Sequence record: PP761450.1
Origin: Escherichia phage LHE287
Strand: one strand, 5' to 3'
Length of the DNA: 64,000 nt
Shown here: piece after piece, positions 1-64,000 of the stretch
Layout: each line of letters starts with the position of its first letter
How positions within the stretch are numbered: position 1 is the first letter of the stretch
Translations under genes and position numbers: made by a program
The notes under the pieces: generated by a model
Seen by the model: the letters and a program-made list of their open reading frames with translations, nothing else
What the model was told of the DNA's origin: nothing
Databases searched by the model: none

Positions 1-229
1 CAGAGCTATCAAAGTTGTGTCCAACCCGATCTTACAAGCCCGTATCCCGGTCTGGTTAAGACTTGTAAGTGGAAAGCCCTGGAAAAATAAACGCCTGTGG
101 CGAGGCTATGGTGCAAGCCAAAGACCCACAGAAGCGCATGCCGTGAGGCGCACAAACAGGCATGCATGAACTGATCATGCACAAACGGGATAAAGGGTTG
201 ACAGTCCTTGGTTGGCCACACAATAATTT

Positions 230-306
230 GGTCCTGTAGCTCAGTCGGTTAGAGCAGTGAACTCATAATTCATTGGTCATTGGTTCAAACCCAATCAGGA
301 TCACCA
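230..306 (+). tRNA. tRNA-Met (anticodon CAT; could be a lysidine-type Ile tRNA)
   Basis: Cloverleaf: acceptor GGTCCTG/CAGGATC, D-arm TAGCTCAGTCGGTTAGAGCA, anticodon stem-loop GTGAA-CTCATAA-TTCAT, T-arm ATTGG-TTCAAAC-CCAAT, 3' ACCA. Confidence 0.8.
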
Positions 307-560
307 TATTAAGGGGTGTGAAACATGACACTCTGACAAACACGGTAAGCGTTGCAGCCAGCTGTGTATAAAATGGGGATGACTCCACATCGGAAACGAT
401 GCCCCAACTTCCAGAAATGGTCAGGCGCAAAGCCTGTAAAGTTCCAGGAGATCGAACCAGAAGGCACTGGTCGCCAGTTAACCAATCGGCGCTGAGAAGC
501 GCGGGGAGTTGGGCTACGGCAGATCAAATGCTCAATCGGGTGTGAAGCCCGTCCAAATTC

Positions 561-644
561 GGGGGAGTACCAGAGTGGTCAAATGGGCCTGACTGTAAAT
601 CAGGTGTTTCGGCTTCGGTGGTTCGAATCCATCCTCCCCCACCA
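561..644 (+). tRNA. tRNA-Tyr (anticodon GTA), long variable arm
   Basis: Acceptor GGGGGAG/CTCCCCC, anticodon stem-loop CCTGA-CTGTAAA-TCAGG, long variable arm, T-loop GGTTCGAATCC, 3' ACCA. Confidence 0.8.
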
Positions 645-650
645 AATTAC

Positions 651-724
651 AGGAGCATAGCTAAGCGGTAAGGCAATGGGTTTGATCCCATGATCTCAGG
701 TTCGACTCCTGACGCGCTCTCCCA
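651..724 (+). tRNA. tRNA-like element, possibly a degenerate tRNA; anticodon unresolved
   Basis: Canonical T-arm TCAGG-TTCGACT-CCTGA and D-loop AGCGGTAA, but the acceptor stem pairs poorly and the anticodon hairpin ATGGG-TTTGAT-CCCAT has a 6-nt loop. Confidence 0.3.
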
Positions 725-780
725 TAGGGTAGTACCAGTGCAAGCGTGTAGTCTTTCAACCCATCCCATCGATGTGGTAT

Positions 781-809
781 AGCCGGATATCCTATCCGGC
801 TTTCTTTTT
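781..809 (+). terminator. rho-independent terminator after the tRNA cluster
   Basis: Perfect hairpin AGCCGGATA-TCC-TATCCGGCT followed by TTCTTTTT. Confidence 0.7.
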
Positions 810-933
810 ATCCCTGTCTTATTATCTTCTTATCGGCCCAAGCATGTCCTCCTTTATCATAGTTTGTTCAACGATACAAAGGGGGTTTAAAATTTAACCG
901 TTAACCCCCTGTCATAGATTTGAGGATACACCG

Positions 934-1590
934 ATGCGTAATGTTTCTATCTGGGAATTGAACGAAGTGATTTCCCGTGACACCCCTCCAATTGTCAGAC
1001 TCTTCCAATACAAGGGTGTCAAGCGCACTCTGAATGAGTTCCTGTCGCCTGTTTACGTCTACCGTGATGGCGGGTTCTTCCGCCGCGATAAAAACATCCC
1101 GAACCTTGGTATGACGTTTGATTTGAGTATCAAAGGCCAGGTTGTATTGATGGGTTATGGTAGCCTGGAACAATCTGAGAAAGGTCAGGGCGCTCCACTT
1201 ATGGTCTTCGGTTCTTTTGAACAAGCCGTGCACTGGCTGATCAGAAACGGATATGATTTCTATGGCGAAGAAAGCGCCAATTGGCGTCGTCGCAAGGTCA
1301 AGTCTGTTGATCTGGTGGATTTGAATCTGATGTACCAGGCCATGGCTCGCGAGTACGAAAAGAATCTCGTCAAGCCTGTCGCTCAGGAGAACAATGTTGT
1401 TAACACTACATCTGAGTCTTCTCATCATGACGTGAACATCGTTCCGGCCTGTGAAACGAAAGCGCCGACACCACCTACTCCTCCGGCCAGTCGTGTTCTG
1501 AATGATCAGGGCGCTCCGGTAAAACAAAAGGTCAAGAAGCCGACTTTCATGGAAAACATGATGAAGTTCCTTCGTCTGTTCAAGAAGTAA
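934..1590 (+). CDS. hypothetical protein (218 aa)
   Basis: ATG preceded by GAGGA RBS; no recognisable motif; lies 70 nt upstream of the PLP-enzyme gene. Confidence 0.55.
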   Translation: MRNVSIWELNEVISRDTPPIVRLFQYKGVKRTLNEFLSPVYVYRDGGFFRRDKNIPNLGMTFDLSIKGQVVLMGYGSLEQSEKGQGAPLMVFGSFEQAVHWLIRNGYDFYGEESANWRRRKVKSVDLVDLNLMYQAMAREYEKNLVKPVAQENNVVNTTSESSHHDVNIVPACETKAPTPPTPPASRVLNDQGAPVKQKVKKPTFMENMMKFLRLFKK

Positions 1591-1659
1591 TCCGAGATTC
1601 TCCTTTTCTATACTCCTGTAGATACACTATGATAAGCCAATGTCTACAGGAGAAATAGA

Positions 1660-2853
1660 ATGAACAAGACCATTTTCGATACCCTTTCCCTCGACCGCAA
1701 TCTGGTCCATTGGGAAGATTATCTCTACAAGCACACCCCGTGCGAACTTGTCGTCAACCCCGAAACCAATCAGCAGGTCTGGTTCAAGCGTGAAGATTAT
1801 TTTGCGCCGCTGTCCAATTATGCAAATGGACAGCAGGGCATCAACGGCAGCAAACTCCGCCAGGCCATCTGGTTGATGGTTGAGCACCTCAAGGCCGGAG
1901 GCTCCCCTGACATCATCCATGGTACTGTCGTTGGTAGTCCGCAGTCCCCTATGGCGACGGCAGTCTCTCGGCACTTCGGTGGCAAGACAACCACTGTACT
2001 CGGAGCGACCAAACCCACCACCTGTATGAACCATGAAATGGTGAAAATGAGCGCCTGGTTCGGTAGTGAGTTCAACTTCGTCGGCTCGGGTTACAACAGC
2101 ACCATCCAGCCGCGCTGTAAGAAGTTGATCGAACAACAGAATCCAAAGGCGTACTATCTGGAATATGGTATCACCCTCGACCATACAGCGCATTCTCCTG
2201 AGCGCATCGCTGGCTTCCATATGCTGGGTGGCGAGCAGGTTGCCAACATCCCAGACCATATCACCGACCTGATTATCCCAGCCGGATCGTGCAACTCTTG
2301 CACAAGCATCCTGACCGGGCTGGCAATGCATCCGAAGCCTAATCTGAAGCGTGTGTATCTGATTGGCATCGGTCCTAACCGCCTTGACTTTATCGAGAGC
2401 CGTCTGCGCATCATCGGCAAACATGCCAATCTGCCGCACATTGTCGACTTCACCCGTCGCTATCACGACAACCCAGACTATGTACACGGCAAGAAGGAGC
2501 TTCAGCATGCCTCTAAGAGCGTTTCGCTGGCTGGCCTCCTAAGTGGTATCAGGAAGAAGGAAGAGCCAGAGGTCGTGCTTCCTCGCTTTGAGGTACACCA
2601 TTGGGATCTTCACACCACTAATTGGGTTCGTTACAATGACCTGATGGAATATCAGTGGGGTGATATCGAATTGCATCCTCGCTATGAAGGCAAGGTCATG
2701 ACCTGGGTTCAGCAACACAAGCCCGAGTTGCTGAACGAGAACACTCTGTTCTGGATTGTGGGCAGCAAGCCGTACATTGAGCCAATGAAGACAGCATGCC
2801 CTGAGCTGGCTATCCCCGAAGCAGTACCTGTAAACGAATTCACCCCTTCCTGA
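1660..2853 (+). CDS. fold-type II PLP-dependent enzyme (ACC deaminase / D-cysteine desulfhydrase / Trp-synthase-beta superfamily)
   Basis: N-terminal motif FKREDYF...GINGSKLRQA resembles the KRED...GGNKxRKLE PLP-lysine region; later loop PAGSCNSCTS in the position of the phosphate-binding glycine loop; RBS AGGAGA. Confidence 0.55.
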   Translation: MNKTIFDTLSLDRNLVHWEDYLYKHTPCELVVNPETNQQVWFKREDYFAPLSNYANGQQGINGSKLRQAIWLMVEHLKAGGSPDIIHGTVVGSPQSPMATAVSRHFGGKTTTVLGATKPTTCMNHEMVKMSAWFGSEFNFVGSGYNSTIQPRCKKLIEQQNPKAYYLEYGITLDHTAHSPERIAGFHMLGGEQVANIPDHITDLIIPAGSCNSCTSILTGLAMHPKPNLKRVYLIGIGPNRLDFIESRLRIIGKHANLPHIVDFTRRYHDNPDYVHGKKELQHASKSVSLAGLLSGIRKKEEPEVVLPRFEVHHWDLHTTNWVRYNDLMEYQWGDIELHPRYEGKVMTWVQQHKPELLNENTLFWIVGSKPYIEPMKTACPELAIPEAVPVNEFTPS

Positions 2854-2988
2854 TCCCTCCTAAATACCCCATACAACCAGTGTGGGGTATCTATGAAACC
2901 TTCCTCCAATATTTCCTAGAGGCGTCCTGTACAAACCAGGCCTGGCACCTAAATACCCCCATATGGCTAACCCACTGAGGAACCCAAC

Positions 2989-3447
2989 ATGCCAACCTCC
3001 AAATTGTTTGAATCAGAATACACCAATGACATCCCTGTATGGACTGGTGTTCAAGACGGTATCACGATTGAGCTGTTTGATCGTGAAGAGACAGGCGCGG
3101 AAGAGATCTATGCAGGCGTTGAAGGCACTGATGTTGTCCGCGCCGCCGTAGCACTTGCTACCTTCCTGGAAGATGCACCGATTGATGGTGTGCCGTTCGA
3201 GGCGCACGTAGATCCCAAGGATCCGACCTCTATCATCATTACAGTGAATGGGGTGCCATACACTTCCTACAGTATCGAGACGGACGAAGAGGGCAGCGGA
3301 GCGCTGTATATTGCCACCGACCTGCAGCTGGAAGACGATGAGATGGATTATCTGATTCAGAACGGGGTGCTGCCACCGTTTACCGATGAAGAACTGGACA
3401 CGGAACTGGCTGCTGTCGGGGACGACGAAGACTTCTGGGAAGAATAA
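2989..3447 (+). CDS. highly acidic protein (152 aa), candidate DNA mimic
   Basis: Asp/Glu-rich throughout (EELDTELAAVGDDEDFWEE); RBS GAGGA; followed by a bidirectional terminator. Confidence 0.55.
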   Translation: MPTSKLFESEYTNDIPVWTGVQDGITIELFDREETGAEEIYAGVEGTDVVRAAVALATFLEDAPIDGVPFEAHVDPKDPTSIIITVNGVPYTSYSIETDEEGSGALYIATDLQLEDDEMDYLIQNGVLPPFTDEELDTELAAVGDDEDFWEE

Positions 3448-3448
3448 G

Positions 3449-3471
3449 AAAAGGGGCTTTAAGCCCCTTTC
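3449..3471. terminator. bidirectional terminator between convergent genes
   Basis: Palindrome AAAGGGGCTT-t-AAGCCCCTTT with A-run upstream and T-run downstream. Confidence 0.65.
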
Positions 3472-3472
3472 T

Positions 3473-4024
3473 TCATTTCACCTTGCGAGTTGGATATTGG
3501 TTAAAGAGTTTGCCCAGCTTAGACACGTTGATGATTGTCTGGGTCTTCCAGCGCTGGATCCCTTCCGGGGTAGTCACGGTCAGGATTGAATGCCCCCAAA
3601 TGTGGGAACCGTCCAGCACAGCCGCGCTGTGGCTACCAATCTTGTCTTCCAGTTTGCAAATGAAAGATTCATACTGATGGGCAGCGTTGCAACGGGCTTC
3701 CTTGATGAACAGACGCTGGCGCTCTGGATCAGACTTGACGATGTTAGGCGCACCCACTTGATAAGAGCGGTTCGGCGGGTTATTGTCGGCGGTCAGGCTC
3801 ATATACAAAGACTGCTTTGCCTTCATGCGATGGTAATCGTGGTGACCCATTCTGACGCCAACAGTGGATGGCCAAGGAGCGCACTTCTGAAGATCCCAGC
3901 CGTTGGCGGCTAGATCGTCCATCACGTTCTTGATGATTTTGTTCGCGTACTGCTCGGCAGCTTCTTCGGCCTGCGACAACAGAGGCTCAACAGCGATACG
4001 GACAGCAGTTTTTGGCATTGTCAT
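3473..4024 (-). CDS. hypothetical protein (183 aa)
   Basis: ATG with AAGGA RBS on the minus strand; no recognisable motif. Confidence 0.55.
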   Translation of the reverse strand: MTMPKTAVRIAVEPLLSQAEEAAEQYANKIIKNVMDDLAANGWDLQKCAPWPSTVGVRMGHHDYHRMKAKQSLYMSLTADNNPPNRSYQVGAPNIVKSDPERQRLFIKEARCNAAHQYESFICKLEDKIGSHSAAVLDGSHIWGHSILTVTTPEGIQRWKTQTIINVSKLGKLFNQYPTRKVK

Positions 4025-4047
4025 GATATAGTCCTTCAGTTCAAAGT

Positions 4048-4065
4048 AAGCCCCCTGAGGGGCTT
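4048..4065 (-). terminator. hairpin downstream of the minus-strand gene (terminator or RNA-stability element)
   Basis: AAGCCCC-CTGA-GGGGCTT stem-loop; only a weak T-run. Confidence 0.35.
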
Positions 4066-4072
4066 CAGTCGA

Positions 4073-4630
4073 TTAGAAGCGGGAATCCAGCCAGGCGTTC
4101 TTTTCGTTCTGCCACTCCCAAGCGGCCTGACCGCCAGCCATGATCACTTCCAGGGAAGGAGTATTGTCATCCTCGCCGCCGTGAAGGTCAGGGTCGAAGC
4201 CGTCGTCTTCAGGATCGTCTTCACATTCATTCTGATAAGCGGAATATTCGATGTAATGGGCTTCGGCTTCGCAATCCATGTCACCCAGAGCTTCCTCGAG
4301 GGACATTTTGCCTTCGGCAATCAGCTCGGCAGTCGCATCGTCCAGGCCTGCGTCTTTCGCTTCAACGAACAGTTCGTGACGTTTCTGGAAAAGGAAGAAG
4401 TTCATGGCTTCAATGCGTGAGTCGAAGTACTCTTTGCGGGGAATCATGATTTCACGACCATCGACTTTGCTTACCATCAGCAGGTGTGAACCGTATTCAA
4501 CCAGGTAGCGACCGCCTTTCACTGGGTTGGAACCGTCAATTGTACCCAGAGTGGTGATTGCGCGGCCTTCTTCAGTACCGTACATTACAGTTTTGCCAGA
4601 TTTGGATTGAGCGATAATTTCGATTGCCAT
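4073..4630 (-). CDS. hypothetical protein with acidic C-terminal tail (185 aa)
   Basis: ATG with GAAGGAAA RBS; C-terminal DDPEDDGFDPDLHGGEDD. Confidence 0.55.
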   Translation of the reverse strand: MAIEIIAQSKSGKTVMYGTEEGRAITTLGTIDGSNPVKGGRYLVEYGSHLLMVSKVDGREIMIPRKEYFDSRIEAMNFFLFQKRHELFVEAKDAGLDDATAELIAEGKMSLEEALGDMDCEAEAHYIEYSAYQNECEDDPEDDGFDPDLHGGEDDNTPSLEVIMAGGQAAWEWQNEKNAWLDSRF

Positions 4631-4675
4631 GATGTATTTCCTTCTCTTCAGATTGTTGTTCGTACTACAATTAGA

Positions 4676-4704
4676 AGTATACGCCAGTTATTGAAGAAGT
4701 AAAC
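4676..4704 (-). promoter_or_regulatory. T4-early-type sigma70 promoter (GTTTAC-17-TATACT) for the minus-strand gene 4073..4630
   Basis: Minus strand reads TTATTGAATAAA-GTTTAC-ttcttcaataactggcg-TATACT, followed by the RBS and ATG of the downstream gene. Confidence 0.45.
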
Positions 4705-4721
4705 TTTATTCAATAAATATT

Positions 4722-4934
4722 TTAATAAATTTTGAACTCTGCTCCCTTGTACGTTGCCGATCCTCGTTCTATGAGGCCGTCAGGGACAATTACCTTTGTC
4801 GGCCAACCACCATCTGGAGCCTTAACAGTCAGGCGCGTCTTGTGATCTCCCAGCTGTGTTTGTTCATAGATCCTTCCGCGTACTATCGTCGCCCCGCCCT
4901 GGGTGACGAGCAATCTCTTGTTTACCACATTCAT
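4722..4934 (-). CDS. small hypothetical protein (70 aa)
   Basis: ATG preceded by AGGGA RBS. Confidence 0.45.
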   Translation of the reverse strand: MNVVNKRLLVTQGGATIVRGRIYEQTQLGDHKTRLTVKAPDGGWPTKVIVPDGLIERGSATYKGAEFKIY

Positions 4935-4976
4935 TCCCTAAACACCAAAAGAAAGGGGAGTTTCCTCCCCTTGAAC

Positions 4977-5549
4977 TTATTTCTTCAGATCAGGCCACGC
5001 ACCAGAGGTCGCAGTAGACCCAGCTGGGGGAGCAGACTCAAGATCGGGAGAACCCGACTGAGTAACAACAGTGGGATCTTTCTGTACGACCCGAACCCCA
5101 AATTGCTTGAGAGCATCCATAGCTTGGGCTTTTCGCCTGTTGCTTTTGTAGTGGTTGTAGCCTTTGATACCGAATGATGCACTAATTGCTGTCAATAACG
5201 AATAGGTATACCATTCAGGTGCAGTATCTAGTGCCTGAAGGCCACCGATTACTGCTTTGATGAAATCCCCTTTATGATACTCACCAGGGAACAGAATCAG
5301 TTCCACAACCGGAGCAGTCATGACGAGGATGGCGGGTATGGCCAACACGATAGTCCAGAATTCGTCTTTCCAAGACCCGCCGACTTCGGTAATCTTAGAC
5401 AGCTCCCAATCTGAGGAGGACTTGATGGCCTCCAGCTTGACGTCGTGTTTGGCCTGTACAACTTCCCGCTTATATTGGATCAAATCAGTCCCGAGGTTCC
5501 AGAGTTGCTTGAGCACCCCTGGGATCATACCAACGAGGGGGATTGCCAT
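4977..5549 (-). CDS. membrane protein (about 190 aa)
   Basis: Track ORF begins at an alternative codon; internal ATG (MAIPLVGMIPG) has an AAGGAG RBS; hydrophobic N-terminus and a second hydrophobic segment. Confidence 0.5.
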   Translation of the reverse strand: MAIPLVGMIPGVLKQLWNLGTDLIQYKREVVQAKHDVKLEAIKSSSDWELSKITEVGGSWKDEFWTIVLAIPAILVMTAPVVELILFPGEYHKGDFIKAVIGGLQALDTAPEWYTYSLLTAISASFGIKGYNHYKSNRRKAQAMDALKQFGVRVVQKDPTVVTQSGSPDLESAPPAGSTATSGAWPDLKK

Positions 5550-5628
5550 AATAAACTCCTTGGTCAATGAATGGCTCTATGGTTAAATATGCCCACGTGC
5601 TAACGGCACGGATAACCTGGAGAATTAC

Positions 5629-8628
5629 ATGACCGTTTTCTATACGAACGTTGCCCGCAGGGGCAATGACCTGTTGATTCGAATTGCAGATGACATGGGT
5701 AATCGCCGTCTGTTGAAAAAGAAATTCGAACCCACTCTCTATTTACCCACGGCTGACTATTCAAATGTTGAAAAGGTCGGTCTTCTCAATGAACCCCTGG
5801 TAGCCAAGCAGTTCCCTTCCATGCGTGACGCTGACAACTATCTTGAAGAGTACAAGGAAGTCCAGGGTGCTTCCATTTACGGACAGACCGATTATGCATA
5901 CCAGTTCATCGCCCATAGCTTTCCTGGAAAGATTGAGCCGGATTACTCCAACATCCATATTGCTAACCTCGATATCGAAGTGTTCTCCGCCGGGTGGAAA
6001 GACGGAAAGATGACCAAAGGTCCATTCCCTCACCCAACCATTGAGCAGCAGACGTTCAAAGGGAATGAGGCGCGCATTCGCCGCTTCCATAAACAAGTGC
6101 TGGCTAACCATGAATTTGTCCGTGAGCACTTCCCTGGTTCTTTCATCAGCAACAACGTCACTGATCAGTTCCCTATCATTGATAGCAATGGCAAGATCAC
6201 CCAGGACATGAATGCGGCGTTCCCCATTACCCTGATCCAGCTTCAGGATATGGCGACCAATAAGTTCATGGTCTGGGGTATGCCCTGTGCCAAAGATCGT
6301 AACAAATTCGCATACGACACCGAAGACAAAGAGATCGGCGGCCTTGAGGTTGTTTATCAGGAGTTCACCACCGAACAAGATCTGCTGCGCTCGTTCCTAG
6401 ACTTCTGGTCACAGCGTCAGTTCGACGGCTGGACAGGCTGGAACATTGAGACGTTTGATAGCCCTTATCTTGTTGAGCGCATGAATCAGGTTCTGGGTGA
6501 AGCCGAAACATCGCGCCTCAGTCCTTGGGGTATCATTAAGAAGCGTATCATTCGCGATAAGAAGGGCGATATCACGACGTATCAGTTCGTGGGTTGCCCT
6601 ATGCTCGATTATATGCAGATCTACAAGAAACACACGTACACCACCCGTGAACGCTACTCTCTTGACTGGATTGCGTATTGTGAGCTGGGTGAGAAGAAGA
6701 TGGACTACAGTGAGAGCAAGTCGCTCTTTGATCTGTACTTCAACGACTACTGCAAACACACCCGATATGGTATCAAAGACGTTAAGCTGGTATGGCGACT
6801 TGAACAGAAGCTGCGCCTGCTCCAGCTGATGTTCGTCCTGGCCTACCGCACCAAGTCCAACTATGAAGACGGTCTGGGCACTGTGGCTCCGTGGCTGGCC
6901 ATGTGCTACTATCGCCTGTACGAGAAGGGGATAGTGCCTAAGATCCAGCGTGTATACGATGGTCCGACCGACTTTGAGGGCGCATACGTCATGGATGTGA
7001 CACCAGGAATCTACTTCTGGGTCTTCTCGGAAGATTTGAACTCCCTGTATCCTCACATCATACAGCAGTACAACCTCGGTCCAGAGACTATCGTTGGCGA
7101 CAAACACCAGCGCCGCGAGATTATTGAGGCTATGTGTGAAGAGCTGGCTGCTCAGATGAATAACATGGCAACGCCGATGCACAAACGTCGGTTGATGAAA
7201 GCCCTTCACGACAAGCTGTTGCGTGCGGTTGACGAACGCCTGCAGGTTGTTGATGAGTTGGTTGCCCTGGGTGAGTTCCACTTTGAAACCCTGCGCCGCT
7301 ACAACGTGTCGTTCACGCCGAACGTTCAATTCTTCAGCAACGAGAAGATGTCGTTCCTGTCTGAAATCATGCGTGGTATCTACAGCGACCGTAAAGTAGA
7401 GAAGGCCAAGGGTCTGAAGTATGAGCAGTGGGCTGGCTGGTGTAAAGAGATGTCGAAGGGCGACTTCCATCTTGAGTCTGCCATGAAGTCTCGCTACTAT
7501 GACCCAGAGTGGTATGAAGAGCACAAGAACATTGATCTTGATGCCCTGACCGAAGTGATGAAGAAGTGGGAAGACCTGGGCGTTGCTCAAGATACCCTAC
7601 AGCAAGGTCTGAAGATCTTGATGAACGCAGGTTATGGCGCTATCTCGAACGTCTGGTTCAAAGAGTACTTCAACCTCAACATTGCCGAAGCCATCACCAC
7701 ATCCGGTCAGCTGATCAACAAGTGGAACAAGCGTTACACTGATGACTATCTGAACAAGCTGTGTGGTACAACAGGCCAGGACTTCGTCATCGCAGGTGAT
7801 ACCGACTCCAACTACATCTGCATTGAGCGTCTTGTCAAGCAGTTGTGGCCTGATGTTACTGACCATCATGCTATGGTTGATAATATCGACCAATGGATCA
7901 AAGACAACTACCAGCCGAAGACCAATGAGTGGGCACAGCTTCTGTGTAACACCATGAACGGATTTGAACAGCGCATGGTATGGGAGCGTGAGGTCATTGC
8001 GTCAGCCGCTGTCTGGCGAGCCAAGAAGATGTATGCCATGGCCGTGTACGACAGTGAGGGTATCAAGTACGAGAAGCCGAAGATCAAGTTCAAAGGTCTG
8101 GAAGCCCGCAAGTCCACCACGCCGGAATGGTGTCGTGAGCGTCTTGTCAAGTGTTATGAGAAGATCCTACTCGGCACCGAAGAGGAAGTACAGGCGCTCA
8201 TCTCCCAGTACAAAGAGGAGTACATGAAACTCTCTGTAGACGATATCGCCAAGGCTTCCGGCGTGTCCGACATAGAGAAGTGTGTGGCTGCTGACGGATC
8301 GTTCATCTCTGGTGCTCATTTTGCTGCCAAGGCGTGTGTGGGCTACAACCGTCTGGTTGAGAAGAACGAAGATCTGGGTCTACCGATGATCGAGTCGGGT
8401 GATAAGGTACAGATGGTGTTGTTGAAGCCGGGCAACCCGTTTGGGCAGAACTACTTTGCATATCCTGAGTTCTTCCCCGAGGAGCTTGGTCTGGGCAAAT
8501 GGGTGGATTATCAGGCGGCCTTTGAGAAGTCCTTCATTGATCCGATTCAGTCTATCCTCGACGTGGTCGGCTGGTCACACAAGCGCCGTGTGAACCTTCT
8601 TGCCATGATGCAAAAGAAGAAAGGTTGA
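5629..8628 (+). CDS. 43: family B DNA polymerase (T4 gp43-like), 999 aa
   Basis: Exonuclease motif LDIEV, polymerase motif A DLNSLYP, motif C GDTDS; size and T4-like genomic context. Confidence 0.95.
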   Translation: MTVFYTNVARRGNDLLIRIADDMGNRRLLKKKFEPTLYLPTADYSNVEKVGLLNEPLVAKQFPSMRDADNYLEEYKEVQGASIYGQTDYAYQFIAHSFPGKIEPDYSNIHIANLDIEVFSAGWKDGKMTKGPFPHPTIEQQTFKGNEARIRRFHKQVLANHEFVREHFPGSFISNNVTDQFPIIDSNGKITQDMNAAFPITLIQLQDMATNKFMVWGMPCAKDRNKFAYDTEDKEIGGLEVVYQEFTTEQDLLRSFLDFWSQRQFDGWTGWNIETFDSPYLVERMNQVLGEAETSRLSPWGIIKKRIIRDKKGDITTYQFVGCPMLDYMQIYKKHTYTTRERYSLDWIAYCELGEKKMDYSESKSLFDLYFNDYCKHTRYGIKDVKLVWRLEQKLRLLQLMFVLAYRTKSNYEDGLGTVAPWLAMCYYRLYEKGIVPKIQRVYDGPTDFEGAYVMDVTPGIYFWVFSEDLNSLYPHIIQQYNLGPETIVGDKHQRREIIEAMCEELAAQMNNMATPMHKRRLMKALHDKLLRAVDERLQVVDELVALGEFHFETLRRYNVSFTPNVQFFSNEKMSFLSEIMRGIYSDRKVEKAKGLKYEQWAGWCKEMSKGDFHLESAMKSRYYDPEWYEEHKNIDLDALTEVMKKWEDLGVAQDTLQQGLKILMNAGYGAISNVWFKEYFNLNIAEAITTSGQLINKWNKRYTDDYLNKLCGTTGQDFVIAGDTDSNYICIERLVKQLWPDVTDHHAMVDNIDQWIKDNYQPKTNEWAQLLCNTMNGFEQRMVWEREVIASAAVWRAKKMYAMAVYDSEGIKYEKPKIKFKGLEARKSTTPEWCRERLVKCYEKILLGTEEEVQALISQYKEEYMKLSVDDIAKASGVSDIEKCVAADGSFISGAHFAAKACVGYNRLVEKNEDLGLPMIESGDKVQMVLLKPGNPFGQNYFAYPEFFPEELGLGKWVDYQAAFEKSFIDPIQSILDVVGWSHKRRVNLLAMMQKKKG

Positions 8629-8654
8629 TTCAATAAACCAAAGGGGGATATAAT
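8626..8654 (+). promoter_or_regulatory. sigma70-like promoter TTGATT-17-TATAAT with the -10 in a hairpin loop
   Basis: TTGATT overlaps the polymerase stop codon; 17-nt spacer; TATAAT forms the loop of hairpin GGGGGA-TATAAT-TCCCCC. Confidence 0.45.
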
Positions 8655-8690
8655 TCCCCCTGTTAACCCTTTGACAAACAGGTGATTGAA

Positions 8691-9032
8691 ATGAAACTCA
8701 ATAAGATTCTTCTGGTGTGTGCTCTGGCTTTCTCTACCACTGCGTGTTCCACCCTTCTGGACGTTGCTTCTACTGTAGACCTTGACGCGCCGACGTTCAC
8801 CAATGAGCAGGCCGTGTCCAAGATGGAAGACACCATCAAGGCGCATGCAGCACTGGACAACACTACCCCAGGTCCGCTCCAAACTGTCTGCAACTATGAC
8901 GATTCCATCCAGGAAGACGAAACTTACCACTGCATCACCTACGTGAAGCAGGCCTCCGTCGTTCTGTATGCAGATTGTACCGAAGAACAGTGTGTTGCTA
9001 CAGGCTACGATAAAGTTGAGGAAGACAAATGA
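8691..9032 (+). CDS. putative secreted protein or lipoprotein (113 aa)
   Basis: Signal-peptide-like N-terminus MKLNKILLVCALAFSTTAC with Cys after the hydrophobic core; internal ATG chosen for its AGGTGA RBS. Confidence 0.5.
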   Translation: MKLNKILLVCALAFSTTACSTLLDVASTVDLDAPTFTNEQAVSKMEDTIKAHAALDNTTPGPLQTVCNYDDSIQEDETYHCITYVKQASVVLYADCTEEQCVATGYDKVEEDK

Positions 9033-9805
9033 ACAACCTGGTTTGTATCTATGATATGAAATCAAAGGTCGGTGGCCTGTATCGCGTCCTCGTGGATGTT
9101 GACCTGACGTTGGTCGACAGCCTCTCCCCTTGGGTGCAGTGGTTTAACGAAGAGAATCTCAGCTTATCCAAGCATTATGACGGTCATGGACCAGCGCCGT
9201 TCCAGCCGATTACCAAAGAGTGTTATATGTCCCATGCTGGCGACCTGGCTATTCTGATGCGTGAACGTGCGCATCCGGCGTGGCTATACCATGAAGTCCA
9301 ATTGGGGATGCACAAACAACGTGTGCCAAGCGGTAACGATCCTATGGACTGGTGGCGTCGCCCTGACTTGTACGCCAAGATGAACCCACTTCCTGGCGCT
9401 TACGAGTTCCTGGTGAATCTGAAGAAGATTCTGCTCGAAGACTTTGACAATGTTGAATTCATCGCAGTGTCCAAGTGTGAGCCGGAACACGAGCGCAGCA
9501 AGCGCCAGTTTGTCTATGACAAGTTCCCTGGTATCTTCAACGGGTTTGTCAGCACCGACGAAAAGCATCTGCTGGCTGGCGATGTCCTGATTGATGACAA
9601 TCCGAAGTATGTCGAGCCATGCGGCCTGAACAACATCTTTGTCATCTTTGTTCCTCAGGGCAATTATGAAAAACTGGATCTTTCGAATTCGGAAGACATG
9701 CTTTATATTAAACCAGTAGAAGGCCAGAATCACTTCGACTTCCTGAACCGCAATATTGTCGAAGTGGTGAACCGCCTGATTAGTCATTATCAATACGTCC
9801 GATAG
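9029..9805 (+). CDS. HAD-superfamily phosphatase, candidate 5'(3')-deoxyribonucleotidase
   Basis: HAD motif I VDVDLTLVDS near the N-terminus and DD motif VLIDDNPKY; start overlaps the upstream stop. Confidence 0.45.
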   Translation: MNNLVCIYDMKSKVGGLYRVLVDVDLTLVDSLSPWVQWFNEENLSLSKHYDGHGPAPFQPITKECYMSHAGDLAILMRERAHPAWLYHEVQLGMHKQRVPSGNDPMDWWRRPDLYAKMNPLPGAYEFLVNLKKILLEDFDNVEFIAVSKCEPEHERSKRQFVYDKFPGIFNGFVSTDEKHLLAGDVLIDDNPKYVEPCGLNNIFVIFVPQGNYEKLDLSNSEDMLYIKPVEGQNHFDFLNRNIVEVVNRLISHYQYVR

Positions 9806-9814
9806 GAGGACATC

Positions 9815-10120
9815 GTGCAAGAACAATCCAAGTTCGGGGAAACCCCAGACAAGCATTCCGGTGATAGCGACATGGATGGTGTGATTATCTATGTGAACAA
9901 CTTCATTCGTCAGCAGGAGACTCCAACTCCTATCGGTGCAGCCAAGGCTCTTCATGATGTACTGGTGAAGATCGGCCAGCGCTCTGAAGCAGATGAAATC
10001 TTCTATAACTTCGACGACCAGTATAAAGTTAAGTTTGAAGAGAATGGCCACCCACAGGTTGCTGTGTTCTGGGCACCTTGGCTGGGCGGCGTGAGCTGGC
10101 GTATTGAGGATGCTGTGTAA
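9815..10120 (+). CDS. hypothetical protein (101 aa), GTG start
   Basis: GTG start with strong AGGAGGA RBS; stop overlaps the next start (TAATG). Confidence 0.5.
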   Translation: MQEQSKFGETPDKHSGDSDMDGVIIYVNNFIRQQETPTPIGAAKALHDVLVKIGQRSEADEIFYNFDDQYKVKFEENGHPQVAVFWAPWLGGVSWRIEDAV

Positions 10121-11037
10121 TGGCAAAAATTATCGTAGTGAAAGGAACCAGCGGTACGGGTAAGGGCACCCGTGTTGTCCAGTTCATCGAATGGCTGCGC
10201 ACTAAGCTGGAGCCTACCGAACTGACCTACACCGTTGGTGACAAGACTCGCCCGTTTGGCTTGAAGTTCGGAGAGCTGAAGTTAATCTTCGTTGGACAGT
10301 ACACCGTGTCTAACAAATCCGGCCTGGCTTCCTGGACTTCAATGGATGCAATCCATGCTGCTACAGGCTCAGGCGATATTGCTCGTGATCTAATCAAGTG
10401 CTGGTTGGTTCAGGGATACACTCTGGTGTGCGAGGGTGAACCCCTCATGCTGTCGGACAAATGGCGTCCTGAATGGATGTTCAAGAACTATCCGATTGAA
10501 TCATTGGCGCTGCTGTACTTTGCGTACCCCGACCGCTATCAGTACGATGCTCGTATCCGTGGTCGATCTGGTAAAGAAGCAGGGAACTCCGGCTGGTCGC
10601 GCAACGAATCTTACTACAAGGAGTTTGAGAAGTCGAAGGCCGAAATGCTGGCGCTGGGCTTCACTGTGGCTGTTGATGATTACAGCGGACAGGATATCCT
10701 GTATAAATCACCGGATGCCAACACCCAGGAGTTCACGACCAAACAGCAGTCCGAGTTGGCGGTACTACCGTTCGACGCCCCGCTGTGGGTTGTGGGTAAT
10801 GCGATTTGTCATCAGATACGCTCTGAACTGCGCGGTGTTGACATGCACACCAAAGACTTCTACGCCTACTGTGAAACCAATCCGATGACTCGTGAAATCG
10901 GCGGCCAGGATCCTTTGGCGCACAGAGTCCCTGAGAAGCCGCAGAAGGCATCCAAAACTAAAACCAAGGCGAGCGCCCAGCCAGAAGCAACGAAGGCAGC
11001 GTCGCGCTCTCTCCTTGACCTGATGAAGAAGGGGTGA
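10120..11037 (+). CDS. P-loop kinase, paralog of 51529..52188; candidate 5-hmdU DNA kinase
   Basis: Walker A GTSGTGKGT at the N-terminus, Walker-B-like LVCEGEP; shares motif order with the second P-loop protein; basic low-complexity C-terminus. Confidence 0.5.
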   Translation: MAKIIVVKGTSGTGKGTRVVQFIEWLRTKLEPTELTYTVGDKTRPFGLKFGELKLIFVGQYTVSNKSGLASWTSMDAIHAATGSGDIARDLIKCWLVQGYTLVCEGEPLMLSDKWRPEWMFKNYPIESLALLYFAYPDRYQYDARIRGRSGKEAGNSGWSRNESYYKEFEKSKAEMLALGFTVAVDDYSGQDILYKSPDANTQEFTTKQQSELAVLPFDAPLWVVGNAICHQIRSELRGVDMHTKDFYAYCETNPMTREIGGQDPLAHRVPEKPQKASKTKTKASAQPEATKAASRSLLDLMKKG

Positions 11038-11039
11038 TC

Positions 11040-11237
11040 ATGAAACGGTTGTCTAATTATCTGTTGTTCATTGGTCTGGTTATGGCAGCCGTTTCAATGT
11101 GTACTGCCCTAGCCTATCATTTCACCCCTCTGGACTTAACAACCTCAGAGAAGTTGAACGTGACTGTGATGTACTGTATTGGCGCGGTGATGTCTATCGG
11201 CGCTGCTGGTTACAAAATATTCAAGGAACCAAAATGA
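11040..11237 (+). CDS. small membrane protein (about 65 aa)
   Basis: Two hydrophobic segments; ATG with GGGGTGA RBS. Confidence 0.4.
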   Translation: MKRLSNYLLFIGLVMAAVSMCTALAYHFTPLDLTTSEKLNVTVMYCIGAVMSIGAAGYKIFKEPK

Positions 11238-11611
11238 AAATTCAAATTCCTCGCGATGCTGTGGCTGTTGCGATCGACTACACCGGAAACGCCAAGCACA
11301 TTACTGCCGTGCGCCTGATTCCTGAAAAGAACTGCGTCATCCCTCAGTTCCAACTGAATGCCAATCCGTCATCCAAAGACTTCGGCAAGTGGTTGCAGGC
11401 TGCTCCGTTCCGTACCCAGACGAACGCTCAGATGTTCATCTCGGGTAAGACTCACACTGCAGCCCGTCTGTGGTTCGTGACCGCTGACCGTCGCTTTGTC
11501 GATATGTGGGAACGTCCGATGGGGTTCGTGAAGCCGGAAGATATTCAGCTGGCTCCTGAGCCTGAAGCTGTGGCTCCTGAAGAGGAAGCGAAAGATGCAT
11601 CATTTATCTAA
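11234..11611 (+). CDS. hypothetical protein (125 aa)
   Basis: Start overlaps the upstream stop (ATGA); internal ATG of the track ORF 11099..11611. Confidence 0.45.
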   Translation: MKIQIPRDAVAVAIDYTGNAKHITAVRLIPEKNCVIPQFQLNANPSSKDFGKWLQAAPFRTQTNAQMFISGKTHTAARLWFVTADRRFVDMWERPMGFVKPEDIQLAPEPEAVAPEEEAKDASFI

Positions 11612-12830
11612 AATGCCGACGGGCTATACGCCTCCGGCTGAATGGAAGTACCCGATTGACCTGGCTGTTGATTATCGCAAGCCTGAGAATCGCATGTACC
11701 TGCTCAAGGCTTGGGTGGAGGCGCTGTCCTACACAGAAGAGCACAACCAGCAGATGCGTCTGATGGACTATGCGATCGAAGTCACTGAAGGCATCAGCCT
11801 CGAACAGAAAGTCGAGCGCAAGATCTGGATGGCATTCCTGTGGGGTTGTTGCTATAACGCCGTCGGGCCGTGGACGATCTACAGTGAGTTCCCTGTGCCA
11901 CCTCAGTCTAAGGAAGAGATGCAGCGCTTCTCTGATTGGTATAATCTGAACTTTGATCGCATGCGATTCGATACCGACTGTCGCTACCGCAAGTCCAAGA
12001 TGATTCCGTGTGTTCAGTCCTATATTGACTGGCTGGCTGGTCGTACTCAATATGACGCTTTCCGTGGGATGTTGGTGTGCATCGATAAGACAGAACAATT
12101 CACCCAGCTGTGGGACACGGCGATGTCCTGGAAATACTTCGGTCGCCTGAGCGCCTGGAACTTCCTAGAAGCCCTGAACATGGTCTTCGGGAACGAATAC
12201 ACCATTGACGTCCCTGGCTTCATGCTGCGTGATCGTGATGGAAGCGAGTCCAACCGTAATGGCGCGGCGTTCTTGTCCAACCGTGACGATTGGGTGACTA
12301 AACACGGGAAGAAAAAGATCAACGGTTGTCCTATCACGGATGAAGAGTGTGACATCCTTGAGGCCGACCTTGAGCAGGCGTTCCAGGATTGTGTGGCTGA
12401 GTTCGGGCACCTGACGTTCATCAACCGCCTGAACTTTGAAACCTCCGGCGCTTGTTGGCTGAAGAAATTCTTCCGACTGAAGAATACCCGTTACATCGGG
12501 TGGGACGCAGAGCGTACCTGGGATGAGATAGACTACATGGAACGCGTCTGGCCTGAATACTCCTGCGCAGCGCTCTGGGAAGCCCGTTCGCTCTGGCTGC
12601 CAGATACCCTGTTGTGCGAAAAGGCTCCTGCAGGGCACGTTCCAGGCGTCCAGAAGTGGAAGATGCCTGTATTCTTTGAGACTGGTGTTCCTCTGCATAT
12701 CTGGCACCTGCAAAAGGGTACGCGCTGGGAACCGTCCGAGGTGTGTACGAACCTGAAGATGCCTGTGCGTAAGGTTGAGGACAAGTCGAAGTCCAGCAGT
12801 GTCAACCTCATGGCACTCTTGAAACGCTGA
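11595..12830 (+). CDS. hypothetical protein (411 aa), Trp/Cys-rich; candidate DNA-modification enzyme
   Basis: ATG with GAGGAAG RBS; co-transcribed downstream of the P-loop kinase; no motif recognised by eye. Confidence 0.5.
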   Translation: MHHLSKMPTGYTPPAEWKYPIDLAVDYRKPENRMYLLKAWVEALSYTEEHNQQMRLMDYAIEVTEGISLEQKVERKIWMAFLWGCCYNAVGPWTIYSEFPVPPQSKEEMQRFSDWYNLNFDRMRFDTDCRYRKSKMIPCVQSYIDWLAGRTQYDAFRGMLVCIDKTEQFTQLWDTAMSWKYFGRLSAWNFLEALNMVFGNEYTIDVPGFMLRDRDGSESNRNGAAFLSNRDDWVTKHGKKKINGCPITDEECDILEADLEQAFQDCVAEFGHLTFINRLNFETSGACWLKKFFRLKNTRYIGWDAERTWDEIDYMERVWPEYSCAALWEARSLWLPDTLLCEKAPAGHVPGVQKWKMPVFFETGVPLHIWHLQKGTRWEPSEVCTNLKMPVRKVEDKSKSSSVNLMALLKR

Positions 12831-12863
12831 TATAAATATCCTCGCCTATAAAGCGAGGATATT
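12831..12863 (+). promoter_or_regulatory. T4-type late promoter TATAAATA overlapping an 11-bp hairpin that sequesters the downstream RBS
   Basis: TATAAATA at 12831-12838; perfect inverted repeat AATATCCTCGC-ctataaa-GCGAGGATATT; GAGGA RBS lies in the right arm; ATG at 12867. Confidence 0.5.
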
Positions 12864-12866
12864 ATC

Positions 12867-13034
12867 ATGTTACAAGATCTGCTGGTTTATGCGCTTCCTG
12901 GCGCGGTTGTCGGCTTCATCGCTGGTGCTCTGGTCTTCCGTAAACACGCGCAAGATGGTGAAGTGATTGTTCAGAAAGGCAAAGAGATTCTGGACCAGAT
13001 CGAAGCCAAACTGGAAGAGCTGAAGAAAAAGTAA
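12867..13034 (+). CDS. small single-pass membrane protein (55 aa), probably late-expressed
   Basis: MLQDLLVYALPGAVVGFIAGALVF hydrophobic helix then a charged coiled-coil-like tail; absent from the ORF track because shorter than 60 aa. Confidence 0.45.
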   Translation: MLQDLLVYALPGAVVGFIAGALVFRKHAQDGEVIVQKGKEILDQIEAKLEELKKK

Positions 13035-13057
13035 TCTGACTGGGTTGCTTCCTTCAA

Positions 13058-13099
13058 TAAAGGGGAATGGGTTATTATTAGCCCGTTCCCCTTTCTTTT
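13058..13099 (+). terminator. rho-independent terminator
   Basis: AAAGGGGAATGGG-ttattattag-CCCGTTCCCCTTT followed by CTTTTT. Confidence 0.6.
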
Positions 13100-13201
13100 T
13101 GCAAGAATATACATCATGGCAATGCAACGAATTGAAGATATGTCTCTACTCAACATGGAAGCGACTTTTAGCGCTTCCGTTATCGTCATGGGAGAATCCA
13201 A

Positions 13202-13420
13202 ATGATCAAGAATACCCGAACAATGAAGCGCGCAATCGCTCACTGTGTCCATTCAGTGGCAACTATTATGTTCCGCCACCACATCACATTTGATGAAGCA
13301 CTGGACCCACAGTACCATGAAGAGCGTTGGGATTTGTTGTTAAAGAACGGCGCCAATCCTGAGCATAAAGATCAACTCCTTGGGATGACCAAGGCGCAGC
13401 TCGTCGGTGAATCCAAATGA
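13202..13420 (+). CDS. hypothetical protein (72 aa)
   Basis: ATG with GGAGA RBS; stop overlaps the next start. Confidence 0.45.
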   Translation: MIKNTRTMKRAIAHCVHSVATIMFRHHITFDEALDPQYHEERWDLLLKNGANPEHKDQLLGMTKAQLVGESK

Positions 13421-14532
13421 TCTACCTCCTGTTTGGTGTGCCATTGGTACTGGCTATCCTGTTTGTGACCTACCATCGCAAGACCCATGAGCCGAAAGAG
13501 ACTCTGATAGCGACCGCGATTGTAGTGGTGCTATCCTGTCTGATTCAGGCGGGGACTTATGCTGCGTTCTCCCTTGGCAGTTCAGGGGATGTTGAGATCC
13601 TGAACGGGTACGTCACTGCAAAGGAGCGGAATAAGGTGAGCTGTGAGCATTCATATGAATGCAACTGCTACTACACCACATCGTGCTCCGGCTCCGGCAG
13701 CAGCAAGTCCTGTACCCGCACTCGCCATTGCAGTACATGTTATGAGCATTCATACGACATAGATTGGGATGTGCTGACAACCGTTGGCAACCTGACGATT
13801 GATCGTATTGATCGCCGTGGTCTTAGTCAGCCCCCGCGCTGGGCGCAGGTTCAGATCGGCGAACCCGCAGCCCGTGAGCATTCCTACATGAACTATGTGC
13901 TGGGTAACAAGGACTCTCTGTTCTCTCGTTCAGACCAGCAGTTTGCTGAGCGCTTCAAAGACAAGATTCCGAAGTATCCCGAAGTCTATGACTACTATCG
14001 TGTCACTCGTGTACTGAATGTGTCTGGTCTGGCGTTACCGACCACATACTGGAACGATTATCTGAACAATACTCTGAAAACATTAGGTGCTTCACGTCAG
14101 GTCAATATCGTCTGGGTTGTGACTTCCGGCCAGCCAGTTGAATACTTCCAGGGCTTGGTCTATGCTTGGGATGGTGGTAAAAAGAACGACGTTATCGTCG
14201 TGACCGACATCAGCAAAGATCTGAAGATCAACTGGGGTAAGAGCACTTCGTTCGCTGATGGTATGCATAACCGTGAACTCCATTCTCGTAATGGCATGGC
14301 TCTCACAGGTCACGACATGGGCGTCGGTGTCATGGCTGATGTTGTCGCTAACATCACCAAAGGCTACAACCGCGTTGAGATGAAGGAAATGGAGTACCTG
14401 AAGTGGCGGGAACTCAAGACCTGGGAAGTTGTGATTGTTGTTCTGCTAGGCTGTCTGCCGTTCACCGCAATTTTCATATTACAGCGAATGGAGTACAATG
14501 GTGGCCGTCGTCGTTATCCGTTTAATTTTTAA
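13417..14532 (+). CDS. Cys-rich membrane protein with N- and C-terminal TM helices (371 aa)
   Basis: N-terminal helix MIYLLFGVPLVLAILFV, repeated EHSY(E)C / C-x-C motifs, C-terminal helix VVIVVLLGCLPFTAIFIL; sits immediately upstream of the LemA-like gene. Confidence 0.5.
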   Translation: MIYLLFGVPLVLAILFVTYHRKTHEPKETLIATAIVVVLSCLIQAGTYAAFSLGSSGDVEILNGYVTAKERNKVSCEHSYECNCYYTTSCSGSGSSKSCTRTRHCSTCYEHSYDIDWDVLTTVGNLTIDRIDRRGLSQPPRWAQVQIGEPAAREHSYMNYVLGNKDSLFSRSDQQFAERFKDKIPKYPEVYDYYRVTRVLNVSGLALPTTYWNDYLNNTLKTLGASRQVNIVWVVTSGQPVEYFQGLVYAWDGGKKNDVIVVTDISKDLKINWGKSTSFADGMHNRELHSRNGMALTGHDMGVGVMADVVANITKGYNRVEMKEMEYLKWRELKTWEVVIVVLLGCLPFTAIFILQRMEYNGGRRRYPFNF

Positions 14533-14550
14533 TCAAAAGAGGAAGTAAGA

Positions 14551-15120
14551 ATGTCTCAATCTAAGGGTATCGCAACAGGTTGGATAGTTGGTTTGGCTTT
14601 GCTGGGTATAGTGATTCTCGGCATCAGTACAGTCATCAGCTACTTCAACGACTTCAACCGCACTGAGCAGCAGGTCAAGAAGTTCAACAAAGACTCCGAG
14701 AACTACCTGAGCAACTACACGCTCAAAGTTCAGGAGACGGCGCAGATTCCTGACATGTATAAAGACGGCCTGAAGGAAGTGATCAAAGGCACGTTCGAAG
14801 GGCGTTATGGCGCTGATGGTTCCAAGGCCGTCATGCAGTGGATCCAGGAGCAGAATATTCAGTTCGATTCCAGCCTGTACAAAGAGATCCAGGTGGTGAT
14901 CAGTTCTGGGCGTGATGAATTCCGCATCAGCCAGACCAAGAAGCTGGATATCTGCACAATATACGAAACCAAGCTGGCTCAGTTCCCTGGTTCGTTGATT
15001 GCTGGCATGTTCGGCTACCCGCGTATCGACCTTGACAAGACCTGCCAGGTGGTGAGCGATACCCGTACCCAGGCCGCGTTCGACGCTGGTATTCAGAAAC
15101 CGATTAACTTCAAAGGCTGA
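14551..15120 (+). CDS. LemA-family-like membrane protein (189 aa)
   Basis: N-terminal TM helix; C-terminal region RISQTKKLDICTIYETKLAQFPGSLIAGMFGY matches the LemA pattern R-I-x(n)-FP-x(4)-A-x(2)-FG-F/Y; AAGAGGAAG RBS. Confidence 0.45.
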   Translation: MSQSKGIATGWIVGLALLGIVILGISTVISYFNDFNRTEQQVKKFNKDSENYLSNYTLKVQETAQIPDMYKDGLKEVIKGTFEGRYGADGSKAVMQWIQEQNIQFDSSLYKEIQVVISSGRDEFRISQTKKLDICTIYETKLAQFPGSLIAGMFGYPRIDLDKTCQVVSDTRTQAAFDAGIQKPINFKG

Positions 15121-15124
15121 TGTC

Positions 15125-15538
15125 ATGAGCGTGAAACTCACTGAATCCCTGACACTGGACCAACAGCAGGCTCTGTTGGATGAAGTAGTGATCTCTGCTA
15201 TCAAGCAAGGGATTATCAAAGACGACTTGTTGATTGACCGCCCCGAGATGATCCATCATCTGGTGGTGTGCCTGGGTGAGGCCAGCAACCCTCGCAAGAA
15301 GATCGTGCTGTTTACTGATGGTGTGATCCTTCCGAGCGGGAAATGTGCGTTCTTGGATGTGGTTGAACATCCGAACACGAAAGGCAAAGAGGTCAAGACT
15401 TCTGTTCCGGTGACTCCATACACCGAGGGTGTTGACCAGCTGTCTTGGTTTGAGACAATCAACACCATTTATGTGATGACACCGGACGGTAAACCAGTTC
15501 GGGATCTACGAGGCGGCAAAGTAGAATCTGAAGACTAA
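15125..15538 (+). CDS. hypothetical protein (137 aa)
   Basis: ATG 5 nt after the upstream stop; no recognisable motif. Confidence 0.5.
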   Translation: MSVKLTESLTLDQQQALLDEVVISAIKQGIIKDDLLIDRPEMIHHLVVCLGEASNPRKKIVLFTDGVILPSGKCAFLDVVEHPNTKGKEVKTSVPVTPYTEGVDQLSWFETINTIYVMTPDGKPVRDLRGGKVESED

Positions 15539-15552
15539 TCGTTCTTCAATAA

Positions 15553-15586
15553 AAGGGGATAGGGTATTATTGCTCTATCCCTTTTT
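15553..15586 (+). terminator. rho-independent terminator
   Basis: GGGGATAGGG-tattattg-CTCTATCCC followed by TTTTT; preceded by a TTCAATAAA box. Confidence 0.6.
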
Positions 15587-15650
15587 CGTGGACAAGGAAC
15601 ATGACAGACAATCCAAGAAAGATGAAGAACAAACGCCGGAGCAAACGCTG

Positions 15651-16106
15651 ATGACTACCAAACCAACTTATGAAGAACTGGCGCAGACCGTTCTGACCTT
15701 TGACAGCACCCTGAAGAATCTTTACAAGGTGCTGGGAAATAACCCGACTTCAGAGTCAGGAGAAACAGTTAATCTTCTGTTACTGATGAACCCTCTGTGG
15801 GATATTGATGCCACTATTGCTGCCCTGAAAGATCCTGGGGCACAGGAGCCGGAGCCAACCCCTGTATCCACTGGGATTCAGAAATACCTGGAGAACTTTG
15901 ACGAGTACTCCTTCACCGATCTGCTCCTGCGTGATATGATCAACACAGAACGCCGTCGCCAGGGGAAGAACTGTCCTGTGGTCCAGTCTGATGAAGAAAT
16001 CGAGCAGAGTGTTCGAGAAGATTTGAACAGCACCTACTCGCCGATCGATCTGGCTGTAATGATTGTTCAGGCACTGTCCTATGCTGCCAAGGGGGAAACG
16101 AAATGA
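15651..16106 (+). CDS. hypothetical protein (about 151 aa)
   Basis: First in-frame ATG downstream of the terminator, with GGAG upstream; the track ORF starts at an alternative codon inside the terminator. Confidence 0.45.
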   Translation: MTTKPTYEELAQTVLTFDSTLKNLYKVLGNNPTSESGETVNLLLLMNPLWDIDATIAALKDPGAQEPEPTPVSTGIQKYLENFDEYSFTDLLLRDMINTERRRQGKNCPVVQSDEEIEQSVREDLNSTYSPIDLAVMIVQALSYAAKGETK

Positions 16107-16303
16107 AGAAATCATCTGCGGCTGTTGCTGCTATGCTAGCGCTGTCAGAAATGGAAATCGTCGCCGCGCATCGTGGTGATGATATGTGGGGGCGTCGTTA
16201 CACTCAGGGTGGCACACCCGGCGAACCGGGACATGGTCGTCCATCTGTAACCCGCAAGAAGAAGGCGAAGACTCATGGAAAGAACAAGCGCAAACGTAAG
16301 TGA
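16103..16303 (+). CDS. small basic protein (66 aa)
   Basis: C-terminal TRKKKAKTHGKNKRKRK; start overlaps the upstream stop (ATGA). Confidence 0.4.
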   Translation: MKKSSAAVAAMLALSEMEIVAAHRGDDMWGRRYTQGGTPGEPGHGRPSVTRKKKAKTHGKNKRKRK

Positions 16304-16444
16304 GGAGTGCCTGCAGAAAGATCCTTCAGGCACTCCAAAGTTGGCTAGACCATGGGTGATGTTTGATGACCGACGAGATAATCTTCCTTCGAGCAGAGGT
16401 CGCTCGATTAAGTAAAACCGAACCCAAAAAGTAGAGGATATGTT

Positions 16445-16795
16445 ATGAGTTCTATTGAACAGCTGATCACCCCACAGTATGTGTACTCCAACATTGTTGA
16501 GCACCTGCGCTCACAGTTGAACGTGGGAACCCTGAACAGCACTGACCTGAAAGATCTACAAATCGTTAAAGTCGAAGTGGCGGCCTTTGGTTCTCGTTAT
16601 CACTTCAATGTGGAATACACGCGTGAAGAGAAGCAGGAAAGCTCTATGTTGCTTCTTTCCCACCCACCGAAGATAGCACCGCCAAAGGTTGAGATGGTGA
16701 AACGCACCATCATCGGCTATCTGGAAGAGAAGTTGGAACCTGGTGCCCAGCGCCCAACATTCGACTTCCAGGCGCGATTTGCCACCGAAGATTGA
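16445..16795 (+). CDS. hypothetical protein (116 aa)
   Basis: ATG with GAGGA RBS; followed by a strong terminator. Confidence 0.5.
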   Translation: MSSIEQLITPQYVYSNIVEHLRSQLNVGTLNSTDLKDLQIVKVEVAAFGSRYHFNVEYTREEKQESSMLLLSHPPKIAPPKVEMVKRTIIGYLEEKLEPGAQRPTFDFQARFATED

Positions 16796-16802
16796 TCTGA
16801 AC

Positions 16803-16829
16803 AAAGCCCTCAGCCGAGGGCTTTTTCAA
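16803..16829 (+). terminator. rho-independent terminator
   Basis: AAAGCCCTC-agcc-GAGGGCTTT followed by TT. Confidence 0.7.
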
Positions 16830-16901
16830 TTGAAGACACCCACCGTATTATACCCACTCAACCAATATGTTCCCCTTTGACATTGATAGGATTTCTATAC
16901 T

Positions 16902-19658
16902 ATGAAAATGCGCAAGTCCGAGCACTTTATCCGCTCGTCGTCTTCCATTCAGGGGCAGGCGTTCAACGTGAAGATGAACGATAAGATGTTTGAGACTCTG
17001 TTCTCATCATTGTATCGTTACAAAGAGGCTGCAGCCCTGCGCGAAACCGTCTGTAACGCCATCGACTCCCATGGCATGCGTGATCGTATGCACCGTATGA
17101 TAGCATCCCACTACGCGCCTCTCACTCCGCCTCCTGCCCGCCATAGCAAATACCTTGCACCGAAGGGTAAGCAGGTTGTTGTGCATCTACCTGATGACTT
17201 TGAACCATGGCTGGAAATCCGTGATTACGGCATCGGTCTGCCACTCGAGAAGATCATTGGCGAGCCTATCCCAGCGCAGGAAGATGAGGTGCTGCTGGAA
17301 GGCAACATGGTGGTCAAGGAAGACGAGATCCCTGACTCAGCTGAGGTCATCGGCGTGCCTGCGTTCTATAATGGTGGTCTAGTGTTCCGTCGCGAGGATG
17401 GTGAAATCATTCGTACGCCTGGGTTGTATACCACTCTCTTCCACAGCACGAAGGAAGAAGATGATGATCAGATTGGGGCATTCGGTCTTGGCTCCAAATC
17501 ACCATTTGCGGTATCGGATTCGTTCACTGTGGAAAGCCGCATGGACGGTAAACTCCATCGCTTCCTGATGTACCTGAATGCCAAGCGCATCCCGACTGTT
17601 GATCTGATCACCAAAGATCTTGAAACCCGTGATCCTAAGCCGGAAGACACCGATGAGTTCAATGGCATGACGGTAAAGATCCCGGTGAAGAACGCTCGCT
17701 TCTCCGCATTCTCTGATGAACTGGTCCGTCTTGGTCGTGTTATGCGCCCTGAACAACGTCCAATTGTTGAGAACGCTTCATACCGCTTCAGCTGGGAAGA
17801 TATCAGTTATGATTTCAAGGTCAACAACACGTACATCCAGCCGAAAGGCCAGGGGAACACCCATTATGCTGTAATGGGTGGCGTGTCGTACCCGATTGAC
17901 CTGAATCAGCTCGACCCAGACACTTCCTCTATCATGAGTAAGTTCCCGTCGTCTTATACATTCTTTGAACTTGGCTCGCTGAACGTACCACCGTCGCGTG
18001 AAGACCTTTCATATGACGAATTCACGCGTGAGACGCTCTCTGAGGAGTTTAAGGGCACCGCCAATGCAATCTTGACAGAAAAGATGCGTGACCTGGAGCT
18101 GGCGTGTAAGCGCGGTCCTCTTGCCCTGTATATGGAGAAGGTAAAACTGAGTGAAATGTTCGGCAGTGGGTTCCGCAAGATGGTTGAAAAGGAATACCCG
18201 GCTGACAAGCGCTTCCACGATTCATATTACCGTTACCCGCTGCCTGTTGAGATTGATCGCGATTATGACCATACCGCGCCGTTCAATGAGCTGTCATCGC
18301 CGTTCTCTATGGAGATCTTCTATGACTGGGGTGAGTCCAGTAATTTGACCATTTCAGAAATCCAGAAGTGGATTGATCGCGGCCAGCATGTTACTGTGGT
18401 GATCGAAGATAGTGTTCGTGCTCGTAACCTGAAGATCAAGCAGCTGAAAGATACAGGGACGATAGTCATCGTGGCCAAGCCGAACACATCCTATGTCACC
18501 AAGCGCAACCAATCTAAGGACAACCCTGCGTTCAAGAATTCTCAGGCTCTCTATGATTTCTTTGAAACTTGGATTGGTAAAGAAGAAACGACGATTGATT
18601 ATCTGTGCTTCGCTGACAAGTTCGTCGATTGGCTGAGTGCGGTGTTGGAGCCTGCTGAAGTCAAGTTCATGAACGAACTGTCGTATGTCACGCCCCCGGT
18701 CACCAAAGACCCTGGCCTGTTTCCGTTCACGCGCAGCAACTTCGACATATACCAGTATGAAGAACTGACGGGCGACCAGATCTCAGATATCATCAACAAG
18801 GGCGAGCGCATCGTCTATATTGAGGTGTCTGGACATGCGTGTATCCATCAGGTGATGGACAGAACGTTGACGACTGCGGCGGCGCGGGGTATTCGTAAAT
18901 CTCTGTATGAGCACGCAGTCAGTGTCGACGATGAAGGCAAGCCAGTGTACATCAGCGATATGTTGAACGTTCACAACCGAATCTTCTTGGCTCGTCGTAA
19001 ATCCGTGCCAATGATGAAGAAGTTCCCAGAGGTCTTCATACCGATCGATGAAATCCTGAAGATCATGTTGGAAAACGTGAAGCCTATGATGGAGCGCGAT
19101 AGCGCCAGGCGCATACTGGAATCATACCGCCGCATGCGCCTTGGGGCGGATCGATTAAAATACGGGAGCCATCTGGTTCATCAGGCGTTTGGTGATGTTG
19201 AAGACGATCGTTATGGCAAATTGGTCAGCCGTTACAACAAGTTAATGAAAGTTGTGGACGATATCTTGGATGAGCAGACTGTACGTCATTACCAAAGCCT
19301 GGCGAAAGCCCCGGTTTCAATCAATGACAAGCGTCGATTTAGCCATTTCCAGGACACAATACATTCTCTTAACGTGAATTTGTACGCCAACGAGCGTGAC
19401 GAAAAGATCTTCCGTTCAGAACATCAGATGCTACAGATCTTTGAATGCGCTTCGGATGTGTTGCGGTTTCATGGATTTACACCGTTTGATATATCGAGGA
19501 CTCCGTCATTGAAAGCAAGGCGGGAAAACCGATTGACCATCGAGCGTCATCGTGTTGTCCGGTTCTTGAAAGAGAATTACAAACCGAGCGCCCTGAACCC
19601 GATTGAAAATTCTTCGGATTACTTGGAAGTTATTTCAAATTCCATTATCAGGGCATAA
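16902..19658 (+). CDS. rIIA: rIIA-like protein with GHKL-type ATPase domain (918 aa)
   Basis: GHKL N-box-like ETVCNAIDSH and G1-box-like IRDYGIGLP; size and position upstream of the topoisomerase genes as in T4; start codon choice uncertain. Confidence 0.45.
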   Translation: MKMRKSEHFIRSSSSIQGQAFNVKMNDKMFETLFSSLYRYKEAAALRETVCNAIDSHGMRDRMHRMIASHYAPLTPPPARHSKYLAPKGKQVVVHLPDDFEPWLEIRDYGIGLPLEKIIGEPIPAQEDEVLLEGNMVVKEDEIPDSAEVIGVPAFYNGGLVFRREDGEIIRTPGLYTTLFHSTKEEDDDQIGAFGLGSKSPFAVSDSFTVESRMDGKLHRFLMYLNAKRIPTVDLITKDLETRDPKPEDTDEFNGMTVKIPVKNARFSAFSDELVRLGRVMRPEQRPIVENASYRFSWEDISYDFKVNNTYIQPKGQGNTHYAVMGGVSYPIDLNQLDPDTSSIMSKFPSSYTFFELGSLNVPPSREDLSYDEFTRETLSEEFKGTANAILTEKMRDLELACKRGPLALYMEKVKLSEMFGSGFRKMVEKEYPADKRFHDSYYRYPLPVEIDRDYDHTAPFNELSSPFSMEIFYDWGESSNLTISEIQKWIDRGQHVTVVIEDSVRARNLKIKQLKDTGTIVIVAKPNTSYVTKRNQSKDNPAFKNSQALYDFFETWIGKEETTIDYLCFADKFVDWLSAVLEPAEVKFMNELSYVTPPVTKDPGLFPFTRSNFDIYQYEELTGDQISDIINKGERIVYIEVSGHACIHQVMDRTLTTAAARGIRKSLYEHAVSVDDEGKPVYISDMLNVHNRIFLARRKSVPMMKKFPEVFIPIDEILKIMLENVKPMMERDSARRILESYRRMRLGADRLKYGSHLVHQAFGDVEDDRYGKLVSRYNKLMKVVDDILDEQTVRHYQSLAKAPVSINDKRRFSHFQDTIHSLNVNLYANERDEKIFRSEHQMLQIFECASDVLRFHGFTPFDISRTPSLKARRENRLTIERHRVVRFLKENYKPSALNPIENSSDYLEVISNSIIRA

Positions 19659-19689
19659 TAGTCCTGTTAACCAACGTGGGAACTACAAG

Positions 19690-21255
19690 ATGAACAAGAT
19701 TGACGAAAAGATCCTGAAGTATTTGAAGGAAGGCAAAAGCCAGAGCGCAATTGCTACTCTGTTGGGCATACCCCGCTCGACTGTACAACGTGTTTCCGAC
19801 AAGGAAATCGGTGTTGACCCTACTTCACTGAAATCCCTGACAACAGATCAGATCGCCAATATCCAAAGGGATTCGGCGGCAGGTAATGTCAGCAATGCAT
19901 TCTTGGCCAAGGTGTACGGTGTGTCCGCCAAGACCATTGCTCGCGCTCTGTTGGTCCGCATTACCGAGGAGGAAAACAAGGTAACTGTGATCTCTCCTAT
20001 CAAGCCGGAAGAGCAGGAAGTGTTCGAGGTCCAACCGGGCGGCACGGCCAAAGACAAAGATGGCACAGAATGGTATGTTGGGGCATATCTGCCGAACCAC
20101 AACAAGTATCTGTGTCTCACTAACGACGGCAATTTCAAAGGGGCTTTCTTTGAAAAGTCTGAATTGACTCCTGTAGAAGGTGATAGTCGCGCTTTCGATG
20201 TTGAAGCTATCGGCGAGATGGCAGAAATTTCTGTGGCGCTGTCAGAAGGTGCGGACAAAGTTCCGAGCAACGTTGAAATCAGCGTTGTGGTTGACGGGGA
20301 AACCTATCCTATCCGTGGATCCTTGGATGCCCGTCGCCGTGTTGGTTACTTTGATGGCATCCTCGGTCGCACCCTGCGTCTGGCTCTGTCTTCTGTAGAA
20401 TTCACCGTCGCTGTCAAAGACGTTGAAGAAGTGGCTGATGATAAGAAGACCAAGCAGGACTTCGGCGCGAAAGACCTGGACGTGTTCCTGAACGAACACC
20501 AGATCCTGATTCTGCCTGACAGCGTTGTTATCGCGATTGACGGCAAGCCGGAAACGATCACCACTTCACACCCGGCCTATGACCGCATCGTACAGGCGAT
20601 CAAAGACAAAGACGTGAAGCTGGCATACTCGCTGATGCGCCCTCGTGAAGCCATCGCGAAGTACGCTGCTGGTCTGGTTGACATCACTGACAATCGCGTT
20701 CGTTGGTCCGGTCATGACATCACAGGCACATCCATCGCCAAGCGTGTACTGGCGCTGATGCTGAAGGGTGACTTCCACAACCTAGACCGCATGGCGAAGT
20801 TTATGGACAAAATGTTCCAGAACCCGTCGGCTTCTCTGGTTCAGTCTGGGCGCATCTATGAGTTCATGGCGTACTCTGACATCGAAATTGACGAAGATGG
20901 TGACATCATCCTCTACAAATCGGTGCGCGGCAACTACATGGACAAGCACAGCAACACGATCAGCAACGCCCCAGGCACTATCGTGCGGATGGCTCGCTCA
21001 TTCGTGAACGACAACAACTCTGACCTGTGTTCATACGGTTTGCACGTTTGTTCCCTGGCCTATCTGAAACAGTGCTTCGGTTCTGTTGGCCAGCGCGTTG
21101 TTCGCTGTAAGCTGAACCCGAAAGACATCGTGTCTATTACCAACGACTATGGATCCAGCAAGATCCGCTGCTGTGAATACCTGGTGTTGGATGACTACAC
21201 TGCTGAGTACAACCGCCAGCACAAGTCTATTGACGTGACAGGCCTGTACAAGTAA
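19690..21255 (+). CDS. rIIB: rIIB-like protein with N-terminal HTH motifs (521 aa)
   Basis: Immediately downstream of the rIIA-like gene; two HTH-like segments (SQSAIATLLGIPRSTVQRV and VSNAFLAKVYGVSAKTIARAL); assignment by synteny only. Confidence 0.3.
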   Translation: MNKIDEKILKYLKEGKSQSAIATLLGIPRSTVQRVSDKEIGVDPTSLKSLTTDQIANIQRDSAAGNVSNAFLAKVYGVSAKTIARALLVRITEEENKVTVISPIKPEEQEVFEVQPGGTAKDKDGTEWYVGAYLPNHNKYLCLTNDGNFKGAFFEKSELTPVEGDSRAFDVEAIGEMAEISVALSEGADKVPSNVEISVVVDGETYPIRGSLDARRRVGYFDGILGRTLRLALSSVEFTVAVKDVEEVADDKKTKQDFGAKDLDVFLNEHQILILPDSVVIAIDGKPETITTSHPAYDRIVQAIKDKDVKLAYSLMRPREAIAKYAAGLVDITDNRVRWSGHDITGTSIAKRVLALMLKGDFHNLDRMAKFMDKMFQNPSASLVQSGRIYEFMAYSDIEIDEDGDIILYKSVRGNYMDKHSNTISNAPGTIVRMARSFVNDNNSDLCSYGLHVCSLAYLKQCFGSVGQRVVRCKLNPKDIVSITNDYGSSKIRCCEYLVLDDYTAEYNRQHKSIDVTGLYK

Positions 21256-21272
21256 CCAAACCCCATCCACCA

Positions 21273-21292
21273 AGGAGGCTCCGGCCTCCTTT
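21273..21292 (+). terminator. terminator-like hairpin
   Basis: AGGAGGC-tccg-GCCTCCT followed by TT; same GGCTCCGGCC core as the hairpin at 23350. Confidence 0.45.
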
Positions 21293-21479
21293 CAGTTCGA
21301 AGGCGAGACCAGGGAATACTCCCACAAACAATTCCCTCCCCGTGAAGTTCATGACCAACAGTTCGTGAAATTGTTCTGTCGCTGTGGTGGTTGCGACTTC
21401 ACAGACGAAGGATATGCGATGCACGTATACTGCTGCAATTGCTGTGGTAAATACGTAACAGTCTATAGGAGAACCGAAC

Positions 21480-21905
21480 ATGGCGAAGAAACCTGAAGTC
21501 AAGAAAGTTGAAATTAAAACCGAAGCCCCAGTCGATGACATCCAGGCGAAGGAGGAAGGTGTGTTGCCTACCTACCTACAACGCGCCATCGATAACATCC
21601 CTCCAGGGGGAGACGGAGGCGTCGTCTACGCTGGCGGGTACGGTTGGGTGTGCGAATACCAAGACGGCACGAAGGAACTCCTCCAGGAGCTTCCAGGGCT
21701 GGCTGCGACCCTCAAGCGTTATGGTCGCGACAAGTTCGGCAAGCCGTTTGAAACCGGGGCTGTGATTGAAACCAACATCACAGTCGAGACTCTGAACCTG
21801 CTGGGTGAAGATGATCTCAAGTTGTTGGCTGCGCCGCTGGGTATCACAGAAGAAGATCGCATTCAGCTGATTGCGAAGCTGATCGAAAAATTGCAGATTA
21901 AATAA
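21480..21905 (+). CDS. hypothetical protein (141 aa)
   Basis: ATG with AGGAGA RBS. Confidence 0.5.
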   Translation: MAKKPEVKKVEIKTEAPVDDIQAKEEGVLPTYLQRAIDNIPPGGDGGVVYAGGYGWVCEYQDGTKELLQELPGLAATLKRYGRDKFGKPFETGAVIETNITVETLNLLGEDDLKLLAAPLGITEEDRIQLIAKLIEKLQIK

Positions 21906-21935
21906 GCCGGTGTACAACAGCTGAACTTATTCAAT

Positions 21936-22328
21936 ATGCCTATCGTTGACGAAAGCAACTTGATGGATTATGCACTGAGGCATTATATTGTAGATTCTGT
22001 CTCGTGGGATGAACTGCTGGTAGACATTCAGCGGATTTCGCTAATTAATCAATCATTGAAGAGATTTGTCCCTGGTAAGAGTCCTCGGTTGATTCTCAAT
22101 CAATTGATTACTGTCTTCAATACGTTCGAAACAGAGGCCGCTTGCCGTATGCTCGTTTTGAAGGTGGATAAGCCCCAGTTGCCACGCCTCAAGGCTGCTT
22201 TGTTGACATTAGGCGTATGGCGCGATGATTTATGTTCCGGTTCATACGAACCAGATAATGAGCTGATGATGGCTCTGAACAACGATTTGGATGAGTGGAG
22301 GAAACCATGCCAACGATCACTGTATTAG
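21936..22328 (+). CDS. hypothetical protein (130 aa)
   Basis: ATG-initiated ORF; no recognisable motif. Confidence 0.45.
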   Translation: MPIVDESNLMDYALRHYIVDSVSWDELLVDIQRISLINQSLKRFVPGKSPRLILNQLITVFNTFETEAACRMLVLKVDKPQLPRLKAALLTLGVWRDDLCSGSYEPDNELMMALNNDLDEWRKPCQRSLY

Positions 22329-23116
22329 TAGCACCGGAAGTTGTTCGCAACAAACCGGAAACTGAGCGTCTTCACACTGTAACAGGTACTGCTCGGGGTT
22401 GGGAAAAGACCAGTCTTAACCAAGACCCAGACGAGATCCTGACTGAGTGTAAAGGTCTGGATGCACTGCTGACCAAGAGCAATTTGCAGGCCGATGGCGT
22501 CACCAAAGTGGATCCAACCAAGCCCGTTGGCTTCCAGCTGTCTTATGAAATCCACGACCCAAGCGCTGTACTGACCACTGGCCTGACCATCACCCCTGAA
22601 ACTGCTAATGGTGAAGTCGGTCAGGTTGTTGAACTGAAGGCGGTCGTCGCTCCGGAGAACGCGACCTACCAGGGTGTCAACTGGTACTCTGGCGATCTGA
22701 CCAAAGCTGTGCACATCGGTGGTGGTAAATTCAAGCTGCTGGCGCCGGGTTCAGTGACTGTTTACGGTGTAACCATCGAAGGTGACCACACTGACTCTAC
22801 CGTCATCACAGTGGCTGGTGCTCTGTCTCTGTCTACCGATCTGGCTGCTTCTCAGGATGTAACAACAGGTGAATCCGCAACCTTCACCATCGCTGCTACA
22901 GGCGGCACTACCCCATACACACATACTTGGTACTTCTCTGATGTCCCTGGTGGTGAAGGTGAGGTGATCGATGCTGGCACTAACCCCACTGCTGCAACTG
23001 CGAGCCTGGTTATCACTACAGTTGCTGCCGAAAACGAGGGTGAGTACTGGTGTGTTGTTGAAGACGCTGACGGCCACTCTGTGACCTCTACTCGTTGCGA
23101 AATGGCTGCGGTCTAA
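22307..23116 (+). CDS. Ig-like-domain protein, possibly a Hoc-like capsid decoration protein or fibre component
   Basis: Bacterial Ig-like patterns (VTVYGVTIEGDHTDSTVITV; GEYWCVVEDADGHSVTS); internal ATG with GGAGGA RBS. Confidence 0.4.
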   Translation: MPTITVLVAPEVVRNKPETERLHTVTGTARGWEKTSLNQDPDEILTECKGLDALLTKSNLQADGVTKVDPTKPVGFQLSYEIHDPSAVLTTGLTITPETANGEVGQVVELKAVVAPENATYQGVNWYSGDLTKAVHIGGGKFKLLAPGSVTVYGVTIEGDHTDSTVITVAGALSLSTDLAASQDVTTGESATFTIAATGGTTPYTHTWYFSDVPGGEGEVIDAGTNPTAATASLVITTVAAENEGEYWCVVEDADGHSVTSTRCEMAAV

Positions 23117-23118
23117 TC

Positions 23119-23349
23119 ATGAAGGGCTTCCAGGACTTCCTTGAAGACTCGGCAGCCCCTGGAACCACGACCGCCGATGTGGGGAAACCCGAAGGCGGTA
23201 TGGTGAAAGAGCCTGTCAAGAAGCCCAAGGATCTTGAGGAAGAACAAGAGCAGACCTCCTTCCAAAAGATCTTTGGAAACATCTTCAAAGACCTCGACCT
23301 GAAGAATGCGCGAAAGTGGAACTTCAGGACAGGCAAATATGAAGACTAA
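23119..23349 (+). CDS. small charged protein (76 aa)
   Basis: First ATG of the track ORF 23095..23349; followed by a terminator. Confidence 0.4.
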   Translation: MKGFQDFLEDSAAPGTTTADVGKPEGGMVKEPVKKPKDLEEEQEQTSFQKIFGNIFKDLDLKNARKWNFRTGKYED

Positions 23350-23371
23350 AAGAGGCTCCGGCCTCTTTTTC
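23350..23371 (+). terminator. rho-independent terminator
   Basis: AGAGGC-tccg-GCCTCT followed by TTTTT. Confidence 0.7.
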
Positions 23372-23437
23372 ATTTCCAGCATTTGGTGTATAATGGAACC
23401 GTTCCCCATGAGCGGAACCTAACTGAGGATACACCAA

Positions 23438-23938
23438 ATGAAATCCATGGTCAAACGTAAAGTCGAAATCTCCCTGACTGCCCATATTGAAATGGTCCAA
23501 CAACTTATCCTGGATGCGTATGAAATCCAGAAAGATCGCCAATCGAGGGGAGGTGTGACGGACCCCACCTGTCCTGGAAACATACTGTACTATCGCATGC
23601 TGCGCCAGACTGGGCACACCGCCGCGCTGAAGAAGATTCTGTCCTATGATTTCCAGACAGAGAACAACCTCAACATCATGGGCGTCTTCCATAGCGTTAG
23701 TGAACGCGATTCTTTCTTCCGCTCCCGAGCAGGCGCGGATGTATCATTGCCCGATGTAGACAAGAAACAGCACACGACAACCATCTCCAATTACATGGGC
23801 ACGGGCATCGATAAAGCAAACATCATCGTGTTCTCTGATACGTTGCATGACCCCAAGCGCCTTGCATCTGCGCATGAAATGCTGCGGGAAGGTCGCAGCG
23901 CCCTCACTAATTTGACTTTAGTAGTGTTTCTGGGCTAG
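23438..23938 (+). CDS. hypothetical protein (166 aa)
   Basis: ATG with GAGGA RBS. Confidence 0.5.
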   Translation: MKSMVKRKVEISLTAHIEMVQQLILDAYEIQKDRQSRGGVTDPTCPGNILYYRMLRQTGHTAALKKILSYDFQTENNLNIMGVFHSVSERDSFFRSRAGADVSLPDVDKKQHTTTISNYMGTGIDKANIIVFSDTLHDPKRLASAHEMLREGRSALTNLTLVVFLG

Positions 23939-23987
23939 ATAGTTACAGGGGAGGAAACTCCCCTATTTCCCTAACAGGAGGTGCGCA

Positions 23988-24185
23988 ATGTACAAGTTCA
24001 GAATTAACAGAGAACGTAATTCGTTCAAATTCGGTGTAATCGCTGGGGTGTGTTTGTTCCTGGCGCTCGAAAGCGTTATCGGCCTGCTTACAACACCACA
24101 AATGCAGGTGACTCGTTACCTTCTTGCCATTATATTTTCTGTTGTCGGTTTACTCTGCTCCTATTTGGGGTGTGTGAAGAAATAA
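23988..24185 (+). CDS. small membrane protein (65 aa)
   Basis: Two hydrophobic segments; AGGAGG RBS. Confidence 0.45.
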   Translation: MYKFRINRERNSFKFGVIAGVCLFLALESVIGLLTTPQMQVTRYLLAIIFSVVGLLCSYLGCVKK

Positions 24186-24212
24186 ACTGGCTACACACAG
24201 CAATACTTTGAT

Positions 24213-24716
24213 TTGAGAAACTACATCATGATGCTGTTAATGAACGTTCCACAGAACAAGATGACCCCTGCAACAGAGGGTAAGAATCACTTCAACATCT
24301 ACAGCCGGAGCCAGACGGAACTCGGGCGCTTCCTCTCGCATTTTACCCATCATCCAATGACTACCCATGAACATGGTGTGTTTAACTCCATGGAGGGGTA
24401 CTGGTATTGGCTGAAGTATAGGGATGACAACCTGCGCCTGCTCGACGGTTATGAGGCCAAGCAATATGGACAGGGATTGGCGGCTTCTCGCGTCATTGTC
24501 CTGGACCCGTCTACCGAAGAATTCAAGCGCGATATCCTATTTGCAACTAGCATGAAACTCCAGACAATGCCTGAACGTCTGAAGATCAGATTGGCTTACA
24601 GTCGCCTACCCCTGATCCATGCATATGTTCAGAACGGGAAATACAGTTTTCAAAACTCTATGGACTATATCATTGCCCACATTAATCGTCTCCGCATACA
24701 AGGAACTTTGAAATGA
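24213..24716 (+). CDS. hypothetical protein (167 aa)
   Basis: ATG-initiated ORF; stop overlaps the next start. Confidence 0.45.
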   Translation: MRNYIMMLLMNVPQNKMTPATEGKNHFNIYSRSQTELGRFLSHFTHHPMTTHEHGVFNSMEGYWYWLKYRDDNLRLLDGYEAKQYGQGLAASRVIVLDPSTEEFKRDILFATSMKLQTMPERLKIRLAYSRLPLIHAYVQNGKYSFQNSMDYIIAHINRLRIQGTLK

Positions 24717-25294
24717 AATTTCTACACACTATCGTCGACACTTCTTATGACTGCACTGCTCATACCCCAGACCGTTCGCCTGTGTTTGTTCTGAACAAAC
24801 TAGGTGAAGAGATCTGTGAACTGTCTGATGTGTTTCATGGCATAGTATCTTCCGAGCCGTTGAATGGCGAAGTTGCTGATGTCATTATCTCTGCTATTGA
24901 CCTTCTGTACGTCATGGATTATGACGACGTCCAAATGCGCGGCTCTATGAACAAGGCCGAAATGATCGACTCTGTCATCAACCACATGGCGACAGTGAAC
25001 GATATTTCTTCTAATCTGTTGGAAGAAGACTGGTTCCGTCTGATTGATCGTGATCCTCAAAAGCATCTGAATCTTATCCATCATTATCATGGCCGGATTA
25101 TCCGATTGTGCAACCAGCCTTATCGCAGTCAAGACAGATTGGATCAACTCGTCAATGACCTAATCAAGCATGTTGCGCGCATGGGGTGTGGGGAAGGGGC
25201 GATCCGTGGATCCTCTTTGATGGCCACTCGCATTAAAGTGGAGCACGCTATTGAACACAAGGTTGAAAAGTGGCGTAGCAAATTTGGTCTATAA
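24713..25294 (+). CDS. MazG-like nucleoside triphosphate pyrophosphohydrolase (193 aa)
   Basis: MazG-type pattern LNKLGEEICELSD...EVADVIISAIDLLYV (EExxE...E..D). Confidence 0.4.
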   Translation: MKFLHTIVDTSYDCTAHTPDRSPVFVLNKLGEEICELSDVFHGIVSSEPLNGEVADVIISAIDLLYVMDYDDVQMRGSMNKAEMIDSVINHMATVNDISSNLLEEDWFRLIDRDPQKHLNLIHHYHGRIIRLCNQPYRSQDRLDQLVNDLIKHVARMGCGEGAIRGSSLMATRIKVEHAIEHKVEKWRSKFGL

Positions 25295-25343
25295 GCCAAT
25301 CCCATACATAATCTTGTGTGTTTACCATTGACGGGATAGGCCG

Positions 25344-27254
25344 ATGTCCAACAAAATTGATATTGAACGCAAGTACAAGAAGCTCACTCACGTTGAGCAT
25401 ATCCTACTCCGCCCAGAGCGTCATCTGGGTAGTATTCGTTCGTCTGTGGGGACGGTGTGGGTGTATGACCCAACTAAGGACAAAGTCATCTTCCGTGACA
25501 ACTTTGAGTACTCCCCCGCGCTGATCAAACAGTTTGATGAAATCATCACCAACTGTGTTGACCACAGCAAGACCCCTGAGGGCAAATCCCTGACGGAAAT
25601 CACCGTCACAGTTTCCCCGATGAACGGTCAAATCATCGTTGCTGACAACGGGGGTATCCCTGTGGTCAAGCATGGCGTCACCAACGAGTGGCTTCCTGAA
25701 ATGTTGTTCGGCTCTCTATATGCGGGATCGAACTTCAACGACGAAGACGAAGAGTACAACAACCAGAAGTCCGGTGGTCAGAATGGCGAAGGGGCGTCCC
25801 TCGTCAACGTGTTCTCCAAATGGTTCCGCGTCACGACTAATGACGGCAAGAAGTCTTATACTCAGACGTTTGAAGACAACATGAGCAAGAAATCTAACCC
25901 AGTCATCAGCAACGTGAACAGTCCTGGCACATCCATCGCCTGGATCCCTGACTATGCTCGTCTGGGCGTCAAAGGACTTGACCAGAACAACCTGCTGATG
26001 ATCTATCGCCGCGCGTTTGAAGTGGCTGCGTGTAACCCGCGCCTGAAGATTGTTCTCAACGGGAAGCAAATCCGGATTGACCGCTTTGGCCACTTCGTTG
26101 ATTACTTCCATGCTGGCTCGGCTGTTGACGAAACCGGGGATTGGTCTGTTGCTGTAGCCCCTTCATCCGGTACGTTCATGCACGCATCATACGTGAACTC
26201 TATTGCCACCCACATCGGTGGTCCTCACGTTGATTATGTTGCTGACCAGATCGTGGCAGCGATTCGTCCCCAGCTGGTGAAGAAGTTCAAGACCGAACTG
26301 AAGCCAGCAATGATCAAGAACCACATGTCCTTGTTCATCGCCGCCGACATCAACAACCCGCGCTTTGACAGCCAGACCAAGGAGCGCATGACCACTCCTG
26401 TCAGCCAGTTCGGTACGTCGTACAAGCCCAGTGATAAACTGATCCGCAAGGCGCTTGAGTTCGTTACGGCTGGTCTGAGCAAAGAACTGGCTTCCCTGCG
26501 CAATGAGCAGGACGATGCTGAGTTTGAAAAGGCCAAGAAGGACATCAGCAAGCGGGATTATCGTGAGATTGAGAAGTATTACCCGGCGACCGCCCGTGGT
26601 GACCGCAGCGGATGCTCCCTGTTGCTGACAGAGGGTGATAGTGCCTCCAATCCTATCCTGAACGCCCGCGACACCAAGAAGATCGGGTTGTTCCCGCTTC
26701 GTGGTAAGTTCATCAACTGCCTGAACGCCCCGCGCTCAAAGGTGATGAACAATGAAGAGTTCAAGAACCTGTGTACGATCCACGGCGGCGCAGTGCCAGG
26801 CCAGCCCCTTGATATCACCCGTTACCCACAGACTGTTGTGGCTACCGATGCGGACGATGACGGCATCCACATCCGTGGGTTGTTGATCACCCTGTATTGC
26901 ACCTACTGGCCGGAGTACGTCCGTCAGGGCAGGTTGAAGCTCCTGCGCACCCCTTACATGCGTGTGTGGTGTGGTAAGGTGATGCATGAGTTCATGAACA
27001 ACGCAGAGTATGAGGAGTTCCTGAAGACGCCTGATGCCAAGAAGATTACGAAGAAGAAATATCTGAAAGGTCTGGGTGGTAACAGCACTGAAGACTTCAA
27101 ACGTATTCTAAACAACCTGGATGCGTATACTACGACGGTCACGCTGGACGATGGCTATCAACAGTCACTGAAGAATGGCTTCGGTGATGAGGCCGCCGAT
27201 TACCGCAAAACCTGGTTTAGCGATGTTTGTCTATTTGAGACTGAGGATGAATAA
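25344..27254 (+). CDS. 39: DNA topoisomerase II large subunit (T4 gp39/gp60-like fused ATPase), 636 aa
   Basis: GyrB-type motifs EHILLRP and ADNGGIP; TOPRIM-like region; immediately followed by the gp52-like subunit. Confidence 0.85.
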   Translation: MSNKIDIERKYKKLTHVEHILLRPERHLGSIRSSVGTVWVYDPTKDKVIFRDNFEYSPALIKQFDEIITNCVDHSKTPEGKSLTEITVTVSPMNGQIIVADNGGIPVVKHGVTNEWLPEMLFGSLYAGSNFNDEDEEYNNQKSGGQNGEGASLVNVFSKWFRVTTNDGKKSYTQTFEDNMSKKSNPVISNVNSPGTSIAWIPDYARLGVKGLDQNNLLMIYRRAFEVAACNPRLKIVLNGKQIRIDRFGHFVDYFHAGSAVDETGDWSVAVAPSSGTFMHASYVNSIATHIGGPHVDYVADQIVAAIRPQLVKKFKTELKPAMIKNHMSLFIAADINNPRFDSQTKERMTTPVSQFGTSYKPSDKLIRKALEFVTAGLSKELASLRNEQDDAEFEKAKKDISKRDYREIEKYYPATARGDRSGCSLLLTEGDSASNPILNARDTKKIGLFPLRGKFINCLNAPRSKVMNNEEFKNLCTIHGGAVPGQPLDITRYPQTVVATDADDDGIHIRGLLITLYCTYWPEYVRQGRLKLLRTPYMRVWCGKVMHEFMNNAEYEEFLKTPDAKKITKKKYLKGLGGNSTEDFKRILNNLDAYTTTVTLDDGYQQSLKNGFGDEAADYRKTWFSDVCLFETEDE

Positions 27255-27255
27255 G

Positions 27256-28587
27256 ATGGTTGCTAAGAGTATTACTGTAACGGACTTTGTCAACACTGAC
27301 CATAAGCAGTTTTCTGTGGTCAACAGCATCCGTCAAATCCCTCAGCTGATTGACAGCCTCAAGCCAAGCCAGCGCAAGATCCTCTTTGCTGCTCTTGAGT
27401 ACAACAAGGAGGAGATCGTTGACCGCCTTGGTATGTTCGCCGCCGCTCGCACCAACTACAAGTCTGGTGGGGAGAACATGAGCGGCACTATCGTGAACAT
27501 GGCTCAGGGGTTCCCAGGCACGAATAATATCCCGTACTTTGACCGCGATGGCCAGTTTGGTTCTATCATGGGGCGTGATGCTTCATCTGCCCGATACATA
27601 TCCGTCGCTGTATCTGACGTTATCCGCAAGATCTTCCGCAAGGAGGATGAGGGTATCTTGGAATACAACTACCTTGGTGAAGAAAGGCTGGAGCCGAAGT
27701 TCTTTCTGCCCATCCTGCCCATGTTCCTGGTGAATGGAATCAATGGTATCGGCACCGGATATTCCACCGACACCCCGTGTCATTGCGTTAAGTCCGTGCT
27801 CAGTGCCCTGAGAGCGCTTCTCCGTGGCGAAGACCCGAAAGACTTAAAACCGTACTGGAACGGCTTCAAAGGAGAGACAGGCTATACTGAGGAAGGAAGA
27901 GCATACAGTCGCGGCATCTTCCGTCGCGTCAATGCCACCACCCTGCATATCACCGAAGTCCCAGTGGGCTGGTTTGCCAAAACCTATGAGACCAAGGTGT
28001 TGCTGCCTCTGTACAAGGCAGGTATCCTCACCGAGTACGCCAACGACACGACCGAAGATGGCTGGGATATCACGGTTGTGTTTAAGCGCGGCGAACTCTC
28101 TAAGCTGAGTGACGAGCAGGTTGAGCAGATGTTCAAGCTGTATTCAGCCACCAAGCCTGTTTGGACGGCATGGGATGAAGACGGTGTTATTCATCGTTAT
28201 TCTGGTTGGCGGGATATGTTGCTGCCGTTCTTCAATTATCGCCTGTCACGGTACGAAGACCGTCGCCAGTATCTGTTGAAGGACATGGCAGACAGGATCC
28301 GCAAGCTGGGTGACCGGGCGGTGTTCATTGAATGGGCGACGCGTGTTGATCTCCGCCAAAAGATTGACGTGCTGAAGTCTCTGTTCATGCAGGACTACCC
28401 GGACTTTGGTGGTGATCTTGACGAGTTGTTCAAGATGCCTCTGTCGTCTATTACTCTGGACGCCCGTGAGCGCCTACTGAAGCAGATTGAGAACCTTGAA
28501 GCACAGCACAAGGAATTAAGTAAGAAAGAGGACATCGATCTTTACACTGAAGACCTTGATGACCTTGAAAAGGCTCTTGGTCTTTAA
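27256..28587 (+). CDS. 52: DNA topoisomerase II medium subunit (T4 gp52-like, GyrA-like)
   Basis: LKPSQRKILFAAL motif; ATG 1 nt after the upstream stop with GAGGA RBS (the track ORF starts upstream, in overlap). Confidence 0.8.
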   Translation: MVAKSITVTDFVNTDHKQFSVVNSIRQIPQLIDSLKPSQRKILFAALEYNKEEIVDRLGMFAAARTNYKSGGENMSGTIVNMAQGFPGTNNIPYFDRDGQFGSIMGRDASSARYISVAVSDVIRKIFRKEDEGILEYNYLGEERLEPKFFLPILPMFLVNGINGIGTGYSTDTPCHCVKSVLSALRALLRGEDPKDLKPYWNGFKGETGYTEEGRAYSRGIFRRVNATTLHITEVPVGWFAKTYETKVLLPLYKAGILTEYANDTTEDGWDITVVFKRGELSKLSDEQVEQMFKLYSATKPVWTAWDEDGVIHRYSGWRDMLLPFFNYRLSRYEDRRQYLLKDMADRIRKLGDRAVFIEWATRVDLRQKIDVLKSLFMQDYPDFGGDLDELFKMPLSSITLDARERLLKQIENLEAQHKELSKKEDIDLYTEDLDDLEKALGL

Positions 28588-28626
28588 CATAGGAGGGTTC
28601 GCCCTCCTCACCTGGAGGGTTGTGCT

Positions 28627-28914
28627 ATGTTCTATCTCCGTTCTGCAGCACCTATAGTATTCATCATTATCCTATTTGATTTCCTGGTTCCTCGCTTTAT
28701 CAAAGAGGAGGTAGCGTTTGGCCTCTATAGTGAGACGGAAGACCCAGAGGTCGATGAATATTATCCAATGTGCGCCCTGAAAGATATCGAGGAAGGGGAA
28801 GATGTTGCAATGGTAGGCACTATGCGTTCTTTCAACCTGTTCGGGATTGCACTCTTTCCGAAACTGGTTGGTGAACTGCGCCCCTACGTTCCTGAAGCCA
28901 CTGTAGATGGTTGA
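28627..28914 (+). CDS. hypothetical protein (95 aa)
   Basis: ATG with GGAGGG RBS. Confidence 0.45.
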   Translation: MFYLRSAAPIVFIIILFDFLVPRFIKEEVAFGLYSETEDPEVDEYYPMCALKDIEEGEDVAMVGTMRSFNLFGIALFPKLVGELRPYVPEATVDG

Positions 28915-28949
28915 TCATAACATAGCTTCTGAGCCCTAAACTTCTGTCT

Positions 28950-29227
28950 ATGGATGATTCCTTGTATTTTCATTGTCCTGGGTGTGATATACTTCACCCA
29001 TATCGCATTAAGGGCGAAACCCAAGGTCCGATGTGGTCGTGGAACAACAATGTTATTGAGCCTACGTTCACACCGAGCCTGCTGGTGAATGTATCTGATC
29101 CAGCATCATTTGCCATCTGTTCCTGACCGACGGCAAAATACAATTCCTCGGCGACTGTTTCCATGATCTGAAGAACCAGACAGTGGATATGGTCGACATC
29201 TCTGAACCTGAAATTTGGATTGAATAG
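28950..29227 (+). pseudogene. split ORF: two short ORFs in frames 0 and -1 that together encode a Cys/His-rich protein of about 92 aa
   Basis: ORF A 28950..29126 (MDDSLYFHCPGCDILHPY...DPASFAICS*) and overlapping ORF B ending about 29227 (...CHLFLTDGKIQFLGDCFHDLKNQ...EIWIE*), which has no start codon of its own. Confidence 0.3.
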
Positions 29228-29230
29228 ATT

Positions 29231-29641
29231 ATGAAATTACTGGGATATTTTCGTGAACTCCCAACGGGAACTGAAGGCAAGTTGTTCTCACAGGTGAAGG
29301 GGGATGACATCGGTGATACGATGATTCCATTGTACACTCGTGAACTTCCTGTCGAAGGTGCCTGGGAGCGCCGTGTGGTCGCTGCCGCCAACAAATATGG
29401 TGATGTGATCGTCGTTGCCGACCGTCACCACAGCCGATTCATGAACAGCCAGCTCAAGATCCTGAAAGAAGCAGGCGTCATTAAATCCACCCATACCCGC
29501 GAACAGGGATTCATCGACAACCAGGGCAACTTCCTCACTCGTGAAGAGGCGTGCATCGTAGCCCGTGAAGCTGGACAGATCAATCAGGTGCGCCTGAAGA
29601 CAACCCCTTTCCGCGAACTCTTTTCCGAAGACCTCTATTGA
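29231..29641 (+). CDS. hypothetical protein (136 aa)
   Basis: ATG-initiated ORF. Confidence 0.5.
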   Translation: MKLLGYFRELPTGTEGKLFSQVKGDDIGDTMIPLYTRELPVEGAWERRVVAAANKYGDVIVVADRHHSRFMNSQLKILKEAGVIKSTHTREQGFIDNQGNFLTREEACIVAREAGQINQVRLKTTPFRELFSEDLY

Positions 29642-29691
29642 AGAAAAAGGCGGTATTATTACCGCCTCGACCTCTTGTTTGGTAACATCAA

Positions 29692-29934
29692 ATGAGCCCA
29701 GAATTTGAAAACCTGTTCGAGCGTTGCTTCGAACCAGGTTCTGTGTCCGGTTACATGGACCGCCTTTGCACTGCCATTGTAATACGCCTTGCTGCCAAGG
29801 GTATCGTTGTCAACACCATTATCAACAATGGGAACAATTTTATCATGCAGATGACTGATTATCACCACCGCACAGGCATCATCCAGGTGTCATGTGTTGA
29901 CAACAGCATTATTGAATGGAGACAGTACGCATGA
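29692..29934 (+). CDS. hypothetical protein (80 aa)
   Basis: ATG-initiated ORF; stop overlaps the macro-domain gene start. Confidence 0.4.
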   Translation: MSPEFENLFERCFEPGSVSGYMDRLCTAIVIRLAAKGIVVNTIINNGNNFIMQMTDYHHRTGIIQVSCVDNSIIEWRQYA

Positions 29935-30530
29935 CCACATATGTAATCAACGGTGGCGATTTACTGAAAGCCGCCTGTAGCTTCAATCTGATCGACATCT
30001 TTGCCCACGGTGCCAACTGTTGGTCTACCATGGGCGCGGGCATTGCTCTGCACATCGGTAACAACTTCCCAGCCCTGCGTGAAGTCGATGCGAACGACCC
30101 TCGTGGTCCAGAGCAACGCCTGGGTGGTATGTCCTATGCATTTGACCACAGCAAGGGCGTTTGGGGCGCGAACCTCTACACTCAGTTCTATCCAGGTCCG
30201 AACGCTCGCATGCCGTCTGTCATCAGTTCTGTTCAGATGTTATTCGAGCAGGTTCACGAAATTGTGGAAGCAACTAAAGACGAAACTGTCTATGTCGGCC
30301 TGCCTGCTATCGGCTGTGGTATTGGTGGTCTGAACCTCTACAGTGTAGTGCGTCATATCAATCGAATCTCTGAAAGCGTGTATGAAGAGACCCGCCGTCG
30401 TGTCGTCCCAGTCTTCTATATCAGGGAAGGAGACGGATTCGATGATGATCTGATGGAACTTTCTCATCTGGACACAGAAGGTATCATGATTGTCGAAGAT
30501 GAGCAAGAAATCATCGACGAGGAGGCGTAA
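29931..30530 (+). CDS. macro-domain protein (ADP-ribose binding / hydrolase family)
   Basis: IFAHGANCWSTMGAGIALHIG resembles the macro NAAN...GGGV.GAI motif; later VYVGLPAIGCGIGGL; start moved to the internal ATG with GGAGA RBS. Confidence 0.55.
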   Translation: MTTYVINGGDLLKAACSFNLIDIFAHGANCWSTMGAGIALHIGNNFPALREVDANDPRGPEQRLGGMSYAFDHSKGVWGANLYTQFYPGPNARMPSVISSVQMLFEQVHEIVEATKDETVYVGLPAIGCGIGGLNLYSVVRHINRISESVYEETRRRVVPVFYIREGDGFDDDLMELSHLDTEGIMIVEDEQEIIDEEA

Positions 30531-31163
30531 ATGTACAAGTCTAATTTCCTTGCAGTTGCCGACAGCGAAACCCTGGGTCGCTGGGATGATGCAGTCATGT
30601 TGTCCTGGGCGCACACCATCGCCGACCTGACCAAGCGTTATACTCTTCAGCAGCTGGTTGAGGAGCGCACGACGTTCATTAAGCTGAATGTCAAAGAGCA
30701 GCTCGAACTTGGTCGCGTGAAGGACCAGGGGACGGTAGAATGGTGGCTGGGCACGGGCAAGCGCAACCCGTGTGATGCGGCTCGCGCCGTCAGTCTGTAC
30801 CCGACTGAGCAGGACATCTCTATCTTCCAGCTGGCCGATGAAATCCGCAAGGGTTGTCATCGTCTTGGGGTAGACCCGCGCTCGGTTGACTGGTGTGATC
30901 GCAACCTGTTTGATCTGCGCAAGGCTCAGCACATCATTGAGGTGACATGTAAGCAGGACTCCAACGAGCCATGGGACTACCACCACACCTTCGACATCGT
31001 GAGCTGGCTGAAGGGTGTTGGGCAACAGGATCGCTACGCTGGCATCAAGGCGTGGGAACTGGAAGGTATGGTCTATCACGACCCTCGTTATGACGCTGCG
31101 CTTGACTGGCTGCGTATTCAGAAGACCATGGAAGATCTGATGGGTCTGGAGGTTGTGGGATGA
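30531..31163 (+). CDS. DEDD-family 3'-5' exonuclease (DnaQ-like; T4 DexA-like)
   Basis: Exo I motif FLAVADSETLG (D-x-E); later YHHTFDIVSW and YHDPRYDA resemble Exo II / Exo III. Confidence 0.45.
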   Translation: MYKSNFLAVADSETLGRWDDAVMLSWAHTIADLTKRYTLQQLVEERTTFIKLNVKEQLELGRVKDQGTVEWWLGTGKRNPCDAARAVSLYPTEQDISIFQLADEIRKGCHRLGVDPRSVDWCDRNLFDLRKAQHIIEVTCKQDSNEPWDYHHTFDIVSWLKGVGQQDRYAGIKAWELEGMVYHDPRYDAALDWLRIQKTMEDLMGLEVVG

Positions 31164-31462
31164 TTGTATTCACTGTCATCGGTGTGATCGTAACAGCTGG
31201 GGTGTTCACAGCCATATTGGGCTACCTGTACTTCATGTTCCTTCATCCGTTATTTCAGGCGTTCAGTCTCACGAATTGGTACTTGGCCTGCCTAAAGGCC
31301 GACGGCGGCGTGAACATGGCCTCTCTTCCTTACTGGCGGCTGGTAGCGCATTACTACTCGGTCGGTGGCTGGCCTGGGGAAAGGACATGGAACTCTATCG
31401 GTGAGTGGTATGGAATAGGTCGATGGCGTATATTCCCTGATGAAGATGATCAAGCCCCGTGA
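31160..31462 (+). CDS. membrane protein (100 aa)
   Basis: N-terminal TM helix MIVFTVIGVIVTAGVFTAILGYLYF. Confidence 0.45.
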   Translation: MIVFTVIGVIVTAGVFTAILGYLYFMFLHPLFQAFSLTNWYLACLKADGGVNMASLPYWRLVAHYYSVGGWPGERTWNSIGEWYGIGRWRIFPDEDDQAP

Positions 31463-31473
31463 GGGGCTTTTCT
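31452..31473 (+). terminator. rho-independent terminator
   Basis: AAGCCCC-gtga-GGGGCTT followed by TTC. Confidence 0.65.
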
Positions 31474-31526
31474 ATATCTGGGATAGAGTATCATTGGTTC
31501 ACCAACGAATCCTCGTGAGAGGTGAT

Positions 31527-31868
31527 ATGAAACGTTCGGTTGTTGTAAATGACATCACGAGATTGATAAACCTTGTCAAAGATGTGTTTCCACAACAGGT
31601 GGATGTCGAGTACGTGGGGAAGAACGGGAAGTGTTACCAGGTTGCTCTACTTCTGAAGCACGTGTATCCCCAAGCAGAGATCCATTACAGTCAGACCGAA
31701 GGTCATGTGTATACTCTGATTGATGGGCATTACTACGACATCGACGGCATCCACTTCAGTGTCCCACCGGACACGTGTTTGCTCGAACACAACAGAGGTC
31801 ACAAACCACATCGCTGGCATAAAGGGTTTGTGAACGTACCGATTTTAGAATGGTTGAGGAGACCATAA
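31527..31868 (+). CDS. hypothetical protein (about 113 aa)
   Basis: Internal ATG (MKRSVVVND) with GAGAGGTGA RBS, downstream of the terminator. Confidence 0.45.
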
Positions 31869-32422
31869 TGGCAGGAATTGTAAAGTATCTGGGCGACACC
31901 CACCTCGGACACAAGAAGGTCTTCAAGCCCCGTGGGTTCGATACCCAAGAGGCGCATGATGCTGCAGTCATCGACAGTATCTTTCAGGGGCTGAAGTCCC
32001 GAGACGTCCTTGAACTTGCAGGCGACATATGCTTCATCGGGGCTGAGGGGTTCATTCGCCTGATGCGCGAGGGTGCCAAGCGGAATATTGATGAGTTCAA
32101 GCGCCGCCCGGTTCCCGATGACTGGCGACCGAACTTTATCATCAGGGTGGCGCAAGGCAACCATGACAGCTTCAAGATGTTGATGAAGCTGTATCAAGAG
32201 GGATGGATTAGCTCCTTTGGTGCGATGTATGAGCGTGATACTCCGGTTGGTCGTGTGCTGACCACTCACGTTCCTTATCAATTAGACCGCTGGGCGTATA
32301 ATATCCATGGTCATCTTCACGAAAATATTCGCGAAGAGCGCGAATACCTGAACTGTAGTTGGGAACAGTTCAAGCGCCCTGTAACCCTGTCTGAGTTGTT
32401 ATACACCAATCTGGGGATTTGA
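31868..32422 (+). CDS. calcineurin-like metallophosphoesterase
   Basis: Motifs GDTHLG, GNHD and GHLH in canonical order; GAGGAG RBS. Confidence 0.6.
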
Positions 32423-32425
32423 AAT

Positions 32426-32743
32426 ATGAAAATTTATTTTCCTGGCCAAAAAGTGCCTTCTGAAGTGCAGAAGGTCACAATCACAGGCTACCGGAAAGGG
32501 GATCCATATCTGCGCTTCTCCTCTCCATGTATCGTGAAGCAAACTAAAACGGGTTATTATATCAGGCCGATTGTGTTGATGGGCTGTGTAATGACATTCA
32601 GAGCTTCCTGTGAACACGTTCTTATACAAGGAAGTCCGAACATCGAAGGTGGAGAAACCCACATGAACTGCAAGCCGATTATCCCGACATGGTTGATTAT
32701 TGGTGTGCTTTCCGTTTTGGCTCTGAAAGGAGTATTGTCATGA
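32426..32743 (+). CDS. hypothetical protein (105 aa)
   Basis: ATG-initiated ORF. Confidence 0.45.
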   Translation: MKIYFPGQKVPSEVQKVTITGYRKGDPYLRFSSPCIVKQTKTGYYIRPIVLMGCVMTFRASCEHVLIQGSPNIEGGETHMNCKPIIPTWLIIGVLSVLALKGVLS

Positions 32744-33078
32744 AAAAGCCGCGTATTACAGGACACCAACTCTTGGTTCTCTACGGGATGGAGAACTTTG
32801 AGAAAGGTCATTGCCGTTATGGTGAATGGTACTTGCATCCCAAATCCTGGACCAATGACAAGGGCAACACCGTCTGGACGTTCCAGGTATGCCCGAACAC
32901 TGGTGGTTTCACCTCCGTCAAAGGTGACCCATGGGACACCCGCACTGGGGCTTCCCTGTTGTCCAAAGGGTTGATCGAACCAGCTGGCTCAATGGTTCAT
33001 GACGGTTCTTACGTGAACTGGCCGAACACTGAGGTGACGTTCTATCGCCTGACCGAACTCGGTAAATCTTATCTCTGA
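32740..33078 (+). CDS. hypothetical protein (112 aa)
   Basis: Internal ATG (MKKPRITGHQ) overlapping the upstream stop. Confidence 0.45.
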   Translation: MKKPRITGHQLLVLYGMENFEKGHCRYGEWYLHPKSWTNDKGNTVWTFQVCPNTGGFTSVKGDPWDTRTGASLLSKGLIEPAGSMVHDGSYVNWPNTEVTFYRLTELGKSYL

Positions 33079-33133
33079 ATAAAGATTCAGCGGTTATTGA
33101 AGAAGGGGGAGTATATACTTCCCTTCGTTTATT
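33075..33133 (+). terminator. tandem hairpins (terminator region)
   Basis: CTGAAT-aaag-ATTCAG, then GAAGGGGGAGTA-tata-TACTTCCCTTC followed by GTTTATT. Confidence 0.5.
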
Positions 33134-33147
33134 AAGAGGAACCGGAA

Positions 33148-33462
33148 ATGACCCCATTAAAAGAAATGTATGAGCGTCTGGCTGAACTACAGGCGAAGGA
33201 AAAGCGCTTCTCAGAAGAAGAGACAGAGCTGTCCGAGCTGAACACTTTGATCGCCACTCGTGAGAAGTACCTGCAGCGCTACATTAATCACCCGCCGCGC
33301 ATGGTAGACCGCGTCAGCACTATCATGGACCTGGATGAAGTTACTCCTGGCAAAGAAATCATTGTCAGGGAAGTCCACCAGATGGTCGCCATGGGTCAGA
33401 TCTTTGGTCGTGCAGACCAAGACGACATGATCTTCCTCCTTGAAAAGAAACTGGTGATGTGA
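33148..33462 (+). CDS. hypothetical protein (104 aa), coiled-coil-like
   Basis: ATG with GAGGAA RBS. Confidence 0.45.
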   Translation: MTPLKEMYERLAELQAKEKRFSEEETELSELNTLIATREKYLQRYINHPPRMVDRVSTIMDLDEVTPGKEIIVREVHQMVAMGQIFGRADQDDMIFLLEKKLVM

Positions 33463-33968
33463 TGGCTATCAAACCCCGTATGTTATTTGCGCATATGCGC
33501 TCGGCTCATGCATACGCTCTGTCCAGCTATGCCCAGCGCCTGAAGGTTGGCTGTGTTATCGTTGACCCGCGTGTTGACCAACCCCTGTCTATCGGTTGGA
33601 ACGGGACTGCTCCTGGCGCTCCTAATGTCTGTGAGAAGGAAGTAGACGGTCAACTGGTATCGGTGGGTGTTATCCACGCCGAGGAGAATGCTCTGAGCAA
33701 ACTCCCCCAGCACACTGAAGACTGTTGTGGTCTGGTGATGTTTGTCACTCATAGTCCATGCCCAGAGTGCACCCGTCGTATTATCGACAGTGGCAAGATC
33801 GCTAAAGTGTTCTACGACCGACCATATCGTATCATAGACGGCATTATTGAAATGCTGGATGCTGGGATTGAAGTATATCGCATGGTCGATCAGATTGTTG
33901 TAGTCCAGCATTCTGTGAAGAACGGCGAACTGGTATCCACCCCTGTTTTAGTGAACCCTGACAAATAA
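33459..33968 (+). CDS. cd: dCMP deaminase (cytidine/deoxycytidylate deaminase family)
   Basis: Zinc-binding motifs HAEENAL and HSPCPEC. Confidence 0.8.
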   Translation: MMAIKPRMLFAHMRSAHAYALSSYAQRLKVGCVIVDPRVDQPLSIGWNGTAPGAPNVCEKEVDGQLVSVGVIHAEENALSKLPQHTEDCCGLVMFVTHSPCPECTRRIIDSGKIAKVFYDRPYRIIDGIIEMLDAGIEVYRMVDQIVVVQHSVKNGELVSTPVLVNPDK

Positions 33969-33977
33969 GGAATTATC

Positions 33978-34385
33978 ATGCGTTATGTAGATCGTATGCT
34001 CGGCAAAGACGAGCACGTTATTGCCTTCACCCGCCCGACTTGGTGGAGCGGTTTTTGGATTTACGTTCTGGTTATTTTAACGTTTATCCCAACATTTGGA
34101 TTCAGCTTGTTATTTCTGATACCAACAATTTTAAATGTATTGACAACTGAATTCGCTGTGACTAACAAGCGCGTCATCGTCAAACGTGGTTTCATCCGTC
34201 GTGATGCTGATGAGTTGCGCATTGGTAAGGTGGAGACAGTGAAGGTTGATCAGTCCATCACAGGCCGCATCTTGGGCTTCTCAACAATCAGCGTGATCGG
34301 TACGGGCGGCACCCACCTGCTGGCCAAGGGTTGTGCTGGTGGTAATGCGTTCCGCCAGAAGATCTACGATCACCTAGAAGACTGA
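33978..34385 (+). CDS. membrane protein with bacterial PH-like (YdbT-type) domain
   Basis: Two N-terminal TM helices followed by TNKRVIVKRGFIRRDADE. Confidence 0.4.
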   Translation: MRYVDRMLGKDEHVIAFTRPTWWSGFWIYVLVILTFIPTFGFSLLFLIPTILNVLTTEFAVTNKRVIVKRGFIRRDADELRIGKVETVKVDQSITGRILGFSTISVIGTGGTHLLAKGCAGGNAFRQKIYDHLED

Positions 34386-34387
34386 TC

Positions 34388-34600
34388 ATGATCATTTCAG
34401 GTTACACCATCGATCTTTATTGTGAATGCTCAGATTGCAAGGCATGCAGTTGGGCTTGGGAAGAGCATCACCCCAAGTGCGGGTTCAAACAATACACTGG
34501 TGAGACTTGGGGTGAGTGTGTCAAACAGGCGCGAGTAGACGGCTGGCAAATCGGGCGCGACAGGCATACCTGCTACGCCCCTGGCCACAAAAGAAGTTAA
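34388..34600 (+). CDS. small Cys/His-rich protein (70 aa)
   Basis: CECSDCKACSW...HPKC...HTCYAPGH. Confidence 0.4.
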   Translation: MIISGYTIDLYCECSDCKACSWAWEEHHPKCGFKQYTGETWGECVKQARVDGWQIGRDRHTCYAPGHKRS

Positions 34601-35211
34601 GGTAATAGAAGTCCATCATCCCGCTCCGTTGGGGCGGGTTTAATCTCCTTCCGCATCTGTTCCTTCAGCACCCTGACACGCTCAGCATGTCGGCGATCTT
34701 GCATCTCCATATCCCGTTTCTTTTTCGACTTCAGCTCAAACTGTTTACGAACATCCGGATCTTCACCTGGAACAAGATGCTCTTCGGTCCAGATAATGAA
34801 CTTCCAGTTCTTCTTGGCACACAGTTCGCGGGTGGCCTCCCACTTGGCAGAGTTGACCAACCAGGTTCGCATCGCATTGTTGAATGTCGACTCCTTCATG
34901 TTCGGAGTCTTCTTCGGCTGCTTGATCTGGTCTTTGGGCTTGATCTCAATGAGGGTGACCTGTAGTTCCTCTTGCCCTTCACGGCGCGTCCAGACCTTGA
35001 GGTCCATGAAGTAACGATGGGTGCGCCCGTCGACTGGGGAAATGTAAGGGATTACGGTCTCCTCACTAGACCACTTCACTATCGCGGAGTTCATATCACA
35101 GAACTTGAAAGCCACCAACTCCAGCGAAGAGCGGAAGATGATGTTATTCACATTCCCCTGATACTTCTTGGGATTAACTGGGGTGTACTTCCCCTGAAGA
35201 TAGTTGCTCAT
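34597..35211 (-). CDS. hypothetical protein, possible PD-(D/E)xK-type nuclease; lone minus-strand gene in a plus-strand block
   Basis: Candidate D...E-x-K arrangement (FMDLKV ... TLIEIKPK); Lys/Arg-rich C-terminus; function not secure. Confidence 0.3.
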   Translation of the reverse strand: MSNYLQGKYTPVNPKKYQGNVNNIIFRSSLELVAFKFCDMNSAIVKWSSEETVIPYISPVDGRTHRYFMDLKVWTRREGQEELQVTLIEIKPKDQIKQPKKTPNMKESTFNNAMRTWLVNSAKWEATRELCAKKNWKFIIWTEEHLVPGEDPDVRKQFELKSKKKRDMEMQDRRHAERVRVLKEQMRKEIKPAPTERDDGLLLP

Positions 35212-35261
35212 AATCTAGTCCTAAATAGCCATAACACTCTATCTATTTAAGGGCTGAGACC

Positions 35262-36230
35262 ATGGCCGACTTCAAGAAGACAATCGATAAGATCAAGGTT
35301 CTGAACACGAAGGGATTGTCCCAGGCTCAGAAGCAATTGTCTTATCCCCTGGACGTCACTGGGGGTAAGACCTTGGGACACTATGTCCTATTCAACATCA
35401 ACCGTATCTCCGGTTCATCTTATGGCAACACGGCTACTCAGACTATCGAGAACCCAATACAGAACCCTCTGGGGAATACTCCTGTGGTCTATGGGTCCAA
35501 GTCTGGTTCCATCACCAAATATGCATGGGCGCGCCACGTTCGTTCAAACGAGTCTATCGTACTTTGTATGCCCGAGTCCATTACAACCAACTATGGTGTT
35601 GGCTGGAACGGTAGCGAGCTGGGGTTGGCTGGTATGGGGGCACAGTTCCTTTCCCGCGCCGCCCAAGACATGACTCAGTTTAAACTGGGTGATGCGCTCA
35701 ACGTCGGGAAGGAGATGGGGCGATTCGCTGCCACCAAGGCTATCCAATCTGCGTCGGAGGCTATTCCATTCCTGCCGAGCATTAACGCCCATGACACCCT
35801 TGAGTTGTTCACAGGCACCATGACCAACCCATATGTGGAGATGATCTTCCAGGGTGTTCGCAACCGTGAGATTCCATTTACATTCAAATTCACGCCGCGA
35901 TCTCAGAAGGAAGCCAAGATGGTCCGTGAGATCATCCGCATGTTCAAGATGCACATGTACCCAGAGTACAAGTACAACAAGAATTCCAGCGCGTTTTACT
36001 TGCATCCTTCAACATTCGACATTACGTTCATGGTCAATGGGGAGCGTAACCAGTGGCTGCACCGCATCTCCACTTGTGTGCTTTCCAACATGTTCGTCAA
36101 CGAGACGCCGGACAGTTCATATGCGGTTCACAAAGATGATGGTATCGTGTCCACGCAGGTTGACATGACCTTCATCGAACTGGAGCCTCTGCATAAAGGG
36201 CGCTTTGAAACCGAAGGCGATAGCTTCTAA
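35262..36230 (+). CDS. putative baseplate or tail structural protein (322 aa)
   Basis: Begins a block of large ORFs divergent from the preceding gene; assignment by context only. Confidence 0.3.
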   Translation: MADFKKTIDKIKVLNTKGLSQAQKQLSYPLDVTGGKTLGHYVLFNINRISGSSYGNTATQTIENPIQNPLGNTPVVYGSKSGSITKYAWARHVRSNESIVLCMPESITTNYGVGWNGSELGLAGMGAQFLSRAAQDMTQFKLGDALNVGKEMGRFAATKAIQSASEAIPFLPSINAHDTLELFTGTMTNPYVEMIFQGVRNREIPFTFKFTPRSQKEAKMVREIIRMFKMHMYPEYKYNKNSSAFYLHPSTFDITFMVNGERNQWLHRISTCVLSNMFVNETPDSSYAVHKDDGIVSTQVDMTFIELEPLHKGRFETEGDSF

Positions 36231-36241
36231 GAGAGGATGCC

Positions 36242-36796
36242 ATGAAATATTTTGAGAAGTTTCCACTTGTTTGGCATCAATTGCAAGATGTCCAAGAGAA
36301 TGATCAGGTGCTGTTACAGAATTTAACGCGCCGGGTGATGATCTTACAGAAAATTAAGGACATCGAAGGGCTTCTCCTGCCGTATACGATCCAAGATGGG
36401 GAAACCCCAAGGTCTTTCGCAGAACGCGTTTACGGATCCTTCGAGTTGTTTTGGATACCTTGTCTGATAAACGGCATCATGGACATCAATAAGGACTGGC
36501 CGAAACCGGAACGCCGTATTGTTGAAGAACTGACTGCAGATTACGGCATCGATGGTATGTGGGATACAGCCTATTATGTCGACCAGTTCAACAATGTGAC
36601 CGACGCCCGTGCTATCAAATTTGCATATAACCTAGACCTGGATGAACCGTCCATAATTGCTAACTATGGTCTGACGGCAGTTTCATATCATGATGATGCA
36701 ATCAGTAAGAATGAAGCCAAACGGAACATCCAAGTACTCGACCCAGATTATGTGTCTTCGTTTGTCAATCAGCTGGAGCAGGAGTTGGCGAAATGA
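36242..36796 (+). CDS. hypothetical protein, probable structural (184 aa)
   Basis: ATG with GAGAGGATG context; stop overlaps the next start. Confidence 0.35.
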   Translation: MKYFEKFPLVWHQLQDVQENDQVLLQNLTRRVMILQKIKDIEGLLLPYTIQDGETPRSFAERVYGSFELFWIPCLINGIMDINKDWPKPERRIVEELTADYGIDGMWDTAYYVDQFNNVTDARAIKFAYNLDLDEPSIIANYGLTAVSYHDDAISKNEAKRNIQVLDPDYVSSFVNQLEQELAK

Positions 36797-38181
36797 TCGA
36801 AAACAGAGAGACCCAAGACGGTATTGTAACACCGTCAACAACATTTGACCTGAAGTATATGGCGATACTCCCTCATACACCCCAGGGTGGATCACCAACG
36901 CCATATGACCTGACGGCGTTGTTTGAGGAGTTCAATGTCTTCCAGGATCTGGGTCTTGAAGGGAAGTCATCTCCATCACTTACAGCCAATGTCTTGATAA
37001 AAGAGGGGTGGGACATTCTTGACACAATGCCTATCTTGGGTGGCGAAGAAGTTGTGGTGTCATTCAAGAGTCCGGCGGCCTCGGAATACACCACTCTCTC
37101 CCTGCGCGTAGCGCGTGTTGGGCGCGTAGCTGATGAGTCCAACAGCTCGTCCAAGAAAGCATTCTGGTTGCACATGGTGACCACCGATGCCTATAAGGAC
37201 AGCATGATCCGATGCTCCCTCGGTCTTGACGGTTCGTATTCTGACATGGCGAAGACAATCTTCAATCAGCTGGAGTCGCGCACCAAGTTCGAAGACATCG
37301 ACCCGTCATATGGAATTCAAGAGCGGTTCGCCACCCCTCTCTGGCCTGTGCTGCGATCTATTGATTATATGGCGAGCCGTTCTTATGACGAATTGTTCAT
37401 GCCATTCGTGTTCTATGAAGACTTCAATGGCTATCACTTCAAGAGCCTGACGACGTTGTTCAACCAGGGCAGCCAGTCATTGACAGCAGAAGAGAAGCAG
37501 GAACTAGCTCAGCAGAACAAGTTGTTCCGTGATCCTCAGGACGCGCCGCTCATGCAGGATAACAACTTCAACTCTGAGCGCTTTATGCGCACGATCATCA
37601 AGGCAGAGAAGAAGCTGGCGCGTGACCAGTTCATGGCAAACTACCGCGATGTCCTGGCGGTGAACGAGCGCGTCTACGACTTTGAGACCAAGACAGTCAC
37701 CCCAACACAGCGCATCTATACTGAGTGGTTTGCAGAGACGGCTCACCTTGATCCGTTCCCGATGTTCTCAGATGAATTCAATCGTCAGAACGTCCGTTAC
37801 ATTGAAGCCCAGCCGGATGGAGCGGAGCAGATTGATTATGCTCGTCGTGTTATCAACTTCAGTCTTGCCAGCACTGTGATGCGCGTGTTGCTCGTTGGTG
37901 ATAACCGCCTGAACGTCGGTCAGGTGTTCTACGTCGAAGACCAGTCCAACCGTCCTAAGAAGAACGAAAACTTGGCAGAGTTAAGTAAGCTATCGACAGG
38001 CCACTATATCGTGACCAAAGTGCGTCACAAGATTTCCCGCCTGACCAAAGATTATCAGTGCATCGCTGAGATTGCCAAGGACAGTTTGCTGGAGCAGGTG
38101 CTTCCACCTCAGACCAATCAGACAACTGCTTCCACCACTACTCCTCAGGCGATTGAGAAAGGCCAAGCACAGAAGGTTTAA
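36793..38181 (+). CDS. putative baseplate or tail structural protein (462 aa)
   Basis: Large ORF co-transcribed with the tape-measure-like gene; no motif recognised. Confidence 0.35.
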   Translation: MIENRETQDGIVTPSTTFDLKYMAILPHTPQGGSPTPYDLTALFEEFNVFQDLGLEGKSSPSLTANVLIKEGWDILDTMPILGGEEVVVSFKSPAASEYTTLSLRVARVGRVADESNSSSKKAFWLHMVTTDAYKDSMIRCSLGLDGSYSDMAKTIFNQLESRTKFEDIDPSYGIQERFATPLWPVLRSIDYMASRSYDELFMPFVFYEDFNGYHFKSLTTLFNQGSQSLTAEEKQELAQQNKLFRDPQDAPLMQDNNFNSERFMRTIIKAEKKLARDQFMANYRDVLAVNERVYDFETKTVTPTQRIYTEWFAETAHLDPFPMFSDEFNRQNVRYIEAQPDGAEQIDYARRVINFSLASTVMRVLLVGDNRLNVGQVFYVEDQSNRPKKNENLAELSKLSTGHYIVTKVRHKISRLTKDYQCIAEIAKDSLLEQVLPPQTNQTTASTTTPQAIEKGQAQKV

Positions 38182-38192
38182 CGAGGTGACCC

Positions 38193-40139
38193 ATGGCACA
38201 GGAAGCAACGAACAATGATGTTGTCAAAGTTCTAGACAAGATCAAGGCGGAGATGATGCAGCGCAAACAACTCCGCGCTCAGAATGAAACCAACAAACAG
38301 CTTGACCGGATGAACAAGAATCTGGCCAAGCTGGAATCTGCCACCAAACAGGGCACCAAGGCCGAGTCCAAGCCATTTGAAATCCGTATCCCGACAGTCA
38401 ATGAGATCGTCATGGGATTCGCTCGCATGTCTCCGATCTTCACCCGCGACTTCAGCGTATGGATGAAGGATACTGTCGATGTGGGTAACGAAGGCAATCG
38501 GGAACTGGAGAATATCGCAGGCAAGATTGACCGCCTCGGTGAGATCACCCGCATGCCAACAGATGACACGTCCCTAGAGTATCTTAACCTGATCTCAGAC
38601 CAGCTGAAGTCTGCCAATGATGACACCCTCAAGCGCATGGACGAGCAGAGTGTGTCTCTGGTCCGCGTGGGATCATTCTTGAACATGATCGACGGAGTGA
38701 TGATCGAGGTTCGTGACGATGTTGCTGAACTGAAAAAGAACTCCGATGCCACCCTTACTCGCTTGTCTAGCATTGAAAACAAGATTGGGCGCACGGGCGG
38801 TCATATCGTTGGAGTGCTGACACGCATCTTTGATGAAGACCAGAAGTGGCGTGAGAAGGACGAGATGCGCCGTGGGGAAACCGACAAAGAAACGGGTGGT
38901 CATCCTCAGGCGGGTTCTGTTATACCCAAAGACGATGACCAGAAAGACGATTCCTCCGGTATCGGGGCTGCTGTGGCGGCCATGCTTGGCCTGAATGCAC
39001 TGAAGGGCTTCTTGCTCAAGCCGTTCAAGATCATCGGTGGTGTTGTCGGGACTTTCCTCGGCATGTTCTCCAAGCTGGGAGAAGGTATCACCAAACTTCT
39101 GGGTCCATTTGGGAAGGTGTTCAAGTTCCTGAAAGTCGGCCCACTGGCTCTCCTGTCTATGATCTGGGACTTCGGTAAAGGCTTCATTGATGCGAAGGAG
39201 ATCCTGGGTAAAGGTGCTGTCACGATAGTTGACCGAGTACGGGCGGGGATATCAGAACTGGTTGGTGGATTTGGTGATCTATTTGACTGGGTGTCCAAGA
39301 TCTTTGGCTTTGATACCGAGGCGGGTGAAACCCTGCGCAAATACACCCTCATGATCACTGAGGCTCCCGCTCGTTGGCTGAATGGTATTATCGACTGGAT
39401 TAGCAACGACTTGTTTGCAGGGATCGGGAGAGACACGTCTCTTACGGATATCCCTGGCAAGTTAGCAGACAACCTACAGTCCGAGTTGATAAAGCTGGTA
39501 GACTGGATCACAGGGGGTATCAGTAGTGTGATCGACGAGGGCATGGGTGTGGCCAACAAGGTCATTGACGAAATCAAGAAGGGATTTGCCGAAAATGTGA
39601 AGAAACCTTTCTTCAACATGCTGAACACAATCACCAATGCGATGTTCGATATCGTTGACAAGTTCGTCAGCATCATCCCTGACGCTCTGGGTGGACAGGC
39701 TGCGAAGCAGAAGATGGATGAGGCTCGCCAGTCTATGCTGATTGACACTGATGAGAATCCGTCTCCTAATGTGACAGAGACCCAGCAGCCACAGACGCCA
39801 GCACAACCGAACATCGATCCACAAACGCTGACTCCAATACCTTCTGGTGCGTCTTCGGATGACAAGAATATGACTAATGACCGCACCTCTCAGCTGAAAG
39901 CTGCGTATGGTTCTATCGGGGGTGGTACTCTGGGTGGGGCCATGCCATCACAAGGGAGGGCGCTGTCTAATATTGAGCAAGTACAAGGCGGCTATTCACC
40001 GCCTCCGGCCAGCGTCGTGATGCCAGTACAGCAGAATGTGGATGCTTCTAAGAGGATCAACACGACCAATAACTTCAACAGCTCATATCTTGAGCCTGAG
40101 AACAAAACAGATAATTCCCGCATCCTGTGGGAATGGTAA
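38193..40139 (+). CDS. tail tape-measure-like protein (648 aa)
   Basis: N-terminal coiled coil; central Gly-rich hydrophobic stretch GIGAAVAAMLGLNALKGFLLKPFKIIGGVVGTFLGMF; GAGGTGA RBS. Confidence 0.35.
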   Translation: MAQEATNNDVVKVLDKIKAEMMQRKQLRAQNETNKQLDRMNKNLAKLESATKQGTKAESKPFEIRIPTVNEIVMGFARMSPIFTRDFSVWMKDTVDVGNEGNRELENIAGKIDRLGEITRMPTDDTSLEYLNLISDQLKSANDDTLKRMDEQSVSLVRVGSFLNMIDGVMIEVRDDVAELKKNSDATLTRLSSIENKIGRTGGHIVGVLTRIFDEDQKWREKDEMRRGETDKETGGHPQAGSVIPKDDDQKDDSSGIGAAVAAMLGLNALKGFLLKPFKIIGGVVGTFLGMFSKLGEGITKLLGPFGKVFKFLKVGPLALLSMIWDFGKGFIDAKEILGKGAVTIVDRVRAGISELVGGFGDLFDWVSKIFGFDTEAGETLRKYTLMITEAPARWLNGIIDWISNDLFAGIGRDTSLTDIPGKLADNLQSELIKLVDWITGGISSVIDEGMGVANKVIDEIKKGFAENVKKPFFNMLNTITNAMFDIVDKFVSIIPDALGGQAAKQKMDEARQSMLIDTDENPSPNVTETQQPQTPAQPNIDPQTLTPIPSGASSDDKNMTNDRTSQLKAAYGSIGGGTLGGAMPSQGRALSNIEQVQGGYSPPPASVVMPVQQNVDASKRINTTNNFNSSYLEPENKTDNSRILWEW

Positions 40140-40799
40140 TCAGACTCCGTGAGCTTGTATTAGCTCACGGAGTCTCTGTTTTGAATATGTGGTATCCTCA
40201 TCCGGAACCACAGCATTCGTCTTCCTGAGCAAGAACGCCTCTGAGTTCCAGTAGATGTCATCACGCAGAATCGTATCGTATAGATGAATGAAACCAACGA
40301 TCTTGTTCAGACCGACAAGGAACCAAATCGGGAACTTCTTGATGATGATGTCTGTCAGCAACGGTGGATGTCCTGTACCCGTCCCCTTGATGTACTCAAT
40401 GAAGGTGCAGTTGCGCTCCCTTATGGCAGGGATCATCTCCCGCTCGAACTCCTCAAGGAAGTTATATGTGAAGTTCTCGTACAGCTTACGGTATTCATCA
40501 TAATTGGCCTGAGCCTGGCGTGTAAGCAATGTCGTCACCCAGGTCTTGGGTGATTTGATGAAGTTGGCAATGATGTAGTTCTCTACCACTTCACCCTGTG
40601 ATGACTCGAACCGACGGGCAAGGCGAGCAAACTGTTTGCACACGGCCTCCTTCGCCAAGAACGTCTCGAACTTGTAATTCATCGGCCCATACAAGCTGTA
40701 ATCGAAGTCCTTAGTGGTGAAGTGCAGCTTGATCGCCATGAAGACACAGTAAACGTTGAACGCCCGCTCGAACTCCATCTTCTGCCACTCTGTTAGCAT
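40140..40799 (-). CDS. helicase-loader-like protein (T4 gp59-like)
   Basis: 219 aa against 217 aa for T4 gp59; recalled pattern similarity (Y-x-x-F-MAIK-x-H...KDFDY); GAGGA RBS; not verified by alignment. Confidence 0.35.
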   Translation of the reverse strand: MLTEWQKMEFERAFNVYCVFMAIKLHFTTKDFDYSLYGPMNYKFETFLAKEAVCKQFARLARRFESSQGEVVENYIIANFIKSPKTWVTTLLTRQAQANYDEYRKLYENFTYNFLEEFEREMIPAIRERNCTFIEYIKGTGTGHPPLLTDIIIKKFPIWFLVGLNKIVGFIHLYDTILRDDIYWNSEAFLLRKTNAVVPDEDTTYSKQRLRELIQAHGV

Positions 40800-41047
40800 T
40801 TGCGTTCCTCTTCTTTAATAAACTGCAATAACTCTTCCATCAGCCCTTTCTTCTTGATGAACTGTAACACCAGGATGAAGCGACGGAAGGAGCGGGGGAC
40901 AACACGATAACCCTTCGCCCAGTAGTTCACAACATTAGAACAATCCAATAAACGAGCCAGCCCAGATTGTGACACCCCGAGGCTCAGCAGAACCTTGTAC
41001 ATGTACTTCTTGTCATTTACCGGAAGCTCTTTCATTCTTAAACTCAT
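40793..41047 (-). CDS. XRE-family helix-turn-helix regulator (84 aa)
   Basis: HTH signature LSLGVSQSGLARLLDCSNVVNYWAKG. Confidence 0.5.
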   Translation of the reverse strand: MSLRMKELPVNDKKYMYKVLLSLGVSQSGLARLLDCSNVVNYWAKGYRVVPRSFRRFILVLQFIKKKGLMEELLQFIKEEERKC

Positions 41048-41270
41048 GATACTTGTCCGCTAATGTCTTGTAATATTTGTTAGGATTATACTCCTGTTTG
41101 GAATAGTGAAGAGTAAGGGAAGCACTCAGACCTAGGATAATCACGACAACGAGCGCCTTGTGGTTATTGATCTCGGGAATAGCTATCCACACCAGCAACA
41201 ACACAAGCGAGCTGATAATCAAGGACAGTAAGAACGTTAATGCAATCACCAATGCGAATAGCTCGTCCAT
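41013..41270 (-). CDS. small membrane protein (85 aa)
   Basis: Long hydrophobic N-terminal region; overlaps the start of the HTH gene by about 35 nt. Confidence 0.35.
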   Translation of the reverse strand: MDELFALVIALTFLLSLIISSLVLLLVWIAIPEINNHKALVVVIILGLSASLTLHYSKQEYNPNKYYKTLADKYHEFKNERASGK

Positions 41271-41274
41271 CAGA

Positions 41275-41496
41275 TCACACCTCTTTGTGATTCTTCATCT
41301 TGCGGACAGTGCCCACAAACCCAAGATCCTTCCCGCAATGGGTGCAGATAGCATGGCAAGCATGGTTCTCACGATAGGTGCTGTGTTTGCAGCGCCATTG
41401 CTTGAACGCCGAACGGGCAACTGGGATCAAGGCGATCAAGAAGACGATGCCGGATATCTGAAGTTCAACCAAGAACTTCGCCCACCAGAAACTCAT
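41275..41496 (-). CDS. small membrane protein with C-terminal Cys/His cluster
   Basis: Internal start chosen to avoid overlap with the ligase gene; TM helix FLVELQISGIVFLIALIPV and motif HACHAICTHCGKD. Confidence 0.3.
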   Translation of the reverse strand: MSFWWAKFLVELQISGIVFLIALIPVARSAFKQWRCKHSTYRENHACHAICTHCGKDLGFVGTVRKMKNHKEV

Positions 41497-41500
41497 ATAC

Positions 41501-42931
41501 TCACCCATTACCCTTCTCCAACAGGAATGTGATGTTTTCGATGTACGCTTTCTGTATCGCATAGACTTCATCCAGTGTGTTGGCCACTTTCTTGTCAATG
41601 CGGACTTCTACAAGGCGAGGTAGGAACAAAGACTTCATCGCATCATCGGTCTTATCCTGTACGCCATTGGAGAGCACTGCGGCGATCTTGCCAATGTAGT
41701 CGCCCTGGTTCTCCCACATATGGCGTCTCAGCTCATCTGAGATCCCTGATACGCCAACAACAAGCAGGCTGTCGGAAGTTTTACAAATCAGTGAGCCAAA
41801 AGTCTTGGCGTGTTTGCCTTTCTTGTCGGCCTCGTTGAATCCCACGATTTCAAGGTCACACTCAACCTCCATCTTCAGCTTCAGACCTTCAGAAGAAGTA
41901 CCATCTTCCCAAGGCATGTCGGCGGCCTTACATATCGTGCCTTCTTCTTTGCGAGCCAGCGCGTCTTTGAAGTGGTCGACGGCTTCGGCAAATGAGTGAA
42001 CAACGCGGGTTTCTTGAACCTGAACCAGACCGTCGTCTTCATCAAACAGTTGCTGGATGATATCGAAGCGGCGCTCATACGGGGTGTCCACGCGCTGGGC
42101 GTTGAACCAGTTGTCGTACGGGATAACATCCCACACCCGGTAGATTACCCGATAACGATCTTCCAGGGGTTCTCCTGTCTGAATCACGCTGTTGAGTTTA
42201 CCGTTACCGACAGCACGAGGCAGGATGGTATTCGACTTGAGGTCAACAACGAGAAGTTCACCATGGAACACACTCTCACCAATCCCCGCATCGTAGATCA
42301 GGTCTTTGAACACCAGTGAAAGGTTATCAACCGAACCACCTGCGATAAGGGAACCGGAGCGAGAGCGAATCTCAGGTTCTTTATTGTACCGACATATGAT
42401 GTTGGCGAACATACCGTCTGACTTCAGCTGGCTGTAGACGCCGCGCTTGAAGTCCATCTTCTTCAGCAGGTCAATCGTCATGTTGTCATAACGATGATAT
42501 GGAAGGATGTTGATCAGGCGTCCAGTGCCTCCGGCGGCGTTGAATGCAGCGTTGATACCCTTCTCTGCGATACCCGCCTTGATATCACGGTCTAGGATCA
42601 TCTGAATGAGTTCGTGGTATTGGGGATCCATCTTCAGGGCGACAGAGGCCAACAGGGCATCAGCCTTTTGGCCACCGACAAGGCGCTGCGCCATCTGGTC
42701 GAGGACGTCATAGACTTCGCTGATGTCATCAGTCTTCTCACGGACGAGCATGCGAGGGTACGCGCTGAGCTTCAACTCAGTCCGATAGAACGACGTCATT
42801 GGGTCATAGACATATTGCAGGAAGTCTGCCAAGTCTGGGTTATTCTTGAATGCTTCGGTCAGCACAGCTTTCTTCGCATTGCTGCCTTTGGTTTCGCGAA
42901 GTCGGTGGACTGTTTCAAGGATAGGGATCAT
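41501..42931 (-). CDS. 30: ATP-dependent DNA ligase (T4 gp30-like), 476 aa
   Basis: Adenylation motif SQLKSDGMF (KxDG); size matches T4 ligase; GGAGA RBS. Confidence 0.85.
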   Translation of the reverse strand: MIPILETVHRLRETKGSNAKKAVLTEAFKNNPDLADFLQYVYDPMTSFYRTELKLSAYPRMLVREKTDDISEVYDVLDQMAQRLVGGQKADALLASVALKMDPQYHELIQMILDRDIKAGIAEKGINAAFNAAGGTGRLINILPYHRYDNMTIDLLKKMDFKRGVYSQLKSDGMFANIICRYNKEPEIRSRSGSLIAGGSVDNLSLVFKDLIYDAGIGESVFHGELLVVDLKSNTILPRAVGNGKLNSVIQTGEPLEDRYRVIYRVWDVIPYDNWFNAQRVDTPYERRFDIIQQLFDEDDGLVQVQETRVVHSFAEAVDHFKDALARKEEGTICKAADMPWEDGTSSEGLKLKMEVECDLEIVGFNEADKKGKHAKTFGSLICKTSDSLLVVGVSGISDELRRHMWENQGDYIGKIAAVLSNGVQDKTDDAMKSLFLPRLVEVRIDKKVANTLDEVYAIQKAYIENITFLLEKGNG

Positions 42932-43044
42932 GTGGTGTCTCCAGGGTTATATGTGCTGCTATTATAACCCTGGGGACTTCAATAGATTATTGGCGGGTGT
43001 GAGATTTTGCCTGACCGATAATGAGGTCAGTGTGTAGTCCTCAG

Positions 43045-43386
43045 TTATTTCTTCGGAGGTTCAATTGAGGTGAAAGAATCCTTCCAACTCTTGAATTTTT
43101 CAACCAGAGCTTCTTTACCCAGCTCGTCATTTGACACGCTGTGAATATAGGCGAATGCTCCATAGCCGGATCCTGGCATAGCCTTGCAGATGCGCAGACT
43201 GACCAAAGAATCTCCTACGGAAACAAGATAGTGGTCACGACGATTGTTCAGGGCATAATGGTTGTCGTGAAACTTGTCAACAATAACACAGTTCTGAGGT
43301 TCGACGTCAATCGGTAGCCCGTTGGCTTCGGATCCGCCGCGCCCAAGCACGCAGCCTGGGAATAATGTTTCTACGAGTGTAGTCAT
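43045..43386 (-). CDS. hypothetical protein (113 aa)
   Basis: ATG-initiated ORF. Confidence 0.45.
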   Translation of the reverse strand: MTTLVETLFPGCVLGRGGSEANGLPIDVEPQNCVIVDKFHDNHYALNNRRDHYLVSVGDSLVSLRICKAMPGSGYGAFAYIHSVSNDELGKEALVEKFKSWKDSFTSIEPPKK

Positions 43387-43640
43387 AGTCTGTTCCTTCT
43401 GTAAGTTCCCATGTATTATATGGGTGAATAGTTTATTGAATTATTTGTTATGAAACCCAGAGCCTTGCGGACTTCTTCACGATTTTTAATTTCGGTCTGA
43501 GCCTCTGTGCGATTAATCTAGCGCTTGTGATGTCGGGAGAGGGCTTTGTAAACAAGCCTTGGCGTCAATGGCATCGATTAGACAACGGATCTCAGCGCAT
43601 CAGAGGCTTGCCCAACAGCCAGTTGAAATACTTGCGCATG

Positions 43641-43853
43641 TCACTTCCTCATCAGTGAGAGTAGGTTGACCGTAGCCGGACGCGCATCAGGGGCGTAGAA
43701 GACGTCCTGAGAGTGCCTCTTACAGCACGGGCAATCCTTCGTGGCGATTACACAGGGAGCCTTGTCCACGGCAAATCCAGCGGCTTCGGCTTCCTTCACA
43801 GTGGTGAATGGCATGTAGGCACTTGTACCCTGCCCTCCGCATGAACATTCCAT
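43641..43853 (-). CDS. small Cys-rich protein (about 70 aa)
   Basis: ECSCGG ... KDCPCCKRH; ATG start one codon inside the track start. Confidence 0.4.
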   Translation of the reverse strand: MECSCGGQGTSAYMPFTTVKEAEAAGFAVDKAPCVIATKDCPCCKRHSQDVFYAPDARPATVNLLSLMRK

Positions 43854-43969
43854 CAACGTTTCCTCTTAAAGGGGATGACCAGGGCTATGATGAGAAGCAT
43901 AGCTGTAATCATCCCACATGCTATCAGACCAAAGGCGAACGACTTCAGAACAAACTCAATCAAATTCAT
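43853..43969 (-). CDS. small hydrophobic peptide (38 aa), not in the ORF track
   Basis: MNLIEFVLKSFAFGLIACGMITAMLLIIALVIPFKRKR; GAGGAAATT RBS; ATGA and TGATG overlaps with both neighbours. Confidence 0.3.
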   Translation of the reverse strand: MNLIEFVLKSFAFGLIACGMITAMLLIIALVIPFKRKR

Positions 43970-45192
43970 AATTTCCTCAATTTGGCTCTAGTGACCTGAG
44001 TTTGTTTAACGCCGTTGTACTCAGTCAGTTCTTTGACACGACCACGGATGATCATATCGCCCTGCAAGAACTCTGTATCCATATAAGAGGTCTTCCAGGT
44101 AATTGTATTGCCTTCTGCTGTTTTGAAAGTAAACAGGTAACTATCACCATATTCATTGGAGAAGAGAAAGGTGCGCTTGTCGAACCTGACTTGCACTTCC
44201 AGCATTTCACCGACTTCACCCACCCATTTGTTCTCCGCCTTGCGGTCAGTACGAGGACGATGGATGTAATCGTAATACTTCTTGGCACCCCAGCGGACTG
44301 TGTTGTTATCCTTGATGAGGTGATAGCCGGGTTCACACATGCGTTTCAGGCGGACATTGAACTCATTGGATTCGGACAGCGCACTGATGAAGAGCTTCAT
44401 ATGGTACATTTCCGACTCGGCATCTTCACGGTATTCGTGTGCCTTGTTTACGAAATACTCTTCATCGGAACCTGCTTTTGGTTTCTGGTGAGACCGGACA
44501 TAGCCCAGTACTTTGTCAAACAGTTCAGACTTGATATCCACGCCTGCCAGCAACACTTGGAAGCATGCGCGCAGGTAACTGTGGGTGTCGGTGAAGCGCT
44601 CATTTTGGACGCGATATATACCCTCTGGGTCGTCCTCGTCTGGCATGAAGAACTCTTGGATTTCCAGATAGTAAGACATAATCGCGTCAAGGGACTTCTG
44701 ATGAGGCACATAATGATGCATACAGGTGCTACCAATCAGCATCTGGGTATGCGTTTCCTCATTTTCAATCACATACGTGTTCTTGCGACGGATGGCTAGA
44801 TTGCAATGCTGACACCAAGAGACGTTCTCTGTCTCGAAGCGACGGATGAAGTCAGGATTGATGTTGTCGGACAGGCGGTTAAGAATAACCTTTGGATATT
44901 CGTGATTGAACTGACCGATGATCTTCCAGCCACCATAAGAGATGGGGCGGTCAATGCCTTCGCCTTCGAGAGTAACAGGTTTCCACCAGTGAGTAAGGAT
45001 CTCACCAGTGAAGTCGCGGGTGTGGGTTTTGAAGGGTTCACCATAAGTCACGGTCGGAAACGGAACACCCAACCTTTCGGCAGTGCGCTCGAGCTTCTTC
45101 AGTCGCTCAACTACCAACCCTTCATTGTCGATCGGAATATTGAATGTTTTGACGTTCATTTCCAGCCTCATGATGTAGTTGTAACTCTTCAA
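43966..45192 (-). CDS. hypothetical protein (408 aa), possibly primase-related
   Basis: Lies where T4 places the primase gene after the helicase; has a Cys/His cluster (WCQHCN...STCMHH) but no clear TOPRIM motif. Confidence 0.3.
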   Translation of the reverse strand: MKSYNYIMRLEMNVKTFNIPIDNEGLVVERLKKLERTAERLGVPFPTVTYGEPFKTHTRDFTGEILTHWWKPVTLEGEGIDRPISYGGWKIIGQFNHEYPKVILNRLSDNINPDFIRRFETENVSWCQHCNLAIRRKNTYVIENEETHTQMLIGSTCMHHYVPHQKSLDAIMSYYLEIQEFFMPDEDDPEGIYRVQNERFTDTHSYLRACFQVLLAGVDIKSELFDKVLGYVRSHQKPKAGSDEEYFVNKAHEYREDAESEMYHMKLFISALSESNEFNVRLKRMCEPGYHLIKDNNTVRWGAKKYYDYIHRPRTDRKAENKWVGEVGEMLEVQVRFDKRTFLFSNEYGDSYLFTFKTAEGNTITWKTSYMDTEFLQGDMIIRGRVKELTEYNGVKQTQVTRAKLRKL

Positions 45193-45245
45193 TACAGATT
45201 AAATATTAGGCGATTATTTCTTGAAAGTAAAGTTATTGAAGTAAA

Positions 45246-45268
45246 AAGCCCAGTACTTGACTGGGCTT
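45246..45268 (-). terminator. rho-independent terminator for minus-strand transcripts
   Basis: AAGCCCAGT-acttg-ACTGGGCTT with a T-run on the minus strand. Confidence 0.6.
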
Positions 45269-45285
45269 CTTGGTGTTCGATTGAC

Positions 45286-45600
45286 TTATTCGCCACTGAC
45301 ATTCGGATCTCGATCGGGCTTGGCGTTCGGGAATAGAGACTCGTATAAGTCTTGATATTTCTCGCTCGTTTCGATCGTCTTATGGTAAGTTCCATTGGCG
45401 CGGTCGGATACAACCTTGCGCAAGTCGCTGGCCTTGATACCCGTGTCTTTCGCCAGCTCGGCCAGAGTCTCAGTGATGAAAGTCTGTTCCGACTTGATGC
45501 GGACCTGGGCAGCACGACAGTTTTCAATTGCACCTATCAGCTTGCGACGGGATTCAGGATCAGATGGTAGTACATAAAAGCCGATTTGTTCTACAGACAT
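45286..45600 (-). CDS. hypothetical protein (104 aa)
   Basis: ATG-initiated ORF. Confidence 0.45.
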   Translation of the reverse strand: MSVEQIGFYVLPSDPESRRKLIGAIENCRAAQVRIKSEQTFITETLAELAKDTGIKASDLRKVVSDRANGTYHKTIETSEKYQDLYESLFPNAKPDRDPNVSGE

Positions 45601-45615
45601 TTGGTGTTCCTCTTG

Positions 45616-45951
45616 TTAAGATCTCATGCCTTGTGGGATCAGATTAGTCCCGCAACGGCGTAAAAAGAAGTTTACGATTGAGTGATACTGGAACTTCGGG
45701 ATGATCTCTACACCATCTTCCGTCGTATACCATTCCACTGTGTTGGTGCGCACTGGAAGGGGAAATGACGGCAGATCCAGCTGTACGAGTTCACCCTCTT
45801 GGCATATCATACCAATTCCATATTCCTCCCAGATTTTACGATTGTTGAAGAACTCCAGAGTCTGCTCCGGACTCAGCTCAATCGCTTGTTTGGTGTGGCA
45901 CACCTGTTTGGCGGCCTGCACCAGGCCAGCCATAAAATCATTGTGTGACAT
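45616..45951 (-). CDS. hypothetical protein (111 aa)
   Basis: ATG with CAGGAG RBS; a TTCAATAAA box and TATAAT hexamer lie upstream on the minus strand. Confidence 0.45.
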   Translation of the reverse strand: MSHNDFMAGLVQAAKQVCHTKQAIELSPEQTLEFFNNRKIWEEYGIGMICQEGELVQLDLPSFPLPVRTNTVEWYTTEDGVEIIPKFQYHSIVNFFLRRCGTNLIPQGMRS

Positions 45952-46015
45952 GATGTGCTCCTGGTTTACATTCAGATCATAGAATTATACCCTATGACCC
46001 GCTTTATTGAATTGC

Positions 46016-47440
46016 CTAGAATTTCCAATTATTGACTGTTTGGGCTTTCTGCTCATCGCTGGCAGTAGCCCCGGACTTGTTGAGGTCATGTTTGATGTGT
46101 ACGTTTTCGACATATTTGGCCTCAGCCTCGGTCAGGTCCTTCTTAACTTCATTCCAGTCCAGGTCAAACAGGATCTGTTTGTCTTGGTCCATACCAAACA
46201 GGAATGATTTCAGCTTCTGCTTGTTGGCATAACGGTTCTTGAGTATTGAGGCTCGGGCTTTCTTGACCGCCGCCAGTTCGTCAGGAGCATAGAATGCCAT
46301 GATGAAGTCGGCCACCTTCGGAATACCGATAGCATCTGCCAAATCACTGATTCCACCATCAGTGCTATTCTGATTCTCACGATTGAACTGCATACCAGTC
46401 CATACAGGGACATCAAACTCAAATCCCAGCGCACGAAACTCACGAGCCACAGACGTGTAATAGACGTTCGTGTTCTGCATCAGGTGGGCAGGCAGGCGCG
46501 AGGAAGCAGCTTCGCCAAGATAGTCAATAACGATAACATCAGGAGCACGACCAGTTGCCTGGATGTACTCAAGGATATCGCGGCGGAATAAACCTGTGTG
46601 TCCAGTACCAGAAGGATATTCCTTGATGACGATATCACCCTTGGGCGCACCATCTTGGCGACTGCGGAGCTTCTCTATCGTTGCAATATACTCGTGCCTT
46701 GTGAGTTTCTCTAAAGACTCAAAGTCGCGTCGCATGATACGGGCATCAAGACGGTGTCGCCAGACGTTCTCAGCCACTTCAAGGGTGAAGACAAAGACGT
46801 TCAGCCCCTGCTCAGAGTACCCTGCGGTCAGGTCAATCAGCGTTGTGGTCTTACCTGCGTTGATCGCACCTGTTACGATGTTCAGTGTCTTCTTACCAAC
46901 GCCACCACGTGTCGCCTTATTGAAGATCTCAACTGCGAACGGGATCTTGGCCTCGTTGGAGTTCATGTGGTCATACTGCTCTGCCGCCATCTCCCAATAG
47001 ATGTGACCGAGGTATGAATCAAACCGGATCGCCAGGGCTTCCTGCAACATGGTCGGGATGTTGTTCATCTCGTCCTTGCGCTTCTCGTCACCGTAGATGT
47101 TAACGGCGGTCTTGATTGCGTTGTGTACGGCCTTTTGCCGCGCCCAAGCCTCGGTTTCCTTCGCCAGCCACTCTTCATTGAAGGTGTTGTCGTTGATGTT
47201 CTCCAGGGCAGATACCGCCTGGTCAAACACATATTCGTTCAGCTTTGTCCGTTCAAGAATTATAGATAGTGCTTCGACAGACGGGCGGGCATTGTACTCT
47301 GAGGTATAACTGTCAATCAGACCAAAGATGACCTTTTCGCCTTCGTTGTCAAAATAATCGGCTTTCAGGTACGGCAGGATCTTTCTTTGGTAATCTTCAT
47401 TGTAAATCAACTGTGAAAGCACGACAGATTCGAGTAACAT
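46016..47440 (-). CDS. 41: replicative DNA helicase (DnaB-like; T4 gp41-like), 474 aa
   Basis: Walker A GAINAGKTTTL; 474 aa against 475 aa for T4 gp41; uvsX-40-41 synteny. Confidence 0.85.
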   Translation of the reverse strand: MLLESVVLSQLIYNEDYQRKILPYLKADYFDNEGEKVIFGLIDSYTSEYNARPSVEALSIILERTKLNEYVFDQAVSALENINDNTFNEEWLAKETEAWARQKAVHNAIKTAVNIYGDEKRKDEMNNIPTMLQEALAIRFDSYLGHIYWEMAAEQYDHMNSNEAKIPFAVEIFNKATRGGVGKKTLNIVTGAINAGKTTTLIDLTAGYSEQGLNVFVFTLEVAENVWRHRLDARIMRRDFESLEKLTRHEYIATIEKLRSRQDGAPKGDIVIKEYPSGTGHTGLFRRDILEYIQATGRAPDVIVIDYLGEAASSRLPAHLMQNTNVYYTSVAREFRALGFEFDVPVWTGMQFNRENQNSTDGGISDLADAIGIPKVADFIMAFYAPDELAAVKKARASILKNRYANKQKLKSFLFGMDQDKQILFDLDWNEVKKDLTEAEAKYVENVHIKHDLNKSGATASDEQKAQTVNNWKF

Positions 47441-47446
47441 TGGCCA

Positions 47447-47776
47447 CTACCCCACCAAAAATTTATTATATTCCTGAGCATTACGCTGCATGAGGTCTAC
47501 AAGGATATCCCCTGACACCTCAGTGAACAAGTCATTTTCTTTCAAATTCACAAACATCAGACGCAATGGTTTCTTCAATATATCAGTCACGAAAGACAGG
47601 CGGGGTTCGCCGTCCACTTCGTTGATGGCCACCTTGCCGAACCGGAATTGAACACCACGGAATTTGCCAGAAGTGATCTTGATGATCGCCAGCTGATCAG
47701 CACCAGGGTCGATGATTGTGTAGTTATTGGGGGAGTCTCCTCCCCCTCCACTGTTATTCGCTTGTGTTAATAACAT
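47447..47776 (-). CDS. hypothetical protein, in the position of T4 gene 40
   Basis: Short ORF between the uvsX and helicase genes; start uncertain (the track ORF overlaps uvsX by 74 nt). Confidence 0.3.
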   Translation of the reverse strand: MLLTQANNSGGGGDSPNNYTIIDPGADQLAIIKITSGKFRGVQFRFGKVAINEVDGEPRLSFVTDILKKPLRLMFVNLKENDLFTEVSGDILVDLMQRNAQEYNKFLVG

Positions 47777-48839
47777 GGTCCATTTGCTCCAGCATGTTAG
47801 CAGGCATAACAGTACCGTTAGAAACACCGAACATTTTCTTCACGTCATCGGCGAAGTTGACATTCTCCAGCAGCGGATACCAGAAATCATCATCCATCTG
47901 ACGCTTCTGATATTTCTTTTCCTTCTCAGGATCGAAACCACCCTTGGCTGTACGCACATACCAACCGGAAGACGGCATATCAACATAACCCAGAGCACGA
48001 GCGATCTCAAGCAGGCCGCTCCAGCGATCAATACCACCGTTGTACAGTACCGTCACAGGGAGCTTGGCTTTCTCTTTGACATGGCGACCTTTCATGATGC
48101 TTATGTTGAAGTTCCAACCCAGCAGATCTTTGTCTTCCTTCACCTGAGAACGGGTGATAAACCAGATCAAGTTGGATGATAAGAAGCCCTGCTTGCCGCC
48201 TTTGATGTTGGGCTCGGCATACTGGTTGCCGATCTCATCGTAATAGGAGTTGATCCAAACACACACGAGATTTTTGCTGTTGATTTCGGGAGTCATGACA
48301 CGCCAGAAGCTGTTAAGGGCACGGGCGCGGGTCATGTCTTGAGTGTCGTTCCCTTTGATCGCATCTTCAACTTCCTTGGTGGAGGGAAGTTGGCTGATAG
48401 AGTCGATGAAGATTATAACATGGTCGCCTTTCTTGACTTCCTGTAGGATCTGCAGCAAGCGGATCTTGGTCTGTTCAACGTTGTCGATCGGTACGTACAG
48501 GACGCGGTCCATGTCAATGCCCATAGAGGTCCAGTAATCGGCGTTGGCACCCTTTTCTGAGTCCGCAAAGACGCAGATAGCATCAGGGAACTTGTCCATG
48601 TACGCCTTGACGTCTACCAGACCGAACATCGTTTTGAAGGTACGGGAATCACCCACCATCATCTTGATACCGGAGATCAGACCGCCGTCAATACGCCCAG
48701 ACCATGCGATATCGATCAGGGGAATACCAGTAGAACAGATGATAGACGGTTCCAGAGCGTCGGATTTGGACAGCACTGAAGCCTGGTCATCGTGTTTCTT
48801 AGCAACCTTCAGCATGCGGTCCATTAATGAACTGGCCAT
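47754..48839 (-). CDS. uvsX: UvsX recombinase (RecA-like)
   Basis: RecA-type N-terminal ICSTGIPLID region, core ATPase; position upstream of the helicase as in T4. Confidence 0.75.
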   Translation of the reverse strand: MASSLMDRMLKVAKKHDDQASVLSKSDALEPSIICSTGIPLIDIAWSGRIDGGLISGIKMMVGDSRTFKTMFGLVDVKAYMDKFPDAICVFADSEKGANADYWTSMGIDMDRVLYVPIDNVEQTKIRLLQILQEVKKGDHVIIFIDSISQLPSTKEVEDAIKGNDTQDMTRARALNSFWRVMTPEINSKNLVCVWINSYYDEIGNQYAEPNIKGGKQGFLSSNLIWFITRSQVKEDKDLLGWNFNISIMKGRHVKEKAKLPVTVLYNGGIDRWSGLLEIARALGYVDMPSSGWYVRTAKGGFDPEKEKKYQKRQMDDDFWYPLLENVNFADDVKKMFGVSNGTVMPANMLEQMDHVINTSE

Positions 48840-49366
48840 TTCACTTCCTCTTTATTGTTGATCGTCGTTAATAATTCTACACCCATAACCTTCTGGGACA
48901 AAATGTTAACCGCCTCTTGGATGCTCTTCAGGGACATTGTCTCAACAAGTGACGATGCGTCATTATGCCGGTCGGTTAGGTACATATTGCGCAGATTGTT
49001 GTAGTTCGTGCGGTTGATGCACGCAGTGTTCAGTGCTATATTCAGGATATACATCATCTGTTCAATGGTTACATCCTTTGGCATAGCGTGGATGTAATAG
49101 ATCGAGCCTTCAAAATAGACGTCTACCAGTTCATCTGGTATCTTGATGCCACCACCGGCATACTCTTCGATCATCCTGAACAGAGACTCTGGTTGCTCGC
49201 TGGCGATCTTATGCGTAACAGTCGCCGAAAGACCGTCGCCCGGTTTAACAGGCCTGGTGTATTCGGTAAAGAATACATTATGACCGCCGCCGATGATGTG
49301 CTCGGCGAAATTAGCGGATGCGTTCGCCGCGTTGTCTGCATGATATGAAACGACGACTGTAAACAT
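48824..49366 (-). CDS. hypothetical protein (180 aa)
   Basis: Translationally coupled within the nucleotide-metabolism operon; no motif recognised. Confidence 0.45.
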   Translation of the reverse strand: MFTVVVSYHADNAANASANFAEHIIGGGHNVFFTEYTRPVKPGDGLSATVTHKIASEQPESLFRMIEEYAGGGIKIPDELVDVYFEGSIYYIHAMPKDVTIEQMMYILNIALNTACINRTNYNNLRNMYLTDRHNDASSLVETMSLKSIQEAVNILSQKVMGVELLTTINNKEEVKWPVH

Positions 49367-49920
49367 TAGAACTCCAGGGTCAGAGGGGTTTCTGCGGACT
49401 TATCGTAACCCGCACCGCCAGCAGCACGCAGACGGTTGCGATCGTTCTTGCGTTTGTGTGCCAGTATGTAAGTCTCAATGTCGATCTCCATATAAGAACA
49501 CGCAGACGACAGGAAGAACATGAGAGTCTCAACGCAAGGATCGTTCATGAATTGCCCAAGGCGGTACGTAACATTGCGATGCCCTACAACACCCAAAGCA
49601 GATGGGGTGAATTCGCGATTACTAAGGACTTCAAATTCTTCTTCGATCTCACCTTTGGTGCGGTCCACAAGGATGAAGCACAACATGAAGTGTACCACGT
49701 CTACCAGTTCATAAACTGCGTTCGTATGGTCAAACCCGATGTCGTTGCCATAGACCTTCCAGTCACGGGTGGTTTCATCAAGGAACTCTGCCCACTCACG
49801 ATAGATAGAGTTGATGACTGCGTTCTGACTCCATACATTCTTCCACTCTTCCCCAAAGTAGGCCACGTTAGTGGCCTTTTGGAGTTCGAGCAGGCTTTTG
49901 ATATGCCCTGCTGTGATCAT
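49366..49920 (-). CDS. all-alpha NTP pyrophosphohydrolase (MazG / dimeric dUTPase-like; T4 gp56-like dNTPase)
   Basis: Acidic helix pattern NAVYELVDVVHFML ... EIEEEFE; placed between the dNMP kinase and recombination genes. Confidence 0.4.
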   Translation of the reverse strand: MITAGHIKSLLELQKATNVAYFGEEWKNVWSQNAVINSIYREWAEFLDETTRDWKVYGNDIGFDHTNAVYELVDVVHFMLCFILVDRTKGEIEEEFEVLSNREFTPSALGVVGHRNVTYRLGQFMNDPCVETLMFFLSSACSYMEIDIETYILAHKRKNDRNRLRAAGGAGYDKSAETPLTLEF

Positions 49921-50486
49921 TTACGTTCTCCGTAGAATTTAACGAACGGTGCCCAACCATCAAATGGATTGAGGAATTCGTAGTCCACTTTCATTTGGTC
50001 AATGAAAGCCTCTATATCGTCCTCTATGATACCAGCACGGTCGGCCTTTGAAATACGGGTGATAGGACATTTCGTACTCAGCGCCCATTCATATTCCTGA
50101 GGGGTACGCAGATCGCTCACGATATAATGGACGTGGGGGTTCTGCTCTACCAGAGGAAGCTGGAAGCGCTTGAAGAATGCCAGGAACAGATCGGGTTGTA
50201 CGTAACGCAAGCCCGTATCGCTGCCTAGATGAAGCCAGATCTGCCGTGGAGTTAAGCCCTTGGGGTTATCAGGGTGCACGTAAGGAACGTCCTTCACGGC
50301 ATCCTCTACCTCCGCTGGCAGCCATGGATAGATGTAGTTGGCCACACGGCGCAGTTCATCTGAGAACGAAAGGCGCTGGATGTCCATATCACCCTGTAGT
50401 TGGTGATAGCTGATGAGGGACTCCAAACAGAAGTCCTTACCGGAGCGCTTGCGCCCCGTAAAGAATTCAAGATTTGGATACATCAT
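49917..50486 (-). CDS. 1: deoxynucleoside monophosphate kinase (T4 gene 1-like)
   Basis: P-loop GRKRSGKD matches the T4 dNMP kinase GxKRSGKD signature; overlaps ThyA-like gene by ATGA. Confidence 0.65.
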   Translation of the reverse strand: MMYPNLEFFTGRKRSGKDFCLESLISYHQLQGDMDIQRLSFSDELRRVANYIYPWLPAEVEDAVKDVPYVHPDNPKGLTPRQIWLHLGSDTGLRYVQPDLFLAFFKRFQLPLVEQNPHVHYIVSDLRTPQEYEWALSTKCPITRISKADRAGIIEDDIEAFIDQMKVDYEFLNPFDGWAPFVKFYGERK

Positions 50487-51529
50487 ACTACACCTTCCAG
50501 GAACTTAGGATCAATGATCTTGCGGTCAACCGGGGAATGGGTGAGCGCGATGTTCAAGCCATGATCCTGAATCAGGTCCAGGTTAATGAGCTTTTCGTTC
50601 AGTTTGCAGTGCAGACAGTACGCCATCTGTACAATCAGGCCACGATCAGCATCATATTCCTTCAGGTGGGCGACCACAGTTTCCCACGGGCTGCCGATAT
50701 CACAGTGATGAAGCACACCAGTGAACAGATTGCGGATATGGTTCTGGTTGGTCACGTTCGTGAAGTGAATCATGGAGTTGATGAACCCAGCTTCTACTTT
50801 GGTGTCCTTCGTGATCTTGCCAAGCTGCTTCTGGCTGACTTCATTGTTGTAGTAATGAAGATTGTTAGAGAATAGCTTGTACTGACCGACATCAACATCT
50901 AACACCTGAGCAATCACTTCCTGAAGAATAGAGAACTCAATGAAGTTGATTGAACTCATCCCCCACAGAACATCCTGTGAGCGGTTGATGACCGTCAGGT
51001 TCAGACGACCTTCAACGATGGAGAACAACAGAGCCAGATTACACACCATGTCCTTGGTCTTCGCTTCGCCGCTCTCGCTGAACTTCGCCAGACCAGCATC
51101 CGAATCTAGAGCCGGGTCATAGATGGTGAGGTACGCCTGGCGAGTGTTTGGGTTCTTGCGCAGGCGGTTGATAACGCTATCCAGCTGGCCATGGGCGTAC
51201 AGACGCGGACCATAAGCAGCTCGCCATGTTACCCCATCATCCGAAAAGTTAGCAGCGCGAGGCAATACGCGTGACAGGAACTTTATGTCGTTGCGACCTG
51301 ACAACACCCAGAAGGTCTCGCCGATGGCAGCGATAGCCGATGAGTTGCGACCTTCAACGGAGAGCCAGCGGTCACGGATGTCGGCGACGGTTATGGTCAC
51401 GCCATCAAGGAAGCGGGTGCTATCAGTATTGATTTCAGCATTACCAGGATCAGATTCGATCCCGAATTCACGGATAGCCAAGACAGCCTGCTTCAGCATG
51501 TCATTGTTGTTAATTGCTTTGATTTCCAT
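50483..51529 (-). CDS. thymidylate-synthase-family enzyme; candidate dUMP hydroxymethylase
   Basis: ThyA-fold motifs RQAYLTIYDP, Cys in KDMVCNLALLF, and NRSQDVLWGMSSINFIEFSIL (RSxD ... NI/F region; Asn suggests a dUMP substrate); the hydroxymethylase role is inferred from context. Confidence 0.6.
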   Translation of the reverse strand: MEIKAINNNDMLKQAVLAIREFGIESDPGNAEINTDSTRFLDGVTITVADIRDRWLSVEGRNSSAIAAIGETFWVLSGRNDIKFLSRVLPRAANFSDDGVTWRAAYGPRLYAHGQLDSVINRLRKNPNTRQAYLTIYDPALDSDAGLAKFSESGEAKTKDMVCNLALLFSIVEGRLNLTVINRSQDVLWGMSSINFIEFSILQEVIAQVLDVDVGQYKLFSNNLHYYNNEVSQKQLGKITKDTKVEAGFINSMIHFTNVTNQNHIRNLFTGVLHHCDIGSPWETVVAHLKEYDADRGLIVQMAYCLHCKLNEKLINLDLIQDHGLNIALTHSPVDRKIIDPKFLEGVV

Positions 51530-52188
51530 CAGATACTCCCAAAATCACGACAGAGGAATGCCATCACAGCCTGGTCTACTGTTAGGCCGTGAGACTTCAT
51601 CATACCCGCAGCCACCGTAGGGAACAAGTCTTTATGTCGTTGACGATGGTCATGAACTCTCTCCCACTTCTCGACCACCAGACTTTCATTGAAGTCCACA
51701 CCACCGTTACGTGATTTAACGCGGGAGATACACGTTTCAAGGGGAGTGTCCATAAAGAGCACAACCAATTCACGTGGTGGGCGTGTCAGGCGGGGGATCC
51801 AAGAACTCAATAATGTGGATGGAATGATACCTTCGAAAATCACATCATATTTCAAGTATTCTGGTTGGTCAGCAATAGACAACGCGAACAACATCTGCTC
51901 AGTGTCCTTCAGGGAATCAACCCCCTTGGACTTCGACTTGTCATATTTACCGATACAGACCACGTTGAACGAAGGACAGACAGTCAGCATGACCTTGCCG
52001 TTATGGGTCACGACATACGCCTGAGGATCCCTCTCCGCCAGCTGAGACGGCACAGTGGATTTACCGCTACCATTGGAGCCTTTGACGTAGTAGATTTGCC
52101 CTCGTGCTGGGTAGATCCCCTTTACGACGGGTGGTTTAAAGAATGTGTGGACGGGGCGCTTCATCAGCCCCTTCAGGGAGTAGGACAT
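51529..52188 (-). CDS. P-loop kinase, paralog of 10120..11037
   Basis: Walker A GSNGSGKST, Walker-B-like DVIFEGIIP; same motif order as the other P-loop kinase; first gene of the coupled operon. Confidence 0.5.
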   Translation of the reverse strand: MSYSLKGLMKRPVHTFFKPPVVKGIYPARGQIYYVKGSNGSGKSTVPSQLAERDPQAYVVTHNGKVMLTVCPSFNVVCIGKYDKSKSKGVDSLKDTEQMLFALSIADQPEYLKYDVIFEGIIPSTLLSSWIPRLTRPPRELVVLFMDTPLETCISRVKSRNGGVDFNESLVVEKWERVHDHRQRHKDLFPTVAAGMMKSHGLTVDQAVMAFLCRDFGSI

Positions 52189-52263
52189 AAACTGCTCCGA
52201 TAAACAAAAGGAGCTGCTATTATAGCAGCCCCTTCATCTTTTGAACAGTTTCTGAACTTAAAT

Positions 52264-53100
52264 TTACACAGCTTTCGCTTCAGCCAGAGCCTGTGGAAGC
52301 CATTCATTGATCGCCTTAACCAGAGACTCAGCATCAGACTCTTTGATCTTCTGACGTTTGGTGAAGGACTTGCCGTTCACGTACAGGCTGAAGCCCCAGC
52401 CACCGGAAACGATAGGCGCAACGTCGACATACGTATTGGTGCGGGCGTGAAGGTTTTCAGGGTTAGCCAGTTCGGTGACCGGGAACTGGAACCAACGCAT
52501 GTCTGGGTTCACGTAGCTCAGGAACACGCCGGGAACAACACCAGCTTCAATCGCCGCCAAGACCGGACCGTGATCAGAAGCGCGAGCCAAGTCAACCATT
52601 TCCTCACGTTTGGTGTGACGGCGTTTACGCTCTACCAGCGCCGCCTGCGGAGTCAGGGTCTTACCCTTCGATGCTTCTTTCAACATAGAAGACGCCAAGG
52701 AACCGATTTTCGCGTCGGACGGCTGATTACCTTCTTCCAGCGCCGCGTTGACTGCATCTTCAACCGCGTCTACCGGGGCGTCGGACACTGGGGCTTCACA
52801 TGCATCGGCAGAGATCGGTGCTTCAGCATCAATGGTTTCAGCGACTTTCAGGGATACTTCAGCTTGGGCTTGCTCTTGGGCTTGCGCCAGAGCCTGCTGA
52901 GTTTCTTCCTTCTCTTCGGCGCTCAGACCTTCAATCAGTTCGAAGCCGTTGGCAGCCTGAAGAACACCTTCAACCATACGGCGCAGGGTAACGTTTCCGA
53001 TGATCAGACCTGCTTCTTTGATTTCAGCCTGGATAGCCGCAACGTCTTTGCCTTCAATTTCAATTTTGGTTCCAGAATCCACATGAAGAATATATGACAT
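52264..53100 (-). CDS. hypothetical protein with acidic low-complexity centre (278 aa)
   Basis: ATG-initiated ORF; central Ala/Glu/Gln-rich region. Confidence 0.45.
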   Translation of the reverse strand: MSYILHVDSGTKIEIEGKDVAAIQAEIKEAGLIIGNVTLRRMVEGVLQAANGFELIEGLSAEEKEETQQALAQAQEQAQAEVSLKVAETIDAEAPISADACEAPVSDAPVDAVEDAVNAALEEGNQPSDAKIGSLASSMLKEASKGKTLTPQAALVERKRRHTKREEMVDLARASDHGPVLAAIEAGVVPGVFLSYVNPDMRWFQFPVTELANPENLHARTNTYVDVAPIVSGGWGFSLYVNGKSFTKRQKIKESDAESLVKAINEWLPQALAEAKAV

Positions 53101-53170
53101 AATAAAAACCCTTTCGTTATTAAGACCGTATCCGCGGCATATTGTTGTTCTGACTGTGTAGTGAGAACAT

Positions 53171-53198
53171 AATATACTGCATTTTCATAGATGTAAAC
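53171..53198 (-). promoter_or_regulatory. T4-early-type promoter GTTTAC-16-TATATT
   Basis: Minus strand reads TTCAATAAAAAGTA-GTTTAC-atctatgaaaatgcag-TATATT upstream of gene 52264..53100. Confidence 0.4.
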
Positions 53199-53289
53199 TA
53201 CTTTTTATTGAAAAGAAAGTTAACACCTAAGTGTTATAAGGTGCGCGACCAAGCGGAGCGCGAACTTGCGTGAATATTAACTTTCTACG

Positions 53290-53571
53290 TCAATATAGAA
53301 AAACCATTTCCGGCGGCCAACAATTTGTTAGCTCGACTTTTGCGAACCGTGGTTGGCAGTACGCATCAACCGACTCATCAAACAGACAGTGTTCTACATT
53401 TGCAATCATCAGATCATCATCCACAACTTCAACAGAATGGACAATGATCTTGTGGTCATACGTCAGGCAACCGTCTAAATGCATGTTGTCGGCGCGGAGG
53501 TGTTGCATGATGAAATACTCTATGATCGACTCAAGGACAGTCGTCAGCTTCAGATAACGTTTCATACACAC
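53290..53571 (-). CDS. hypothetical protein (93 aa)
   Basis: ATG-initiated ORF. Confidence 0.4.
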   Translation of the reverse strand: MCMKRYLKLTTVLESIIEYFIMQHLRADNMHLDGCLTYDHKIIVHSVEVVDDDLMIANVEHCLFDESVDAYCQPRFAKVELTNCWPPEMVFLY

Positions 53572-53585
53572 CTCTCACAGTGGAG

Positions 53586-54335
53586 TTATTTGGACAAGTA
53601 GAAGTTTGGAACTTCAGGGAAATACTCTGGTGGATATTCCCCTAGAACATCCTGTTTCACCTTCCCTTCGATATCTTCGCGGATACGACGAATCACGTCT
53701 TCCTGTTGTTCTGCTGCCATCACTTCTTCCATGGCTGAGTACAAGTTTTCTAGAATGACACCTACGTAGTTGTGGATGGCACGACAGGAGTTCTGATCAT
53801 ACTCCATATCCGGATGAATCGCCAGGTCGACCTGATCACGCCCTACCAGCAGATGTCCGGACACCAGATTTATCGGGTATTTGAATACTTCACTAGATTT
53901 GACAGCAACTCCGTCGGCTTGCTTCAGCAGAAATTCGGTTTCAGAGAAGCGTTCAAGCAGTTCCGATGGGAATACCATATCGAGATTCTGACGCTTGCGA
54001 CCAAAGAAGTATAGACAATGCGCCAGTTTCAGGCATGCATCGGTGGCCATCTTCATGTGTGCTTTAGCGTGTTCATAACCAGCGATCACATCACGGACAT
54101 AATCGTACAGGTCGGAATGACCAAAACGGATGTCCTCTTCGAAGCGGATTGCTGTTTCACTGTCCGGTTTCACACCCAGAACATCGAAAATATTTTGTTC
54201 ACGAACGGATCTGCCGTTTCGATCGAAACCCAAAACACAACCGACTTCGAATCCACTCTTTTCAAAATTTGGGAGTTTCATATCAAGGCGAGCTGGGGTA
54301 AACTCTAACCCGAACATACGATAAATTTGTGACAT
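53586..54335 (-). CDS. hypothetical protein (249 aa)
   Basis: ATG-initiated ORF. Confidence 0.5.
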   Translation of the reverse strand: MSQIYRMFGLEFTPARLDMKLPNFEKSGFEVGCVLGFDRNGRSVREQNIFDVLGVKPDSETAIRFEEDIRFGHSDLYDYVRDVIAGYEHAKAHMKMATDACLKLAHCLYFFGRKRQNLDMVFPSELLERFSETEFLLKQADGVAVKSSEVFKYPINLVSGHLLVGRDQVDLAIHPDMEYDQNSCRAIHNYVGVILENLYSAMEEVMAAEQQEDVIRRIREDIEGKVKQDVLGEYPPEYFPEVPNFYLSK

Positions 54336-54397
54336 GTTATAGCCTCATCATTTAGGATTACCTGTTTACGAATTATCCCTCGGAACGGGTTATAGAA

Positions 54398-55102
54398 CTA
54401 TTTCTTCTTATGCATACGACGTGCATCTTTCCACACAGACATCTGGCTCTGTTTCTGGAAGCGGGCAGTGCGCATGAAGAGAACGATCTCCCAGTACTGT
54501 GGCTCAATCTCGTAAAGCTGTGAACGGAACTGATCGGCGCGGTACAGCTTCACACAGTGATTGTACAGCGGATGGTTGGCGAAGCGCTTCAGGGCTTCCC
54601 AGGTGAGCTTCAGACGCGTCTTTGAGCGGTATGCCCGTTCGTTACGCAACTTGATCAGATCCTCAAACACCAACAGCCTGAGCTTCGGTGGCAGGTAGTG
54701 CATGTTGAGTCCCCAGAGGTATGTCACACCCTTCTCTCCAAAGGTGATACCATCACCCTTGACAAAGTTGAAGAAGAACACCAGAGGGTACATATCCCAG
54801 TAGGGTAGTTCATTCTTCGTCAGAGCATCATATTTGAAATAGAACATACGCCCGACTATATACCGCACACCTTGTACCGGACGTTTGTGATCAGCAAACG
54901 CCTGTTTCATATGGTTGGGACTCAGGTTGGCGTCCTTAGACACACGCTCCATGAACCACACATGCGAACGGCGGATGTTACGCTTCGCCTCTGGACCGAA
55001 GTGTTGACGGTACTTGCGGATGTAACGCTTGACCAGCTCGGGGGCGTCCATCTCGGCCGGAAACAGCAACGGATCTTCTTCGCCAGCTGCATTCTTTGCC
55101 AT
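54398..55102 (-). CDS. hypothetical protein (234 aa)
   Basis: ATG-initiated ORF; basic termini. Confidence 0.5.
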   Translation of the reverse strand: MAKNAAGEEDPLLFPAEMDAPELVKRYIRKYRQHFGPEAKRNIRRSHVWFMERVSKDANLSPNHMKQAFADHKRPVQGVRYIVGRMFYFKYDALTKNELPYWDMYPLVFFFNFVKGDGITFGEKGVTYLWGLNMHYLPPKLRLLVFEDLIKLRNERAYRSKTRLKLTWEALKRFANHPLYNHCVKLYRADQFRSQLYEIEPQYWEIVLFMRTARFQKQSQMSVWKDARRMHKKK

Positions 55103-55123
55103 TTGTCAACTCCTATAAATAAT

Positions 55124-55131
55124 AACAGTTA
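55124..55131 (+). promoter_or_regulatory. T4-type late promoter TATAAATA
   Basis: Exact TATAAATA about 25 nt upstream of the GTG start of 55156..56100, in a divergent intergenic region. Confidence 0.5.
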
Positions 55132-55155
55132 TTTTATTTAAGTGGAGTCCTCACC

Positions 55156-56100
55156 GTGGAAGACTATCGCAATTTTATCACACAGATATTACAGCGGGGC
55201 TTGTCGCGCAAGAACCGCTTCAGAGTGACCATCCCTCTACCACCAGGGATCTTTGACTCCAACGCCACTCTGGCTAATGACGGAAAGGCGTACAGAACCA
55301 ATTCATCTTTTGGTGACTTGTTTAAGCAGTCAGCCCGTATTGTAAACGCTTTCTTTGGAGGGACAAACCAGACGTCCCGTTCCCTTCAGATGATGTGTAT
55401 GGTTGCCTCATTGCCAGGGGTTGGTATTGACACCACTCCAATGACAAACAACGGTAATCACATCAAGATGCCGAACAACAAGTCCAACGTCGACCTCGAC
55501 TTGTCATTCTTATTAGCCAATGACTATTATGAGAAGTCTGTGATGGACAAGTGGAAGAGTCTGATCTTTGATCCACACACCACCAAAATGGGATATTACG
55601 AAGACTTCGTGACTGACATATGCATTGAACAGCTTGACACCGAAGATCAAGTGGTCCATCGCGTCTACATCGTCGAGGCTCACCCAATAAATTTCAGTTC
55701 TATTGAGCTGGATAAAGGCGCCACAGACCAGTTCAACCAGTACAACATTTCTTTCTCTTACAACAAAGTGCTTTCGGAGACAGAATATGAAACACGCAGC
55801 CTTTCCAGCGATTTTCTTCCTCTCGGCATTGCTGACGCTCTTACCAGTGGTGACTGGGAAACTGCGGCCTCAAAAGCTGGACAGCTTTATCGCAAGGTGA
55901 AAGAAGGGAACTTCACAGGAGAGGCTCTCCTGGCTTACAAACAGCTTGACCAACTTGTAAACAACCTGGCTGGGATAAGCATACAGGACTTCGAGCGCAT
56001 CTCGGTAGGTATCTCTCGTGACATCATGGGTAACGATAACCTGACGGCGGCGGAGAAGACAAGCCTGTTGGGAATATTGCAAGACGTGATGGGAAAATAA
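55156..56100 (+). CDS. hypothetical late protein, probable virion or morphogenesis component (314 aa)
   Basis: GTG start with GGAG RBS downstream of the late promoter. Confidence 0.45.
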   Translation: MEDYRNFITQILQRGLSRKNRFRVTIPLPPGIFDSNATLANDGKAYRTNSSFGDLFKQSARIVNAFFGGTNQTSRSLQMMCMVASLPGVGIDTTPMTNNGNHIKMPNNKSNVDLDLSFLLANDYYEKSVMDKWKSLIFDPHTTKMGYYEDFVTDICIEQLDTEDQVVHRVYIVEAHPINFSSIELDKGATDQFNQYNISFSYNKVLSETEYETRSLSSDFLPLGIADALTSGDWETAASKAGQLYRKVKEGNFTGEALLAYKQLDQLVNNLAGISIQDFERISVGISRDIMGNDNLTAAEKTSLLGILQDVMGK

Positions 56101-56126
56101 AAAGCCATCCGAAGATGGCTTGTTGA

Positions 56127-57149
56127 TCAGTTAGACTTGAGATACTGCTCGAATTCGTCAATGGAAGCCGTGTTTCTGGCATTCGGTTGAGTCTGAGTCT
56201 GAGTCTGAGTCTGCGACGGCGCGGCCTGTTGCTGTTTCAGGCTGTCTTGAGCAGTTGGCTGATGTGTAGTCTGGGTGCTAGGAGCATGAGCCATCGTGGC
56301 TGCACCACCTTCAACCAGAGGCTGGTCATCAGGGATTGCCAGAACTTTGCGCAGGCGCTTTTCCAGGGAGTCGTAGTCTTTGAAGTTGGCCGGATTGAAG
56401 AATTCAAACAGGCTGTGCTCGCGAGACCAGACGTCTTCCATATACGCTTCGTCATCACTCAGCGGGGCAGGGTTCTCCCACACCACCTTACTGAAGTTTG
56501 CCACCAGACCTTCCCAGTTCCCAAACTTCTTCTGCTCGCCAAAGAGCTTCAGGTTCAGGTTGGCACCTTCCCACAGATCGAACGGATCGAATTTAGGGTC
56601 GGTTGGGAACTTAGGATTCTGCGCCTGATCCAGGATTTTCTTGATGGCGTTACCAAATTCCAGCAGGAAGACCTTGCCGTTGTTTTCCGGTACGTTGACA
56701 TCTTTGATCACCAGAATGTTAGCGTAGTATTTGGTGTCGGGTAGACGTTTCTTCAGGATGTCCTTCAGCTTTTCGTCGTTCGTTTCTTTCTGCTGCGCCC
56801 ACAGCGGACGGTCATGGTCGCGCACCGGATCGTCGTTACCGAACGTCTGAGGTGAGTTCTCAATGTACCATCCACCAGGTCCCTGGAACTGATGTTTCAT
56901 GATCATGGCACAAGGGGTGAGGATCTGATCTTTATCGATCGTCCCTTCTTCCTGTGCCTTGAGGTCTACCAGCGGGACTGGCAGGAAGCGGATGATGTTC
57001 TCGGAGATACCATCTTTATTCCAAGTCCATTTCCAGATGCGAGGATCCTTCTGGAAACCGGACTTCTGGCCTTGCTGTGCAAGACGCGCCTGCATAGCTT
57101 CAGTTTGCTGGCCACGGGACGCTTTCAGACGATCGAATAAATTACCCAT
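56127..57149 (-). CDS. 32: single-stranded DNA-binding protein (T4 gp32-like)
   Basis: gp32-like segments IIRFLPVP and GGWYIENS; contains a (TQ)n C-terminal repeat. Confidence 0.7.
   Translation of the reverse strand: MGNLFDRLKASRGQQTEAMQARLAQQGQKSGFQKDPRIWKWTWNKDGISENIIRFLPVPLVDLKAQEEGTIDKDQILTPCAMIMKHQFQGPGGWYIENSPQTFGNDDPVRDHDRPLWAQQKETNDEKLKDILKKRLPDTKYYANILVIKDVNVPENNGKVFLLEFGNAIKKILDQAQNPKFPTDPKFDPFDLWEGANLNLKLFGEQKKFGNWEGLVANFSKVVWENPAPLSDDEAYMEDVWSREHSLFEFFNPANFKDYDSLEKRLRKVLAIPDDQPLVEGGAATMAHAPSTQTTHQPTAQDSLKQQQAAPSQTQTQTQTQPNARNTASIDEFEQYLKSN
56190..56213. repeat. tandem hexanucleotide repeat (GAGTCT)x4 within the gp32-like gene
   Basis: Four direct copies of GAGTCT, encoding QTQTQTQT on the minus strand. 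Confidence 0.8.
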
Positions 57150-57248
57150 TTCTTAATTTCCTCTGTTTCCGCCCCTCAGGGCTATTCTGTTACATGTATT
57201 TTCAGTTTTCTACAAAGCGGGGTAATTATACCCCGATCTTACATTGAA

Positions 57249-57488
57249 TTAACCTTTAAGCACTTGATTTGCTGGGTCAATTTCAATAATGTCGAACACG
57301 TCCGAAAACGTCTTCTTGCCTTCGTCGTGCGTGTGATACTCAACGACATATGAGCGACCATCAGGGGTAACGTAACGAATACGATCCGTCTGGTCGGCAT
57401 GCTCGTTCAGGCTACCCACACGCCAGCGCATAGAGCCAGGAAGGAACTCGGAGGCTTTCATTGCGCTGTAAATTGATTCTTTACTCAT
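57249..57488 (-). CDS. hypothetical protein (79 aa)
   Basis: ATG-initiated ORF. Confidence 0.45.
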   Translation of the reverse strand: MSKESIYSAMKASEFLPGSMRWRVGSLNEHADQTDRIRYVTPDGRSYVVEYHTHDEGKKTFSDVFDIIEIDPANQVLKG

Positions 57489-57495
57489 AATAGAC

Positions 57496-57741
57496 CTACA
57501 CTAATTTCTTGGACTTTAGCGCGTCTTTGATCAGGCGCGCATCGGAGCACTCAGCTGTCAGTCGTGACAACAATGGTGCTGTAATCATCTTTTTGACTTT
57601 GGTCTCGTCTATGTCGTTCTCTTCACAGACAGCTGCCAGAGTCTCAAGGATACTATCCTTGGTTTGGGCGGCGCGTAGTAGGACGATTTCAGAAAATAAT
57701 TCTGGTGTCATCACAAGCGCTGGCTGTTTTTCGTCAGACAT
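57496..57741 (-). CDS. hypothetical protein (81 aa)
   Basis: ATG-initiated ORF. Confidence 0.45.
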   Translation of the reverse strand: MSDEKQPALVMTPELFSEIVLLRAAQTKDSILETLAAVCEENDIDETKVKKMITAPLLSRLTAECSDARLIKDALKSKKLV

Positions 57742-57979
57742 CGATTGTGTTCCCCTTACCCGAACCCTTTTTTATCGTACGCAAGACGTCCTTGAAGCCG
57801 TCTGGAGCTGATTGTGGTCCCTTCACCCCAGAGACAATCTTGGGAGCACCCACGATCATTTTAATCTCCCCTCCGCACTCAGTGCAGGGGTTGGATTCAG
57901 GCTCATGGCGATCTGCAATAGATTTACGCAGTGTCATCGCGTTACCACAGCCCTTGCATTGATAATCATACAGCGGCAT
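57734..57979 (-). CDS. zinc-ribbon protein (FmdB-like CxxC...CxxC)
   Basis: YDYQCKGCG ... NPCTECGG. Confidence 0.5.
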   Translation of the reverse strand: MPLYDYQCKGCGNAMTLRKSIADRHEPESNPCTECGGEIKMIVGAPKIVSGVKGPQSAPDGFKDVLRTIKKGSGKGNTIDV

Positions 57980-58280
57980 GGAACACCCCCACAGTTGTCA
58001 GTACGAAACGTACCATAATGATAACCAGCAACATCACTGTAGAAAACACTACACGCTTGATCATTTTATCGCGCATGTGGATGAACTGATATGAGAGGAT
58101 AGCCTCGGCCTGTTGATCGGCACGAACGTTCGTGTCACGATGTGGGGACAGTGTGTAGAAGTTGATCTGGTACACATACGCATGAACCAGAGTGAAGAAC
58201 GACTTCACCCAGACCAAGACAACCACTAACAACAAAGCGAACGTCAGGAAGTTCGCCAACAACCAATAATCGACCATCAT
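57966..58280 (-). CDS. membrane protein (104 aa)
   Basis: Three hydrophobic segments. Confidence 0.45.
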   Translation of the reverse strand: MMVDYWLLANFLTFALLLVVVLVWVKSFFTLVHAYVYQINFYTLSPHRDTNVRADQQAEAILSYQFIHMRDKMIKRVVFSTVMLLVIIMVRFVLTTVGVFHAAV

Positions 58281-58867
58281 ATACCTCTGTTGAAGTCTGG
58301 ATTATTCTCAATGAAGTAAGAGCCACAAGCCATTATCGCAAACGAATCCACGAGGTCATCGATTGGCTTGGGATCCTTAACTTCCAACATATCCATTATA
58401 CCGCGCATGCTAACATTGAACAGCGACTCGAAGTGAGCGATCATGGCGTGTTTATCCGCGTTGCCCTTGTCGGTGAACATCTTCTTCACATGGGATGGCG
58501 TCACGATCTGGAAGTCGAAATTGTTACGGCGCAGGGCTTGCTTCAACAGTGAGGTATTCTCTGCGGTCTGGCATATGTTGTTGGAGTTCTTAGAGTTGCC
58601 CATAGCATACCCTTCAAGAGTGATCGCATCCGGCTTCTCAGTCAACAGGACAGCCTCAGCCCATTTACAGATGTTATAGAAGCGTTCTTCTGGGGTCTCC
58701 CACTTCGGTTGCTTCATGATAAGGATGTTCTGACGAATCTGAGTGCAGTACTTCTCCACAGTATAATATGCGTAGAAGCGCAGATGATCAAAATCAAGAG
58801 GGTCTTTATCATCCCAGAAGCACAGGGATGGACAGCCATAGGAGTAGTCGATTCCGCAATATTTCAT
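58277..58867 (-). CDS. RuvC-like Holliday junction resolvase (putative)
   Basis: N-terminal YCGIDYSYG, ITLEGYAMG, and C-terminal DDLVDSFAIMACG resemble the RuvC catalytic motifs. Confidence 0.4.
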   Translation of the reverse strand: MKYCGIDYSYGCPSLCFWDDKDPLDFDHLRFYAYYTVEKYCTQIRQNILIMKQPKWETPEERFYNICKWAEAVLLTEKPDAITLEGYAMGNSKNSNNICQTAENTSLLKQALRRNNFDFQIVTPSHVKKMFTDKGNADKHAMIAHFESLFNVSMRGIMDMLEVKDPKPIDDLVDSFAIMACGSYFIENNPDFNRGI

Positions 58868-58918
58868 GTAAATAGCCCATAACGAAGTTTCATTGGTGTA
58901 TGGGCTATTTACGCCGGG

Positions 58919-59413
58919 TTAACGGGTGATGATTTTGCTATCAGGCAGGATCAGACCAGGGTGGTCCAGGTTCTTCTGCATCTGTTGGATACTCTGCAGG
59001 ATCACGGTAGTGTCGATGTGGCGTTTCACTTTGCGCGCTTCATCACCGTAGGAGATCTGCCCCTGAGGATCGATGTAGTGGGCTGTCACAACCTGCAGAT
59101 CATAACCGCACTTGATCAGGTACTTAGCAATGTTGCTAACTTCGAGAGACAGGGACTCACCGTCCACACCAATGTTGGCTGAGTAGACGATTACGCCATT
59201 TTCTACTGCTTTTGGTTCAAACAAAACCATACCAGCGATCGTCTGGATCAAAGGAACTCCCTCGGTATCGAAAGCCACCTGATCGAACGCACCGATGAAC
59301 TCATCCGGCACTTTACCTTCGGCATCAGAAACTGTGTGTTTCATAAGGTCCAGGACGTGTTGTTGTACTTCCTCAATCGGAGCACGTTCAACGGGTTTTT
59401 CGTTTTGCATTAC
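58919..59413 (-). CDS. hypothetical protein (about 165 aa)
   Basis: Internal ATG with GGAGA RBS chosen (the track ORF extends further into the upstream gene). Confidence 0.4.
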   Translation of the reverse strand, partial: VMQNEKPVERAPIEEVQQHVLDLMKHTVSDAEGKVPDEFIGAFDQVAFDTEGVPLIQTIAGMVLFEPKAVENGVIVYSANIGVDGESLSLEVSNIAKYLIKCGYDLQVVTAHYIDPQGQISYGDEARKVKRHIDTTVILQSIQQMQKNLDHPGLILPDSKIITR

Positions 59414-59918
59414 TTTTCTCCAGTTCATAATCGCGCTCCACAACGTATTGGTAGACACGCATCTTAATATAGTCAGCACTGCCTGCTGAAGACAGCACCA
59501 TCCATCCACTACTAAGGGCATTCATCTTATATTGACCAACACCCTCTTGAAAATAACTTTTAATCTGTTCCAGCTTTCGCCCACGATGATAATACGAGAT
59601 GAGTTCGCCGATGACAATACAATCTGGATAATGCTTTTCCAATGTATTGATGTTGCGGTGAACATATACGGGTAGAACTTCTTCATCGTCGATAGGGCTG
59701 TAGTATGGGTCTACGATGACCACTTGTAGACCATAACGCAGCAGGTCTTTGACACCCAGCCGACAGAACTTATAATCTTCGTGTTTCATTGCCACATGGA
59801 GGATATTCTCTTTCTTGGCATAATCGGTCAGGAAGATAAAGAAGTCTGTGTTGGGATCGGGATATTGTATAGACAGTTCTTTGCCTATTTCACTAAAACA
59901 AAATCCGCGCATTTTCAT
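59388..59918 (-). CDS. hypothetical protein (176 aa)
   Basis: ATG-initiated ORF. Confidence 0.45.
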   Translation of the reverse strand: MKMRGFCFSEIGKELSIQYPDPNTDFFIFLTDYAKKENILHVAMKHEDYKFCRLGVKDLLRYGLQVVIVDPYYSPIDDEEVLPVYVHRNINTLEKHYPDCIVIGELISYYHRGRKLEQIKSYFQEGVGQYKMNALSSGWMVLSSAGSADYIKMRVYQYVVERDYELEKSNAKRKTR

Positions 59919-59961
59919 TCCTCGTTATAATTACTCTTACAATATACCGTGGAGATACATT

Positions 59962-60768
59962 ATGAATTTACCATCATTGCCCAGAACAGAAAAGACATAT
60001 AAAAGCGACTTTTGGCCTACTGTGATCAAATATCGCGCCTTTACTGCGGGGCAACAAACTTTATTACTTCAGGTGTCAGATCCGCAAACGCCGATTGAAG
60101 AACGAGCGGCCATGATGGAGAGTCTCTTTAGCGAGTGTGTAAATGCAGGCGCACCTTTCAGTAAACTGCCAATCGGCGTTGTTGAGGAAGTGTTCATCCG
60201 CATGCGCATGATCTCCATCGGTGAATTGATGAAGATTCGTTATAAGTGTAATAATCAGATTGAAGAAACGATCGATCTGGGAGATGGTCAAGAAAAGCAC
60301 CAGATGGTTCCCTGTGAGCAGGAACTGACTCTACCTATCCCGTTGAACAACGTCAAATGCATTGCTCAGGACGGCTTCCGGGAGACGTTTGACCTGCCAG
60401 GTGGATATCACCTCAAGATGCGCCAACCTTCCTTCTCGGACGCTACGGCACTGTCTGATGCTGCAAGCGTTGAGATGATGCTGACCACCTTTATCGACTG
60501 TCTGTACGATGATGACGGTCAGGTGTGGAAGGTTGAGAATCCTGAAGAAATCGGAATCACTCCGGAAGAGGCTACTGAGCGCCGCCGTGTGAAAGAAGCG
60601 TTTGTTGAGTGGGTGAAGGATAACATCGAATCAGATGTTATTGACAGCATTACGAAGAACTTCTTCCACAAAATACCGCGCATCCACTACAAGAGTTCGA
60701 TCAAGTGTCCGAAATGTGGTAAGGAGCACAAAATCGAATTCAATAGTATTAATGAAATTTTCATTTAA
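59962..60768 (+). CDS. hypothetical protein with C-terminal zinc ribbon, possibly a baseplate assembly protein
   Basis: Internal ATG with GGAGA RBS; C-terminal SSIKCPKCGKEH; followed by a strong terminator. Confidence 0.4.
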   Translation: MNLPSLPRTEKTYKSDFWPTVIKYRAFTAGQQTLLLQVSDPQTPIEERAAMMESLFSECVNAGAPFSKLPIGVVEEVFIRMRMISIGELMKIRYKCNNQIEETIDLGDGQEKHQMVPCEQELTLPIPLNNVKCIAQDGFRETFDLPGGYHLKMRQPSFSDATALSDAASVEMMLTTFIDCLYDDDGQVWKVENPEEIGITPEEATERRRVKEAFVEWVKDNIESDVIDSITKNFFHKIPRIHYKSSIKCPKCGKEHKIEFNSINEIFI

Positions 60769-60915
60769 TGTTTGAAACTGATTTATTATCCTACTTCGTG
60801 ATGTGTGATGAATTGAAGTTACACGGCTATAGCATATTTGAAATCAACGAGTCGATGCCATGGCATCTTGACTTGTTAACCGAAGCCCTCAAGGTCAGGT
60901 TGTCTAAGAAACAGT

Positions 60916-60942
60916 AATCCCGCTTCGGCGGGATTTTTATTG
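60916..60942 (+). terminator. rho-independent terminator
   Basis: AATCCCGC-ttcg-GCGGGATT followed by TTTTATT. Confidence 0.75.
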
Positions 60943-61280
60943 GCTTAACTGTAAAATCGGTTAACACGAACTTTCTTTACCTGAAATTGCTATAATGGGC
61001 TTGTTCCCGAGTTATTTGTTGGTGTTTGTCTGTTTTGAATCAGATTGTCAGTAAAATACCATTTTTCAAGGAGTGTTCTGGGGTGTACAGTTATTGCCTC
61101 GCCCTTATGCCTCCATGGCATTGGAATGGTGCTGCCCGCATAGGGCGGTTTGATGAGCGAAGCGAATAGGATCGAATAAAACAAATAAAATGAACGGAAG
61201 CAGAGCTTCCTATAGTATATAAGGCAAAATCAGCTGCGCATAAATACCTTCAAATCCTTGTTTGACAACCGGAATTCAAT

Positions 61281-62891
61281 ATGTTAGACAATATGAGATG
61301 GTTTTACGGCACCGTTGAAGATGTCAACGATCCAGACCAAAATGGGCGAGTTGCTGTTCGCATATATGGCGTACACACCGACGATCCCGTCCTCCTGCCT
61401 ACGGACAAACTCCCATGGGCGAAGGTACTGATGCCTGCTTCTAACGCCTCCTCTGCTGGTTTAGGTTGGTCTCCAACGGGCATCATTCCTGGTACTGAGG
61501 TTATGGGGTTCGCCCTTGACGAAGCATACCAGAATTTACGCATCACCTGGACTTGGACTGGTTCAAGTCCTACTGATGGTGCCGACACAAACCCACTGGC
61601 TCTCGGGCAGGTCGTTCAATCTGTAGAACGTCAGGCGTACAACGCCGTCACTGACGTTCCTGTGAAACAAGAAGACGAACCACAACCAGATCCACAACCA
61701 CCTGTTGGTGGGTATGATCCAGAGAAGTGGATGACAATCGCTCGTGGCGAATTAGGTATCAAGGAGTATGCCGGAAAGTTCAACAACAACCCGCGCATTA
61801 TAGAATATCACAAGACAACCTCCCTTGGTGCTTCTGAAGATGAAGTGTCGTGGTGTGCGGCGTTCGTGGGTTGGGTTATGATACAGGCTGGATACACGTC
61901 TACACGCTCCGCTCTTGCCCGATCTTACCTTACATGGGGCACTCCACTGTCAGCACCACAATATGGCGCTATCGTAGTCTTCCGGCGTGGTAACAACCCT
62001 ACATTTGGACACGTAGCGTTTGTGCAGAAGTTCGATGCAAACTATGTCTGGTGTATTGGTGGCAACCAATCCGATTCAGTGAAGGTCAGTCGTTTCAGAC
62101 GTTCTTCGGTCTTGGGATATCGTTGGCCTGGTCCTGCTAACACAGCCACAGCCGCGCCTGCGCAGCAGAATGGTAAATGGTCAGAACCTATCCCAGATCG
62201 TACTCCAAAGGAACAACCGACTCCGGCTCCTACTGGGCGAGTACAGGATATTGACAACACTGGAGAAACCATGGTTCCGGCTGCGGGTGGCTCCAAATAC
62301 CCGTACAATAACGTCATGGTGTCCCGAGCTGGGCATATTATGGAAGTGGATGACACCCCTGGTGGTGAACGTCTTCACTGGATGCATAAGTCTGGGTCTT
62401 ACAAGCAAATGTTGCCGGATGGTGATGTGGTCAACAAGTCCGTCAAAGACCACTATGACCTGACGATGTTCAACAAGCGTTATTATGTCGGCGGGGACCA
62501 CAACCTGACGGTCAAAGGAACTGAAGTTCAGCGCAAGACAGGTGAGGTCTATCATTTGCATTCCAACAACTACTCAAATGTGGTTGCGGGCACAGCGCTG
62601 ATGAAATTCAGTGACCTAGCGGAAATGCAAGCGCAGAATATTCTGCGCATTATCTGCGAGACTCTGGAGGTCGGCGGGACATTGAAGGTTCCTAAGATTC
62701 TAACGACTGAGATCATCGCTGACAAACTGACTGTCGCTCAGACGATCAATGGTAACATCATATATGCCGAAGGTGCTGGTCGCGCTTCTTCTCTGTCAGG
62801 TGCAACCCCTGCATCCCCTACGGGTCCGGGTGAGATTGACATCAAGGCAGAATTAAAAGACAATGGTGGTAATTTCGGCACCAAAGAGTAA
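61281..62891 (+). CDS. baseplate central spike (gpV-like N-domain) fused to a CHAP/NlpC-P60-type peptidoglycan hydrolase
   Basis: gpV-like N-terminus WFYGTVEDVNDPDQNGRVAVRIYGVHTDD; hydrolase region with Cys in EVSWCAAFVGWVM and His in NPTFGHVAFV. Confidence 0.55.
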   Translation: MLDNMRWFYGTVEDVNDPDQNGRVAVRIYGVHTDDPVLLPTDKLPWAKVLMPASNASSAGLGWSPTGIIPGTEVMGFALDEAYQNLRITWTWTGSSPTDGADTNPLALGQVVQSVERQAYNAVTDVPVKQEDEPQPDPQPPVGGYDPEKWMTIARGELGIKEYAGKFNNNPRIIEYHKTTSLGASEDEVSWCAAFVGWVMIQAGYTSTRSALARSYLTWGTPLSAPQYGAIVVFRRGNNPTFGHVAFVQKFDANYVWCIGGNQSDSVKVSRFRRSSVLGYRWPGPANTATAAPAQQNGKWSEPIPDRTPKEQPTPAPTGRVQDIDNTGETMVPAAGGSKYPYNNVMVSRAGHIMEVDDTPGGERLHWMHKSGSYKQMLPDGDVVNKSVKDHYDLTMFNKRYYVGGDHNLTVKGTEVQRKTGEVYHLHSNNYSNVVAGTALMKFSDLAEMQAQNILRIICETLEVGGTLKVPKILTTEIIADKLTVAQTINGNIIYAEGAGRASSLSGATPASPTGPGEIDIKAELKDNGGNFGTKE

Positions 62892-62964
62892 GTTGGTATA
62901 AGTTTAGTGGCAGAGGGACAGCACGTCTCTCTGCTCCTTATAGGCATCCTGAGAGGATCGCGAA

Positions 62965-63345
62965 ATGAAAGAGTATAAAGATGTCGATCTGAAGTTCGGC
63001 ATGCATCCAGTGACCAAAGATGTCACCATGAAATCAGGTGTGTATGCTGTCTTACAATCCGTGCGGAATATCGTCATGTCTTCAGTCGGGGACTGGCCCA
63101 CTTATCCTGGGATCGGCGCGGGGCTTTATGGGCTGCTGGGTGAAAACACGACACCGACTATCCAGGTAGATGTGAAGAACAAAGTAGAGGACGCCATCGC
63201 CCTGTATGAACCCAGAGCAGAGGTAGAAGGAGTCACGGTGAGTCTGTCAGAGGATTACCATTCTCTGGGTGTGACCATCACATTCTATGTGGTCAACAAT
63301 CCAGATCCAATAACAGACACCGTGTGGTTGAAAAGGACGAATTAG
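62965..63345 (+). CDS. 25: gp25-like baseplate wedge protein (GPW/gp25 family)
   Basis: 126 aa; N-terminal LKFGMHPVTKD...VLQSVRNIVMS pattern typical of the family; directly downstream of the spike gene. Confidence 0.5.
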   Translation: MKEYKDVDLKFGMHPVTKDVTMKSGVYAVLQSVRNIVMSSVGDWPTYPGIGAGLYGLLGENTTPTIQVDVKNKVEDAIALYEPRAEVEGVTVSLSEDYHSLGVTITFYVVNNPDPITDTVWLKRTN

Positions 63346-63432
63346 AGTTTCGTCCTGAATGCCGGAGCCACGACTAACATGAAGTGGGGACTACCAGCTG
63401 CATTCTCAACTCTTTGTAATCTTGCATGAGGA

Positions 63433-63894
63433 CTACTCCGCCAGGGTGATCACAACCATATTTAAGACTGTGTCGATAGCTCGGCCTGTTTCCTCTTCAT
63501 GGAGGGTTTCGGCGCGGAGGTGCACGTCGGTGATGAAGTTGTCAATATGCATCGAAGTCAGGTACGGGCGGTGCTGGGATAATGGACGGTTGGTCATCAC
63601 ATAATTGCGCAGTGTGTTGAAGTCCTTCTGAGAGCACTCTGTGGTATCGATACGGAGGAAGCGTTCGTTGTGTCTTGTCTTCAACTCAGTTGCTTTCCCG
63701 AGGTAGACCAGAGGTCCATTGCGACCGATACGGAACATGACATCAACAACAGACTTGAAGATTTCGCGTTCAATCAGTGCGGTGGGTGACCAGCAGATCT
63801 CTTCTTTGTCGTCGGCGTACAGGGTGTCGATCACCAGAGGAAGCTGAATGTAACCGAAGTTGTGCAGTGGGTTGGTAAGTACCTTGTTTGTCAT
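63433..63894 (-). CDS. hypothetical protein (153 aa)
   Basis: ATG-initiated ORF convergent with the gp25-like gene. Confidence 0.45.
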   Translation of the reverse strand: MTNKVLTNPLHNFGYIQLPLVIDTLYADDKEEICWSPTALIEREIFKSVVDVMFRIGRNGPLVYLGKATELKTRHNERFLRIDTTECSQKDFNTLRNYVMTNRPLSQHRPYLTSMHIDNFITDVHLRAETLHEEETGRAIDTVLNMVVITLAE

Positions 63895-64000
63895 GATATA
63901 GTTCCTGCTTTCAATTTGTGGCGAATGCCAATGAATTACTGGGAAGTATAAGCGCAGGGATTATAGAAGTAAAGCCCCTCAATGAGGGGCTTTGGCTTGT

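Follow-up and report, generated by a model that had tools for sequence, protein, structure and literature searches.

A split reading frame in Escherichia phage LHE287 is very probably a decaying pseudogene of the DUF6527/BubE family

The split locus and its surroundings

The window analysed here is a stretch of 64 000 nt from Escherichia phage LHE287 (GenBank accession number PP761450.1), and all positions given are those of the window unless another sequence is named. Its source clade is an AV101/YX22-like group in the Ackermannviridae (Aglimvirinae, Agtrevirus-like). Over 24 kb, exactly nine GenBank records, namely YX22, CECAV_050, A221, ZQ1, RPN242, AV101, PH4, PC3 and fGh-Ecl02, fall within 95-99 % identity to the window, their actual values being 96.7-98.3 %, and YX22 is the closest genome overall (98.3 %). 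Shigella phages MK-13 and ChubbyThor share about 91-92 % identity with the window over 24 kb, and Ag3 is ~92 % identical at the nucleotide level over a 1.1-kb region. We note that the GenBank taxonomy places fGh-Ecl02 and 4HA11 in the Cvivirinae (Kuttervirus). However, over 24 kb fGh-Ecl02 shares 98.0 % identity with the window, which belongs to the Aglimvirinae, and for 4HA11 the identity in the 1.1-kb region is 95.4 %. These two taxonomy records are probably mislabelled.

The gene order is common to all of these phages: topoisomerase II medium subunit, a 95-aa membrane protein, the split locus, an Arn.3/T4_Y16D-like gene, DUF7234, Tk.4 and DexA. The split locus is housed in a 316-nt gap between the end of the membrane-protein gene at 28914 and the start of the Arn.3/T4_Y16D-like gene at 29231. 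The features of the locus and its neighbourhood are listed in Table 1.

The gene downstream of the split locus belongs to the T4 Arn.3/Pfam T4_Y16D (PF26092) family. Its labels in public records are 'C-N hydrolase superfamily', 'tRNA processing enzyme' or hypothetical. Within the clade, its synonymous to nonsynonymous ratio of 30:5 indicates strong purifying selection. Between this gene and the following ORF, the minus strand carries a GC-rich, terminator-like hairpin with a T tail, and the annotated genes around it are all on the plus strand. The count of terminator-like hairpins was not above that in shuffled sequence.

Table 1. Positions of features in and near the split locus, and of frameshifting indels found in the clade
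Feature	Position	Strand	Details
tRNA-Met (CAT)	230..306		Near the start of the window
tRNA-Tyr (GTA)	561..644		Near the start of the window
Degraded Shine-Dalgarno of the ancestral gene	28906..28910	+	GATGG versus GAGGG; inside the last codons of the membrane-protein gene
Remnant of the ancestral start	28917..28925	+	ATA-ACA-TAG for ATG-TCA-CAG; codon 3 is an in-frame amber stop
ORF A	28950..29126	+	58 codons from the internal Met, which is codon 12 of the ancestral gene
Ser codon (S43 of ORF A)	29076..29078	+	Aligned with catalytic Ser92 of Citrobacter BubE
Frameshift site, T3 run	29109..29111	+	T4 in clade relatives; CGT in intact orthologs
C-terminal 38 codons and stop	29111..29227	+	Now in the -1 frame (CHLFLTDGKIQFLGDCFHDLKNQTVDMVDISEPEIWIE, then stop)
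His codon	29114..29116	+	Aligned with catalytic His102 of BubE; -1 frame
Arn.3-like gene	29231..29641		Downstream of the split locus
Terminator-like hairpin	29647..29668	-	GC-rich, with T tail
Indel, +1 nt	near 29029		RPN242, L021
Indel, +2 nt	near 29078		CECAV_050
Indel, -1 nt	29109		Window, PC3, CECAV_050, YX22
Indel, -1 nt	near 29135		ZQ1, L025
Indel, -1 nt	near 29158		AV101

Layout of the two frames

The ATG and TGA (29124-29126) of ORF A and its 58-aa product (MDDSLYFHCPGC...DPASFAICS) were verified as originally predicted. The product carries HCPGC, a putative zinc-ligand motif, and a conserved Pro-Ser motif, and then runs into an out-of-frame FAICS and the stop. No Shine-Dalgarno-like sequence is present in the 20 nt preceding the ATG. 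The -1 frame, in the phase of 28949, opens at 29099, immediately behind a TGA (29096-29098), and ends with a TAG at 29225-29227; its translation is SSIICHLFLTDGKIQFLGDCFHDLKNQTVDMVDISEPEIWIE. This overlapping frame had been described as lacking a start codon, and this was borne out, the only start codons in it being a GTG at 29183 and an ATG at 29189, close to its end. The two frames overlap over 25 nt (29099..29123, TCCAGCATCATTTGCCATCTGTTCCTGA).

ORF A alone matches the Pfam profile PF20137 (DUF6527) with 31.9 bits over profile positions 2-43, where the curated gathering score that serves as the membership threshold is 23.6 bits. When the two frames are joined, the resulting 92-aa sequence scores 44.8 bits (E = 1.2e-11) and covers profile positions 2-62 of 63. 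The Cys/His-rich product of about 92 aa that the original prediction had assembled on paper is thus a single protein and, because the joined sequence is the PF20137 domain, the two frames are halves of one gene and not a chance pair of ORFs. The exact ORF A sequence was absent from a collection of 15 billion proteins, and this exact fragment has therefore never been deposited.

Intact orthologs and the ancestral gene

Outside the clade of the window, the same locus contains intact single ORFs of 103-105 codons. Those examined were from Ag3 (gp016), Gloob (gp13), SKML-39, P46FS4, 4HA11, SNUABM-02 and CAU_YEP3 and, among Kuttervirus, from EP75, pertopsoe and aagejoakim. A tblastn search with Ag3 gp016 found 302 phage records, 261 of them with an uninterrupted match to 80 % or more of the protein, and the ortholog family is also present in Burkholderia, Erwinia, Ralstonia and other phages. 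A comparison with intact orthologs in related phages had been proposed in the original prediction, and it revealed both the single ORF of the relatives and a 1-nt deletion in a T run.

The intact genes begin with ATG-TCA-CAG, 11 codons 5' of the ATG of ORF A and 2 nt past the stop of the membrane-protein gene. Variants of this start are ATG-CCA-CAG in 4HA11 and ATG-TCA-AAA in Kuttervirus. In Ag3, SKML-39 and other intact genomes, a Shine-Dalgarno sequence, GAGGG, lies six nt ahead of the ATG. The 11-residue N-terminal extension (MSQLLSPKLLS or MSKLLTPKLLS) is conserved at the protein level from Aglimvirinae to Kuttervirus despite many synonymous changes, and the extension must for this reason be translated. 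This ancestral start, which is destroyed in the window, had been overlooked previously. The stop codon of the gene itself is also TAG, and no suppressor tRNA for the TAG at 28923 was found in the window, which encodes only tRNA-Met and tRNA-Tyr. The Met that starts ORF A is internal in the intact orthologs and is conserved in all of them. At the position of the frameshift, the intact genes read GCA-TCA-CGT-TGC-CAT (A-S-R-C-H).

The differences are clearest relative to Shigella phage Ag3, where gp016 (YP_003358503.1) occupies the same genomic position and matches the protein sequence of the window's locus apart from the lesions. Ag3 has an uninterrupted ORF of 103 codons preceded by GAGGG and opening with ATG, whereas in the window the start reads ATA-ACA-TAG and the frame is split by a 1-nt deletion. 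The residue before the Cys-His motif is R in Ag3 and F in the window.

Relationship to BubE

PF20137 is now listed in Pfam as BubE. The small BubE protein forms a beta-sandwich, contains a zinc site and a Ser-His dyad, and cleaves ubiquitin-like conjugates in Bub ('6E') operons; the peptidase/deconjugase activity has been demonstrated for Citrobacter BubE only (bioRxiv 10.1101/2024.11.21.623953). The phage proteins were aligned with two BubE sequences from the supplement of that study. S92 of BubE aligned with the invariant serine of the phage Pro-Ser motif and H102 with the histidine of the phage Cys-His motif, and the intact orthologs from Ag3 and EP75 have both residues in the aligned columns. 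In the window, the Ser is in ORF A and the His is encoded in the -1 frame alone, and hence no polypeptide encoded there holds both putative catalytic residues. Unlike BubE, the window's copy is broken between the two.

The N-terminal Cys cluster of the phage proteins also aligns with the zinc ligands of BubE. However, the cluster is HCPGC in the phage proteins (two Cys and one His) and CPCGC in BubE, where the ligands form a C4 site (C57/C59/C61/C99). The fourth Cys directly precedes the His in the phage proteins but is three residues before it in BubE. A highly conserved C-terminal tail with a further Cys and His (LGDCFHDLKNQTVDMVDIPEPEIWIE) is found only in the phage proteins. Bub operons include Ubl, E1 and E2 genes, whereas the phage gene stands alone, with none of these nearby. 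On its sequence, the ancestral gene would be filed under PF20137 and not under the Bub system. Searches of the literature on phage-borne BubE found nothing relevant, a PHROGs search returned families of unknown function only, and no solved structures related by sequence were found.

Lesions across the clade

To the window were added eight of the GenBank genomes and ten independent metagenome/SRA assemblies, which were retrieved via the exact Arn.3-like protein, giving a clade comparison of 19 sequences. The ninth GenBank relative, PH4, is outside this set; its search statistics are the same as those of PC3.

The ancestral start is lost in all 19, with ATA-ACA-TAG or GTA-ACA-TAG replacing ATG-TCA-CAG. 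All 19 also have TTT in place of CGT in the codon preceding the Cys-His motif, which creates a run of four T (TCA-TTT-TGC). In 15 of the 19 this run is retained and the motif is in frame (TCA-TTT-TGC-CAT). The remaining four (the window, YX22, PC3 and CECAV_050) have only three T (TCA-TTT-GCC), as the result of a 1-nt deletion.

Further lesions are scattered among the clade members. Five independent frameshifting indels (Table 1) were found in the 312-nt remnant and none in 1230 nt of flanking genes, an enrichment that is significant when scaled to segregating sites (Fisher p = 0.006), though recombination within the clade could raise or lower the count of independent lesions. The internal Met has been lost by an ATG to ACG change (Met to Thr) in PC3, ZQ1 and L025. 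The 92-codon frame that starts at the internal Met is open in ten of the clade sequences and closed in nine. Residues that are invariant elsewhere have been replaced in individual genomes, namely C81R in YX22, H83R in PC3, L68P in AV101, L70P in fGh-Ecl02 and V93A in A221, and fGh-Ecl02 and A221 retain the open frame despite these changes.

A single-base difference in a homopolymer, with the four-T form in the clade majority, is what would be seen if the missing T were a sequencing or assembly error and the real phage kept a TTTT run, with the 92-codon frame open from the internal Met. However, homopolymer errors on current platforms typically involve longer runs than 3-4 T. The identical three-T run is also present in the independently sequenced YX22, PC3 and CECAV_050, and in PH4 if its search statistics, which equal those of PC3, are a guide. 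Because YX22, the closest relative of the window, shares the three-T run, its presence by descent is the simplest explanation, and we regard an error as very unlikely. Even with TTTT, the conclusion that this is a pseudogene would not change, as the ancestral start would still be missing and the evolution of the remnant still neutral.

Programmed recoding

The original prediction had treated a 1-nt indel or a sequencing error as being as likely as programmed frameshifting. Of this, the indel stands, namely TTTT to TTT, but a pure sequencing error is unlikely and recoding is not an equal option. The layout does resemble the -1 frameshift sites of tailed phages, such as that of the tail assembly chaperone genes G/GT, in having overlapping frames and a longer fused product if these are joined. 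The 25-nt overlap, the complete domain obtained from the joined frames and a possible downstream hairpin (about 29152-29196) would suit programmed -1 ribosomal frameshifting, or transcriptional slippage, at UCA-UUU-G to yield a functional 92-aa DUF6527 protein.

However, in contrast to sites of the G/GT type, the window lacks a slippery heptamer, the two-frame layout is not conserved and the relatives use a single frame. A frame 0 scan covering the whole of ORF A (28950-29126), overlap included, found no X-XXY-YYZ heptamer, in agreement with the original prediction. The predicted fold of 29100-29235 only marginally beats shuffled sequences (z = -1.78; 8 of 200 shuffles equal), and the main hairpin starts ~40 nt past the T run, too distant for a stimulator, for which the spacing is 5-9 nt. 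No Rfam match was found in the frameshift/3' region. Transcriptional slippage requires a much longer run than three T. Within the clade, the two-frame layout is the minority state (4 of 19 sequences), it was not seen in any other phage, and in two of its four carriers it stands beside another disabling lesion (loss of the internal Met in PC3 and the +2 insertion in CECAV_050). The protein is encoded in a single frame in 261 phage records, and ORF A has neither the native start nor a ribosome-binding site. With no heptamer, no well-placed structure, no conservation of the layout and no start or Shine-Dalgarno sequence, programmed frameshifting is not supported. Recoding is already close to refuted, and we consider it extremely unlikely.

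Substitution pattern and selection

The remnant also differs from its neighbours in how it accumulates substitutions. Within the clade, the synonymous to nonsynonymous ratio is 11:36 in the remnant versus 62:30 in four flanking genes (Fisher p = 9e-7). For a nine-sequence set, the ratio in the remnant is 11:31 and the neutral expectation of 22 % synonymous changes is not rejected (binomial p = 0.58). In the same set, codon positions 1, 2 and 3 have changed 11, 16 and 14 times, that is, evenly. The corresponding ratio for intact genes is 29:33 (p = 2e-5 versus neutral), with an excess of third-position changes. The direct comparison of the clade with the intact group is marginal for the whole gene (p = 0.04) and, with too few sites, individually non-significant for the gene halves (p = 0.12-0.15). 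For this reason, the selection argument rests on the comparison with the flanking genes.

The intact protein is most constrained in its C-terminal third, which is the part displaced into the -1 frame in the window. The pN of this third is 0 (Nei-Gojobori; Ag3 and SKML-39 versus RC-2014 and CAU_YEP3) and reaches only 0.04 in comparisons with Kuttervirus. Among eight intact Aglimvirinae genes, the sole replacement in this third is P96S in 4HA11.

These data also bear on whether the clade retains a functional, N-terminally shortened gene that starts at the internal Met (28950), in which case the copy in the window would be a very recent knockout of a live gene. The 92-codon frame is open in 10 of the 19 sequences, gene callers report products of 63-92 aa that match Pfam BubE in several clade members, and no intact ortholog lacks the internal Met. 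However, the ratio of 11:36 is neutral-like and unlike that of the flanking genes, and open copies have replaced C-terminal residues that are otherwise invariant (L70P in fGh-Ecl02 and V93A in A221). There is no Shine-Dalgarno sequence ahead of 28950, and five independent frameshifts as well as losses of the Met have accumulated although divergence within the clade is only about 2-4 %. We therefore give a shortened live gene a very low probability, although a truncated protein might be made from the internal Met in some genomes.

In a sliding window analysis, the ~120 nt from 29110 to 29235, up to the next ATG, showed a mean pairwise divergence of ~1 % among Aglimvirinae of several genera, compared with 5-20 % in the flanks. 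An embedded RNA or promoter under this stretch was considered and rejected, as the low divergence reflects zero nonsynonymous change (pN = 0). Synonymous divergence over the stretch is mildly lower (0.09-0.17 versus 0.22-0.32, at ~23 synonymous sites), and relative to Kuttervirus the synonymous sites are saturated (0.77-0.85). A promoter/terminator scan gave a chance-level result. Constraint at the protein level is enough to explain the low divergence.

Origin of the split frame

We conclude that the split frame is very probably an ordinary pseudogene of a DUF6527/BubE gene, now without its start and in neutral decay in the clade, and not a site of programmed frameshifting. The homology, the lesions and their distribution, and the neutral pattern of substitutions were observed directly; we infer in what order the events took place and that no product is expressed.

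The ancestor would have been a single ORF of 103 codons, a member of the DUF6527/BubE family conserved across the Ackermannviridae. In the common ancestor of the AV101/YX22-like clade, the start was presumably lost by an ATG to ATA change together with a CAG to TAG change creating the amber codon at codon 3, and the replacement of CGT by TTT before the Cys-His motif, which made the TTTT run, would have occurred in the same ancestor. The gene has since probably drifted without selection, with different genomes gaining frameshifts, losing the Met or replacing invariant residues. In the sub-lineage of the window, the TTTT run would have contracted to TTT (29109-29111) in a gene that was already headless. 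This contraction moves the C-terminal third into the -1 frame and hence produces the split ORF. No functional product is expected, because ORF A has no ribosome-binding site and the Cys and His encoded beyond the shift are missing from it.

Such a clade-wide natural loss indicates that a gene conserved in ~260 phage genomes is dispensable in at least one host setting. The intact gene, which is very strongly constrained, also belongs to a family for which ubiquitin-like deconjugating peptidase activity has been demonstrated in bacteria. The match to PF20137, together with the aligned Ser and His and the very strong purifying selection in intact genes, could be read as pointing to a standalone BubE-like Ser/His deconjugase that strips ubiquitin-like modifications made by Bub-type or related conjugation systems of the host, in which case the decay in this clade might mark a host range where such counter-defence is not needed. 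We regard this reading as improbable.

Annotation of the locus

We recommend that the gap be annotated as a DUF6527/BubE-family pseudogene, and not as one or two hypothetical genes or as a recoding site. Public annotation of the sister genomes is inconsistent and shows either nothing here or fragments of 44-65 aa. At the position equivalent to 29040..29042, many clade members have a TCG to ATG change (W-S-W to W-M-W), and the new internal ATG is used by gene callers for fragments of 63-65 aa. These predicted fragments are artefacts of annotating a pseudogene. Intact orthologs (for example, L003, 1817..2128) are labelled 'putative anaerobic dehydrogenase' or 'ammonia monooxygenase'. These names are inherited misnomers that derive from similarity notes and are not evidence of function.

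Irregularities at this locus were also seen in other phages. EspM4VN (L015, at about 700), which is outside the clade, has its own 1-nt deletion in the DUF6527 gene. Dickeya phage JA15 (GenBank accession number KY942056) matches residues 1-67 only of the DUF6527 protein. In 4HA11 (L011, 326..612), the upstream membrane-protein gene is annotated as two ORFs.

Follow-up and report, generated by a model that had tools for sequence, protein, structure and literature searches.

Three neighboring enzymes encoded by Escherichia phage LHE287 (PP761450.1; the window analyzed here is the whole stretch of 64,000 nucleotides) are probably independent genes: a macrodomain protein that would counter the DarTG2 defense as the counterpart of T4 Tk.4/AdfM, a DexA-like exonuclease that trims DNA ends, and an intact metallophosphoesterase. 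We infer all biochemical activities, and the DarTG2 phenotype, from homology, catalytic-residue conservation, folds, and gene order and its variation. The original prediction had assigned all three enzymes an anti-defense role. That role held up for the macrodomain, a Tk.4/AdfM homolog with an SCO6735-like active site, but not for the exonuclease and phosphoesterase, neither of which could be linked to signaling. The macrodomain is the only one of the three that resembles a counter-defense gene; the other two are ordinary genes of phage DNA metabolism that were inherited independently.

The window is 97% identical to and collinear with Escherichia phage vB_EcoM-ZQ1, an Ackermannviridae phage. 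Topoisomerase II genes and a dCMP deaminase gene bracket a long co-directional array that holds all three enzyme genes, and deoxyribonucleotidase, dUTPase, dNMP kinase, and thymidylate-synthase-like genes are also encoded in the window; the array consists of early/middle genes within the replication and nucleotide-metabolism arm. All features described here lie on the + strand, and a promoter scan of the region, which found 7 candidates against 6.9 expected from shuffled sequence, was left unused. The small open reading frames (ORFs) that the original prediction had placed among the enzymes are real and belong to conserved families (phrog_839/PF26092, DUF7234, phrog_2531, YunG-like PF24591, and DUF7618). 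The first encodes a 136-residue conserved phage protein (29231 to 29641; phrog_839) whose homologs have a precomputed PF26092 match, and which has an invariant RH...QGF...R..A core and a conserved extreme C terminus, LFSEDLY. It had no match in the local Pfam copy and no solved relative in a PDB profile search, and homolog searches, PDB profiles, and a literature search on PF26092 yielded no function; no substantiation was obtained for the labels “tRNA processing enzyme” and “C-N hydrolase” carried by its relatives. The DUF7234 gene (29692 to 29934, 80 residues; PF23881, 2e-40; phrog_5593) shares 4 nucleotides at its 3′ end with the start of the macrodomain gene. Downstream of the exonuclease gene, a 100-residue protein with a hydrophobic N terminus (31160 to 31462; phrog_2531) has diverged strongly, with 40 to 45% identity to its relatives. 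Its stop codon is covered by a terminator-like hairpin (31452 to 31469), AAGCCCC-GTGA-GGGGCTT followed by TTCTATATCT, found by a scan that matches a consensus only and returned 9 hits versus 4.9 expected in the region; this is the site where relatives have inserted genes. The YunG-like gene (31527 to 31868, 113 residues; PF24591) probably starts at the ATG at 31527, which is preceded by GAGG, rather than at 31440, and its stop codon shares 1 nucleotide with the phosphoesterase start. A DUF7618 gene (32426 to 32743, 105 residues; Pfam match) lies directly 3′ of the phosphoesterase gene.

The macrodomain gene (29931 to 30530, 199 residues) was confirmed by profiles and by the AF2 fold. Its reading frame has possible starts at 29916 and 29931, of which the second is likely because homologs begin MTTYV. 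Searches of Pfam, NCBIfam, and the PDB with one sequence at a time lacked the power to classify the macrodomain and the phosphoesterase (the macrodomain scored 16 bits against Pfam Macro, below the cutoff of 22), and family profiles were therefore used. Against the PDB, the macrodomain profile matched DarG (2e-17), SCO6735 (3e-13), TARG1 (4e-13), and Poa1p (E value of 8e-10), as well as BT1257, and the AF2 model (pLDDT, 96.5) had TARG1, Poa1p, and DarG among its best Foldseek matches, with Poa1p at fold rank 4. By fold, profile, and nearest structures, the protein belongs to the ALC1-like class (TARG1, DarG, and SCO6735). Within phages, it matched phrog_335 (6e-64) and T4 Tk.4, the latter with 33% identity by BLASTP (E value of 2e-15) and by hhalign over all 150 columns, the whole of Tk.4 (99.9%; E value of 3.5e-34). 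The AdfM-type macrodomain family is already known, and the window protein is a further member of it, the Ackermannviridae counterpart of T4 Tk.4/AdfM. Profile subtyping, the check proposed originally, led to the Tk.4 family with an SCO6735-type active site, and a housekeeping subtype was not borne out.

The putative catalytic set (H26, N29, T84-Q85, and G128/G130) is strictly conserved, with each of these six residues invariant in 46 homologs, and the motifs AHG.NC, NLYTQ, and IG.GIG are common to the window protein, T4 Tk.4, JS98 Tk.4, wV8 gp12, and JG004 gp16. Gln85 aligns with Gln85 of SCO6735, a thymidine-ADP-ribose DNA hydrolase of Streptomyces coelicolor (PDB 5E3B), in both profile and MAFFT alignments, where NLYTQ pairs with NMIGQ and AHGAN with AHVCN. 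In SCO6735, a Q85A change abolishes activity, and the enzyme, which can rescue cells from DarT, cleaves DNA that carries ADP-ribosylated thymidine (dT-ADPr). The same Gln85 occupies the column of the catalytic Lys of DarG (K80 in the Thermus aquaticus protein, T. aquaticus DarG) in profile, hhalign, and MAFFT alignments; a pairwise DarG alignment that put a Gly at this column was rejected, as these three place the invariant Gln there. Relative to DarG, the window protein also has a 5-residue insertion after the Gln. It shares the features of SCO6735 and Bt_1257, namely, a Gln replacing the catalytic Lys of DarG and TARG1, a His-x-x-Asn motif, and, following the Gln, a lengthened “mobile loop.” The differences from SCO6735 are that identity is only about 22%, that the DNA-contacting Lys34 is absent, with Ala36 aligned there, and that SCO6735 is a DNA-damage-inducible bacterial gene whereas the window gene belongs to a phage.

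DarG was the only NCBIfam match of the macrodomain protein (32.8 bits against a cutoff of 250, over profile positions 6 to 135 of 338), and a PADLOC scan of all ten ORFs returned this protein alone, again as DarG (positions 20 to 134 of 329). The matches are confined to the macro part of DarG, and the C-terminal DarT-binding domain is absent; lacking both the catalytic Lys and a full-length DarG match, the protein was rejected as a DarG2 antitoxin. The AdfM of chimalliviruses, PhiKZ gp104 (Cell Rep 2026, PMC13309987), is likewise homologous (hhalign, 97.9%), and the job proposed for it and for the DarG2 macrodomain, removal of ADP-ribose placed on DNA by DarT2, may also be that of the window protein. 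PhiKZ AdfM and DarG retain the catalytic Lys (MFPTK and NFPTK), whereas the family of the window protein has an invariant Gln (NLYTQ). To our knowledge, Ackermannviridae lack the phage nucleus of PhiKZ-type chimalliviruses.

The most specific functional information comes from T4, where a transposon screen on a DarTG2 host gave tk.4 as its single hit, knockout of the gene sensitized the phage, and the gene was named AdfM, the T4 anti-DarTG2 factor (HIDEN-SEQ preprint, 10.1101/2025.11.20.689424). This preprint result is genetic only, and enzymatic ADP-ribose removal was inferred there; the role fits an earlier report, since T4 without adfA and adfN stays DarTG2 resistant. Tk.4 and the window protein are both stand-alone macrodomains of large lytic myoviruses of enterobacteria, and AHG.NC, MG.G.A, NLYTQF.PGPN, and P.IG.GIG are identical between them. 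The identity of only 33% counts against carrying the T4 function over. The window protein also has about 45 additional residues, and the neighbors differ (vs/tk.4/tk.3 in T4 and DUF7234/macrodomain/dexA here). Still, Tk.4 homology, the phenotype of tk.4 loss, and the SCO6735-like active site make the countering of an ADP-ribosylating toxin the best reading. The window protein would most likely bind single-stranded phage DNA at ADP-ribosylated thymidines and hydrolyze the ADP-ribose put there by the host DarT2 toxin, restoring phage replication and packaging in DarTG2-carrying hosts. Its mechanism would be of the SCO6735 type, with Gln85 and His26/Asn29 holding the distal ribose and a water molecule in place, and not the Lys-based one that DarG and TARG1 use.

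It is rather unlikely that the macrodomain instead acts on a small-molecule ADP-ribose derivative, such as ADP-ribose-1″-phosphate (as a Poa1p-like phosphatase), O-acetyl-ADP-ribose, or a Thoeris-type signal, with a role in metabolic clean-up, NAD+ recycling, or signal destruction. Poa1p, which shares the H-x-x-N-C motif with the family, is among the best fold and profile matches, and public records label the family “phosphatase” or “A1pp phosphatase motif” because of the resemblance to Poa1p. The Pakpunavirus JG004 homolog adjoins Nampt-like and PRPP-synthetase-like genes, a hint of NAD/ADP-ribose metabolism, as well as an RNA ligase gene, and a polynucleotide kinase gene lies upstream of the wV8 homolog. 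In addition, for many macro domains of phages, the Aravind survey favors a soluble form of ADP-ribose as the substrate. However, the nearest characterized proteins by score (DarG, SCO6735, and TARG1) are all dT-ADPr DNA hydrolases, the catalytic position holds the Gln essential in SCO6735, and the DarTG2 phenotype seen for the family member of T4 is specific (10.1101/2025.11.20.689424).

The exonuclease gene (30531 to 31163, 210 residues) begins on the base right after the macrodomain stop, as originally described. Its DnaQ-like DEDD assignment can be narrowed, as the protein is a T4 DexA homolog with all five DEDDh residues of a 3′-5′ exonuclease. It matched phrog_255 (2.5e-53) and aligned end to end with T4 DexA (PDB 8KEL; E value of 1e-4, about 25% identity), pairing D11, E13, D128, H183, and D188 with D7, E9, D119, H186, and D191 of DexA (the catalytic Glu, E9 in the alignment, is printed as E12 in the source). 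The two enzymes also share a phage early-gene context. T4 DexA recognizes 5-hydroxymethylcytosine (5hmC) through W152 and D169 and undergoes a temperature-dependent dimer/tetramer switch. Ackermannviridae are known for modified thymidines rather than for 5hmC, so any modification sensing by the window exonuclease would differ. T4 DexA is a DNA exonuclease that discriminates 5hmC-DNA and has roles in host-DNA scavenging and homing (PMC12153337). Like DexA, the window enzyme would most likely trim DNA 3′ ends, breaking down host DNA to nucleotides and widening gaps in homing or recombination.

The calcineurin-like metallophosphoesterase (31868 to 32422, 184 residues) was also present as predicted, with its start set by homologs that begin MAGIV. 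The protein alone had no Pfam match, falling short of the Metallophos and Metallophos_2 thresholds, and 18 of 40 aligned relatives had Pfam metallophosphoesterase matches. Its assignment to the calcineurin-like group is based on motifs, profile, and fold, not on Pfam. All five motifs are present (DxH, GD, GNH[DE], H, and GHxH), and D10, H12, D53, N98-H99-D100, H134, H147, H149, and H151 are invariant in 40 diverse homologs; the profile matched 1xm7 at 1e-19, and the model (pLDDT, 97.1) had the same structure as its best fold match. With motifs intact, the small binuclear enzyme falls in the subfamily of the mycobacteriophage Cluster A proteins D29 gp66 (hhalign, 99.5%), Bxb1 gp47, and A10ZJ24 gp48, together with T5.034 (28% identity) and Aquifex aq_1665 (1XM7). 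The window family is set apart from the D29 gp66/T5.034/aq_1665 group by an insertion of about 25 residues between motifs II and III. Known members differ in function: D29 gp66 is a broad phosphoesterase reported to hydrolyze cAMP among other esters, Bxb1 gp47 is a recombination directionality factor, and A10ZJ24 gp48 damages host DNA, and therefore none of these functions is transferable. The enzyme would be an intact Mn/Fe-type phosphodiesterase or phosphatase, with nucleic acid or a nucleotide as the most plausible substrate. Related records label it a PPP-type Ser/Thr protein phosphatase, which was rejected as the best profile and fold matches (1xm7, SbcD/Mre11, GpdQ, LpxH, and Rv0805) included no PPP-family chain; in T5, the homolog T5.034 is separate from the adjoining NinI-like phosphatase T5.035. 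In public records, both “serine/threonine phosphatase” for this gene and “phosphatase” for the macrodomain gene are unsupported.

That enzyme genes adjoin one another in an array of phage early genes says little about whether they form a functional locus. The order macrodomain-dexA...phosphoesterase is conserved in three enteric Ackermannviridae genera, so some functional coupling is possible. Linkage of the three genes was found in none of the T4-like, T5, FelixO1-like, Pakpunavirus, and Vibrio phages. For example, the macrodomain gene of T4-like MIZ2 lies 44 kb from dexA, and a distant Vibrio phage keeps just dexA and the dCMP deaminase gene together, beside NrdD/G. Even among relatives, ChubbyThor and Se-J have inserted genes between the three, and the hairpin at 31452 to 31469 separates the macrodomain/exonuclease side from the phosphoesterase unit. 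The exonuclease and phosphoesterase genes are the most conserved of the stretch (95 to 97% identity to Kuttervirus versus 43 to 86% for their neighbors). The macrodomain gene, at 72%, was considered as unusually fast evolving and rejected as such, since the spread of 43 to 97% among neighbors indicates general mosaicism with no macrodomain-specific signal.

A further possibility is that the three enzymes cooperate as a DNA turnover and repair set, in which the phosphoesterase would nick or degrade host DNA, DexA would make mononucleotides, and the macrodomain would clear ADP-ribose from single-stranded phage DNA. The topoisomerase II and dCMP deaminase flanks, the nucleotide-metabolism genes elsewhere in the window, the host-DNA scavenging role of DexA (PMC12153337), the disruption of host genomic DNA by A10ZJ24 gp48, and the high conservation of the dexA and phosphoesterase genes are all consistent with this arrangement. 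It is nonetheless unlikely, as the nuclease role is putative in a subfamily whose members differ in function and the physical linkage is specific to Ackermannviridae.

A single anti-defense locus along the lines of the original prediction, in which the macrodomain would reverse ADP-ribosylation and the two hydrolases would degrade nucleotide messengers of CBASS, Thoeris, or Pycsar, or those of type III CRISPR, is very improbable: catalytic residues appear intact in all three, Agtrevirus, Kuttervirus, and Klebsiella Ackermannviridae all keep the gene order, D29 gp66 can reportedly hydrolyze cAMP, and the region is plastic, a frequent trait of anti-defense regions, but the exonuclease is a homolog of DexA, which acts on DNA, the nearest phosphoesterase relatives (1xm7, Bxb1 gp47, and A10ZJ24 gp48) are functionally mixed or uncharacterized, neither hydrolase matched a PADLOC model or showed a second-messenger link, and the stretch is split by the hairpin and unlinked outside Ackermannviridae. 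Messenger-degrading Acb1 has a 2H fold and Apyc1 a metallo-beta-lactamase (MBL) fold, and both are set apart, by description, from the DEDDh and metallophosphoesterase folds found here. A literature search for phage metallophosphoesterases able to degrade immune signals turned up only gp48 of a mycobacteriophage, which damages host DNA.

Salmonella, E. coli O157, Shigella, and Klebsiella are widely targeted with Ackermannviridae phages in biocontrol and therapy, and an AdfM-type gene in them would predict that DarTG2-bearing strains fail to restrict these phages. If the preferred reading of the macrodomain as a DarTG2-countering protein is right, Gln-type (SCO6735-like) macrodomain counter-defense extends from T4 to a family matched by the macrodomain query in 2,662 of 50,697 phage records.

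Residues ~165 to 199 of the macrodomain protein form a clade-specific acidic C-terminal extension with a net charge of −11; across Ackermannviridae AdfM proteins, the extension is about 35 residues long, conserved, predicted to be ordered, and charged from −5 to −13, and T4-type Tk.4 is without it. By analogy with the DarG C-terminal domain and ICP1 AdfB, it might mimic single-stranded DNA and block DarT2 directly, pairing an eraser that uses Gln-type catalysis with a stoichiometric inhibitor. This idea is quite doubtful; if true, Ackermannviridae AdfM would be a miniature two-pronged antitoxin.

The gene at 29931 to 30530 (+ strand) encodes a 199-residue macrodomain protein of the ALC1-like class, an assignment on which family matches, alignment, profile, and fold agree. 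DarG was its sole family match in both NCBIfam (4e-8, far under the DarG cutoff) and PADLOC (4e-7), with both matches spanning only the macro part of DarG. A profile of the family matched DarG macrodomains (2e-17 and 1e-15), SCO6735 (3e-13), TARG1 (4e-13), BT1257, and Poa1p (8e-10), while the very confident AlphaFold model (pLDDT 96.5) had TARG1, Poa1p, and DarG as its best fold matches. Across 46 aligned sequences, H26, G27, N29, C30, G37, N81, T84, Q85, G89, P125, and G130 were invariant. The family motif NLYTQ aligned with NFPTK of DarG, LITK of TARG1, and MFPTK of the PhiKZ protein AdfM, and also with NMIGQ of SCO6735; the catalytic Lys is thus replaced by an invariant Gln, exactly as in SCO6735. 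Also common to both proteins are a His-x-x-Asn motif and an inserted stretch in the “mobile loop” that follows the Gln. SCO6735 depends on Gln85, its Q85A mutant being inactive, and the enzyme strips ADP-ribose from thymidine, not guanosine, in single-stranded DNA and protects cells from DarT.

The macrodomain protein, used as a query, hit 2,662 out of 50,697 phage records, and these hits included tk.4 from T4-like phages. Identity to T4 Tk.4 was 33% by BLASTP (E value of 2e-15), and hhalign aligned the family profile with the whole of Tk.4, including the same motifs (99.9%; E value of 3.5e-34), placing the protein, on sequence grounds, in the T4 Tk.4 family. According to a November 2025 preprint (10.1101/2025.11.20.689424), tk.4 was the single hit of a transposon screen with T4 grown on a DarTG2 host, a clean deletion of the gene made T4 sensitive to DarTG2, and the authors named it adfM. 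The deletion result fits the earlier observation that T4 without adfA and adfN is still resistant to DarTG2. [quoted passage not shown] Because a Gln-type active site is combined with membership in a family whose T4 member has a DarTG2 phenotype, the gene most likely encodes an anti-DarTG2 factor using an SCO6735-type mechanism, with both activity and phenotype predicted from its relatives. It would be a new member of the recently described AdfM kind. The original prediction that this region counters ADP-ribosylation was therefore right for the macrodomain, given its Tk.4/AdfM family and SCO6735-type active site.

A possible alternative is that the substrate is a small molecule rather than DNA, as the “phosphatase” annotation derived from Poa1p and the Nampt-like and PRPP-synthetase-like neighbors in Pseudomonas phage JG004 (Pakpunavirus) would favor. 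At positions 942 to 4462 of JG004, a Tk.4-type macro gene lies directly downstream of nicotinamide phosphoribosyltransferase-like and ribose-phosphate pyrophosphokinase-like genes, an NAD+ reconstitution-type pair with an RNA ligase nearby. Such neighbors hint that some Tk.4 family members act in ADP-ribose/NAD metabolism. For the LHE287 protein, removal of ADP-ribose from DNA is the preferred reading. An acidic C-terminal extension of ~35 residues (macro residues ~155 to 199; 30393 to 30530) is conserved in the Ackermannviridae clade and absent from T4-type Tk.4 proteins. It is predicted to be ordered (pLDDT 94 to 96) and carries a net charge of −11 in this protein and −5 to −13 across Ackermannviridae homologs; we speculate that it might mimic DNA and so bind DarT2.

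The exonuclease (30531 to 31163, + strand) and phosphoesterase (31868 to 32422, + strand) had been proposed to form a combined anti-defense locus with the macro gene, a proposal that comparative evidence did not support. Agtrevirus, Kuttervirus, and Klebsiella Ackermannviridae share one gene order, which runs from topoisomerase II through macro, dexA, and the phosphoesterase gene to dCMP deaminase, with other genes interspersed. In Kuttervirus Se-J, one extra gene separates macro from dexA, and a QueC-like gene plus others separate dexA from the phosphoesterase gene, where ChubbyThor has two extra genes. A terminator-like hairpin with a T-rich tail (31452 to 31469, + strand), whose loop holds the stop codon of a 100-aa ORF (31160 to 31462, + strand), lies exactly at the point where the QueC-like/PP-loop gene and others are inserted in Kuttervirus and ChubbyThor; besides possibly ending a transcript, this site may be a hotspot for recombination or insertion. 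The YunG-like gene that follows (31527 to 31868, + strand) starts with the ATG at 31527, preceded by a GAGG ribosome-binding site. Outside Ackermannviridae, where linkage was judged from sampled phages rather than all phage genomes, neighborhoods differed: vs/tk.4/tk.3 in T4 and JS98, a macro gene downstream of a polynucleotide kinase gene in wV8, NAD-salvage-like macro neighbors in JG004, a phosphoesterase adjoining a NinI-like phosphatase in T5, and 44 kb between macro and dexA in the T4-like phage MIZ2.

Per-gene identity to Kuttervirus was mosaic (43 to 97%), with macro in the mid-range at 72%. Across 28600 to 34600, DexA and the phosphoesterase were most conserved relative to Se-J (95 to 97%), against 43 to 72% for adjacent genes and 63% for dCMP deaminase; relative to Klebsiella phage phi1_146021, DexA was 91% identical and the phosphoesterase only 53%. 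This mosaic divergence suggests that genera have recently exchanged individual genes. Given the insertions, the hairpin, the differing neighborhoods, and the mosaic divergence, the three genes are not a tight unit. Because macro domains occur in about 41% of myoviruses according to a literature survey, an early-gene array that has one beside other hydrolases is unremarkable.

The other two enzymes likewise gave no support for individual anti-defense roles. The exonuclease aligned end to end with T4 DexA (8kel; E value of 1e-4), and its D11, E13, D128, H183, and D188 align with the catalytic positions listed for DexA. At the same locus in a distant Vibrio relative, only dexA and dCMP deaminase are kept, adjoining anaerobic ribonucleotide reductase genes, and neither macro nor phosphoesterase was found there, which ties dexA to nucleotide metabolism and not to the macro gene. 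For the phosphoesterase, a word-seeded search recovered close relatives only, and an exhaustive profile search recovered 2,128 clusters. Canonical metal-ligand motifs were all invariant in 40 diverse members, 18 of which matched Pfam Metallophos. Both profile (1e-19) and fold gave aq_1665 of Aquifex (1xm7), a protein with no assigned function, as the best solved relative, followed more distantly by SbcD/Mre11, GpdQ, LpxH, and Rv0805; the “serine/threonine phosphatase” label of related records finds no support among these matches. The profile aligned over its full length with mycobacteriophage D29 gp66 (99.5%; E value of 7.5e-23), and identity to T5.034 was 28%. Functions reported within this subfamily diverge: Bxb1 gp47 serves as a recombination directionality factor, whereas D29 gp66 has broad phosphoesterase activity and A10ZJ24 gp48 damages host DNA, thereby blunting defense-gene expression, so no substrate can be transferred. 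Nothing in the analysis pointed to the proposed degradation of second messengers.

All predicted ORFs were present at their coordinates. The macro start at 29931 and phosphoesterase start at 31868 match homologs opening with MTTYV and MAGIV, respectively, and the exonuclease ATG directly follows the macro stop. Single macro and phosphoesterase sequences score under curated thresholds, and their calls rest on profiles and structure models. The small ORFs among the enzymes represent conserved phage families (phrog_839/PF26092, DUF7234, phrog_2531 [the 100-aa ORF], YunG-like PF24591, and DUF7618). One of them, a 136-aa protein (29231 to 29641; precomputed PF26092, phrog_839), has an invariant core, RH...QGF...R..A...Q, and a conserved extreme C terminus, LFSEDLY, resembling a docking tail; neither a solved relative nor a function was found for this family, and related records label it “tRNA processing enzyme” or “C-N hydrolase” without support. 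Just upstream (28950 to 29231), the equivalent of ChubbyThor gp55 (105 aa, CPGC...C.H motif) is broken because a T-run near 29107 to 29112 has lost 1 nt. The copy in Escherichia phage vB_EcoM-ZQ1 is broken otherwise, by a start change from ATG to ACG plus a 1-nt deletion in an A-run. Either a dispensable gene has decayed separately in the two phages, or the breaks are sequencing errors in homopolymers.

The 4 kb surrounding the macro-phosphoesterase stretch is 97% identical to ZQ1 and 90 to 97% identical to other Aglimvirinae/Agtrevirus phages, with 220 matching Ackermannviridae-type records, and gene order in the window is collinear with ZQ1. The window covers the arm for replication and nucleotide metabolism, with genes for a split DNA polymerase, topoisomerase II, ligase, primase-helicase, UvsX, deoxyribonucleotidase, dCMP deaminase, dUTPase, dNMP kinase, a thymidylate-synthase-like protein, and rIIA/B; baseplate genes are scattered among them. 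The three enzymes lie within a co-directional + strand run from topoisomerase II (ending at 28587) to dCMP deaminase (starting at 33459). An upstream extension of the topoisomerase II medium subunit ORF is possible (27175 to 27254), giving an 80-nt overlap with the large-subunit ORF; relatives start at ~27254 to 27256 or at overlapping positions, so the start choice varies by record. In the ZQ1 annotation, the family-B DNA polymerase (~3244 to 7426) is divided into several separate coding sequences with a hypothetical gene in between, and a 1.6-kb putative homing endonuclease (8918 to 10516) lies nearby. Mobile-element interruptions appear to be common in the replication arm, consistent with a homing-related role for DexA.

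What the first reader, a model, noticed from the sequence alone, without database searches (positions are those of the whole stretch)
34597..35211. Lone minus-strand gene inside a plus-strand block, possibly a nuclease
34597..35211 is the only minus-strand gene between 5629 and 40139. It is convergent with the small Cys-rich gene 34388..34600 and divergent from the structural block at 35262. It has a possible PD-(D/E)xK arrangement and a Lys/Arg-rich tail. This position and orientation are typical of a homing-endonuclease-like insertion or an independently regulated nuclease.
Basis: inference. Interest (0 to 1): 0.45.

Follow-up and report, generated by a model that had tools for sequence, protein, structure and literature searches.

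The report
T4-type head completion nuclease gene
The lone minus-strand gene is the ordinary, already annotated phage "head completion" nuclease (the counterpart of phage T4 gene 4) in the position it also holds in T4, not a selfish homing-endonuclease insertion.

Summary
The ORF at 34597..35211 (-), 204 aa, is real. It is the only minus-strand ORF with any family support between 5629 and 40139. It is the ortholog of phage T4 gp4, the head completion nuclease: PHROG 218 "head closure" E=8e-58, Pfam TnsA-like N-terminal endonuclease E=1e-17, and 38% identity to a T4-type gp4 (E=8e-30). The window comes from an Ackermannviridae (Aglimvirinae) coliphage. Phages ZQ1 and A221 encode an identical protein, annotated "head completion protein".

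The homing-endonuclease reading is wrong. The gene is a core gene found in 2544 phage records. Its divergent pairing with baseplate genes across about 50 bp, carrying facing late-promoter-like motifs, is shared with T4.

A real GIY-YIG homing endonuclease sits between gp4 and gp48 in 58 related phages, but not here. The Lys/Arg-rich tail (aa 149-204) is a lineage-specific long helix ending in a conserved LLLP, and it is under purifying selection. Its role is unknown. The finding is ordinary and already known.

The parts
34597..35211 (-). Complete CDS (204 aa plus stop) of the T4 gp4-type head completion nuclease
   Evidence: ORF. PHROG 218 'head closure' E=8.3e-58. Pfam PF08722 E=1.1e-17. The gp4 translations of ZQ1 and A221 are identical to it, and both are annotated 'head completion protein'. 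38% identity to the gp4 of T4-type phage PP01, E=8e-30.
34768..35211 (-). Catalytic core, aa 1-148: TnsA-like PD-(D/E)xK (restriction-endonuclease fold) domain
34939..35064 (-). Span holding the predicted active-site codons: E50 (35062-35064), D70 (35002-35004), E89 (34945-34947), K91 (34939-34941)
   Evidence: These residues are invariant in the 25-sequence and 63-sequence alignments. The codons were read directly from the sequence.
34600..34767 (-). Lineage-specific C-terminal extension, aa 149-204: long charged helix (aa 152-189) plus a flexible tail ending in the conserved LLLP
   Evidence: Absent from the T4-type and most other homologs. Present in Ackermannviridae-like sequences, which end in LLP. 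AF2 predicts helix 152-189; block-mean pLDDT is 80-93 over aa 151-190, and 59 then 48 for the last 14 residues. dN/dS is 0.026 against JA15. No Pfam match.
35212..35261 (.). 50-bp divergent intergenic spacer with two facing T4-late-promoter-like motifs: CTAAATAG on + (TAAATA at 35222-35227, 34 nt before the gp48 ATG) and TTAAATAG on - (TAAATA at 35244-35249, 32 nt before the gp4 ATG)
   Evidence: only 18 TAAATA sites on both strands in 64 kb. The 47-bp gene 53 / gene 4 spacer of T4-type phage PP01 has the same layout with two TATAAATA motifs. The spacer is retained in JA15, S8 and SFP10. Promoter function is inferred, not shown.
34620..34638 (+). Terminator-like hairpin on the + strand (8-bp stem followed by TTTAATCT), 20 nt after the stop of 34388..34600 and inside the 3' coding end of gp4
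   Evidence: Energy is -14.6 kcal/mol but z=-1.5 only. Identical in four Aglimvirinae phages and absent in Kuttervirus S8. Weak evidence.
34388..34600 (+). Convergent neighbour: small Cys-rich protein of unknown function, whose stop overlaps the gp4 stop in TTAA
   Evidence: PHROG 926 E=1e-25, function unknown. Sequence.
35262..36796 (+). Divergent neighbours: gp48-like baseplate tail tube cap (35262..36230) and gp53-like baseplate wedge subunit (36242..36796)
   Evidence: PHROG 230 E=7e-114 and PHROG 232 E=1.2e-58. Pfam T4_tail_cap and Phage_gp53.

Best explanation
The gene encodes the Ackermannviridae ortholog of phage T4 gp4, the head completion nuclease.

**Shown here.**
- It has a small TnsA-like PD-(D/E)xK nuclease domain with an intact active site (E50, D70, E89, K91).
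- It is universally conserved in T4-related and Vi01-like phages.
- It sits in a conserved position, divergent from the baseplate genes gp48/gp53.
- It carries a lineage-specific C-terminal helix of 56 aa.

**Taken from the literature on T4.** Gp4 is a non-specific DNase. Its catalytic activity is needed for morphogenesis at or after DNA packaging, and it is suggested to process the packaged DNA end so that heads and tails can join.

**Inferred.**
- The gene is transcribed late from a gp55-type promoter (TTAAATAG) in the 50-bp spacer. That promoter faces the late promoter of gp48.
- Being on the opposite strand simply reflects an old gene order at the boundary between an early/middle block (rIIA ... 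dCMP deaminase) and a late baseplate block.
- The charged C-terminal helix and LLLP tail help it bind DNA or dock at the portal/neck.
For: **Family assignment**
- PHROG 218 'head closure' E=8.3e-58.
- Pfam PF08722, 64.7 bits against a cut-off of 26.5.
- BLASTP against the gp4 of T4-type phage PP01: 38% identity, E=8e-30.
- 2544 phage records hold a homolog, mostly annotated head completion, head closure or head completion nuclease.
- UniRef names the homologs 'Head completion nuclease'.
- gp4 is listed among the core morphogenesis genes of T4 relatives (PMC2993671).

**Active site and fold**
- E50, D70, E89 and K91 are invariant in 63 homologs.
- AF2 model: mean pLDDT 89.4.

**Synteny**
- gp4 lies divergent from gp48/gp53 here and in ZQ1, A221, JA15, S8 and SFP10.
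- It lies divergent from gene 53 in the T4-type phage PP01.

**Promoter layout**
- Two facing late-type motifs occur here and in PP01.
- Vi01-like phages encode a late sigma factor and a late-promoter accessory factor (PMC3220722).

**Function in T4**
- Benler et al. 2020, as cited and summarised in PMC7824862 and PMC11895373.

**C-terminal tail**
- It is under purifying selection in frame: 1 non-synonymous against 9 synonymous changes relative to JA15.
Against: - No experiment exists on this protein or on any Ackermannviridae ortholog that I could find.
- The primary paper on T4 gp4 was not available to read, so the biochemical claim rests on secondary summaries.
- The exact DNA substrate of gp4 is unknown even in T4.
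- The gp4 homolog does not appear in the virion proteome tables of the Kuttervirus phage Sajous1. Where and when it acts therefore remains inferred.
- The minus-strand promoter motif is not exact in Kuttervirus: TAATTA instead of TAAATA.
- No function is established for the C-terminal extension.
Confidence: 0.88

Rival explanations
1. It is a free-standing homing endonuclease, or another selfish nuclease recently inserted between an early block and the baseplate block.
Against: The gene is present in all listed relatives at the same place and in 2544 phage records across Straboviridae, Ackermannviridae, cyanophages and jumbo phages. Its pairing with a baseplate gene also occurs in a T4-type phage. 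It is a listed core gene. The sporadic element at this locus is a different gene: a SegE/SegB-like GIY-YIG ORF of 244-245 aa, found in 58 records and absent here, where the spacer is only 50 bp.
Confidence: 0.02
2. It is a TnsA-type transposition protein, or a remnant of a Tn7-like element.
For: The best Pfam family and the best structural match are TnsA.
Against: Only the N-terminal catalytic domain is shared. No TnsA C-terminal domain is detected; a single helix takes its place. No TnsB/TnsC-like genes lie nearby: the neighbours are baseplate genes, a bPH membrane protein and dCMP deaminase. Identity to TnsA is 15-17%. The family is phage-wide.
Confidence: 0.01
3. It is an active nuclease of the gp4 family, but in this lineage its main role is something other than head completion. 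Examples would be host or competitor DNA degradation, or processing of replication or packaging intermediates. The C-terminal extension would adapt it to that role.
For: The extension is lineage-specific and conserved. The gp4 homolog was not listed in a Kuttervirus virion proteome. Published summaries say gp4 DNase activity is non-specific.
Against: The core is orthologous to T4 gp4 and the gene keeps its link to baseplate genes and late-type promoter motifs. The partner gene gp2 (DNA end protector) is also retained, with the same promoter layout. These phages encode other dedicated nucleases such as DexA.
Confidence: 0.07
4. It is a catalytically dead structural or adaptor protein that only keeps the nuclease fold.
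For: It has historically been annotated as 'head completion protein' or 'head closure'.
Against: All canonical catalytic residues are invariant across 63 diverse homologs. Such conservation is not expected of a dead enzyme. Published summaries report that nuclease activity is required in T4.
Confidence: 0.02

Closest known systems
Phage T4 gp4 head completion nuclease (PHROG 218; UniRef 'Head completion nuclease')
   Same: Shares the catalytic core: 38% identity over 144 aa, E=8e-30. Shares the invariant E/D/ExK residues. Shares the divergent placement next to baseplate wedge genes, with two facing late-promoter motifs in a spacer of about 50 bp.
   Different: This protein has 204 aa against 150. 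It carries an extra C-terminal charged helix (aa 152-189) and an LLLP tail, found only in Ackermannviridae-like phages. In T4-type phages gene 2 follows gene 4 directly. Here the gp2 homolog lies about 20 kb away at 54398..55102, and gp48 sits between gp4 and gp53.
Tn7 TnsA (PDB 1f1z, 1t0f), N-terminal endonuclease domain, Pfam PF08722
   Different: Identity is 15-17%. There is no TnsA C-terminal domain, no TnsB/C partners and no transposon context. It is a phage morphogenesis gene.
Seg-like GIY-YIG free-standing homing endonucleases (F-LimII of Limestonevirus; the PhiSH19/S8 homing endonuclease; T4 SegB/SegE)
   Same: They occupy this very locus in 58 relatives. There the homing endonuclease is inserted exactly at the gp4 start codon and downstream of the same spacer.
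   Different: They are an unrelated protein family, GIY-YIG plus NUMOD3. They are sporadically distributed and absent from this window. The flagged gene is their neighbour and probable target, not a member of the family.

Membership tests
T4 gp4 head completion nuclease family | Significant sequence homology to T4-type gp4 over the whole ~145-aa core | tested here: met
   PHROG 218 E=8.3e-58, covering aa 3-148. BLASTP against PP01 gp4 E=8e-30, 38% identity. tblastn hits to Tequatrovirus gene 4 at about 1e-16.
T4 gp4 head completion nuclease family | Intact PD-(D/E)xK catalytic residues | tested here: met
   E50, D70, E89 and K91 are invariant in 25 and in 63 homologs, including the T4-type sequence.
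T4 gp4 head completion nuclease family | Conserved genomic context in a T4-related morphogenesis gene set | tested here: met
   Divergent from gp48/gp53 here and from gene 53 in PP01. Same locus in Aglimvirinae and Kuttervirus relatives.
T4 gp4 head completion nuclease family | DNase activity that is required for head-tail joining | not testable with these tools
   Known for T4 gp4 only through summaries of Benler et al. 2020. Needs biochemistry and genetics on this phage.
Tn7 TnsA transposase subunit | N-terminal TnsA-like endonuclease domain | tested here: met
Tn7 TnsA transposase subunit | TnsA C-terminal domain and TnsB/TnsC partner genes in an element with transposon ends | tested here: not met
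   No second Pfam domain. The C-terminus is a single helix. The neighbours are phage baseplate, dCMP deaminase, bPH and unknown small genes.
Free-standing homing endonuclease | Sporadic presence or absence among close relatives at an otherwise collinear locus | tested here: not met
   gp4 is present in all listed related records and in 2544 phage records. By contrast, the adjacent GIY-YIG gene is found in only 58 records.
Free-standing homing endonuclease | Membership of a recognised homing endonuclease family (GIY-YIG, HNH, LAGLIDADG, etc.) | tested here: not met
   The only Pfam hit is the TnsA-like N domain. The neighbouring gene in JA15 and S8 is the one with GIY-YIG/SegE/NUMOD3 domains.

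The most novel reading that the evidence does not exclude
The 56-aa C-terminal extension is specific to Ackermannviridae-like phages. It consists of a long charged helix and a flexible tail ending in the conserved LLLP. It could be a docking or tethering module that binds the portal/neck or the terminal DNA segment. That would localise or time an otherwise non-specific DNase at the packaged genome end. It would be a regulatory add-on that T4 gp4 lacks. Unrelated basic C-terminal tails occur in a few other homologs (P0042, P0048/PhiW-14, P0099). This hints at repeated acquisition of such an appendage.
Probability: 0.3. Interest if true: 0.3.

Novelty: already known. Interest (0 to 1): 0.1.

Why it matters
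It matters little beyond correct annotation. The gene is a known core morphogenesis nuclease of T4-related phages, and GenBank relatives with an identical protein already annotate it as such.

Three modest points of value remain:
1. The 'lone opposite-strand gene' signature is here a conserved gene order shared with T4-type phages, not a sign of mobility.
2. The gp4 start is a recurrent landing site for a Seg-like homing endonuclease in relatives. The 5' 170 nt of gp4 travel with that endonuclease, which is a clean natural example of co-conversion around a conserved catalytic motif.
3. The Ackermannviridae-specific C-terminal helix is an uncharacterised appendage on an enzyme whose substrate is still unknown even in T4.

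Tried and rejected
- **NCBIfam.** No match.
- **Pfam on the C-terminal tail alone.** Only noise, E of at least 0.1.
- **Primary paper on T4 gp4 (Benler et al. 2020).** Not held. I used summaries in two open papers instead.
- **First structure job.** It was rebuilt without that sequence.
- **Sigma-70 promoter scan of 33900-35500.** Nothing found.
- **Plus-strand hairpin at 34620-34638.** It is terminator-like, but its energy is not unusual against shuffles (z=-1.5, with 10 of 200 shuffles as good). It is not conserved in Kuttervirus. I list it only as a weak feature.
- **Minus-strand TAAATA motif upstream of gp4.** Not exactly conserved in Kuttervirus, which has TAATTA. The gp4 promoter assignment therefore stays an inference.
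- **Other minus-strand ORFs.** Ten of at least 90 aa between 5629 and 34597 were tested against PHROGs and none matched.
- **Homing-endonuclease and TnsA-transposon readings.** Both rejected on distribution and context.

Full report
**Observation**

The ORF at 34597..35211 on the minus strand starts with ATG and encodes 204 aa. Ten other minus-strand ORFs of at least 90 aa lie between 5629 and 34597. None has any PHROG match, and several visibly overlap longer plus-strand ORFs. In the closest annotated relative, A221, the 20 kb upstream of the match carry only one other minus-strand CDS, a 117-nt hypothetical. The 'lone minus-strand gene' description is therefore correct.

The gene converges on the small Cys-rich gene 34388..34600. 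The two stop codons overlap in the palindrome TTAA. It diverges from 35262..36230 across a 50-bp spacer.

**Origin of the window**

The region 33900-36300 is 99.0% identical to Escherichia phage A221 and 98.4% identical to vB_EcoM-ZQ1, both Ackermannviridae, Aglimvirinae. It is 87-93% identical to Shigella phage Ag3, a Yersinia phage and the Dickeya Limestonevirus phages. It is about 77% identical to many Kuttervirus (Vi01-like) Salmonella phages.

**What the gene is**

- The protein matches PHROG 218 'head closure' (E=8.3e-58, aa 3-148) and Pfam PF08722 'TnsA-like endonuclease N terminal' (64.7 bits, cut-off 26.5).
- tblastn finds homologs in 2544 phage records. These include Tequatrovirus gene 4, cyanophage gp4, and Aeromonas, Vibrio, Acinetobacter and jumbo phages, nearly all annotated head completion, head closure or head completion nuclease.
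- Direct comparison with the gp4 of T4-type phage PP01 gives 38% identity over 144 aa, E=8e-30.
- The ZQ1 and A221 proteins are identical to the window protein and are annotated 'head completion protein'.
- gp4 is listed among the core morphogenesis genes of all T4 relatives (PMC2993671).

**Nuclease fold**

In alignments of 25 and 63 homologs, E50, D70, E89 and K91 are invariant, as are E31, N120 and K123. An AlphaFold2 model built on the 63-sequence alignment has mean pLDDT 89.4. D70 sits at the start of one core strand and E89-x-K91 at the end of the next, which is the canonical PD-(D/E)xK layout.

**Function, from the literature**

Benler et al. 2020 (Virology 543:7) reported that T4 gp4 is a non-specific DNase whose activity is required for morphogenesis. 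I could not read that paper and rely on its summaries in PMC7824862 and PMC11895373. Those summaries also describe the protein as a TnsA-like REase-fold nuclease characteristic of T4-like phages. They pair it functionally with the gp2 DNA end protector and suggest that it cleaves packaged DNA to allow head-tail joining. That mechanism is inferred for the present protein by orthology.

**Why it is on the opposite strand**

In the T4-type phage PP01, gene 4 is likewise divergent from the baseplate wedge gene 53. The 47-bp spacer there holds two facing TATAAATA late promoter motifs. TATAAATA as the T4 late promoter consensus is established knowledge.

The window's 50-bp spacer has the same layout. 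CTAAATAG on the plus strand lies 34 nt before the gp48 ATG. TTAAATAG on the minus strand lies 32 nt before the gp4 ATG. TAAATA occurs only 18 times on both strands of the 64-kb window. Vi01-like phages encode a late sigma factor and a late-promoter accessory factor (PMC3220722).

The genes upstream on the plus strand are rIIA/B, topoisomerase, DexA, a phosphatase and dCMP deaminase. The genes downstream are baseplate genes. gp4 therefore marks a boundary between replication/nucleotide-metabolism genes (early or middle, by analogy with T4) and late baseplate genes, in a gene order shared with T4-type phages.

There is a caveat. In Kuttervirus the minus-strand motif reads TAATTA, and no transcript data exist. 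Late expression is an inference.

**The homing-endonuclease idea**

gp4 itself is universally present, so it fails the sporadic-distribution test. The locus, however, does host a real homing endonuclease in relatives. In Dickeya phage JA15 (F-LimII) and Salmonella phage S8, an ORF of 244-245 aa lies between gp48 and gp4 on the gp4 strand. It carries GIY-YIG, SegE-like and NUMOD3 domains. The two copies are 73% identical to each other.

Its stop codon overlaps the gp4 ATG, and the 50-bp spacer is retained upstream of it. It occurs in 58 phage records, always next to the head completion gene. PhiSH19 has it and Vi01 does not. The window lacks it.

Endonuclease-carrying gp4 alleles are mosaic. 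The first ~170 nt are only 63-80% identical to those of endonuclease-free close relatives, while the rest is 94-100% identical. The two endonuclease-linked alleles, which come from different subfamilies, resemble each other most in nt 121-170 (84%). They share SSETCV where endonuclease-free alleles have SSEETV, around catalytic E50. This looks like a co-conversion tract and suggests a homing site in the 5' part of gp4 (inference).

**The tail**

Residues 149-204 are absent from T4-type and most other homologs but present throughout Ackermannviridae-like sequences, where the C-terminus ends in LLP. AF2 predicts one long helix (aa 152-189) followed by a low-confidence tail. The segment has 16 K/R and 13 D/E, with pI 9.5. 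It matches no Pfam family.

It is under purifying selection in frame: 1 non-synonymous against 9 synonymous differences relative to JA15, dN/dS 0.026. A few unrelated homologs carry other basic C-terminal tails. A role in DNA binding or portal/neck docking is plausible but untested.

In a Kuttervirus virion proteome (Sajous1), the gene numbers adjacent to the baseplate cap gene (gp57/gp58) are not listed. That is weak evidence against a stable virion role.

**Verdict**

The nuclease guess is right and the homing-endonuclease interpretation is wrong. The gene is the known, already annotated T4 gp4-type head completion nuclease in a conserved context. Interest is low.

Noticed in passing
window 35040-35211 (5' third of gp4); L002:2199-3550 (JA15); L003:2767-4121 (S8): 58 related phages carry a Seg-like GIY-YIG homing endonuclease inserted exactly at the gp4 start codon. 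Endonuclease-linked gp4 alleles are mosaic: the first ~170 nt are 63-80% identical to endonuclease-free close relatives and the rest is 94-100% identical. They share SSETCV instead of SSEETV next to catalytic E50. This suggests a co-conversion tract and a homing site inside gp4.
   Followed up: partly
window 54398-56100: There is a second lone minus-strand late gene with the same architecture. The gp2-like DNA end protector (54398..55102, -, PHROG 429 E=1.6e-67) is divergent from a tail tube / gp54-like gene (55156..56100, +). The 53-bp spacer carries TATAAATA on + and TTAAATA on -, facing each other. In T4-type phages genes 2 and 4 are adjacent. Here they are about 20 kb apart, but each is paired with a baseplate or tail gene.
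   Followed up: partly
window 34597-34640: The stop codons of the convergent genes 34388..34600 (+) and gp4 (-) overlap in TTAA. A terminator-like hairpin for the + strand (34620-34638) lies inside the last codons of gp4. It is identical in four Aglimvirinae phages, absent in Kuttervirus, and not statistically unusual.
   Followed up: yes
window 2861, 2950, 35222 (+), 58869 (+) and 58911 (-): Several TAAATA sites share an extended motif, roughly TAAATA(G/C)CC(C)CATA. The pair at 58869/58911 forms a perfect 13-bp inverted repeat (TAAATAGCCCATA ... TATGGGCTATTTA) between two minus-strand ORFs. This may be a longer late-promoter consensus or a combined promoter and hairpin element.
   Followed up: no
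window 33978-34600; L001:6616-7054; L005:20260-20698: The ZQ1 and A221 records annotate only a 228-nt CDS here. The window holds an intact 135-aa bPH 'membrane-flanked domain' ORF (33978..34385, PHROG 3707 E=9e-75) and a 70-aa Cys-rich ORF (34388..34600, PHROG 926 E=1e-25). The latter is unannotated in those two records. The public annotation is probably incomplete.
   Followed up: no
window 38193-40139: A 648-aa ORF downstream of the baseplate hub genes matches PHROG 3799 (unknown function, E=0) and, weakly, a tape measure family (E=4e-5). Relatives annotate it as hypothetical or as a putative tape measure protein.
   Followed up: no

Follow-up and report, generated by a model that had tools for sequence, protein, structure and literature searches.

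What do the tightly overlapping minus-strand genes of Escherichia phage LHE287 make: a nucleotide that replaces thymine in the phage genome, as the earlier note had proposed, or a precursor that is further modified once it is in DNA? The window, i.e. the whole stretch of 64,000 nucleotides that we analysed (sequence record PP761450.1), belongs to an Agtrevirus phage (Ackermannviridae, subfamily Aglimvirinae); at the DNA level the block is 98% identical in the Escherichia phages YX22, RPN242 and A221 (Agtrevirus) and the locus is 92% identical in phage AG3. We consider it highly probable that this ViI-like block makes 5-hydroxymethyl-dU (5-hmdU) nucleotides and then begins their conversion, within DNA, to 5-(2-aminoethoxy)methyl-dU (5-NeOmdU). 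The operon is not new, as it has already been described (Kutter 2011, Lee 2018, Lee 2021). Its features, in the 5' to 3' order of the minus strand, are:

52207..52235, minus strand: GC-rich hairpin with a 13-bp stem, then a T-run (terminator scan)
51529..52188, minus strand: 5-hydroxymethyl-dU DNA kinase (5-HMUDK, HMUD1 type), ViI gp67 orthologue (PF18748)
50483..51529, minus strand: dUMP hydroxymethylase, thymidylate-synthase-fold core with a MilA-type C-terminal helical domain (Pfam Thymidylat_synt 3e-16)
49917..50486, minus strand: T4 gp1-family dNMP kinase (phrog_139, 4.9e-47)
49366..49920, minus strand: all-alpha NTP pyrophosphatase of the dimeric-dUTPase / T4 gp56 family (PF08761 dUTPase_2)
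48824..49366, minus strand: ACT-like protein (PF24021), found in Ackermannviridae only
47754..48839, minus strand: UvsX/RecA-like recombinase (Pfam RecA 2e-15, T4_UVSX_C 2e-9)
47447..47776, minus strand: small ORF of 109 aa, from the ORF list, annotated in the relative CECAV_050 (L001 18624-18953)

The five ORFs from the first kinase to the ACT-like gene had been described earlier and are present at exactly these positions; the short overlaps claimed for them were likewise found, successive junctions measuring 1, 4, 4 and 1 nt (TGATG- and ATGA-type), with a GGAG-like ribosome-binding site 5' of every start codon. The chain is longer than had been claimed. The uvsX gene and the ACT-like gene share 16 nt, which makes uvsX part of the same chain: the final 16 nt of the ACT-like gene double as the uvsX start, and the uvsX ribosome-binding site AAAGAGGAAGTGAAATG lies inside the ACT-like coding sequence, just 5' of the overlap. 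The 109-aa ORF overlaps uvsX by 23 nt, closes the chain and is followed by a DnaB-like helicase gene, giving seven genes and six overlapping junctions. Overlaps are common in a 43-kb annotated relative (25 of its 58 same-strand junctions), and the seven-gene chain is the longest overlapping run among these junctions. Gene order and overlap lengths are identical in Salmonella phage ViI, a member of a different subfamily, and again in the most divergent contig that has the fifth (ACT-like) gene, so the arrangement is conserved and not a product of chance; the 16-nt ACT-like/uvsX overlap was also found in ViI and in the contig L007. The operon proteins are 56-90% identical to those of ViI, the ACT-like protein (56%) and the pyrophosphatase (63%) being the most diverged. 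The hairpin, of which the window holds one copy, sits 20 nt 5' of the operon's first start codon, and its apex includes TGCTATAAT, a match to the extended -10 consensus; ViI, CECAV_050 and the divergent contig L007 share its core at 100% identity, while the flanking bases vary. Judged by its sequence, it may be a terminator of the upstream gene, the operon promoter, or both.

Elsewhere in the window, the following genes bear on the same pathway:

1660..2853, plus strand: PLP-dependent decarboxylase, ViI gp226 orthologue (91.2% identical to YP_004327553)
5629..8628, plus strand: family-B DNA polymerase (Pfam DNA_pol_B_exo1 and DNA_pol_B; 86.3% identical to the ViI polymerase)
9029..9805, plus strand: NT5C-type HAD 5'-deoxynucleotidase (PF06941, 34.3 bits, cut-off 24.8, E 2.8e-8)
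10120..11037, plus strand: second 5-hmdU DNA kinase (HMUD2), ViI gp243 orthologue (PF18747, 527 bits, E 1.5e-158)
11595..12830, plus strand: amino acid:DNA transferase (aGPT-Pplase clade 2), ViI gp247 orthologue (PF18724 ADDT, 203 bits, E 7e-60)
33459..33968, plus strand: dCMP deaminase, for dUMP supply (PF00383, 4.3e-16; phrog_174, 2e-53)

The deaminase and the HAD nucleotidase had both been predicted from the sequence, and both assignments held: the former has the HAEENA and PCPEC motifs, and the latter has DVDLT and DD motifs, is 76% identical to ViI orf00239 and is a candidate dTMPase. The polymerase probably incorporates 5-hmdUTP. The second kinase is 84.2% identical to ViI YP_004327565 (gp243), for which 5-hmdU DNA kinase activity has been shown, and the transferase is 89.3% identical to ViI YP_004327568 (gp247), a serine:DNA transferase of demonstrated activity (PMC8989533). 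The decarboxylase matches phrog_3650 over its full length and PALP under the cut-off (1.5e-7), and keeps a Lys aligned to K92 of ViI gp226, the enzyme that converts O-serinyl-thymidine to 5-NeOmdU (PMC8989533). No homologue of ViI gp160 (aGPT-Pplase clade 1) was found among the scanned ORFs of the window, and synteny suggests that this gene lies outside it.

Within the operon, the product of the first gene had been listed as a P-loop kinase among the precursor genes, but it is not a nucleotide kinase: it matches PF18748 with 363 bits (E 3.6e-109, covering profile positions 1-195 of 196) and is 88.1% identical to the syntenic ViI gp67 (YP_004327432), which was shown biochemically to phosphorylate 5-hmdU in DNA (PMC8989533); its identity to the YuA gp13 kinase is 30%. 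It is therefore predicted to act post-replication, on the 5-hydroxymethyl group of 5-hmdU in DNA. The likeness to the T4 set gp42, gp1 and gp56, which the earlier note had drawn, holds by homology for the next genes. The dNMP kinase belongs to phrog_139, as does T4 gp1 (1.8e-65), has a P-loop GRKRSGKD that matches GVKRSGKD of T4, is 90.5% identical to ViI 'dnk' and would convert 5-hmdUMP to 5-hmdUDP. The pyrophosphatase matches PF08761 (36.8 bits, cut-off 22.9) and phrog_173 (2.3e-40), to which T4 gp56 also belongs (5.8e-39), and its ExxE and ExxD motifs align to the Campylobacter jejuni dUTPase 1w2y; it is probably a dUTPase that gives the hydroxymethylase its dUMP, and possibly also a dTTPase.

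The protein encoded by 50483..51529 bears the name thymidylate synthase in most GenBank and RefSeq records, its Pfam Thymidylat_synt match exceeds the cut-off and the nucleotide-binding and catalytic core residues are all conserved (in E. coli numbering E58, Y94, R126, C146, R166, S167, D169, N177, H207 and Y209), so that the operon could be read as a plain dTTP-supply module. However, with 59 bits the protein misses every NCBIfam thymidylate-synthase equivalog cut-off (at least 108 bits), H147 is changed to Asn, the IWDEW segment is absent and the C-terminal lid of thymidylate synthases is swapped for a helical domain; YuA gp17 and CP-51 gp100 likewise have Asn at H147, lack IWDEW and carry long C-terminal extensions. 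Comparison with protein families, as suggested by the earlier note, favoured MilA and the enzymes of hmdU phages: the profile of the hydroxymethylase scores 167 bits with MilA and 86 bits with the best thymidylate synthase, its AlphaFold model (pLDDT 92.9) matches MilA over the full length (TM-score 0.75/0.81), and the protein matches phrog_5131, the YuA and CP-51 family, at 5e-59. The earlier observation of an Asn in the pyrimidine-recognition position was also borne out: Asn195 aligns with E. coli N177, a position taken by Asp in T4 gp42, and is invariant in 30 homologues, and together with the grouping with enzymes of hmdU phages it points to a dUMP-derived 5-hydroxymethyl precursor. Moreover, the only known substrate of the adjoining kinase is 5-hmdU in DNA, and phage CBA120 does not take up 3H-thymidine. 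We infer from the sequence, the fold and the clade that the protein is a dUMP hydroxymethylase and not a conventional thymidylate synthase, and we attach almost no probability to the dTTP-supply reading.

If the precursor is 5-hmdU, it could also be the final base, with 5-hmdUTP as the operon's product, thymine wholly excluded and the first gene a nucleotide kinase, a view that the Ackermannviridae literature held until 2018 and of which the precursor half is correct. We nevertheless regard it as very improbable: the first gene encodes the orthologue of the ViI gp67 DNA kinase, the enzymes that use up 5-hmdU in DNA have intact orthologues in the window, and in relatives it is contradicted by ViI virion DNA, which is free of 5-hmdU and in which about 60% of the thymidine is retained. 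The earlier prediction of a modified genome with 5-hmdU therefore stands for the precursor and fails for the final base, since the gp243, gp247 and gp226 orthologues (84-91% identical) would convert 5-hmdU further, so that the end product is most likely 5-NeOmdU, with 5-hmdU as an intermediate. "Thymine-replaced" was also an overstatement: in the measured relatives only 16-40% of thymidine is replaced, 5-NeOmdU making up about 40% of T in ViI and 16% in phiHS2, and virion DNA retains about 60% thymidine in CBA120, as in ViI, and about 84% in phiHS2. It is unlikely, though somewhat less so, that Agtrevirus phages share the route to 5-phosphomethyl-dU and then append a different group. Direct chemistry for Aglimvirinae (Agtrevirus, Limestonevirus) is absent from the literature found, the paper on PP35, a phage of this subfamily, lists the same genes with the structure and ratio of the modification still to be determined, and related transferases of various phages use glycine, putrescine or serine (PMC8989533). 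Against this, the transferase and decarboxylase are 89% and 91% identical to the ViI enzymes, and a 301-Da base is common to the Kuttervirus phages ViI, CBA6 and CBA120, Vibrio phage 1.255.O and the Taipeivirus phiHS2.

The closest known system to the one that we favour, ending in 5-NeOmdU, is that of ViI and CBA120 (PMC5889632, PMC8989533, PMC3184105), whose operon (Vi01_061c to 056c) agrees with this one in every gene and overlap and comes with the same accessory genes gp226, gp243 and gp247, an identical upstream hairpin and proteins 56-91% identical. Those phages are Cvivirinae, the product here is predicted from the genes, and no mechanistic difference was detected in the gene comparison. 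Kutter et al. 2011 (PMC3184105) had already reached this conclusion for AG3, CBA120 and ViI; 3H-thymidine is not incorporated by CBA120, whose thymidylate-synthase-like protein clusters with those of SPO1, phiW-14 and YuA. Pseudomonas phage M6 / YuA (5-NedU), Delftia phage phiW-14 (putrescinyl-T) and Bacillus phage SP10 (glutamyl-T) share the succession of dUMP hydroxymethylase (YuA gp17 being 32% identical to the enzyme here), 5-hmdU DNA kinase and aGPT-Pplase transferase, but append other groups, use other tailoring enzymes (in M6 one of the radical SAM type), order their genes differently, have a family A polymerase and lack the ACT-like protein. The T4 hydroxymethyl-dC pathway shares the homologous trio of thymidylate-synthase-fold hydroxymethylase, gp1-family dNMP kinase and gp56-family pyrophosphatase, as well as post-replicative decoration of the hydroxymethyl group. 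By contrast, T4 uses dCMP (Asp179) where the enzyme here is predicted to use dUMP (Asn), gp42 lacks the MilA-like C-terminal domain, T4 decorates by glucosylation (glucosyltransferases) instead of phosphorylation and amino-acid transfer, and its replacement is complete where that here would be partial. The best solved-structure match, in sequence and fold and including the C-terminal helical domain, is MilA, the CMP 5-hydroxymethylase of Streptomyces rimofaciens (PDB 5B6D, 5JNH; PMC5175136), in which Asp186, Ala176 and Lys133' suit cytosine and ribose; in the phage enzyme, Asn stands for Asp186, Ser for Ala176 and Arg at R126, with Gln at E. coli R127 where YuA retains Arg, and on balance these pocket residues appear to fit uracil and deoxyribose.

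We propose that dUMP would be supplied before replication by the dCMP deaminase together with the pyrophosphatase of the dimeric-dUTPase family, and that the thymidylate-synthase-fold enzyme would transfer onto it a methylene from methylene-tetrahydrofolate, followed by hydration to give 5-hmdUMP and not dTMP. The T4 gp1-type kinase would then form 5-hmdUDP and the host NDP kinase 5-hmdUTP, while dTMP and dTTP would be cleared from the pool by the NT5C nucleotidase, perhaps aided by the pyrophosphatase, an exclusion that fits the 3H-thymidine result in CBA120. The phage family-B polymerase would insert 5-hmdU opposite A. After replication, the DNA kinase of the operon and the paralogous kinase (10120-11037) would phosphorylate the hydroxymethyl group in DNA, as shown for ViI gp67 and gp243; at the transferase (11595-12830) the side-chain oxygen of serine would displace the phosphate, as shown for gp247; and the PLP enzyme (1660-2853) would decarboxylate the serine adduct to 5-NeOmdU, as shown for gp226, leftover 5-hmdU becoming ordinary thymidine. 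By this route the phage would carry a cationic side chain on a minority of its T positions, and many restriction enzymes would be blocked.

The five genes that the earlier note had placed on the minus strand are all present in the ORF list with exactly those coordinates, and their four junctions overlap by 1, 4, 4 and 1 nt, in agreement with the 1 to 4 nt claimed. A purine-rich ribosome-binding site precedes every start in this block, and the chain continues into uvsX, which shares 16 nt with the fifth gene, and into a 109-aa ORF, which shares 23 nt with uvsX.

Genes of the overlapping chain, with the identity of each product to its counterpart in Salmonella phage ViI
51529-52188, minus strand: 5-hydroxymethyl-dU (5-hmdU) DNA kinase by family and orthology; 88.1% to YP_004327432
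50483-51529, minus strand: enzyme of thymidylate-synthase (ThyA) fold, predicted dUMP hydroxymethylase; 76%
49917-50486, minus strand: dNMP kinase; 90%
49366-49920, minus strand: NTP pyrophosphatase; 63%
48824-49366, minus strand: ACT-like protein; 56%
47754-48839: UvsX; 70%
47447-47776: 109-aa ORF

Overlap by itself is nothing unusual in this genome, since it occurs at 25 of 58 same-strand junctions in an annotated relative (43 kb); what is special is the length of the run, whose six successive overlapping junctions are the longest in that relative, together with its conservation. Escherichia phages YX22, RPN242 and A221 share the 3.4-kb block at 98% identity, Shigella phage AG3 at 92% and Dickeya Limestonevirus phages at 89%, and all of these are Ackermannviridae of the subfamily Aglimvirinae. 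Salmonella phage ViI, from the other subfamily, matches the window in gene content, gene order and overlap lengths (Vi01_061c to 056c), and the contig whose homologue of the fifth gene diverges most has the same architecture. A helicase gene lies 7 nt beyond the 109-aa ORF, and the nucleotide-metabolism, recombination and helicase genes form a single tightly packed unit. Upstream of the operon, 52264-53100 (minus strand) encodes a 278-aa protein of phrog_3905 that has no Pfam match, carries a long acidic central segment rich in Ala, Glu and Gln, and shares 65% identity with the counterpart in ViI.

The first gene had been listed as a P-loop kinase of the precursor operon, and a role as a nucleotide kinase has to be given up. 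Its product matches PF18748 (HMUDK_HMUD1) with 363.2 bits (cut-off 27, E 3.6e-109) over profile positions 1-195 of 196, and the gene occupies the same operon position as that of ViI YP_004327432 (gp67, Vi01_061c), which moves the gamma-phosphate of ATP onto 5-hmdU inside DNA (Lee et al. 2021, PMC8989533). Since gp67 acts on 5-hmdU in DNA, 51529-52188 is not a nucleotide kinase; by family and by orthology to gp67, it is a 5-hmdU DNA kinase. RefSeq and PHROG 800 label this family, including the ViI member (8204-8866 of the ViI sequence, L003), as "terminase small subunit", a propagated error.

Two readings of the second gene were weighed, a conventional thymidylate synthase and a hydroxymethylase acting on dUMP. 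The thymidylate-synthase fold is recognised by Pfam (3e-16), and the protein was aligned with E. coli ThyA, T4 gp42, the ViI protein, and YuA gp17 and CP-51 gp100, two proteins of hmdU-associated phages; the ThyA sequence used agrees with the fragments printed by the database search. In this alignment C163 corresponds to the catalytic Cys, E. coli C146, and E58, Y94, R126, C146, R166, S167, D169, H207 and Y209 (E. coli numbering) are conserved, with Gln in place of R127; the catalytic and nucleotide-binding core residues are invariant across 30 homologues. N195 aligns with E. coli N177, T4 gp42 D179 and D186 of MilA, a CMP 5-hydroxymethylase of solved structure, and the Asn is invariant in the 30 homologues, down to 28% identity. 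The RS pair of the protein aligns with RA in MilA. According to the rule drawn from the MilA structure, Asn selects uracil and Asp cytosine, and Arg with Ser selects deoxyribose (PMC5175136).

The remainder of the protein departs from a conventional thymidylate synthase. The IWDEW segment of the folate site is absent, with LPRAxxFSDDG in its place, His147 is replaced by Asn, and the C-terminal lid is replaced by a confidently predicted, MilA-like helical domain of about 110 aa (residues about 250-348). His147, the IWDEW segment and the C-terminal lid all matter for the hydride transfer of thymidylate synthases. YuA gp17 and CP-51 gp100 also have Asn for His147, also lack IWDEW and also carry long C-terminal extensions. 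The best score against the NCBIfam thymidylate-synthase equivalogs is 59 bits, and none of their cut-offs (108-427 bits) is reached. The earlier note had called for a comparison of ThyA and hydroxymethylase profiles; this was run, and the side of MilA and of the hmdU-phage enzymes scores higher: phrog_5131, which contains YuA gp17 and CP-51 gp100, is matched at 5e-59 and phrog_160, which contains T4 gp42 and general thymidylate synthases, at 1e-26, and the family profile gives 167 bits for MilA versus 86 bits for the best thymidylate synthase. When the AlphaFold model (pLDDT 92.9) is superposed on MilA, 342 columns are matched and the TM-scores are 0.75 and 0.81; with thymidylate synthases the match is confined to the core. 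The conventional ThyA reading was therefore rejected on the missed equivalog cut-offs and on the missing IWDEW segment, His147 and C-terminal lid, and we infer from alignment and predicted structure that 50483-51529 encodes a dUMP hydroxymethylase. The expected Asn is thus found as N195 in a protein that groups with the hmdU-phage enzymes, which agrees with the dUMP-derived precursor proposed earlier; a thymidylate-synthase phylogeny had previously been used to infer hmdU enzymes (Kutter et al. 2011, PMC3184105). Among the PDB matches listed, no entry is named as a dUMP hydroxymethylase, and the public label "thymidylate synthase" for this gene is wrong.

For the third gene, the product and T4 gp1 match the same stretch of phrog_139 (4.9e-47 and 1.8e-65, respectively), and their P-loops read GRKRSGKD and GVKRSGKD. 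BLASTP against T4 gp1 gave E 0.003 over only 24 residues, those of the P-loop, and a phmmer search of the kinase against PDB sequences returned no match, so that the link to the gp1 family rests on the shared PHROG profile. YuA gp18, which adjoins the YuA hydroxymethylase, was considered as a homologue of this kinase and discarded; it is not homologous and looks HD-type or nucleotidase-like. The fourth gene product matches PF08761 (dimeric dUTPase) with 36.8 bits (cut-off 22.9) and shares phrog_173 with T4 gp56. Its ExxE and ExxD motifs, which we take to be metal ligands, align with those of the Campylobacter jejuni dUTPase. The analogy with T4 drawn in the earlier note holds as homology for gp1 and gp56 (phrog_139, phrog_173) and as a shared fold for the hydroxymethylase. 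A dTTPase activity for the pyrophosphatase was put forward as a suggestion by Kutter et al. (PMC3184105). On a metagenomic phage contig from outside the Ackermannviridae (L009, 4428-7065), genes for a dUTPase_2 protein, a P-loop kinase (AAA_28) and a homologous hydroxymethylase adjoin in a gene order different from that of the window, with a dCTP deaminase gene close by; as the three are adjacent again there, the precursor trio recurs as a module.

Elsewhere in the window, the dCMP deaminase and the HAD nucleotidase that had been claimed are borne out by their Pfam families and intact motifs, and further genes of the pathway are present.

Other pathway genes in the window
1660-2853: PLP decarboxylase, 91% identical to ViI gp226, Lys equivalent to K92 kept
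5629-8628: family-B DNA polymerase (Pfam), 86% identical to the ViI polymerase
9029-9805: NT5C-type HAD nucleotidase (PF06941), DxDxT motif intact
10120-11037: HMUD2, second 5-hmdU DNA kinase (PF18747), 84% identical to ViI gp243
11595-12830: clade-2 amino acid:DNA transferase (PF18724), 89% identical to ViI gp247
33459-33968: dCMP deaminase (PF00383), HAE and PCxxC motifs

Of the ViI-type set, the window holds the two DNA kinases, the transferase of clade 2 and the PLP decarboxylase, whose catalytic Lys is kept. A homologue of gp160 (aGPT-Pplase clade 1) was looked for with Pfam in about 45 ORFs of the window and not found; synteny with ViI and with phage PP35 would place it beyond the 64-kb window. 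The second DNA kinase is wrongly labelled "guanylate kinase" in PHROG 4409 and in the ViI RefSeq record.

On this gene set, dUMP would be supplied by the deaminase and the pyrophosphatase and converted by the hydroxymethylase to 5-hmdUMP, which the gp1-type kinase and then the host NDP kinase would raise to 5-hmdUTP; the nucleotidase, and perhaps also the pyrophosphatase, would deplete dTMP and dTTP, and the phage polymerase would incorporate 5-hmdU. The steps that follow in DNA have been worked out for ViI, where the DNA kinases produce 5-phosphomethyl-dU, gp247 couples serine by the oxygen of its side chain, and decarboxylation by gp226 then yields 5-(2-aminoethoxy)methyl-dU, or 5-NeOmdU (PMC8989533). 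Given that orthologues of ViI gp243, gp247 and gp226 are present (84-91% identity) and that ViI DNA contains 5-NeOmdU, the final base here is most likely 5-NeOmdU and not the 5-hmdU proposed earlier. Exclusion of thymine at the level of the pool is supported in a relative, CBA120, which does not incorporate 3H-thymidine (PMC3184105). The packaged DNA of relatives is not thymine-free, with 5-NeOmdU at about 40% of T positions in ViI, CBA6, CBA120 and 1.255.O (PMC5889632) and at about 16% in phiHS2, and the remaining 5-hmdU is said to turn into thymine (PMC8989533); with about 16-40% of T replaced in these relatives, the prediction of a thymine-replaced genome probably goes too far. The earlier reading is kept as far as the precursor chemistry is concerned, and given up on what the first gene does, which base is the end product and how much thymine is replaced.

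The fifth gene product, of which nothing had been said beyond its position, matches PF24021 (ACT_phage) with 263 bits. Members of this family are single-domain proteins, very few in number, and all those that can be placed come from Ackermannviridae-like phages. The N-terminal half (residues 1-110) is predicted by AlphaFold with a beta-alpha-beta-beta-alpha-beta topology at a pLDDT of about 75-93, and the C-terminal half with low confidence. The protein diverges fast (39-56% identity, versus 76-90% for its neighbours), and its gene always lies between the pyrophosphatase gene and uvsX. The C-terminus KEEVKWPVH is invariant and is encoded across the ribosome-binding site and start codon of uvsX (48824-48839), a dual coding that accounts, at least in part, for the invariance. 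It is an improbable, though conceivable, candidate for a missing component of the pathway, either as an inhibitor or regulator of host thymidylate metabolism or as a partner in the conversion of unmodified 5-hmdU to thymidine; in the former role it would help to explain the exclusion of thymidine from the pool.

Directly upstream of the operon, in the intergenic stretch 52189-52263, a hairpin at 52207-52235 (minus strand) has a 13-bp stem followed by a T-run. Its core is 100% identical in ViI, in Salmonella phage CECAV_050 and in a divergent metagenomic relative, hence across subfamilies, although the genes beside it diverge strongly. The apex is TGCTATAAT, an extended -10 consensus, and the hairpin could be a combined terminator and promoter. 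TGNTATAAT is mildly enriched (5 observed versus 1.0 expected; 1 of 100 shuffles reached 5), and, the enrichment being mild, the promoter reading stays a suggestion. No further copy of the hairpin occurs in the window. An Rfam scan of the window returned tRNAs only, without an HDV-like ribozyme: tRNA-Met (CAT) at 230-306, tRNA-Tyr (GTA) at 561-644 and a weak third tRNA-like match at 651-720, all on the plus strand, the last scoring 32 bits, just over the Rfam cut-off, and not called by ARAGORN. In CECAV_050, a close relative, a gene of about 696 nt for a homing endonuclease adjoins the helicase-loader gene (L001, 11278-11973); this endonuclease gene is absent from the window at about 40800-41500, where the offset between the two genomes shifts by about 697 nt.

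Judged from its genes, the block is the ViI-type 5-NeOmdU system itself and not a variant of it. For CBA120, ViI and AG3, the use of hmdU had already been deduced from the place of their enzymes in a thymidylate-synthase tree, together with the dNMP kinase next to it and a putative dUTPase/dTTPase (Kutter et al. 2011, PMC3184105); AG3 was then listed among the phages with 5-hmdU DNA kinases in the study that identified 5-NeOmdU (Lee et al. 2018, PMC5889632), and the enzymology was worked out by Lee et al. 2021 (PMC8989533). The PP35 paper describes the same genes in an Aglimvirinae phage, the chemistry there being still to be determined, and in a review of 2024 the modification appears as a family trait of the Ackermannviridae. 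The system is thus already known, having been described, reconstituted in vitro and reviewed, and no new principle comes from the window. What value remains is practical, as the public annotation of the operon and pathway genes is still largely wrong. Biologically the system is important: the modified DNA of Ackermannviridae phages resists most type II restriction enzymes, and the enzymes of the pathway attract interest as DNA-chemistry tools.
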